In this document: positions 1-24,918 of the stretch, piece after piece
How positions within the stretch are numbered: position 1 is the first letter of the stretch
Layout: each line of letters opens with the position of its first letter
Origin: an uncultured Candidatus Rokubacteria bacterium
Lineage (GTDB): Bacteria > Methylomirabilota > Methylomirabilia > Rokubacteriales > DASRDR01
DNA length: 24,918 nt
Assembly: GCA_963805625.1 (NCBI GenBank)
Contig: CAWDVE010000002.1
Span: 1 to 24,918 of the forward strand
Direction: 5' to 3'
Notes under the pieces: generated by a model
The model's database searches: none
What the model was told of the DNA's origin: nothing
Seen by the model: only the letters and a program-made list of their open reading frames with translations
Made by a program: the position numbers and the translations under genes

Positions 1-3
1 AAG

Positions 4-153
4 CCTTCAACCTACTGATTAAGAGACCGATGGCGGGCGAGACCCACGCCAATCCAGTTCGACGCAGACCAAGTGTTTTCTCGGGTTTCGCCCACCCTCT
101 TCTGGGCCTGGTTGGGCAGATACGGTGCAGGTTCTCGGGCAATTCTCGGACAC
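4..153 (-). repeat. att-like site copy 1: tRNA-Lys(CTT) 3' fragment (4-25) plus ~130 bp arm shared with 9838-9986
   Basis: Reverse complement reads CTCTTAATCAGTAGGTTGAAGG (anticodon loop to T-stem). About 13 differences over 150 bp versus 9838-9986 by manual alignment. Ends in the direct repeat TTCTCGG(G/A)CA x2. Confidence 0.85.
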
Positions 154-444
154 AGGCTCAATTGCCGGTTACGAAAGCAGATCCACTTCGCGCTACCGGG
201 CATCTGTCTTACTCCTGTCTGTCCAAGTCCCGCGGTCACGGGCGGCGCGGCACGCCGTCCGCAGCTTCCTCAAACCATCCGACCTCGTGCCTTGCTTCGA
301 TCACACCTAGCATCTTGCCGCAATAGAAGCGCGCCCATCCGCTAAGAGGGCGGTGACCCGCTTGGCGCCTGTGAGGTCTTGACGATCCGTCTGAGGCGCC
401 CCTGACCGGGGCGTCCGCACTGCCCTCCGCCTGGGTCGCGATCG

Positions 445-1107
445 TCACGCGCGGCCCAGGGCGGCAAGGATCTGCTGGAGGTCTCCCTGGTTAAGGTACT
501 GGTGGAACGGATCTCGGGCGGGGTCGGACTGCCAGGCGTACTCCGCGAGCGCGGCGATCTGCTCCGCCCGCGCCCGGCCATAGAGCCGCGCGATCACTGC
601 CAGGGCCATGTCGGTGCCCGCAGAGATCCCCGACGAGGTGACGTACGGCCCGTCCTCGACCCACCGCGCCTCGGGCACCCAGCGGACCCGGTCGCTCTGC
701 ACGGTGGCGTGCTTGAATAGCTGCTTGTTCGAGGTGGCCCGGCGCCCGTCGAGCAACCCCGCCCGGGCCAGGATCGCCGATCCGGTGCACACCGACATCG
801 TGATCTCCGCCGACGGGGCCCGCGCCCGCAGGAAGTCGAGCAGAGCGCCGTTGTCGACCTGGCGCGCCGAGCCGATCCCCCCGGGGACCAGGACGAGGTC
901 TAGCGGCGGGCAACCGGCGAACCCGTGCTCGGCGAGCGTCTTGACCCCGGGCAGCGAGGCGACCGGGCCAGGCGTCTCGGCCACGGTCACGATGCGCACC
1001 TCGGGGGCCAGGAACCCGAACATCTCCAGCGGTCCGTATAGGTCCAGCAGCTCGAAGTCCTCGTACAGGACGGCTGCCAGCGTGCGCACGCGCATCGATT
1101 GGTTCAT
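445..1107 (-). CDS. DJ-1/PfpI family protein (isonitrile hydratase InhA-like)
   Basis: Motifs FELLDLYGP, LVPGG, SVCTG (catalytic Cys), TSSGISAGTD. GGAGAGG RBS before ATG at 1107. Confidence 0.9.
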   Translation of the reverse strand: MNQSMRVRTLAAVLYEDFELLDLYGPLEMFGFLAPEVRIVTVAETPGPVASLPGVKTLAEHGFAGCPPLDLVLVPGGIGSARQVDNGALLDFLRARAPSAEITMSVCTGSAILARAGLLDGRRATSNKQLFKHATVQSDRVRWVPEARWVEDGPYVTSSGISAGTDMALAVIARLYGRARAEQIAALAEYAWQSDPARDPFHQYLNQGDLQQILAALGRA

Positions 1108-1239
1108 GACCTCTCCCACCGGGCAAGTCCGGACCCGGGAACCCCGACCGGGTCGGGATGACACCGGCCGGCTGTGGAGGCGGACGCTAGGGTGTCGACA
1201 ATCCGATCACGTGCGGGGAAATGGCTTGCCCGTCCGACC

Positions 1240-2028
1240 TTACCCGGCCAGCCCGACCACCACGCCCGCTGCCACGCCGGCCGCGATCAGCACGACGCCG
1301 AGGGGCGTGCTCAGCCTTCGGCCCCACGACACGTTTTTCTCCACCGCCATCACGACGCCGAGGATGAGCATCCAGGCGAGGTAGTGCACGCCCACCAGGA
1401 ACATCAGCAGCATGAGGGCCCAGCAACAGCCGACGCAGAACGCCCCGTGGTCCAGCCCCAGGCGGAACGCCTGCCACCGCTCGCGCCGCCCCTGCCAGTA
1501 GCCGAGCACGAAGGCGAGTGGCGAGCGGCACTTGTCGAGGCACCGGTACTTCAGCGAGCTGAACTGGAAGGCTCCCGCCAGCACCAAGAGCGCCGGCGCG
1601 CCCAGGGCGCCGGCCCGCGTCCAACCGCTTGCTGTCAACAGTTGCTGGAACACCAGGTGTTGTCCGTACACAAGGAGGCCGAAACCCACCCATGTCGTAA
1701 GGTACCCAGCGATCACCAGCGCCACCAGCGCGCGCCCATCAGGGCGCCTCCCGGCGAGGGCGTGAAACGCCGCCAGAACCGGCAGGCTCGTCGGTAACAT
1801 CATCGCCACGCACATGAGCGTCCACCCAGCGAGGAAGAGGAGTGCGTACCCGCCCCCGCTCGCCTCGCCGTGACCCGAGTAGTGGCCCCCGCCCAAGTGC
1901 ACGACGCTGTGGGTCGCCTCCTCGAACACCACGAGGGCCACCCACGCCAGCCCCGTCAGCAGGCCCACCGACACCAGGAGCGTGGCGCGTCCGGTCCGCT
2001 CCGGCATCGGCACCTGAAACGACCCCAT
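1240..2028 (-). CDS. DUF2182 predicted metal-binding integral membrane protein
   Basis: W-x-LM-x-x-AMMLP, FQFSSLKYRCLDKCRSP and FCVGCCWALM motifs. Multiple TM segments; lies directly downstream of DUF1326. Confidence 0.88.
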   Translation of the reverse strand: MGSFQVPMPERTGRATLLVSVGLLTGLAWVALVVFEEATHSVVHLGGGHYSGHGEASGGGYALLFLAGWTLMCVAMMLPTSLPVLAAFHALAGRRPDGRALVALVIAGYLTTWVGFGLLVYGQHLVFQQLLTASGWTRAGALGAPALLVLAGAFQFSSLKYRCLDKCRSPLAFVLGYWQGRRERWQAFRLGLDHGAFCVGCCWALMLLMFLVGVHYLAWMLILGVVMAVEKNVSWGRRLSTPLGVVLIAAGVAAGVVVGLAG

Positions 2029-2054
2029 CGGTCAGCCCGCGGCCATGACGTCCT

Positions 2055-2651
2055 CTACGCGACGAACCGGAATCGGCCGCTCACCGCATTGTGGTTCCGG
2101 AGATCGACGTGGAATCCCGGCGCGGTCGCCTTGTAGTGCGAGGCCTTGCCGACGTACGCAGGCGACCCTGGGATCGTCGTGAAGATGGTGTCGTGCAGCG
2201 TCGTCTCCTTCCCGGTGGCCCCCTTGTAGGGCTCCAGCGCGGCGTCGATGGCCCGCCCGACTTTCAGCGTCCCCTTCACTCCCTCCACGTGGAACTCGAT
2301 CGGCACCTGCTCGATGGCGTCCACCCTGCTCACCAGCTTCGCCAGGTCCGCCACCGGCCCACCCTTCTTGCCCGTCCACACCGCGACCAGGGCATCCTTC
2401 TGCGGCGCCGTCGCCTTGTCGTCCACGTACAGGCGGATGTTCCAATTCCCCTTGAGGATGTTGCCCGGGATGTGGCACAGCGCCACGATGCTGTGGCCGG
2501 AGACGTCCACCCCGTCCACTGTCCCCTTGTCCACGTGCCATCCCAGCGTCCCGTCGCACACCCCCGAGTCCGGGTCTTCTCCCACCCAGCACGGGCACAG
2601 GATGTTGCACGTACAGACCTCGAGCAGGCGCCCTTCGAGCTGGTAAGCCAT
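2055..2651 (-). CDS. DUF1326 domain protein
   Basis: N-terminal EVCTCNILCPCW...GVCDG Cys motif. AGGAGG RBS; usual partner of DUF2182. Confidence 0.88.
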   Translation of the reverse strand: MAYQLEGRLLEVCTCNILCPCWVGEDPDSGVCDGTLGWHVDKGTVDGVDVSGHSIVALCHIPGNILKGNWNIRLYVDDKATAPQKDALVAVWTGKKGGPVADLAKLVSRVDAIEQVPIEFHVEGVKGTLKVGRAIDAALEPYKGATGKETTLHDTIFTTIPGSPAYVGKASHYKATAPGFHVDLRNHNAVSGRFRFVA

Positions 2652-2879
2652 CTCACACCTCCTGCGGCGTTGATAGGTGCTCGCTCCCCGGGGCGGGTCC
2701 CCGGGGTCCTTATCCTTCGAGCCCCGCGGGGGGCTCCGTTCCTACTACCACTTTGCGACCGGCTGTGTCCAGCCCGCGTTCGCCCGCGTAGCAGCCAGGA
2801 GCGACGAGTCCCTGAGCAGCCGGGCGATCTTGTAGGCCAGGAGGGGACGCAGAGGGCTGGAAATGGGGAAGAGGCAAGG

Positions 2880-3022
2880 CCCCGGGCAGGACGTAGATCC
2901 CCGGGGTGGTGCTCGCCCCGATGGCGAGCGTGCCCCGCTGCAATCCCTGAAGGTCGGCGATGGCGTGGCGAGCGTTGGAGAGCGTGGCAAACAGATGGGT
3001 CGCATGGTCTTCGAGGATCCGG
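2880..3022 (-). pseudogene. LysR-family regulator internal fragment
   Basis: Reads RILEDHATHLFATLSNARHAIADLQGLQRGTLAIGASTTPGIYVLP (linker helix plus start of the effector domain). No HTH and no C-terminus. Confidence 0.75.
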
Positions 3023-3079
3023 TGGCCTCGGGTCGCTCCCGTCCGTCGGATACGAGGCTACTCCCGCTGAGGCGGATAG

Positions 3080-4633
3080 CTAGTTCCGGCAGACGAGTGT
3101 GGCCCCGGCCGGGTCTGAGACCAGCGGACTTGGCGTGAGAACTCGCAGTCTCACGGATAGGCTGAGGGACCGGTCATACGACTTCTCCGGCCTGCCAATG
3201 CTCCACACATAGGGGGGCACCGACAACGTCCCCGACCCCTTGAACAAGATGATCTCCTCACGTCCGACGACGGTATCGTTTCGCTCCCACCGATAGGCCA
3301 CCGTCCCGGGCGCCGTCGCCGTGATCTCGCCCGTGAACGTGAACGCCTTGGGACAAGGACCCACGTGGGACTGGGGACTCACGCTCGCCGCAACACGGGT
3401 CACCTCGAATCGGGCGACTGTCACGGTGACCTGTCGGCTCTCCGTGCGGCCGTCCGCCCCGGTGGCGGTCAGCGTGTAGATGGTGGTCGCGCCGGGCCGG
3501 ACCTCGCGGCAGCCCTTCTCGAGGGTCCGGGGGTCCAGGTCGCCGAGATCGGGGTCGATGCGGGCGCTCCGGGCGTTCAGAACGGACCAGCACAAAGTGG
3601 GGAATCCGCTCTTGCTTCTCTTGACCTCGACGAAGTCCCGAATCTCGACGGGGGCCGTGCCAGCGGCCTGCACGGTGACCTGTCGGCTCTCCGTGCGGCC
3701 GTCCGCCCCGGTGGCGGTCAGCGTGTAGATGGTGGTCGCGCCGGGCCGGACCTCGCGACAGTCCTTCTCGAGGGTCCGGGGGTCCAGGTCGCCGAGATCG
3801 GGGTCGATGCGGGCGCTCCGGGCGTTCAGAACGGACCAGCACAAAGTGGGGCCCCCGCGCGGGACCCTCTGGGCCTCGAAGGTCCGAATCTCTACCTTCG
3901 CGCCGGGGGACGGAGCCGTGGTCGTGAGATTCACGGGATAGTTCCACTGCCGGAGCTTCTCGAGGATTCGGTCGATGCGGACGGCCTCGCCATCAGGAGG
4001 CTGGTCGCTCCGGATCACGCCCACGAGCTCCCAGCGCTCGTTGACGAGCGCCCCCCCCGAGTGACCAGGGGCGAGGAAAAGCGATTCGAACTTCAGCAGG
4101 TCCGTCGATGCCTCCGAGATAGCGTCCGGCGTGACCCTCGAGTACCAGGGTCTCCCGTTGGGGTAACCGACCGAGTAAACCGGGGCTGTTCGTTTCAGGG
4201 CAGTCGTGTCGCCGAGACGATCGAAGGGCAGTCTCGGCAGGCTGATCGCCTTGAGATTGGTCACGCTCAGGACCGCGAGGTCGAGGCCGTGATCGACGTC
4301 CGTCAACAGCCTGGCCGGCGCGGACTCACCGGGCAGCCAGCGGAACAGCACCCGCAGATCCTGGGCTTCCTCCTGCGTCCCTTGCCGGACGACGTGATTC
4401 GCGGTGACGATGTACAGGCGATCGCCTCGGACGCCCACGATGATGCCGGCACCGATAGTGTCGCTGCCGGCGAGCTTCCCCTGGATCATCACGACCAAGC
4501 TCTTGAGCCGGTCCTCAGCCTCGCCCGCGACGACCGGCTGGCCCCAACAGGCAGAGCCGAGTGCCAGCGAGAGCGTACCCGCGGTCCAGGCCACACACCG
4601 AAGGAACCGGCTACTGCTACTCGCGGGGTTCAT
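3080..4633 (-). CDS. Secreted trypsin-like (S1) serine protease with two tandem beta-rich repeats and a C-terminal Ig-like domain
   Basis: Triad motifs TANHVV, DLAVL, GHSGG. Signal-like N-terminus. ATG 4633 overlaps the upstream TGA (ATGA). Confidence 0.85.
   Translation of the reverse strand: MNPASSSSRFLRCVAWTAGTLSLALGSACWGQPVVAGEAEDRLKSLVVMIQGKLAGSDTIGAGIIVGVRGDRLYIVTANHVVRQGTQEEAQDLRVLFRWLPGESAPARLLTDVDHGLDLAVLSVTNLKAISLPRLPFDRLGDTTALKRTAPVYSVGYPNGRPWYSRVTPDAISEASTDLLKFESLFLAPGHSGGALVNERWELVGVIRSDQPPDGEAVRIDRILEKLRQWNYPVNLTTTAPSPGAKVEIRTFEAQRVPRGGPTLCWSVLNARSARIDPDLGDLDPRTLEKDCREVRPGATTIYTLTATGADGRTESRQVTVQAAGTAPVEIRDFVEVKRSKSGFPTLCWSVLNARSARIDPDLGDLDPRTLEKGCREVRPGATTIYTLTATGADGRTESRQVTVTVARFEVTRVAASVSPQSHVGPCPKAFTFTGEITATAPGTVAYRWERNDTVVGREEIILFKGSGTLSVPPYVWSIGRPEKSYDRSLSLSVRLRVLTPSPLVSDPAGATLVCRN
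3422..3851. repeat. Intragenic direct repeat, 2 x ~181 bp (3422-3602 and 3671-3851), period 249 bp
   Basis: Copies differ at only 2 positions on manual comparison. Encodes TLCWSVLNARSARIDPDLG...TYTLTATGADGRTESRQVTV-type unit twice. Confidence 0.95.
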
Positions 4634-5772
4634 GCGGCCATCCGCAGCCAGCGCAGGCCGCCGACGGCCAGCCCAAAGACATAGAGCGTCGTGCCCCAGA
4701 GCAAGGACAGGCCGTGGCGCGCTCTCAGCCACTCCAGCCAAGTGGGCATCAGGCTTCTCGGGTTGTCCTCCGAGCCGGTGCTCATCTCTCGAACCCGGCC
4801 GTGGAATCTCAAGGCAATGTGATCCTCACGCAGCCGGACGGCACGCAGCTCGCCTCGGGCCTGGCCGAACCGGATCTCCTCACCGGACCGGAGCGTACGT
4901 GCCACGCCATTGAGGGACTCGAGGTAGAGGGTACCGGAGAGAATCGTGGAGAGTCGGCGGACGAACGCGTGATCGGTGTCGCCGAACTGCTCGACCTGAA
5001 AGAGGGAGAGGGCATTGACTGACATCTGCGGCGACAGGCCGGTTCCCGAGAGGTCCCTGAACGTGAGATCCAGGTCGACCACCTCGGGGCCGAGCTCCAG
5101 AAGCACTGCCCTCGGGCTCACGAACTCGACCTGTTGGGCGGGAACCCCGGGAAGCCCGATGAGCACGGGCCCGTGCACGTCTATGTGCAGCTTCCCGTCC
5201 GGGCCCATCAAGGACAGGCGATATTGGTTGGGGGTGTCCGTGCGGCGTAGCCACACGCGCGTTTTGGAGGCGATCGTGATCGGCGCCAGACTGATCGTCC
5301 CCCGGCGGTTCCCGTGGGCGCCGACCGCCAATCGGATCGAGGCTTCCGTACCGGCTGGGGCGGCAAGTATCGTGGGATCGTGGGTTGGTGTGTCCGGAAG
5401 ACTGATCTCACGCAATCCCGAAGCGCCAAGAGCTGCCAGGGTCGCGCCCTCCATCAGCAGCTGCGGGGTGGGCAGGGAGAAGCTCACCTCGGACACCGTC
5501 GCATCCAGCGCGATCTCCGTCTCACGCACTCGAGCGAAGAACAGGACGCTGACGATCAGGAGAGTTCCGACGAGCGCGGCCGCTACCGGCCAGCGCTGAC
5601 GGGTGGGAGCCGGCTCGGCGGCACCGCAGAGTTCGACCAGGCGGGCCAGGCGCCCCAGGGCTTCGATCCGCTCGCCGGAAACCTGCCCGCCTGACCGCAC
5701 TGCCTCTTCACTGGCCGCCCTGACCTGGCGACGCAGCTCCTCTCGAAGCTGTTCTCCCGCGACTCCGCTCAT
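4630..5772 (-). CDS. Hypothetical membrane protein (TM near the N-terminus, beta-rich body, C-terminal TM)
   Basis: Long ORF with two hydrophobic segments, translationally coupled to the protease. Start inferred at MSGVAG. Confidence 0.75.
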   Translation of the reverse strand: MSGVAGEQLREELRRQVRAASEEAVRSGGQVSGERIEALGRLARLVELCGAAEPAPTRQRWPVAAALVGTLLIVSVLFFARVRETEIALDATVSEVSFSLPTPQLLMEGATLAALGASGLREISLPDTPTHDPTILAAPAGTEASIRLAVGAHGNRRGTISLAPITIASKTRVWLRRTDTPNQYRLSLMGPDGKLHIDVHGPVLIGLPGVPAQQVEFVSPRAVLLELGPEVVDLDLTFRDLSGTGLSPQMSVNALSLFQVEQFGDTDHAFVRRLSTILSGTLYLESLNGVARTLRSGEEIRFGQARGELRAVRLREDHIALRFHGRVREMSTGSEDNPRSLMPTWLEWLRARHGLSLLWGTTLYVFGLAVGGLRWLRMAA

Positions 5773-5803
5773 GCCGTATCCCGGCCACCATGCGAGGCGG
5801 GCG

Positions 5804-6658
5804 TCAGCCGCCGGGATGGTAGAAGAAGAGGCTCCTCGTTGCGGAGCCACCGCGTGTAAGGGTTGCGCCGATCTGCAGGTGATAGATGCCTGCCGTCTTG
5901 AGCTCCGGGAGGTGGACGGCGATGCCCCGCTCAGCCGGATAGTAGCCGTATCGCAGGGGCTCGTCCCGCTTGAGGAAGGCGCGCGTGCGCCCACCCGCAT
6001 CCAGGGTGGACAGGGTAATGAACACCTCGGTCAAATCCGCCCCAGGCAGGAGCATGACCACGTAGCGTCGCGACCGGGTCGCCGGGCCCGGTGTCCCGAT
6101 CCGGAGTGGAACGTACACCTCGTGCATCTTCTCGCCCACGGCGTACGGCACCCATCCGACGACACCGAGCTCCTGGCTGCGCATCTTGAGCGGGGCCAGC
6201 ACGTCGGCGGACCAGGTGTAGGTTGTGGCGCCGGGGGGACGCACCGTGTCCATCCGGTAGTAGAGCTTGCGGCGAAGCCCGAAGGCTCGAAGCCGAGTGG
6301 GGGCGTCACCGGGCGGCGGTGTCCACTCCAGGTGAAGGCTCTTGCCGGGGCCGACTTCGAACTGCTCGAACGGCTCCGTGACCGATGCGATCGAAAGCCC
6401 CCCGCTGCCCGCGACCTCCCGGATGTAGAGACCTTCGCAGCGGTCCCCGCGGAGAACGTATCCGAGCGGGTCACCCGCCGGCCTGACCAGAGTCGGGTCG
6501 CAGTGCTCCTGTGCGGCAGCGAGGGTGCCACACATGCACAGCATCAGGGACGCCGGGATGAGCCGGCGCGCTCGGCAAGCCCGGTCGCGAAGCGGCCCGG
6601 GGAAGCCTCGGCCGGACTCTCGAACGGGAAGCACCTCGGCGTCGCTTCGTTGCTCCAT
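5804..6658 (-). CDS. Hypothetical secreted protein
   Basis: Signal-like LIPASLMLCMCGTLAAAQE, then a globular region with a Cys pair (HCDP...RCEGLY). First gene of the protease operon; start uncertain. Confidence 0.7.
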   Translation of the reverse strand: MEQRSDAEVLPVRESGRGFPGPLRDRACRARRLIPASLMLCMCGTLAAAQEHCDPTLVRPAGDPLGYVLRGDRCEGLYIREVAGSGGLSIASVTEPFEQFEVGPGKSLHLEWTPPPGDAPTRLRAFGLRRKLYYRMDTVRPPGATTYTWSADVLAPLKMRSQELGVVGWVPYAVGEKMHEVYVPLRIGTPGPATRSRRYVVMLLPGADLTEVFITLSTLDAGGRTRAFLKRDEPLRYGYYPAERGIAVHLPELKTAGIYHLQIGATLTRGGSATRSLFFYHPGG

Positions 6659-7056
6659 CCGCCGGCGATACGCGCCGCCGCCTGGGACGTGACGGCTGAC
6701 AGCATCGCCAGCATAGACGAACGGCGCCGAGCCTGGCAAGAGCCGTATCGAGCGATGAAGCGGCGAGGCTCCCGGAAGGGGTAGAGCCAGGCTTCCGGCG
6801 CCGGAGCGCGTGGCGACGTGTCGAGTCGCCGGCGAGCGGCGGTGTCTCCGTCACGCATCCGCCGCGCGATGTCCCCCGGTGACGGGCTCCGCGGTCGTCG
6901 GTCCACGGCGAGCGAGCGTCCACCGCGGGAGGGAACGCCGGCCCGCGCCCACGACGGGAGCCCCCCACCTCTTTGGGTGAGGTATCGTGGCCGCGACCCG
7001 CGGGCACTCTGGATGGGTGCGACGTGCGTTTGGACCGCTTGGAGAGTGAGCTCAGT

Positions 7057-7097
7057 TGGTGAGCTGTGTTGGAATCGAACCTACAACCTACTGATTA
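7057..7097 (-). repeat. att-like site copy 2: degenerate tRNA-Lys 3' half
   Basis: Reverse complement TAATCAGTAGGTTGTAGGTTCGATTCCAACACAGCTCACCA. Nearby tandem motifs CCTGGTGCG x2 (7144-7162) and GGTAGCC x2 (7171-7188). Confidence 0.8.
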
Positions 7098-7525
7098 CAG
7101 TAACCCCGCAAGATTTCGGGGTCGAGCCCTGGGACGAGACCCTCCTGGTGCGCCCTGGTGCGGGTCCGTTGGTAGCCGGTCGGTAGCCAACAGGGAAGAC
7201 GGCGGCGTCGTCGAAGAGGGCGACCTGCCCTCGTCGAGCACCATCGCCGAATGGCGACGATAGCGATCGGTGGGCTCGTCCCGTACCACCTGCCCGAACG
7301 CAGGCGCGCTGGCTGCGGGCGATCGAGACGCCGGGCCGAGCGCCGCGGCCAGTTCGGCCCGCTGGGAGGCGGGTAGCGGCTCGGGCCTGGCGCCCACCAT
7401 GTCAGAAGGTCTCCATGGGAGGATGACAGTCTCACGGAGCCGCTTCCCCGACTAGGCTCGACACGATCGGTGTAGACTCGGGGCCGCTGCGGTCGCTGAA
7501 GCGGGTACCGAGTCAGGAGGGACAC

Positions 7526-8242
7526 GTGAGTACAGCACACGAGAAATACATCGCCCTGCAGCGCCACCGCAACGCGACCCCGCTGGCGCTCGATCCCCGG
7601 ACCACCGCGCTCGTGATCGTCGACATGCAGGAGTACTTCCTGAACCCGGCCTCGCCGTTCTCGCAGGCTTGCGAGCGCGTCATCCCGGGCGTGCTGGGAC
7701 ACTTCCAGGAGCGCGGCCGCGGGGTCGTCGAGCCGTCGCTCCGGCGGCTGCTGGACTTCTTCCGAACCATTCGGCTGCGGATCGTCTACACCACCGTGGC
7801 CTCCGAGCTACCCGATGGCAGTGACCTGATGCCGATCTTCCAGCAGCGTAACGCCGCCAACCGGGCGGCGGTGGGCGACGCCGCCATTCCCCCGCGAGCC
7901 GACGCCTGGGCCCGCATCGTCGCGGCGCTCGAGCCGCGACCGGGGGAGCTCGTGGTGAACAAGACGACCTACGGCACGTTCAACTCGACGGGGCTCGATC
8001 ACGCCCTCCGCTCGCTCGGGATCACCTCGCTGGTCGTGGGCGGGGTGGTGACGAACGTCTGCGTGGAGACGACGGCCCGGGATGCCGCCGATCGCGGCTA
8101 CGACGTCGTGCTGCTCGATGACGGATGCGCGGCGTTTTCCCCGGAGATCCACGAGGCCACGCTGCTCTCGTTCCAGGGCCCCTTCGGCCGCGTGCGAACG
8201 ACCGACGAGGTGCTCGCGCTCCTGCAGGGCGGCGCGGACTAG
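7526..8242 (+). CDS. Isochorismatase-family cysteine hydrolase
   Basis: VIVDMQ (Asp), NKTTYG (Lys), TNVCVETTARDA (Cys). AGGAGG RBS before GTG. Confidence 0.92.
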   Translation: MSTAHEKYIALQRHRNATPLALDPRTTALVIVDMQEYFLNPASPFSQACERVIPGVLGHFQERGRGVVEPSLRRLLDFFRTIRLRIVYTTVASELPDGSDLMPIFQQRNAANRAAVGDAAIPPRADAWARIVAALEPRPGELVVNKTTYGTFNSTGLDHALRSLGITSLVVGGVVTNVCVETTARDAADRGYDVVLLDDGCAAFSPEIHEATLLSFQGPFGRVRTTDEVLALLQGGAD

Positions 8243-8602
8243 TCTTCTAGGAGCAGACGTAATACTGGGTGTACGCGACCCAGGTGACGGTGTTCCCCCC
8301 ACCGGTCGGTGTGCCAGTACTGGACCGGATACCAAACTGCGCGACATTATCTGGGTCGAGGGGCGATCGGCTAGTGCGGATGAGTTCGGCAGAGTTTGGC
8401 ACTGGCATGTCACCGAGATTCGAGCCTCGCGAGACCCGGCGCCTCCATCCGACTAGGGAACGACCGAAGGACGGCAGGCGTGAGTTGACGAAGTTAGCCC
8501 ACTTCATACAAGGCACGGCAAAGCACGTTCCGGCCTCTGGTCCTCCCCGAATCTTTCCTTCTCCTGCGAGACATCGCAACGCCGGGCAGAGCGAGCCCGC
8601 CG

Positions 8603-8920
8603 TCACGGGGCGATTGTAACCGGGGCGCCCATAGCCACCAGCTCGTCCACGCCACGGATGATGCCGAGCGCCCGAATCAGGCCCGGCGTGGCCGAGAAGC
8701 CGACAGTCCGCAGGAGCTGGCCGACATCCGCCCGCGTCTTGAGGGAAGCGAGGGCGGCCAGGAGCAGACCCACGATCCCCGTTGCCCGCATCGCGCCGAG
8801 ACCGCCAGCCACGCTGGCGAGTACCACGACCAGCATGGCCCGAGGGGTCGCCGTGGCATCGTTCTCAACCTCTTCGTACGTCGCGGCGTCGAGCTTGGCC
8901 GCACCGAGCATCCGCTCCAT
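8603..8920 (-). pseudogene. Yip1-like membrane protein, internally deleted and 3'-truncated
   Basis: RMLGAAKLDAATYEEVEND and LLRTVGFSATPG are recognisable. A TM helix expected between ALASL and KTRAD, and the C-terminal helices, are missing. Confidence 0.6.
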
Positions 8921-9141
8921 CAGGCCCGCTATTCGCCGCCTCCCATCTGGCTCCCAGTCGGGTGCACACCTCGCGCGGCCCGTGCGCCGCGCCGGGTCGA
9001 TTCTCTCCCACCGCCGACACCGATCGCCGGGATCTTTAGGGCCAAGGGTGGTCCCAAGGTTGATGACCAGCCGGAACCCCGTCGGCTGCTCGACGGACAG
9101 ACTGGCTGGAACGCGCAGCTAGATACCCTCGACGCCTCGCA

Positions 9142-9549
9142 TCAGTGGTGTGCCACGTCAAGGAACGGGGTTTCCGTATCGCTCACGTAGAAGATTACGA
9201 CCCGCATGGGCTCGGTGCTGCTGCGGTTGTAACCGGTCATCTTCACTTGCGGCGGCTCCACTATCGCTTGACCGGCCTTGGCCGTAACGGGCGGGCGCCC
9301 CTCCATCTCCAACGTGAATGCGCCTTCCAAGACGTAAACCGTCACGGGAAAACGGTGCGTATGGAACGGCGTCGCCTCACCAGGCTTGAGGGTCGCCGCG
9401 ATGACTCGCACCTCCTGCTTCTCGCCCTTGGGCATGCCTTCCACGATTTCTCTCAGCAGCGGTGGCGGCGGGCCCGGCGCTTGCGCCACCAACGTCAACG
9501 GAGCCGTCAAAGCCACGAGGGCGAACGTGATCCCAATCGGCTTACGCAT
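9142..9549 (-). CDS. Secreted cupin domain protein
   Basis: Signal peptide, cupin motif [27 protein letters not shown] before ATG 9549. Confidence 0.88.
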   Translation of the reverse strand: MRKPIGITFALVALTAPLTLVAQAPGPPPPLLREIVEGMPKGEKQEVRVIAATLKPGEATPFHTHRFPVTVYVLEGAFTLEMEGRPPVTAKAGQAIVEPPQVKMTGYNRSSTEPMRVVIFYVSDTETPFLDVAHH

Positions 9550-9814
9550 TGCGTGATCTCCCTTTGTACCGACGTGGTTAGACATCGGGCCGAATCATCG
9601 AGCCACTTGGGCGACGGGATCCGCCCACTCCGCCGCGGTTGGGCTCAGGAGCGCCCACCAGCTCGCTCGGTTGAGCATTCGCGACCGTGGGCCTCCGCGG
9701 GGTGCCGGCCCACGATTCAACGGGGAAGGTAGACCATCGTCTTGCTCTGGGTAGCCAGTGGGCGCGAGGATGCCTGGCGGACGAACCGGGGAGCGTTGCC
9801 GCCCCCCGATTATG

Positions 9815-9986
9815 TGGTGAGCCGTGAAAGAATCGAACCTTCAACCTACTGATTAAGAGACCGACGGCGGGCGAGACCCACGCCAATCCAATCCAACGCA
9901 GACCAAGTGCTTTCATGGGTTTCGCCCGCCCTCTTCTGGGCCTGGTTGGGCAGGCACGTGTAGGTTCTCGGACAATTCTCGGACAC
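9815..9986 (-). repeat. att-like site copy 3: tRNA-Lys(CTT) 3' half (9815-9859) plus arm
   Basis: Reverse complement CTCTTAATCAGTAGGTTGAAGGTTCGATTCTTTCACGGCTCACCA, with no D-arm or 5' acceptor strand. Right flank matches 26-153; left flank GCCGCCCCCCGA matches 24862-24873. Confidence 0.9.
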
Positions 9987-10132
9987 CGCTCCACCGATCC
10001 TCGCCTTTCTTGGCTCACCCGAGGAGCCGGAGGCGCTTCGGACCACTACTCGCGCCCGCAGGCGAGACTGCTCTGACCCCGTAGCGGTCACCTTCCTTCG
10101 CGGCAATCACGCGGTGCCACGCGCTGGAGCGA

Positions 10133-10822
10133 CTACTTCAAGTTCTTGTCGAGGAACGCCATCGTGCGCTGCCATGCGGTCTCCGCCGCCTTGGCGTTGT
10201 ACTCCGCGAACGGCAGGATGTTCTTGCCGACCCGCGTCTCGTTCGCGAAGGCGTGGTTCGCCGCGTAGCGATGGAACTCGAACCTGACCTTCGCGTCCTT
10301 CAGTTTCTTCTCCAGCGCGTCCACGCCGGAAATCGCGAAGACCGGGTCGTCCGTCGCGAAATGCCCCAGGATCGGCGCCTTGATCTTGGACGGGTCCACG
10401 TACTCGAGCGGTGGATAGCCGTACCAGACCACTGCCGCGTCGGCCTCCGGCACATGGACTGCCGATAGCACCGTCAGCGCGCCGCCCATGCAGAATCCGG
10501 TGACGCCCACCTTCGCGCTCTTGCCCTTCAGGTGCTGCACCGCGCCGCGCACATCCTGTCCCGCCGCGTCGCCGAAATTCAGGCCCTTCATCAGGTGCTC
10601 GGCTTCTTCGGCCTCCACCGTGACCTTGCCGCGGTAGAGGTCCGGCACCAGCGCGCGGTAGCCGGCCTTCGCCAGGCGATCGGCCACGCCCTTGATCTGG
10701 TCGTTCAGGCCCCACCACTCCTGGATCACCACGATGCCCGGTGCGCCGGCCGCCGCGGGCTCGGCTAGGTAGCCGGAGACGCTTTTTCCGTCCGGCCGCT
10801 TGTAGCTGATCATTTGACCCAT
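10133..10822 (-). CDS. Dienelactone hydrolase family protein
   Basis: VIQEWWGLN, GFCMGG nucleophile motif, DD acid, HAF His. GGAGG RBS. Confidence 0.93.
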   Translation of the reverse strand: MGQMISYKRPDGKSVSGYLAEPAAAGAPGIVVIQEWWGLNDQIKGVADRLAKAGYRALVPDLYRGKVTVEAEEAEHLMKGLNFGDAAGQDVRGAVQHLKGKSAKVGVTGFCMGGALTVLSAVHVPEADAAVVWYGYPPLEYVDPSKIKAPILGHFATDDPVFAISGVDALEKKLKDAKVRFEFHRYAANHAFANETRVGKNILPFAEYNAKAAETAWQRTMAFLDKNLK

Positions 10823-10847
10823 GGGATACCTCCATTTACCCTCGATG

Positions 10848-11160
10848 TCATTCCACCACCCGGTCGGCGCGCAACAGGACGGACGGCACCGTGATCCGGA
10901 GCGCCTTCGCTGCTTTCGCGTTGATCACGACTTCGAACCTGGTGGGCTACACGATCGGCAGGTCCCCGGCCTCGACGTATTCGGACACGCCGTTGATGCT
11001 CGGCATGTGATGCTTGCGCGCGCGCTCGGCGAGTCGCCGGCGCTCGGAATAGACGAGCGGGCTGTGCACGACGAATACCCCACCGCGCTCTTTCGTCATG
11101 GCCACGGATGGCTGCGGCCAAGTCCTCTGCATTCTTGATCTCCAGGAGGTACAGCGCAAG
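10848..11160 (-). pseudogene. ABC transporter substrate-binding protein, 3' remnant
   Basis: EYVEAG is joined directly to DLPIV*PTRFEVVINAKAAKAL...LLRADRVVE*. About 30 aa are missing, with an internal stop and frameshifts. Confidence 0.8.
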
Positions 11161-11206
11161 AACCTAGCAAGGGACGCATCGCTCCTGGCTCTAACCAGGG
11201 CGGGAC

Positions 11207-11545
11207 TTAGCCTCCGTGAGACGCATCATGCACGATCAGCCGCCGCCACGCGGTCAGCCCCCGATACTTGTTCGCCGGCGTCAGCGCGACGGTGAGATCA
11301 CCGAGGGCGCGAGCCTGACACGAGAGGAACCACCCGTGCGTCTTTTCTTCCTCCGGGAGAACGGCGGCCGAGCAACGGCCGTGCTCGACCTGCCCGGAGA
11401 TGAGGCGCATCTTGCAGGTGCCGCAGCCGCCCCCTCGGCAACCGAAGGCGACGCTCGCCCCCGATCTGAGGATCGCGCCCAGCACGCTCTCCCCGACGCC
11501 ACACGCGACGACATCGCCGGCCGGGTTCAGCGTGATCGTGTACAC
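11207..11545 (-). CDS. Plant-type [2Fe-2S] ferredoxin, XylT-like
   Basis: GCRGGGCGTCK...FLSCQAR motif; directly downstream of catechol 2,3-dioxygenase. Alternative GTG start at 11596. Confidence 0.88.
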   Translation of the reverse strand: MYTITLNPAGDVVACGVGESVLGAILRSGASVAFGCRGGGCGTCKMRLISGQVEHGRCSAAVLPEEEKTHGWFLSCQARALGDLTVALTPANKYRGLTAWRRLIVHDASHGG

Positions 11546-11604
11546 CCCTGCCCCCGCCAGACGGTCCTCTTCTACATCGCGGGTCAGCGATCGCACGTGA
11601 CGGC

Positions 11605-12519
11605 CTACGTGTAGACGCTCAGGAATGTCTCGTTCAATTCTTGCGAATAGTAGAAGACCGCCGGCCCGATCTCGTCCATCGTCCACTTGATCGCGCGGCA
11701 GTCTGGATCCATCTGATACGAGGTGTAGCCGCCGAACGCCTCAAGCCGGTTGCCGGACGGATCGAAGAAGTAGATCGTGGTACCCCGGGTGATGCCGTGT
11801 CGACCCGGCCCGTAGTCGATCCGGGCCTTGTGCATCGTGAGGATATCCGCGGCGCGGAACAGCGCGTCGGCGGAGTCCACGACGAAGGCGGCGTGATGAA
11901 ACCCTCCCGCCCGCCCCGGGACGATCGCAATGTCATGCGGCGCCGGCCGCTGCCAGAGCCACGCGGCGACGGGAACTCCCTCCGGGTTGACGAGCATCTC
12001 GCTGATCCGGAATTCCAAGACTTCCTGAAAGAACTGAATGGCCTTGGGCGGCTCTGGCGCCGTCACCAGCGTGTGGTCCAGTCTCGGCGGGGCGATGCCC
12101 TTCAGACCTTCCGGCCACGGGGCCGGGTTGACCGTGGGCAGGACATTCCCCGTGTAGTCCATCTCGTTGTAGAGCTCCACCGTGTGTCCGGACGGCGCGG
12201 TGAACCGGAGCGCGCGGCCTCGCCGGTAGTCCTCCGGAATCACATCGTAGGGCACGCTGAACTGTCGGAGGCGACGCTCATAGTAGTCGAGGTCTTCGGG
12301 ATCCACCGTCCGGAACGCGAGCCGAACCATGCCCGCCCGATCGGCTTCGGTCAGCGCGACGGAGTACGCGTGGCGCTCGTCCCACCCCTTGAGGTAGGCG
12401 GTCTTCCCTTCGCGGGCCGTCAACTGCAAGCCCAGGACGTTGAGGTAGTAATCGAGGTCGCGATCGAGATCGAGGCTCCGGATCTCCACGATCCCCAGCC
12501 GAGAGATTCTGTACGGCAT
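11605..12519 (-). CDS. xylE: Catechol 2,3-dioxygenase (type I extradiol dioxygenase)
   Basis: YLKGWDE, PPRLDH, FHHAAF, GPGRHGITRGTTIYFFDPSGNRLE with His/His/Glu Fe ligands. 304 aa; purine-rich RBS. Confidence 0.92.
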   Translation of the reverse strand: MPYRISRLGIVEIRSLDLDRDLDYYLNVLGLQLTAREGKTAYLKGWDERHAYSVALTEADRAGMVRLAFRTVDPEDLDYYERRLRQFSVPYDVIPEDYRRGRALRFTAPSGHTVELYNEMDYTGNVLPTVNPAPWPEGLKGIAPPRLDHTLVTAPEPPKAIQFFQEVLEFRISEMLVNPEGVPVAAWLWQRPAPHDIAIVPGRAGGFHHAAFVVDSADALFRAADILTMHKARIDYGPGRHGITRGTTIYFFDPSGNRLEAFGGYTSYQMDPDCRAIKWTMDEIGPAVFYYSQELNETFLSVYT

Positions 12520-12666
12520 CTCGTCCCCCTTCCTGCATGGCATCGCCCTGCACCGCTATTCACCCGACTCGCCGGCCAGGCGAAGAACCTCCAACCTACC
12601 ACCCGTCCGATCCGGAAAGCGTCGCCGGTCGCTACAACTTCTTCATGCCCGGCGCCTCCTTTCCGG

Positions 12667-12763
12667 AAACCTGCGCGGCCCAAAGCCAGGTTCCTGACTC
12701 CCTCCCGGCCCGGCCGTCAGCCCAGCGGGCGCAATCCCACGGTGGCCGGACTCTAGCGCGCGG
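12667..12763 (-). repeat. ~97 bp conserved non-coding element, copy 1 (candidate promoter plus structured leader)
   Basis: Aligns with 19671-19768 with one indel. TAGAGT -10-like box near its 5' end. Confidence 0.8.
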
Positions 12764-12879
12764 CTCGAGATCGGTGCTAAGACAGCTGAGGTAGGCCGCT
12801 CCGCCGTCCCGACGGAGAGCGAAGCAGGCGCCGACGCAGGGCGGCGGCAGCGACCCCACCCGCCGGCGGGCGATGCGAC

Positions 12880-13453
12880 TCACGTATTCGGCGGTCCGCT
12901 ATTGGCCCTGGGCACGGATGCCGCCCCCGCAGCAAGCGCGAGGACGTCCCGCGTTCCAACGCCGACCGTCGAGGCGACCCGACCATCGGCGCCGACAAGA
13001 ACGGCGGACGGGGTTCCGCGAGCCCCGAACGCCTTCCCCACCGCGAAGCCTTCGTCGAGTACCACGGATGACTGCAGCCCGAGCGCTCGGTTCGCCTCTC
13101 CGTTGCGCGCGAGCGTCGCCCAGCCCACTGGCGAGGAGCGGAGTTGGCCGAAACAGCCACAACTGGGACGCTGGCCCCGGGCAAGGGCCGACCCCATCGC
13201 CGTCGTGAAGGCGAGAAGGAGGCTGAAGACTCCAAGAGCTCCCCCCCAGGCCGAGGCCCGAAACAGAAGCGCGAGGGGCGACGGCTAGCTCAGCCACCGG
13301 GAGCAGCCAGCCGAGCGGCCTCGCCAGCGCCGCCGGGAGCCCGAAGTCCGTCAACGCCTGCCGTGTGCCGGCCCGGTCGAAGAGCTGGGCAACACCCGCC
13401 ACGCCGAAGACACCGGTCAGAACGAGGCGCGAGCCGAGGAGGAGCCAATCCAC
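12880..13453 (-). pseudogene. MauE/DoxX membrane domain fused to a thioredoxin-like (MauD-like) domain; frameshifted and internally deleted
   Basis: RLVLTGVFGVAGVAQLFDR, AELAVA, SCGCFG, TLARNG (MauE), then AFGARGTPSAVLVGADGRVAS (Trx C-terminal half). Extra C near 13275-13278; the CxxC half is deleted near 13098. Confidence 0.8.
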
Positions 13454-13460
13454 GACGCGC

Positions 13461-13559
13461 AGTCTACCCGAAGCCCGCGAACGGGCAAGGGCGTCCCAAA
13501 GCGGGCCCCAAGCGCTCAACCCCCGCCGTTTGACCCCGTCTGCGCGGTCGTGCTACGGT
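13461..13559. promoter_or_regulatory. Candidate back-to-back sigma70 promoters
   Basis: Plus strand: TTGACC (13530-13535), 18 bp, TGc-TACGGT (13554-13559). Minus strand: TTGCCC (13488-13483), 16 bp, TAGACT (13466-13461), 7 nt before GTG 13453 (leaderless-like). Confidence 0.5.
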
Positions 13560-13607
13560 CGCTGCCGAGTCAGACCGTCACTCCCTCCACACCGGGAGGG
13601 ATCCTTC

Positions 13608-14090
13608 ATGAGCCAGGGCCCGACGCAACCGGCGGCGCGGACGAGTGGACTGGTGGTCAAGACGGCGGGCGACGAGGTGCTCGTCTACGACCTCGAGGCG
13701 CACAAGGCCCACAGCGTGAACGGGGTGGCGGCGGCGGTGTGGCGCCGCTGCGACGGCACGCGGGACGCCGCCCGGATCGCGGCTGACCTCCGGGAGGACG
13801 GTGTCGCGCCGGTCACCGAGGAGGCTGTGCGGTACGCACTCGGGGAGTTGGGGCGGGCCCGGCTCCTGGCGGGGCCGATGGCCGGGCCCGGACTGACCCG
13901 GCGGGAGCTTGTGCGGCGGCTCGGCACGGCGGCGGCGGTGGCGTTGCCCCTCGTGACGACGATCGTCGCCCCCACGGCCGCCCAGGCGCAGTCTTGTTTG
14001 CCGCAATTAGCGCCGTGCACCCAGAACTCGCAGTGCTGTTCGGGCTGTTGCGATCAGGTTGCCTGCGGCCCCCCTTCAGACTGCGCATAA
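13608..14090 (+). CDS. PqqD/RRE domain fused to an internal twin-arginine signal and an 8-Cys knottin-like peptide
   Basis: DEVLVYD...AHSVNGVAAAVWRRCDG...IAADL (PqqD fold), LTRRELVRR plus h-region plus AQA, then core CLPQLAPCTQNSQCCSGCCDQVACGPPSDCA. GGGAGGG RBS. Confidence 0.85.
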   Translation: MSQGPTQPAARTSGLVVKTAGDEVLVYDLEAHKAHSVNGVAAAVWRRCDGTRDAARIAADLREDGVAPVTEEAVRYALGELGRARLLAGPMAGPGLTRRELVRRLGTAAAVALPLVTTIVAPTAAQAQSCLPQLAPCTQNSQCCSGCCDQVACGPPSDCA

Positions 14091-14324
14091 CCACTATTCG
14101 CGACATCCGCCTTTTCGCGCCAGACGGTGCGCAGGTGGGAAATCCTGCCCGGCCGCACCCAGCCGCGTGGAACCGTGCATCGCGTCGTCGTTGAGGCCTT
14201 GTCTTGGCGGGAGGAGATCCGCAGCGCGCGGATCGCCGTCGGCGCAGGATGACGCGGGGTCAGGCGGCTTAACGACGAGGTCGCGGCTCGCCCGCGCCCT
14301 CCGAAGCGTGCCGCCCCGGCGGCC

Positions 14325-14695
14325 CTAAGAAACTGCACCCTCGAGCAGCTCGCCGGTTTCGCGATTGACGAGAGCGAGGCCGAGATTGGCGGCGCGCTGA
14401 CGCAAACGGCGAATGACGCGCTGGCGGTGCCGGGCGTCGTACGCGGCGGCTCCCGGATCACGGTAGACCAGGCCATCCTTGAGGGTGCGGTAGACGAGGA
14501 TCGCGAGCTTGCGGGCCGTCGCGGTAATCGCTTTGGCCTTGCCCACCCGGAAGGCCAAGCGGCGATAGAAGGCGCCGAGCGCGGTCTCGGTCCGGCCGAG
14601 GCTCATGGCGGCCATGCGCAGGATCCCCGCGGCGCGGTTGGCGGAAGGCGGCGTCGCAGAGCTGAGGAGGCGGCCGCCGGTGATCTTGTTGTGGG
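14325..14695 (-). mobile_element. IS110-family transposase, 3' fragment
   Basis: NKITGGRLLSS, LGAFYRRL, KAITATARKLAILVY, C-terminal ...GAVS*. The N-terminal DEDD domain is absent. Confidence 0.88.
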
Positions 14696-14782
14696 ACGCC
14701 AGAGTGACCCACAGCAGAGGGAGTGAGCCCCGGAGGCGCCGGTCCCCTCAGCGACGCAGGCCCTCGATGACCGGGGCGAGCA

Positions 14783-14948
14783 TCTCTGGCGATCGAGGCC
14801 GGGCGCCTGACCGCTCGCCCACATATCCCAAGCCTCCGAGAGGCCCCGCCGCACGAAGGCTTCATGGAGTTCGGCGAGTAATCTCCCCGCAGATTATCAG
14901 GATGCGCTGGACTTCGAGTATCACTCCGGTTGGCGACGCGGTGAAATG
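14783..14948 (+). pseudogene. Tyrosine integrase internal remnant
   Basis: Reads SLAIEAGRLTARPHIPSLREAPPHEGFMEFGE, then after a short frameshifting deletion NLPADYQDALDFEYHSGWRRGEM, containing the box I (S/T)GxRxGE catalytic Arg motif. Not in the ORF track. Confidence 0.72.
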
Positions 14949-14974
14949 CCGAGCGGTGACGAGAGGCCCGACGC

Positions 14975-15530
14975 TCACCGTCCAGGCAAGCCCAGCAAGG
15001 AGCGGGTCACCATCGCTTCGCTGTAGTGGGCCCAAGTGTGGGTGAGCCCCAGATACCCAAGGAAGAATCCCTTACTCCGGTCGGGTAGCTCGGCCCAGTA
15101 TCCCTCTCCCCAGCGTCCAGCCTCCCGGAACATCCGGTCCGTCTCGACCACCCGGATGTAGGTTGGATCGTTCACCGCGTCCAGATCCTCTGGGTGTAGA
15201 TCCCCGACGATCGAGCGGGTCCGCTGCTCGAGTCGTCCCCAGTAGGCGCGCAGCCCGTCCAGGTCGACCCTCGCGCTCAGCCCGGCCACCTCCTCGGCAG
15301 TCATCCCCGTTCCCAGATCGGCATCCGGCACGTTCAGGCGCCGCCCCCACCCTTCTTCGAAGAAGAGCTGCGGGCGATGGCCGACGAAGCGGCTGACCCC
15401 GAGGTCTTCCACGCGCGCGATGTGCCAGACAATCCAGGCGATGGAATTCACCCCCTCGACCGGGCGAGAGCGAATCTGATCATCGGTCAAGCCGCTCAGG
15501 AGCCCCTCGGCCACGGCCCGGTGAACGGGC
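14975..15530 (-). CDS. DinB-family protein, probably 5'-truncated
   Basis: NSIAWIVWHIARVED and THTWAHYSEA His motifs. No convincing start codon or RBS. Confidence 0.72.
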
Positions 15531-15797
15531 TCGGGCCGAGGGCAGAGGTTAGCGGGCGCACACCGGTGCTCGCCTCGGCGCCTGAGCATCCGCCGCTGCT
15601 TGGTTGGGACGTCAGCCGCGGGGCCCGCTCCTCCGGGAGCTTGCCGGGCCGGCCCGCGCCCGCTAGACTCCGGGCACGCACGATGGGTACGTAGCGCGGC
15701 CTTCTCCCTCTCGCGCGCCCGCGTCCACGGCCGTGGCGCGGGCGACGGTGCGCGAGCGGGCCGCCATCGACGGTCCCGCGAAACTCGAGGACACGCC

Positions 15798-17324
15798 ATG
15801 AACATCGGCTCCCTGCTCCCCCGGCACGCACGCTTTCGAGGCGATCGCACGGCGCTCGTCGTCGGTGAGCGGCGCTTGAGCTATCGGCAGCTCAATGTCT
15901 ATGTGAACCGGCTCGCCAGCGCGTTGCTCGCCGCTGGCCTGGGGAAGGGCGACAAATTCACCACCGTGCTCGGCAATGGCCTCGAGCTCATGGCGGCCTA
16001 CTGGGCGGCGGCCAAGACCGGCATTGTCATTGTCCCCGCAAGCCCGCTCCTCCAGGAGGCGGGGTTGGCCACGTTGCTGCGCGATTCCGATACGGTCATG
16101 GTGCTCGCTCACGTCTCCTTCGCCGACACCCTCGACCGCATCCGGGGCGCGCTGCCGCTCATCGGCGCCGACCGGTACATCCTCGTGGGTGCCGGCGGCA
16201 ACCGGCTCGGTTTCCGCGGTTACGACGGCTTCCTCGCCGCAGGCTCTGAGGCCGAGCCGCCGGAGGCTGACCTCGCCGATAACGACGTGTTCAATATCAT
16301 GTACTCGAGCGGGACGACGGGACTGCCCAAGGGCATCGTCCACACCCACTATGTGCGGGCGATGTACTGCATGATCTTCGCCCAGACGTTCCGCATCGTT
16401 CCGGAGAGCATCGTGCTCCACGCCGGGTCCATCGTCTTCAACGGGGCCATGGTCGATCTCATGCCGTGGATGTTCACCGGGGGCACCTACATCCTCCACG
16501 AGGCCTTCGATGCCGGGCGAGTGATCGAGACCATTCATGCCGAACGGGTGACCCACATGATCATGGTGCCGGCCCAGATCGTCGCCGTGCTGAATCACCC
16601 GGCCTTCGTCCCCGAGAAGCTCGCGAGCCTCGAAATGCTCCAGAACCTCGGCGCCCCCCTCCACCTCGAGTTTAAGCAGCGGATCAACGCGCTCCTGCCC
16701 GGCCGCTTCTACGAGCTCTACGGGCTGACGGAAGGCCTGATGACCGTCCTCGACAAGCAGGATGCCATGTCCAAGCTGGGTTCGGTCGGCTGCCCACCGC
16801 CGTTCATGGACATCAAGATCCTGCGGGAGAACGGGACCGAGTGCGGCCCCGGCGAAGTGGGGGAGATCTGCGGCCGGAGCCCGTGTCTCATGTCCGGCTA
16901 TTACAAGCGCCCGGATCTCACCGCGAAGGCGATCGTCGACGGGTGGCTCCACTCGGGCGATGCTGGCTATCTGGACGAGGACGGGTACCTCTTCCTCGTC
17001 GACCGCCTCAAGGACATGATCATCTCGGGCGGCGTCAACGTGTATCCGAAGGACATCGAAGAGGTGGTCGTCCGGCACCCGGCTGTGCGGGAGGCCGCCG
17101 TGTTCGGCGCCGCCGATGCTAGGTGGGGCGAAGTGCCAGTGGCGGCCGTGGTGCTAAAGAAGGGGGCCGCGGTCGGGCGGGACGACCTCATCGCCTGGAC
17201 CAACGGACGCGTAGCCGCCAAGTTCCAGCGTATTGCCGACGTCGTCTTCTTCGAAGAGTTCCCGCGCAATGTGGCCGGCAAGACCCTGAAGCGGGAGATG
17301 CGCGACACTTACGCGCGCCCCTGA
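15798..17324 (+). CDS. Acyl-CoA synthetase (AMP-forming, class I adenylate-forming enzyme)
   Basis: YSSGTTGLPKG, YGLTE, GWLHSGD, DRLKDMIISGG, PRNVAGK. GAGG RBS; 508 aa. Confidence 0.95.
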   Translation: MNIGSLLPRHARFRGDRTALVVGERRLSYRQLNVYVNRLASALLAAGLGKGDKFTTVLGNGLELMAAYWAAAKTGIVIVPASPLLQEAGLATLLRDSDTVMVLAHVSFADTLDRIRGALPLIGADRYILVGAGGNRLGFRGYDGFLAAGSEAEPPEADLADNDVFNIMYSSGTTGLPKGIVHTHYVRAMYCMIFAQTFRIVPESIVLHAGSIVFNGAMVDLMPWMFTGGTYILHEAFDAGRVIETIHAERVTHMIMVPAQIVAVLNHPAFVPEKLASLEMLQNLGAPLHLEFKQRINALLPGRFYELYGLTEGLMTVLDKQDAMSKLGSVGCPPPFMDIKILRENGTECGPGEVGEICGRSPCLMSGYYKRPDLTAKAIVDGWLHSGDAGYLDEDGYLFLVDRLKDMIISGGVNVYPKDIEEVVVRHPAVREAAVFGAADARWGEVPVAAVVLKKGAAVGRDDLIAWTNGRVAAKFQRIADVVFFEEFPRNVAGKTLKREMRDTYARP

Positions 17325-17378
17325 GCCGGCCCGTCCCTCGAGCACGGCCGTGGTGGCGCGAAGACCACGGCGCGTGGG

Positions 17379-17490
17379 ATGCCGTTCGGCCCCTATCGCG
17401 GCCTCGAGCTCACCGAGCTGCCCGACGTCCGTGCGCTGGAGCATCTGCGCGAGCCGCCGCGCGGCGCGGTCGCGCACGAGTACGTCTCCC
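17379..17490 (+). pseudogene. Possible remnant of a small phage-type MPFGxYRG protein (DUF3820-like)
   Basis: MPFGPYRGLELTELPD...LREPPRGAVAHE resembles the family N-terminus; short and degraded. Confidence 0.35.
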
Positions 17491-17542
17491 CGCTTCGGAT
17501 ACGTCTCGGCCGTGCTCGTCCCGCTCACGCCCGATGTGCTAG

Positions 17543-17912
17543 CGCTCCGCGACGTGACCGGAAACTGGACCGGCATCGACGCGCGGCCGGTGGCGGTGAA
17601 GAACTTCCTCGCCTACACCCTGCGACGCCTCGGCACCGACTACGTGGACGTCTACCGTCCGGGCCGGCTGGATCCCGCCGTGCCGATCGAGGAAACGGTC
17701 GGGGCGATCGCAGGGCTGGTGAAGTCCGGCCTCGTCCGCCACGTCGGGCTCTCGGAGGTCGGTTCGGCCACCATCCGGCGCGCGCACGCGGTGCACCCAA
17801 TCGCGGATCTCCAGATCGAGTACTCGCTGATCTCGCGCGGCATCGAGTCCGACATCCTTCCCACGTGCCGCGAACTCGGGATCGGCGTGACGGCCTACGG
17901 GGTGCTTTCGCG
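17543..17912 (+). pseudogene. Aldo/keto reductase internal fragment
   Basis: LRRLGTDYVDVY, PIEETVGAI, VGLSE, LQIEYSL, GIGVTAYGVLSR. Both ends are missing. Confidence 0.88.
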
Positions 17913-19633
17913 CAGGCTCATGACGAGGCAGGGCATGGCGCGCAGCTCGACCTCGAAGCGCTCCCAGTAGGCCTTCTCGAAGGCGGCCGAGAGCTCCTCT
18001 CGCTTGAAGTCGGTGCGGGCGATGGGCACGGTGAGCACGTGGGTCTGCCCGGCGAACTGCATGTCGGCCTCGTGCCGGACGGTGACCGTCTCGATCTCGA
18101 CGCCCTCGGCCGCGAGCAGGGTCCGGCCGCGCTCGATCTGGTCGGCGAAGACCGTGCGGGCGGCGCCGACGTCCATGCGCAGGAGGTCCTGGTTGATCGT
18201 CTTCACGAAGTCGGGGCGCACATCGGCCACCAGACACCCCAGGGCCGAGGTGATCCCGGGACGCGTCGGCACCAGCACCCTGGGGATGGCCAGTTCGCGG
18301 GCCAGGGCGGCGGCGTGCAGCGGGCCGGCGCCGCCGAACGCGAACAGGACGAAATCGCGCGGGTCGTACCCGCGCTGCAGCGACACCAGGCGGATGGCGC
18401 CGGCCATCTTGTCATTGGCCACGCGCACGATGGCGGCGGCGACCTCCTCGGGACCCAGGCCGAGATGGGCGCCGATCTTCTTGTCGAGGCGGTCGCGCAC
18501 CGCGGCGAGCTGCGCGGCGCCCTCGACGCCGAGGAGTCCGGCGGGGTTGAGCCGCCCGAGGAGCAGGTTGGCGTCGGTGGTCGTCGGCTCCTCGCCGCCC
18601 CGCCCGTAGCAGATCGGCCCGGGCTCGGCCCCCGCGCTCTGCGGTCCGACCTGGAGGATGCCGGCCGAGCTCACGCGGGCGATCGAGCCGCCCCCGGCGC
18701 CGATCGTGTGGATGTCGATCATCGGCACGCGGACCGGCAGGCCGTAGCCCATCTCCTTGTCGGCGCTGATGGTGGGACGACCGTCGCGGATGACCCCCAC
18801 GTCGAAGCTGGTGCCGCCCATGTCACAGCTGATGACGTCGCGGTATCCCGCCGCCGCGGCGGTGTAAGCGGCGGCCTTCACCCCGGCCGCCGGCCCGGAC
18901 ATGAGCGTGTTGACGGCATGGCGCGCCGCCACCTCGACCGACATGGTGCCACCGTTGCCTTGCATCACCAGGAGCTCGCGCCGGTAACCCTGTCGCGCCA
19001 GCTCGCCGGCAAGGCGCCGGAGATAGCGATCGATGATCGGCTGCACGAAGCCGTTGAGCCCACCGTCACGTACGGGTTCGGCCACGACGTGGCCACCAGA
19101 TCGCGGACCCGACGCTCGTGACCGTCGTTGAGATAGGCGTGGATGAAGTGGATGACGAGGGTCTCGACGCCCTGCGCGCGGAGCGACTCGGCGGCGCGGC
19201 GCACCTCGCCCTCGTCGAGCGCGATGACCACCTGGCCCTCGGCGTCGACCCGCTCGGTCACCTCCAGGCGCAGCTCGCGCGGGATGAGGGGCTCGAACGT
19301 GCCCTTGAGGCCGTACGGCGTGGGTCGCGTGCGCCGGCCAAGCTCGAGTACGTCGCGGAAGCCGCGCGTGGTGATGAGGCCCGTGCGGGCGCCCTTGCGC
19401 TCGAGCAGCGCGTTGGTGGCCGTCGTGGTGCCGTGCACGATCACCCGGAGTTGGCTTGGCGCGACCGAGGCCTCGCGGAGCGCGGCGAGGACGCCGCCGG
19501 CCTGGTTCCGGGCGGTGGTGGGCACCTTGGCGACGCGGACGTCGCCGCCGGCCTCGTCGACGAGCACGAGATCGGTGAACGTCCCGCCCACGTCGCCGCC
19601 GACGAGCGTGGTCTCGCCCGGCTGTCGACTCAC
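17910..19633 (-). pseudogene. Hydantoinase A / 5-oxoprolinase family; internal frameshifting deletion and 3' truncation
   Basis: DVGGTFTD, HGTTTATNALLERKG, SGPAAG, DMGGTSFD, GAGGGSIA. YVTVGS is joined out of frame to LNGFVQP near 19057; the gene runs into the AKR fragment. Confidence 0.9.
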
Positions 19634-19670
19634 AACAGCATCTCGATGGCGGACGAGACCAGAAGGAACT

Positions 19671-19768
19671 GAAGCTGGGCGGTCCAAAGTCAGTTTCCTG
19701 CCTCCCTCGCCGGCCCCGCCGTCAGCCCAGTGGGCGCATTCCCAGGGTGCCGGGACTCTAGCGCGCGG
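19671..19768 (-). repeat. ~97 bp conserved non-coding element, copy 2
   Basis: Homologous to 12667-12763; ends ~38 bp before the hydantoinase GTG. Confidence 0.8.
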
Positions 19769-20005
19769 CAGGCCGGACCGAACCTCGCCTGGGGGGGAGT
19801 TCTCCGTGTGGCACCGGGGGCACTGCCTGCCAGGCCCTCCAGTGCGCCAAAGGCTAGTCCGGTGGAGAGGGGGCGTCAAGCATGGAAGCCGCCGGAACAG
19901 CCTGGGCGCTGATTCCGAGCCATTGACACCATCCTGCATCCGATGTGACACTCAACCACCAACCGCTCCCCGAGCGCTCGAGTGCCGAGGCTGCAGGACA
20001 CCGCC

Positions 20006-21354
20006 ATGCGCGTCCAGTTCTGGGGCACCCGCGGCTCCCTGGCGAAGCCGGGCCCGACCACGCTGCAATACGGCGGCAACACCGCGTGCGTGGAGGTGCG
20101 CACGGCCAACGGGACACTCATCGTTCTGGACTGTGGGACCGGCGCGCATGGCCTGGGGCTCGCGCTCGCGGCGGCGGCCGAGCAGCCTGTGCGCGGTCAC
20201 CTCCTGATCACGCACACGCACTGGGACCACATCCAGGGTTTCCCGTTCTTTGCGCCCCTCTTCGTCCGCGGCAACGAGTGGGACATCTACGCGCCCGGCG
20301 GGCTCGGTCAGCAGCTCGAGGTGACACTGGCGGGGCAGATGGAGTACACGTACTTCCCGATCACCCTCTCGCAATGTGGCGCGGCGATCCGATTCCATGA
20401 TCTGGGCGAGGGCAGCTTCGAGATCGGGGCGCTGCGGGTCACCCCACGGTACCTGAATCATCCGGCGCTCGCCCTCGGCTACCGGCTCGACGTGGACGGC
20501 GCCGTCGTCGTGTACGCCGTGGATCACGAGCCTCACACGCGCGACCCTGCTGGCCCCGCCCCCGGCGCCCGAGGTCGGTCACCCACGCATCGGGAGGATC
20601 AGCGGCATGTGGACTGGCTTGCCGGGCGGACCTGGTCATCCACGACGCGCAGTACACGGTGGAGGAGTATTCCCGACGGATGAACTGGGGCCACACCCCC
20701 GCCGAGTGGGCGGTGGACTACGCCGTGGCCGCGGGCGCCAAACGCCTGGCCCTCTTTCATCACGACCCACAGCGCGATGACGCGGCGCTCGATCGGCTCC
20801 TGGAGGTGTGCCGCCAGCGCGCGGCCGACAGCAGCCTGGACGTCCTGGCGGCGGCCGAGGGGCAGGTCGTGGAGCTGGCGAGGAGAGGGATCGACGCCGT
20901 CCGTCCCGAGGGGCCGGCCGCCTCCGTCGTCCCGGCGGGAATCTCGCCCGCAGGGGCCGCCACCATCCTGATCGCCGACGACGATCCCACGATCGTCCGG
21001 CTCCTGACCCTCACCCTCGCGCCGCAGGGCTTCCGGCTGCTGACGGCCAGCGACGGGGAGACGGCGCTTCGCATGGCCCGCGCGGAGAGACCTGCACTCG
21101 TCCTCCTCGACTGGCAGATGCCCGGCGCCGACGGCATCGCGGTCACGCGTGCGCTGCGCGCCGACACCGACGCCGACCTGCGCGACGTGCCCGTCGTACT
21201 CATCACGGGCTTGGCGGGCGGCGAGAATGCCGCGATGGGCTTCGAGGCGGGGGTGACGGACTACCTCACCAAGCCGTTCCAGCCGTCGCACGTGCGGACG
21301 CGCGTGCGGACCTGGCTGCTGCGACGCGGCACGGGCCCCCGTGGCGGGAGGTGA
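20006..21354 (+). pseudogene. MBL-fold metallo-hydrolase fused to a C-terminal receiver domain; single -1 frameshift near 20625
   Basis: FWGTRGS, YGGNTAC, THTHWDH, DHE, then in another frame DLVIHDAQY, WGH, FHHDP and REC motifs IADDD, LLDWQMP, YLTKPF. One missing G in GCCGGGCGGAC restores the frame; this could be a sequencing error. Confidence 0.85.
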
Positions 21355-21357
21355 CGG

Positions 21358-22029
21358 GAACATCTTCAGGAGGTCCTCGTCGGGCTCGCGGATCTCGGGG
21401 CTGAAGAACTCCATCACCCCGAGGAACCCGGCGGGGCCCACGATCGGGAAGCCGAACGCTCCGTGGAGCCCCTCCTTGGCCGCGTACCGGGCGCGCGGGA
21501 AATTCGAATCCTTGACGACATCCGGAATCCAGGCGGCCGTGCCGCTCTTCCACACGCGCCCCGGCAGGCCCACCCCGGGGGAGAAGGTCACGCGACGGTT
21601 CACGCCCACGAACTCGTCCAGAGCGCGGGGCGGCGCGATCCACATCTCGACACAGCGCAGCACGTTCGCCTCGGGGTCGACGCTCCAGCGCGCGCCCATG
21701 ACCCAGTCCAGGCTCTCCCCGACGGCCTGGAGGATCCGCGGCATCGCCTCCGCGAGGCTCCCCGCCTCGGCCAGGATGTGGGTCGTCGCGTACTGGGCGG
21801 CCAGCCGTGTCTCGCCCGCCTTGCGCTGGCGCTCCGCGCGGTTCAGCGTGCGAGCGGTGACCCAGATGAGGATGGTGAAGAGCAGAATGGTCAGCACCAC
21901 CACGGCGGCGAGATCGACCGCCGTGCCCATGAACCCGGCTCGCTCGGCGACATGCCTTAGCCAGCCGAGGCCCGGCGGGATGAAGATCGCGGCCGGAAGG
22001 AGCCGCCGTGCGAGGACGCCCCCCGCCTC
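21358..22029 (-). pseudogene. Hybrid histidine kinase, piece B (2 TM + GAF)
   Basis: [16 protein letters not shown]...GLPGRVW...FGFPI...MEFFSPEIREPDEDLLKMF; open frame with no start or stop of its own. Confidence 0.85.
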
Positions 22030-23912
22030 GAGAGCGCCATCGCCCCCAGCATGGCGCTCAACGACTTGAGCGCATGGGCCGCCTGTCGCATCCCTGACGC
22101 ATCGTTCCGGGCGGCGGCGTCCCGCAGCGCGGCCAGGAACCGCGGGGTTCCGTCGACGAACGCGGCGATGACCTGGCGCAGTCCCTCGGCCCCGCCGAGC
22201 TCGGCCTCAAGCTCACGCAGCACGCGGTGATCGAGCGTGGCCGAGCTCGAGGACACCGCCGTCGACGGCTCGGTCGTGCCGCGGCGGCTCGTGACGGGCG
22301 GACACTGGGCCAGGGCGCGGCCCAGCCGGTCCAGGCCGACAGGCTTCACGACGTAATCGTCCATGCCGGCGGCGAGGCACGCCTGGCGGTCCCCCTCCAT
22401 CGCCTCGGCCGTCATCGCGATGATCCGGGGACGCTCTCCGGCGGGCCATCGCTCGCAGATGGCCCGCGTGGTCTCGAGGCCGTCCATCTCCGGCATCTGG
22501 ACGTCCATGAGAATCACGTCATAGGCGGATCCCGAGAGCCGCGCGAGCACTTCGCGCCCCGAGGCCGCCAGGTCCGCGTGGTGGCCGAGCCGCTCGAGGA
22601 GCCGCAGGGCCACCTGCTGGTTCGCGGGATTGTCTTCCGCCACCAGGACCCGGAGCGGAACCGGCGCCGGGCGGTCCCGAGACGGACCGGGAGGCGCCGG
22701 CGCCGAGCCCGGGCGCCCGCCGAGGATCTCGCAGAGCCGGTCCTGGAGCATCGAGAGCCTCACGGGCTTGGACAGCACGGCCGTGAAACCCACCTCCCCA
22801 AGCTCGACGGGGAGGGTCTGTCCGATCGACGACAGCAGGATGAGCGGAACTGAACGGGCTCCCGGGAGCTGGCGGATCGCCTTGGCCAGGGCGATCCCGT
22901 CCATCCCCGGCATCTGGTAGTCCACCAGGGCGAGGTCGTAGGGATCGCCCTGTCGGATCCACTCGAGCGCCTGGGTCGGCGAATCCGTCTGGCGGGCCCG
23001 GAGACCCCACTTCTCCACCTGGAACTGGAGGATCCGGCGGTTGGTTCGATTGTCGTCCACGATCAGAACCCGCTTCCCGGCCAGTACGGACGCGCGACCC
23101 GGCGCGGGAGCGGCCGCGGGGGGCGGGGCGGACTCGGCGACGATCGTGACGTGGAACGTGGACCCCTTGCCGACGTCGCTCTCGAGCCAGATGCGCCCCC
23201 CCATGAGTTCCGCAAGCCGCTTGGAGATGGCGAGGCCGAGGCCGGTTCCGCCGTAGCGGCGGGTCGTCGACGCGTCCACCTGGCTGAAGGACTGGAACAG
23301 GCGATCGAACCGATCCGAAGCGATCCCGATGCCAGTGTCGCGGACGGCGAAGTGGACCTCATGCCGCTCGCCCCCGAGCGGCATAGCGGAGACGTTGACG
23401 TCGACCTCGCCGGCGGGCGTGAACTTGACGGCGTTGCTCAGGAGGTTCACCAGGATCTGCCGGACGCGCGCGGCATCGCCGATGAGCACGGCCGGGACCG
23501 AGTCCTCCACGAGGTAGGTGAGCTCCAGGCGCCTCTCCTGGGCCTTCGGGGCGACCAGCTGTACGGACTCCTCGACGCAGACCAGGGGCCCGAACGGCGC
23601 CTGCTCCAGATCGAGCCTCCCCGACTCGATCTTGGAGAAGTCCAGGATGTCGTCGATGATTGCCAGCAGGTGGTCGCCGCTGGCCCGAATCGTCTCGGCG
23701 AACTCCCGCTGCCGGCCGTCCAGCGCGGTGTCCAGGAGCAGGCTCCCCATCCCGATGATCGCGTTCATCGGCGTCCTGATCTCATGGCTCATGTTGGCGA
23801 GGAATTCGGACTTGGCCCGCGTGGCCGCTTCGGCGGCGATCCGGGCACGCTCGAGCTCGGCCTCCGCCCGTTTCCGTTCGATGAACTGGCCGACCTGGCC
23901 GCCGACGCCGTC
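22029..23912 (-). pseudogene. Hybrid histidine kinase, piece C (HisKA-HATPase-REC-REC-most of Hpt)
   Basis: [14 protein letters not shown]...[33 protein letters not shown], two receiver domains, [17 protein letters not shown]. Confidence 0.92.
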
Positions 23913-24019
23913 GACCGAGTGCGGGGAGTTCGAGCGCGTCAGCCGAGCGGGGACCGTCGTCGATGCCGTTGCCGTGGCGGCGATCGAGACCCTCTACCGC
24001 GCCGCCGCCCGCGCCTTCG
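23911..24019 (+). pseudogene. Hybrid histidine kinase, piece D (last Hpt helices), inverted
   Basis: [36 protein letters not shown] continues piece C in frame through a shared TCGA. Confidence 0.75.
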
Positions 24020-24668
24020 TCACCACCCGCATCAGGCCCTGGTCGGGACGCGCGCAGAGGGTCCCGACGCTGAGCGCGAGGAACGCGAGCGCCGTCGGCA
24101 GCGCCATCGGAATGTAGCGGGCGACGCCGTAGAGTTCGCCCACGCCGTACACGTACCCGAGCACGGAGGTCAGGGCGACTGCGGCGGGGGCGAGGACGAG
24201 GACCTGGGCCGGCCGGTAGCGGCGCCGCGGCTCCCAGTCGAGGAGGCCGAGCGCCGCGCCGAGGAGGAGGAAGCCGAGCCCGGTGTTGGGCGCGATCCGG
24301 TTGCCCCCGAGGCGGGGACGGAAGAGGATCTGGTCCAGCCCGAGGTTGGCGCCGATCGCGTACCCGGCCAACGTGACGGCGCCGATCAGCGCCAGGACGA
24401 CGGCCGCCACCCGTGCGGCGCGGCCGAACCCGGAGCCCCGGGCGGACGCGAACGGCAGGGACAGCCACAAGGCGACCGCCGCCAGCACAAAGCCGAGCGC
24501 CGTCAGTGGGTTCATGGCGACCCGGCCCGGCAGGATGCTGGTGAGGACGGCGACGTCGAGCTGCCATCCGAGGAGGACCGCCCCGCCGCCCAGGACGCCG
24601 AGCACGCTCGCCGCCCGTGACACGGCCAGGAGCCGCGAGACTCGGCGCGCGTCGACGACCGGCTTCAT
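24018..24668 (-). pseudogene. Hybrid histidine kinase, piece A (N-terminal multi-TM sensor)
   Basis: AMNPLTALGF, RIAPNTGLGF, PMALPTALAF repeats, ending RPDQGLMRVVT. This motif is normally followed by xxxAGGxxARRLLP, which starts piece B. Confidence 0.85.
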
Positions 24669-24878
24669 GGCGGCTTCATGGCTCGGCGGGAGCGCCGCGG
24701 GTCGACGGCCGAAGCAGAAGCTGCGCGCCTCGCCCCGGGCGCTGGCGGCGACGACTCCGCGTCCCCAGGTCCGACGTGAAGCCCCGGCCTAAGCTCCGAG
24801 CCACCCTCCACCGGAGCGGTGCCCGAACATAGATCGACTGTAGCCGGTCCTCGTAGGCGGCGCCGCCCCCCGACTGTG

Positions 24879-24918
24879 TGGTGAGCCGTGAAGGAATCGA
24901 ACCTTCAACCTGCCGATT
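24879..24918 (-). tRNA. tRNA-Lys-like 3' half at the window edge (att copy 4, or the 3' end of the intact tRNA)
   Basis: Reverse complement AATCGGCAGGTTGAAGGTTCGATTCCTTCACGGCTCACCA has a perfect T-stem and CCA. The anticodon and 5' half lie outside the window. Confidence 0.6.

Follow-up and report, generated by a model that had tools for sequence, protein, structure and literature searches.

The ORF at positions 13608..14090 of the forward strand of the 24,918-nt stretch analysed here (the window) encodes a 160-aa protein, P0001, which joins an RRE/PqqD-type domain, a twin-arginine (RR) leader and a short Cys-rich core. The layout is not due to chance; it belongs to a very large bacterial family, in which this architecture is conserved and the core is hypervariable. 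The reading we favour, with a probability of about one half, is that P0001 is a one-piece precursor, where the RRE would bind its own leader, a kinase would phosphorylate Ser129, and a predicted cystine-knot peptide would be exported by Tat and set free by signal peptidase I. A broader proposal, put forward tentatively, is that the family forms an undescribed RiPP class of thousands of clusters, in which the RRE would keep the Tat signal of the same chain covered until a kinase has phosphorylated the Ser at the beginning of the core, after which a phospho- (possibly phosphoglyco-) cystine-knot peptide would be released. A literature search, the coverage of which lay mostly outside subscription journals, found no description of an RRE-RR-Cys precursor family; the data sets of PMC12710340 may list members unlabelled.

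The gene and its nearest surroundings comprise the following features:

12880..13453, minus strand: divergent broken MauE-thioredoxin gene (Pfam MauE in two frames; tblastn with a 518-aa paralog)
13594..13600, plus strand: Shine-Dalgarno-like GGGAGGG, 7 nt 5' of the precursor ATG
13608..14090, plus strand: precursor ORF P0001, ATG start, 160 aa; RRE, linker, RR leader/signal and Cys core
13623..13877, plus strand: RRE/PqqD domain, residues ~6-90, three strands and three helices (Pfam PF05402, AlphaFold2 model, fold matches)
13896..13919, plus strand: twin-arginine motif TRRELVRR, T97-R104 (RR conservation)
13920..13973, plus strand: hydrophobic region L105-P122, with V111-x-x-P114-x-V116 (candidate RRE recognition motif) and a predicted strand at 116-119
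13980..13988, plus strand: A125-Q126-A127, predicted signal peptidase I site (conservation of A125 and A127; putative cleavage)
13989..14087, plus strand: 33-aa core Q128-A160, 8 Cys, net charge -2 (predicted knottin-like fold)
13992..13994, plus strand: Ser129, i.e., P114+15, candidate phosphorylation site (S/T conservation in the family)
14325..14615, minus strand: IS110-family transposase fragment, context only (NF033542, E 1.9e-7, far below the cut-off)

Layout, conservation and variability of the precursor family

The ORF is laid out exactly as the sequence-only reading had described it, with TRRELVRR at residues 97-104, the hydrophobic stretch at 105-121, AQA at 125-127 and a 33-aa core with eight Cys spaced C-x6-C-x5-CC-x2-CC-x4-C-x5-C, for which a monoisotopic mass of 3308.19 Da was computed with four disulfides. 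Short-read contigs from two runs cover most of the gene (X1, 13532-13866 and 13919-14469; X3, 13489-13947 and 13951-14089) with zero letter differences.

One search returned 384 relatives, the layout being seen among the 120 best listed, and clustering at 50% identity yielded 5,726 related clusters at E≤1e-3 and 3,360 at E≤1e-10, where the best 150 were listed and the full layout was inspected among the listed matches. Conservation was assessed in a pooled set of 354 sequences picked by likeness to P0001 (261 proteins and 93 locus ORFs, near-duplicates included). R98 and R99 are each present in 99% of these sequences, P114 in 98%, P122 in 99%, A125 in 79% and A127 in 88%, and position 129 is Ser in 75% and Thr in 20%. 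When the two prolines served as an alignment-free anchor, 333 of the 354 sequences were retained and 21 dropped; 323 have RR upstream, and in 94% of the latter the RR is preceded by S/T. Homologues share a conserved RRE and RR region and differ in a hypervariable Cys core, as the sequence-only reading had expected: the identity to P0001 among 276 relatives is 49% for the RRE, 64% for the leader and 20% for the non-Cys core positions and, among the 67 closest, 66%, 79% and 18%, respectively.

The cores have a median length of 40 residues. The number of Cys is even in 301 of 306 cores, six being the commonest count (149/306), and His makes up only 38 of 12,170 core residues; because of the even Cys numbers and the near absence of His, disulfides rather than bound metal are likely, and the metal-binding alternative named in the sequence-only reading is disfavoured. 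The eight-Cys pattern did not prove to be a family trait, since the exact P0001 spacing occurs in five proteins among 323 rows; its first part, C-x6-C-x5-CC, is found in 141 of 323 relatives of this selection-biased set.

The DNA similarity between P0001 and three same-genus relatives (72-81%) ends at 13993-13996, i.e., at the first core codons, which points to the core as a variable module and is better evidence for it than the codons. AT-richer core codons had been taken as a hint in the same direction, and they are real in the P0001 gene (synonymous GC3 of 21/32 in the core vs 116/125 before it, Fisher p=2e-4), the core GC3 being lower than that of the rest in 59 of 88 family genes; however, the hint is weak because the 3' ends of adjoining kinase genes show the same drop (32/47, p=1e-4; nucleotidyltransferases 28/46, p=0.23). 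Codon bias as a sign of a foreign core was rejected as non-specific.

Named loci, 78 in number and drawn from the best 80 of 181 matches, belong to Acidobacteriota, Methylomirabilota/Rokubacteria, Gemmatimonadota, Chloroflexota, Armatimonadota and others, with Methylomirabilota as the top named match and no Bacillota among the 78. A search of the ESM Atlas returned only clusters labelled 'hypothetical' or 'PqqD family', Acidobacteriota being the commonest source. Several loci hold two to four tandem precursors with different cores, e.g., three in L056 and four in L058. In these arrays (L056:5995-7756 and L058:1836-7311), the Longimicrobiales cores are strongly basic, with many Lys, Arg and Asn, and the P0001 core is acidic. 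A word-based search, weak for a variable core, revealed no candidate for stand-alone leader-core proteins of 30-87 aa. Five matches are longer forms, two of which resemble frameshift read-throughs into the nucleotidyltransferase gene.

The cargo behind the AxA motif varies and includes Peptidase_S74 tails and a 500-aa extension (L016). P0041, P0047, P0072, P0078 and P0264 carry a Peptidase_S74 domain, an intramolecular chaperone, behind the Cys core. P0265 combines the family's RRE and RR leader with a single Cys and then a domain that, by eye, looks Hint/intein-like and ends in V-S-H-V-K; a Pfam search revealed no match at E≤0.001.

Predicted structures of the RRE domain and the cysteine core

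RREs have been described as separate proteins or enzyme fusions. Residues 23-86 of P0001 match the Pfam family PqqD (PF05402) with 32.9 bits against a cut-off of 23.4, and no NCBIfam model attains its cut-off on P0001. An AlphaFold2 model obtained from a 68-row alignment (pLDDT 86.9) contains the RRE elements in their order, and the closest folds are the B1 proteins of lasso peptide systems (6jx3_B, Z-score 9.1, rmsd 2.8, 83 residues aligned), including TbiB1 (Z-score 8.4-9.2; 5v1v_A, Z-score 9.2, rmsd 2.7, 86 aligned). A Foldseek search with the whole model found nothing at E≤0.001, the top match being again TbiB1 (2e-3). The identity of the N-terminal part proposed from the sequence was borne out by the Pfam score and by the superposition on solved RREs, and the model indicates an RRE fold for this domain.

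The model can also be aligned, up to residue 123, with the last part of the NisB chain in 4wd9 (range 135..1020; Z-score 6.8, rmsd 3.7, 96 aligned), an entry whose title names the NisA leader; the residues near 1020 would correspond to this leader. The single-chain model places a strand at 116-119. Modelling of a complex of the RRE (1-92) and the leader (94-131) scored 0.03 in both runs, which speaks neither for nor against binding.

Residues 127-160 of the model superpose on inhibitor cystine knot (ICK) peptides with Z-scores of 2.7-3.7 (4aoq_E, Z-score 3.7, rmsd 2.3, 32 aligned; 2m36, Z-score 3.6, rmsd 1.8, 32 aligned). These Z-scores are low, and AlphaFold2 may have been led by the Cys spacing; the core folded alone without an alignment gave an unreliable model (pLDDT 63.5). 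The likeness to conotoxins and knottins claimed in the sequence-only reading thus fits in Cys spacing and predicted fold but falls short of demonstrated homology: the Pfam conotoxin family (PF02950) scores 15.5 bits on the core against a cut-off of 25.1, and none of the tests made here marks the core as a conotoxin homologue. The core shares the C-x6-C-x5-CC start with ICKs such as SOTI-III, Aps III, maurocalcin and O-superfamily conotoxins, and a superposition over 28-34 residues; unlike them, it is bacterial and acidic, lies below the Pfam cut-off and has no common non-Cys motif that could be seen. By spacing and model, then, the core can be called knottin-like. Bacterial knottin sequences are already present in the KNOTTIN database, without solved structures as of 2017, according to the available text of PMC5753296.

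Predicted export signal, putative phosphorylation register and proposed pathway

TatFind-like rules, coded anew and applied irrespective of sequence position, were passed by 301 of the 323 anchored sequences. An uncharged run of 13 or more residues is present in 321 of 323; in P0001 the hydrophobic run comprises ~17 residues with a central Pro, and the stretch 105-121 has a mean Kyte-Doolittle value of 1.96. The Phe of the Tat consensus SRRxFLK is found in only 2% of the sequences (L 36, V 30, M 17 and A 10%), and Leu in its place also occurs in Tat-like signals of the own genome, which has one tatC. Used by themselves, profile positions 92-130 pick up periplasmic binding proteins through their N-terminal RR signals, both among relatives and in the own genome; a Pfam scan covered three of the six such loci. 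Judging from these motifs, Tat export of the P0001 tail is likely.

The RR pair of P0001 lies at residues 98-99, not in the N-terminal position of class I Tat signals, and a Met is present within 12 residues upstream of RR in only 77 of 323 sequences, on which account a conserved internal start before RR was rejected. The remark of the sequence-only reading that Tat signals are normally N-terminal needs a supplement: in FecR, Tat reads RR at R79-R80 behind a cytoplasmic domain, according to the available parts of bioRxiv 10.1101/2025.01.06.631622 and PMC13673990. Given this precedent, the new part is the predicted cleavage of an internal signal rather than its position. The September 2026 review (PMC13673990, in its available text) distinguishes five classes of Tat substrates, none with an internal cleaved signal, and defines class V signals as non-cleaved. 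As in FecR and class V, the RR of P0001 is internal and comes after a folded N-terminal domain of 80-95 residues on the cytoplasmic side; unlike in them, AxA is kept in the P0001 family, suggesting cleavage, and the predicted exported part is a tiny variable peptide.

The neighbourhood was surveyed in 80 best-match loci. Of these, 78 are the loci named above (best 80 of 181 confirmed matches, one pattern), one holds a paralog on own-genome contig C21 and one is a 12.5-kb part of the window; many are related, and many are truncated by contig ends. An HprK-related kinase is encoded in 47/80 best-match loci and an NTP_transf_5 nucleotidyltransferase in 51/80, both in 39/80 and either in 59/80, in the usual order kinase, precursor, nucleotidyltransferase. 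Other neighbours are C25/PorU-like proteins (28/80), GT4 (15/80), Wzz (9/80), MauE-Trx (4/80) and an Asn-synthase-like gene (3/80 best-match loci). The kinase and the nucleotidyltransferase, together with a Pro-to-Ser register, were missed in the sequence-only reading, the picture of which is incomplete in this respect.

In this register, S/T stands at P114+15 in 311 of 332 anchored sequences and at +12, +13, +14 and +16 in only 6-30; P114+2 is V/I in 99%, and P114+4 is S/T in 323 of 333. In a control of 23 Tat-like signals of the own genome (picked by pattern, with crude site picks), S/T occurs at +2 after the cleavage site in 3/23 and Pro at -14 in 0/23. P0001 has Thr at P114+4, where LppA has Ser, and has Val at +2 and A-Q-S at +13 to +15, as does LppA of the LPP system, in which, according to the available text of PMC13381572, LppK phosphorylates the core Ser3 and LppN is without detectable effect, and the RRE LppB binds the YxxP-x-V motif of LppA and the following residues as a strand. 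In the LppA sequence given in the available part of that paper's supplement, the phosphorylated Ser is 15 residues past the motif Pro. In the structural model, the P0001 strand 116-119 falls where LppA pairs with LppB. The position of the LPP Tyr is occupied in the family by V 51, A 22, I 15 and L 11%, with no Tyr or Trp, and YxxP to LxxP substitutions are tolerated, according to the available text of PMC12710340. BsfK modifies Ser3 or Thr3 with the aid of an RRE (PMC10368454, available part), and 44 of 50 neighbouring kinases keep the BsfK catalytic-motif spacing, with DE for DD in 42. The kinase, the nucleotidyltransferase and the LPP-like register would give the RRE a definite task.

Other observations temper this assignment. 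S/T at +15 is not enriched beside the kinase (37/47 with vs 33/37 without), and one section of the conserved motif, S-I-V-x-P-x-A-A-x-A-Q, is shared with the signal of an ordinary periplasmic protein from the lineage, so that it may reflect a signal style and not kinase recognition. Among 41 related genomes, six carry the precursor (E<1e-20); a full-length close kinase (E<1e-30) is present in four of these six and in none of the other 35, with a partial match in G011. With these queries, G008 (92% complete) has two precursors and no close kinase or nucleotidyltransferase, and G007 (71%, also a carrier) has no close kinase.

In the pathway that we propose, the RRE would probably bind V111-x-x-P114-x-V116 and residues 115-120 as an added strand, like LppB and LppA, and would thereby bury part of the Tat hydrophobic region, holding back export. 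An HprK-related kinase such as that of contig C21 would then phosphorylate S129, a step with a somewhat better than even chance for the family and an even one for the orphan P0001, and the NTP_transf_5 enzyme may add a sugar or nucleotide to the phosphate. TatBC would, quite probably, engage the internal RR while the RRE remains cytoplasmic, on the pattern of FecR. Signal peptidase I is expected, with fair confidence, to cut after A127, in which case a dedicated peptidase or ABC exporter is not needed. Four disulfides would form outside the cytoplasm, in some lineages aided by the MauE-thioredoxin protein. The candidate recognition strand is itself part of the hydrophobic region, so that binding by the RRE should compete with engagement by Tat, and modification would come first and export second; Tat proofreading chaperones impose a comparable ordering of steps. 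The most likely function is that of a cell-envelope or matrix-associated effector or signal, given that the loci are surrounded by polysaccharide genes and by genes for large secreted proteins of C25/PorU-like type. These C25/PorU-like neighbours (L009, L012, L015, L019, L029, L031 and others) have 1,100-1,900 aa and bear a Peptidase_C25/PorU-like domain at the C-terminus; they are mostly from Acidobacteriota and sometimes occur without a kinase or nucleotidyltransferase, and a second processing or anchoring step is possible for them.

Genomic context, known systems and rival readings

Pfam scans of 25 of the 121 ORFs of the window and tblastn searches of the genome revealed no modifying enzyme near the precursor gene in the window. 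The three closest same-genus copies (L105-L107) are orphans too within the stretches examined. The own genome has a paralog on contig C21 (44% identity over 121 residues), which is followed by an intact MauE-Trx-Trx gene, the full-length HprK-related kinase gene (C21:337745-338554) and a convergent NTP_transf_5 gene. This module (G000:C21:336574-341194; L001:5575-10195), the precursor of which has 12 Cys and a Pro/Gly tail, is complete and is a better test object than the orphan P0001. The MauE-thioredoxin gene lies beside both own-genome precursor copies; the copy in the window has a frameshift near 13275 and, compared with the intact C21 paralog, an in-frame loss of ~330 codons at 13098-13102. 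One short-read contig (X1, 12953-13526) runs across both breaks with no gap, which makes a long-read error an unlikely cause; that run may be the source sample. As an obligatory part of the system, MauE-thioredoxin was rejected (4/80 best-match loci). Five further PqqD domains are encoded on own-genome contigs C12, C13, C16, C17 and C24, several adjoining NTP_transf_5 or distant kinase genes, which suggests several RRE-kinase systems in one host.

Among known systems, the LPP system of Bacillota (LppA/K/B/S/D/N) is similar to the P0001 family, as far as the available text of PMC13381572 shows, in the combination of an RRE, an HprK-like kinase and an NTP transferase near polysaccharide loci, in a conserved leader with a variable core and signal-peptidase-type processing, and, for LppA, in Pro-x-Val, the Ser 15 residues past Pro and the A-Q-S ending. 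The LPP RRE is discrete, whereas that of P0001 is fused to the precursor; the LPP leader carries YxxP, and the P0001 family has V/A/I/L-x-x-P, a leader with RR and a hydrophobic region, and a Cys-rich core. An SpI-like peptidase or MsbA-like exporter was found in 0/80 best-match loci by motif patterns (many loci being cut by contig ends), the same ABC ATPase and S26 patterns finding 99 and 2 in the own genome, and the kinase and nucleotidyltransferase are absent from the window, though they stand beside the C21 paralog. P0001 was rejected as an LPP member on account of the fused RRE and the lack of the YxxP motif and, in the loci surveyed, of an SpI peptidase and ABC pump; the words 'Tat' and 'twin-arginine' are absent from the main text of PMC13381572. 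By analogy, P0001 may nevertheless work like LPP with the chaperone and the export signal built in.

Phosphorylated lasso peptides, i.e., Bsf (Ser3; PMC10368454) and paeninodin and pseudomycoidin (PMC8498205), share with the family, in the available parts of these papers, the B1-type RRE fold, an HprK-like peptide kinase of equal motif spacing and an NTP_transf_5 partner. Unlike these systems, the P0001 core is constrained by cysteines, and no B2 peptidase or lasso cyclase is present among the recurring annotated neighbours (representatives of part of the clusters were scanned); a lasso peptide system was rejected because the B2 peptidase and macrolactam cyclase are lacking there. HPr-rel-A (TIGR04352 kinase, TIGR04353 PqqD chaperone) and the SynChlorMet cassette likewise place a PqqD-family domain beside an HprK-related kinase, but the HPr-rel-A models describe stand-alone chaperones, and membership was rejected (18.3 vs a cut-off of 35 and 51-62 vs 200). 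MauE and MauD have a role in disulfide handling. In the maturation of the methylamine dehydrogenase small subunit by MauE/MauD, as at the P0001 loci, MauE and thioredoxin-like domains stand beside a Cys-rich protein with an RR signal; unlike in that system, the P0001 loci have a fused MauE-Trx-Trx, in 4/80 best-match loci and broken in the window, and no methylamine dehydrogenase genes were seen at the loci.

Several points count against the favoured reading, namely, the 2% of consensus Phe, a signal starting at residue 97, the window without a kinase or nucleotidyltransferase gene, and the adjoining redox partner being a pseudogene. An alternative that we regard as rather unlikely is an export cassette with an unphosphorylated P0001 core, where the RRE would be a mere built-in signal chaperone or relic and the kinase and nucleotidyltransferase would serve the paralog or envelope substrates. 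It accommodates the orphan state of P0001 and of its close same-genus relatives, the G008 precursors without a close kinase (with this query), the lack of linkage of S/T at +15 to an adjacent kinase and the varied cargo behind the same signal, and is at odds with the retention of S/T at P+15 while the flanking core drifts to ~20% identity, with a Pro-Ser spacing equal to that of LppA Ser3 and with the full-length kinase beside the own-genome paralog. There is a slim chance that P0001 is an uncleaved class V Tat membrane protein with the RRE in the cytoplasm, one membrane helix and, in the periplasm, a cystine-knot tip for sensing or binding, where the RRE would recruit the kinase or bind another peptide in trans; the AxA motif, conserved along with a Pro that precedes its last Ala by five residues, the short hydrophobic run with its central Pro and the tandem copies with different cores, which resemble a precursor library, speak against it, whereas its topology is that of FecR and the mean hydrophobicity (KD ~1.9) would suit it.

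A cytoplasmic RiPP-like or metal-binding protein, in which RR is a recognition motif of the kinase or a peptidase and the Cys are metal-bound or modified inside the cell, is very improbable. RRE leaders are normally not export signals, and the non-canonical and internal Tat motif agrees with such a protein; the even Cys numbers and scarce His, the match of the leader segment to real N-terminal Tat-type signals, the MauE-thioredoxin linkage (4/80 best-match loci, including both own-genome copies) and the absence of a Cys-modifying enzyme among the recurring annotated neighbours disagree with it. Whatever the family does, the P0001 copy might also be a decaying remnant of a duplicated module that has lost its expression, which we consider improbable: the ORF is intact with every family motif present, P0002, 90% identical, keeps all eight Cys, and same-genus relatives keep intact orphan copies, against which stand the broken MauE-thioredoxin gene on one side, the IS110 fragment on the other and the promoter and terminator consensus, not found near the gene and not expected in shuffled sequence either. 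Of the outcomes that the sequence-only reading had named as speaking against it, i.e., an N-terminus without an RRE fold, unconserved RR and AxA motifs or a metal-binding cytoplasmic Cys tail, none was encountered among those examinable here.

The one-piece precursor reading specifies a single predicted site (S129), a single enzyme and a single mass, and is thus testable in E. coli. It would also extend the kinase and nucleotidyltransferase chemistry of LPP to abundant uncultured soil phyla. The broader proposal of a RiPP class, if true, would add a sixth class of Tat substrates, with signals that are internal and cleaved, and would reveal knottin-like effectors as a library that bacteria make naturally. 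According to a 2025 census, 21% of the PF05402 proteins exceed the length of a single RRE without having another Pfam domain, and they are treated as unexplored enzymes in the available text of PMC12710340; the present family suggests that many of them may be substrates.

Elsewhere in the window, a repeat of ~75 bp at 12691-12780 and 19695-19769 also occurs on at least five other contigs, is abundant in other runs, and may be an intergenic repeat or a small element. At 3080-6739 (minus strand), three ORFs point the same way; one encodes a trypsin-like peptidase that contains a tandem repeat, and the other two have no Pfam match. An ordinary pair of genes, for a catechol 2,3-dioxygenase-like protein and then a 2Fe-2S ferredoxin, lies at 11207-12543 (minus strand). 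At 17350-20683, genes for an aldo-keto reductase, hydantoinase A (two overlapping frames) and a metallo-beta-lactamase-fold protein look truncated or frameshifted, and gene remnants or assembly indels seem to be frequent on this contig.

What the first reader, a model, noticed from the sequence alone, without database searches (positions are those of the whole stretch)
21358..24668. A hybrid histidine kinase gene scrambled into four pieces (A, inverted D, C, B) with TCGA-type junctions and almost no loss
Seen: A (24668-24018, 217 aa) ends LMRVVT. B (22029-21358, 224 aa) starts [11 protein letters not shown] and ends LLKMF. C (23912-22029, 628 aa) starts [10 protein letters not shown] and ends AMALS. 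D (23914-24018, opposite strand, 35 aa) reads TECGEFER...ARAF. Rejoining B-C gives ATG tTC GAc and C-D gives CTC TCG Acc, both in frame and both TCGA. The present D/C and C/B joins are TCGA (23911-23914, 22028-22031) and the A/D join shares TCG. The result is a ~1100-aa TM-GAF-HisKA-HATPase-REC-REC-Hpt protein missing only a few codons. Reaching this order needs at least three inversions that reuse breakpoints, or one shatter-and-religate event. Inference: either cleavage at a palindromic TCGA (TaqI-like) followed by end joining (chromothripsis-like), or shufflon-like reversible rearrangement, or a library/assembly artefact. Caveat: TCGA is common here and many internal sites are intact.
Basis: partly seen in the sequence, partly recalled or inferred. 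Interest (0 to 1): 0.85.

Follow-up and report, generated by a model that had tools for sequence, protein, structure and literature searches.

The report
Shattered, re-stitched soil bacterial kinase gene
A signalling gene of an uncultured soil bacterium is broken at five places within 3.4 kb and its four pieces are rejoined in a new order with only nine bases lost; scrambled and intact versions both occur in environmental sequencing runs, so this is likely a recent natural break-and-mend accident, a gene-sized counterpart of the chromosome shattering known from cancer.

Summary
The scramble is real, and larger than reported. Relatives show the order X-A-B-C-D-Y, where X is the upstream metallo-beta-lactamase-fold/receiver gene and Y the last 22 codons. 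The window reads X,-B,-C,+D,-A,Y: five breakpoints in one closed chain, 9 nt net loss, microhomology of 2,3,4,3,1 nt, and at least four inversions if stepwise. Run contigs with no mismatch bridge 4 of 5 new joins: three in X1 (possibly the source sample), one in X4 (another sample and study). A ~99.6%-identical strain in X2 carries ancestral joins. Three of five breaks fall on TCGA (P about 0.001-0.016), but 32 of 35 sites are intact. I found no TaqI-type endonuclease, no shared recombination site and no nearby recombinase. The genome encodes Ku and LigD. None of 502 other genes tested shows a mixed-strand split. Best reading: one recent cut-and-rejoin event that inactivated the kinase, mended likely by end joining; the cutter is unknown. 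It is not a shufflon. The scan noted a similar 3.4-kb case in another genome (e1-6592823, not checked here).

The parts
19982..21354 (+). Gene X, metallo-beta-lactamase-fold + receiver domain; upstream operon partner of the kinase in relatives; left flank of the scrambled block. It has a one-base frameshift at 20623.
   Evidence: Pfam Lactamase_B_2 and Response_reg; X directly upstream of A in 28 of 29 related loci; runs X3 and X4 have an extra G at 20623 in a G run
21358..21359 (.). New join N1, X | inverted B end; 2-nt microhomology (GA)
   Evidence: bridged by X1 contig 21282-21732, 0 differences, depth 6.1; crossed by only 16-17 letters in X2
21358..22030 (-). Piece B: membrane helices + GAF domain (ancestral residues 220-443)
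22028..22030 (.). New join N2, B start | C end; 3-nt microhomology (TCG) inside a TCGA
   Evidence: no listed run contig bridges it
22028..23914 (-). Piece C: HisKA-HATPase-REC-REC and first half of Hpt (ancestral residues 444-1071)
23911..23914 (.). New join N3, C start | D start; 4-nt microhomology TCGA
   Evidence: bridged by X1 contig 23764-24168, 0 differences, depth 4.3
23911..24019 (+). Piece D: second half of Hpt (35 aa)
24017..24019 (.). New join N4, D end | inverted A end; 3-nt microhomology (TCG)
   Evidence: bridged by the same X1 contig
24017..24710 (-). Piece A: 42-nt X-kinase spacer, start codon at 24668 and the N-terminal membrane region (residues 1-217)
   Evidence: spacer boundary from the X5 loose end and from G003/G019
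24710..24710 (.). New join N5, A start | Y; 1-nt microhomology (C)
   Evidence: bridged by X4 contig 24574-24835, 0 differences, depth 4.3
24711..24779 (+). Y: last 22 codons and stop of the kinase, left in place; right flank
   Evidence: X3 contig joins 24017 to 24710
24880..24918 (-). att-like copy of the 3' half of tRNA-Lys(CTT) closing the ~15-kb cargo unit that holds the operon (a similar copy opens it at 9816)

Best explanation
This is the scar of what was likely one recent event: an intact 1128-aa membrane-GAF-HisKA-HATPase-REC-REC-Hpt kinase gene is broken at five places within 3.35 kb, and the four loose pieces and two flanks were rejoined end to end in a closed chain with 9 nt lost, likely by Ku/LigD-type end joining helped by 1-4 matching bases. 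Shown: the ancestral order, the five joins, the 9-nt loss, the microhomologies, the presence of both alleles in runs, and the presence of Ku and LigD in the genome. Inferred: that the breaks were simultaneous; that end joining mended them; that the cuts were sequence-biased. On the last point, with so little loss the ends had almost no room to search for matches, so the matches were likely set by where the DNA broke: five of six cut points can be placed at C^GA of the coding strand. I give about even odds between a nuclease that prefers (T/A)CGA and unspecific clustered breaks. Predicted result: a dead allele, since no full-length kinase can be read, carried clonally as dispensable cargo in a tRNA-Lys island array.
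For: Closed single chain using both ends of every break, each piece present once, net loss 9 nt. A stepwise route needs at least four inversions, i.e. eight cuts on five sites with exact reuse, yet the sites share nothing beyond the core (11.3/24 vs null 11.4, P = 0.60). No copy gain and no templated insert: a suspected 6-nt insert at N5 proved to be ancestral spacer. Ku lies divergently beside a 925-aa LigD with phosphoesterase, ligase and Prim-Pol domains; a second Ku and three more Prim-Pol genes are present. S. meliloti NHEJ rejoins compatible and blunt ends faithfully (78-98%) and inserts a cassette into a break, in the reverse orientation in 26 of 285 cases (PMC6379672, passages). Real: 4 of 5 joins bridged by mismatch-free run contigs, N5 in a different sample and study. 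Recent: X2 contigs with ancestral joins differ by 4 letters in 1067, and the pieces hold no stop or frameshift. Local: 0 of 502 other orthologues show a mixed-strand split.
Against: Ku/LigD presence does not show that they acted; I did not test how common they are in relatives. No cause of five breaks in 3.35 kb was found: no RE_TaqI, TCGA not avoided, 32 of 35 sites intact. The uniform ^GA placement is 1 of 95 placements that rebuild the window without duplication. No listed contig spans the whole block and N2 is unbridged; X1 may be the source sample and also shows an ancestral B|C joint, with only 20 letters on one side. X4 holds scrambled N5 together with ancestral B|C, which fits two strains but also a partial intermediate. 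Four of five joins are inversion-type, as serial inversions would also give.
Confidence: 0.6

Rival explanations
1. Serial inversions by a relaxed recombinase or by topoisomerase subunit exchange: four or more inversions between 2-4-nt CG/GA cores, each reusing a join made earlier, fixed one after another.
For: 28 four-step routes exist. Four of five joins are inversion-type and three have a CG core that fits either orientation. X4 shows N5 with ancestral B|C, as an intermediate would. The genome has 24 tyrosine- and 9 serine-recombinase matches.
Against: Needs three exact reuses among 35 TCGA sites with no distinguishing sequence. No recombinase on C2, C7 or C20. No intermediate join appears among the listed joints or loose ends (tables cut). 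No rearranged copy among 35 related loci or crossing matches in 182 other genomes of the order.
Confidence: 0.13
2. One replication pass with five microhomology-primed template switches (FoSTeS/MMBIR, chromoanasynthesis-like).
For: Microhomology at all five joins. Complex inversions with 3-30-bp microhomology arise in starving E. coli and are read there as repeated template switches (PMC3161906, passages).
Against: Those E. coli events carry duplications; here every piece is present once and each switch would have to stop within 0-9 nt of an earlier take-off point. No templated insert.
Confidence: 0.12
3. Library or assembly artefact (proximity ligation, amplification chimera, consensus error).
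For: The genome is a metagenome bin with a likely homopolymer error nearby (20623). The library type is not on record. The N5 junction pattern was not found in metagenome contigs (near genomes may be left out). X1 may be the source sample.
Against: Junction words have depth 4-6 in contigs built independently of this assembly. N5 is bridged in X4, a different sample and study code. No genome-wide scrambling (0 of 502), which a cut-and-ligate library would be expected to give.
Confidence: 0.08
4. Programmed, reversible shufflon-like switch of the kinase.
For: Ancestral and scrambled joins occur in the same runs (X2, X4), and contigs start or end exactly at the 24710 breakpoint in X2 and X6.
Against: No inverted repeats at the breakpoints, no adjacent recombinase, 9 nt are lost so exact reversal is impossible, the scrambled order gives no full protein, and the ancestral joins sit on contigs with SNPs, i.e. 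another strain.
Confidence: 0.04

Closest known systems
Chromothripsis / chromoplexy of eukaryotic chromosomes (PMC3861665; section 7 and passages read)
   Same: Clustered breaks; each fragment used once; both ends of every break joined in a closed chain with almost no loss; single-event logic.
   Different: 3.35 kb and five breaks instead of megabases and tens of breaks; no lost segments or copy-number oscillation; one replicon; a bacterium.
Bacterial Ku/LigD non-homologous end joining, S. meliloti (PMC6379672; passages read)
   Same: Faithful joining of compatible or blunt ends and capture of a fragment in either orientation; Ku and LigD are present in this genome.
   Different: Shown there for one break and one added cassette in the laboratory; the authors call NHEJ-made accidental rearrangements in bacteria 'so far undescribed'. 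Here four fragments are reordered in a wild strain, with no direct proof that NHEJ acted.
Complex microhomology rearrangements of starving E. coli (PMC3161906; passages read)
   Same: Several new junctions in one locus, inversions, short microhomology.
   Different: Those are tied to amplification and inverted duplications of 5-43 kb; this one is copy-neutral and reciprocal.
Intragenic invertons and shufflons (10.1101/2023.03.11.532203; passages read; shufflon features recalled)
   Same: Inversion of DNA inside a coding sequence.
   Different: Those need inverted repeats and an invertase and are reversible; here there are no repeats beyond 4 nt, no local recombinase, and bases are lost.

Membership tests
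Hybrid histidine kinase (membrane-GAF-HisKA-HATPase-REC-REC-Hpt), Rokubacteria orthologue group | Domain set and collinear full-length homologues | tested here: met
   Pfam; 72 of 72 four-piece homologues collinear; inferred ancestral frame 1128 aa
Chromothripsis | Clustering of breakpoints | tested here: met
   5 breaks in 3.35 kb; 0 mixed-strand splits in 502 orthologues, 683 kb
Chromothripsis | Each fragment used once; derivative can be walked head-tail | tested here: met
Chromothripsis | Random order and join orientation | tested here: inconclusive
   4 inversion-type, 1 duplication-type, 0 deletion-type joins; too few to test
Chromothripsis | Many (10 or more) oscillating copy-number changes, interspersed loss | tested here: not met
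   No segment lost beyond 9 nt; criterion from PMC3861665
Chromothripsis | All joins on one molecule | not testable with these tools
   Only run contigs were available and none spans the block; the assembly contig holds all five
Chromoplexy | Closed chain of balanced joins, both ends of each break used | tested here: met
   J1-J3-J4-J2-J5-J1, one cycle
Chromoplexy | Several chromosomes involved | tested here: not met
   All breaks lie in one gene and its spacer
Shufflon / intragenic inverton | Shared inverted recombination sites at the breakpoints | tested here: not met
   (11.3/24 vs null 11.4)
Shufflon / intragenic inverton | Recombinase beside the locus | tested here: not met
   None in the window or on C2, C7, C20; one acting from elsewhere is not excluded
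Shufflon / intragenic inverton | Both orders in one clone | tested here: inconclusive
   Both occur in X2 and X4, but ancestral joins are on contigs with SNPs
TaqI-type restriction scar | Every break at TCGA | tested here: not met
   3 of 5
TaqI-type restriction scar | Cognate endonuclease and site avoidance in the host | tested here: not met
   No PF09573 match; one TaqI_C domain of unknown specificity on C25; TCGA O/E 1.22. Other enzyme families were not searched.
MMBIR/FoSTeS (chromoanasynthesis) | Copy gains or templated inserts at joins | tested here: not met
Bacterial NHEJ product | Ku and LigD encoded in the genome | tested here: met
Bacterial NHEJ product | Product depends on Ku/LigD | not testable with these tools
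   Needs genetics in a culturable Ku/LigD host

The most novel reading that the evidence does not exclude
Soil bacteria with Ku/LigD undergo a recurring, gene-sized 'micro-chromothripsis': a nuclease biased to (T/A)C^GA cuts a patch of about 3 kb (here almost exactly one gene) several times at once, and end joining re-stitches the pieces nearly without loss. This would be an unrecognised engine of domain shuffling whose products spread clonally. The similar 3.4-kb case noted by the scan in another genome (e1-6592823, unchecked here) would be a second product.
Probability: 0.25. Interest if true: 0.82.

Novelty: new variant of a known kind. Interest (0 to 1): 0.6.

Why it matters
Bacterial rearrangements are usually put down to homologous recombination, mobile elements, site-specific recombinases or template switching. 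A five-break, copy-neutral closed chain resolved to the base, with a 99.6%-identical intact allele beside it in nature, is a direct example of all-at-once shatter-and-stitch in a wild bacterium. In 9 literature searches (listings and abstract starts, open-access library only) I found no description of such a case in bacteria, and PMC6379672 (2018) calls NHEJ-made accidental rearrangements in bacteria undescribed. The allele itself is probably a dead gene. Its value is as a marker of a process that can be counted in long-read soil genomes and reproduced in Ku/LigD model bacteria.

Tried and rejected
(1) An 8-nt templated copy of C's start at N5: rejected; the X5 loose end and G003/G019 show it is ancestral spacer. 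(2) Exact N5 junction pattern in metagenome contigs: 0 matches; the tool may leave out near genomes, so this is no evidence of absence. (3) Same scramble in other species: no match crosses N3 or N4 among the listed matches in 182 other genomes of the order (one G012 match starts 17 nt early, but G012 is collinear). Related loci: A>B 35 of 35, B>C 25 of 25, C>D 8 of 8, X>A 28 of 29 adjacent among 73 loci, the one miss being a partial alignment of A. (4) Genome-wide scrambling: 779 ORFs called in 61 G003 stretches (1.22 of 6.7 Mb); 502 non-control ORFs passed the filters; none split on mixed strands; one long gene had same-strand disorder at ~72% identity, which I read as repeated modules without checking; the control locus was flagged. 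(5) Other scrambles in the island array: DNA searches of window 1-9800, 9800-20700 and C7 1-17000 in 25 relatives showed none in the listed rows; the rest of C7 and C20 was only scanned by Pfam. (6) Hidden recombination site, TaqI gene, local recombinase: none. (8) Small word shares in X7-X20 were not used as evidence. (9) No structure or complex prediction: it would not bear on the question.

Full report
Setting. The window is the whole contig C2 of a 7.27-Mb, 28-contig, ~69% GC genome. Its closest homologues carry Ca. Rokubacteria / Methylomirabilota names. Large contigs and a likely homopolymer error suggest a long-read bin; this is my inference and no library record was seen. The kinase operon is cargo in a ~15-kb unit between att-like copies of the 3' half of tRNA-Lys(CTT) at 9816 and 24880. 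No such copy was found in the fetched stretches around the orthologous operon of five relatives.

Observation. Pfam gives GAF_2 in B and HisKA, HATPase_c, two receivers and half an Hpt in C. Among the best 120 proteins found with B, 72 match all four pieces and all 72 are collinear A-B-C-D; the A|B junction reads VVT-SD-EAGG, so two residues are missing, while B|C and C|D abut. At DNA level G003, G012, G019, G030 and G040 have the order X-A-B-C (D too where detected). Over 73 related loci, adjacency held for A>B in 35 of 35, B>C 25 of 25, C>D 8 of 8 and X>A 28 of 29 loci that could be scored.

True anatomy. Run X3 shows all five ancestral joints, and X2 and X3 supply the four letters missing between A and B. 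A loose end in X5 and the G003 and G019 sequences fix the spacer. The inferred ancestor encodes 1128 aa, like its homologues, and is 9 nt longer than the window. The five new joins have microhomologies of 2, 3, 4, 3 and 1 nt and need no added base. Both ends of each break are used, in one cycle J1-J3-J4-J2-J5. The shortest stepwise history is four inversions, by 28 routes.

Is it real? Of 24 runs listed, 20 hold part of the stretch; I laid six. X1 contigs with no differing letter bridge N1 (21282-21732, depth 6.1) and N3 plus N4 (23764-24168, depth 4.3); X1 may be the source sample and is not counted as independent. X4, with another sample and study code, bridges N5 (24574-24835, 0 differences, depth 4.3). 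X2 crosses N1 by only 16-17 letters, below the tool's 31-letter rule, so it is a hint. In one search an X2 contig starts and an X6 contig ends exactly at 24710, as a fork between two alleles would make them (inference). N2 is not bridged by any listed piece and no piece spans the block. X2 also holds ancestral A|B, B|C and C|D on contigs that differ from the window by 4 letters in 1067; X4 holds ancestral B|C; X1 shows an ancestral B|C joint with only 20 letters on one side. So an intact allele about 99.6% identical exists, and the event is recent. In X3 (about 98% identical) the ancestral order runs on into the att-like repeat, so the scramble happened after the operon reached the array. A screen of 502 G003 orthologues (683 kb) found no other mixed-strand split in this genome, while the control locus was flagged.

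What chose the breakpoints? Three of five ancestral breakpoints are TCGA; A|B has ACGA twice, 7 nt apart; X|A is GGGA|GGCC, 6 nt from an intact TCGA. With random cuts, 3 or more of 5 on TCGA has P = 0.0011 (0.016 for any palindromic 4-mer) and total microhomology of 13 or more has P = 0.0056; the tests overlap and the motif is post hoc. One placement puts all cuts just before GA of the coding strand (C^GA five times, G^GA once), with a 7-nt unit lost at A|B and 2 nt at X|A; it is 1 of 95 placements that avoid duplication. Against a TaqI-like host enzyme: 32 of 35 sites in the block are intact, TCGA is over-represented in the genome (O/E 1.22), and PF09573 has no match; one TaqI_C domain of unknown specificity lies on C25. 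The breakpoints are no more alike than random positions (11.3 vs 11.4 matches in 24), and no tyrosine or serine recombinase lies on C2, C7 or C20.

Mechanism. Every join ends where another begins, to within 0-9 nt. That is expected if physical fragments existed and were ligated. It is hard to get from template switching, which in E. coli gives duplications (PMC3161906, passages), or from four inversions that reuse featureless sites. The genome has Ku beside a 925-aa LigD (phosphoesterase, ligase, Prim-Pol), a second Ku and three further Prim-Pol genes. In S. meliloti NHEJ rejoins restriction ends faithfully and captures fragments, sometimes reversed (PMC6379672, passages). I therefore favour one multi-break event mended by end joining (0.6); the cutter is unknown. 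Rivals: serial inversions 0.13, template switching 0.12, artefact 0.08, programmed switch 0.04. The predicted outcome is a dead kinase: A ends seven codons into inverted D, C has no in-frame start before its phospho-histidine motif, and B runs into antisense X.

Comparison. It works like chromothripsis or chromoplexy: clustering, single use of fragments and a closed chain are met; the copy-number and multi-chromosome features are not (PMC3861665, section 7 and passages). I therefore do not file it as a member. It fails the tests for an inverton or shufflon (10.1101/2023.03.11.532203, passages; shufflon features recalled). Nine searches of the open-access library showed no bacterial case of this kind in their listings; subscription papers are not covered, and no supplements were read. 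The scan's own notes hold a similar 3.4-kb, seven-cut case in another genome (e1-6592823) and a five-piece intron patch (e1-9520361); I read these after forming my view, did not check them, and count them as leads only.

Verdict. Observation confirmed and extended; interpretation partly supported. A real, recent, local, almost lossless five-break rearrangement that likely kills a dispensable kinase. New variant of a known kind; interest 0.6, rising to about 0.8 if it proves to be a recurring process.

Noticed in passing
window 1-20, 7058, 9816, 24880; G000 C7 (9 copies), C20 (3 copies), C12:5135-5210 (the tRNA gene): At least 15 att-like copies of the 3' half of tRNA-Lys(CTT), most beside a GC hairpin and many beside a conserved ~170-bp element, separate cargo blocks of 0.6-15 kb; no tyrosine or serine recombinase was found on C2, C7 or C20. 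Related repeats occur in other genomes of the genus. It looks like a tandem island or cassette array whose integrase lies elsewhere.
   Followed up: partly
window 20623: Gene X is frameshifted in a G run; runs X3 and X4 have the extra G. Likely a consensus error, or a strain-specific slip.
   Followed up: partly
window 8741/8742: A small membrane-protein gene (8603-8920) lacks about 63 nt relative to its paralogue on C10 and to G012, with no clear microhomology.
   Followed up: partly
window 12880-19951: Several apparently truncated or split cargo genes: MauE-like, aldo/keto reductase fragment, hydantoinase A in two frames, and a transposase-like fragment at 14325-14615 (label from memory, no Pfam match).
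   Followed up: no
window 12668-12764 and 19672-19769: A ~100-bp repeat present twice in the window and on several other contigs; REP- or IS-end-like.
   Followed up: no
window 24659-24680: An 11-nt tandem duplication at the kinase start codon; absent in X3, and of varying form in G003 and G012.
   Followed up: no
window 3422-3895: A 228-bp internal duplication (92% identical) in the trypsin-like gene 3080-4741.
   Followed up: no
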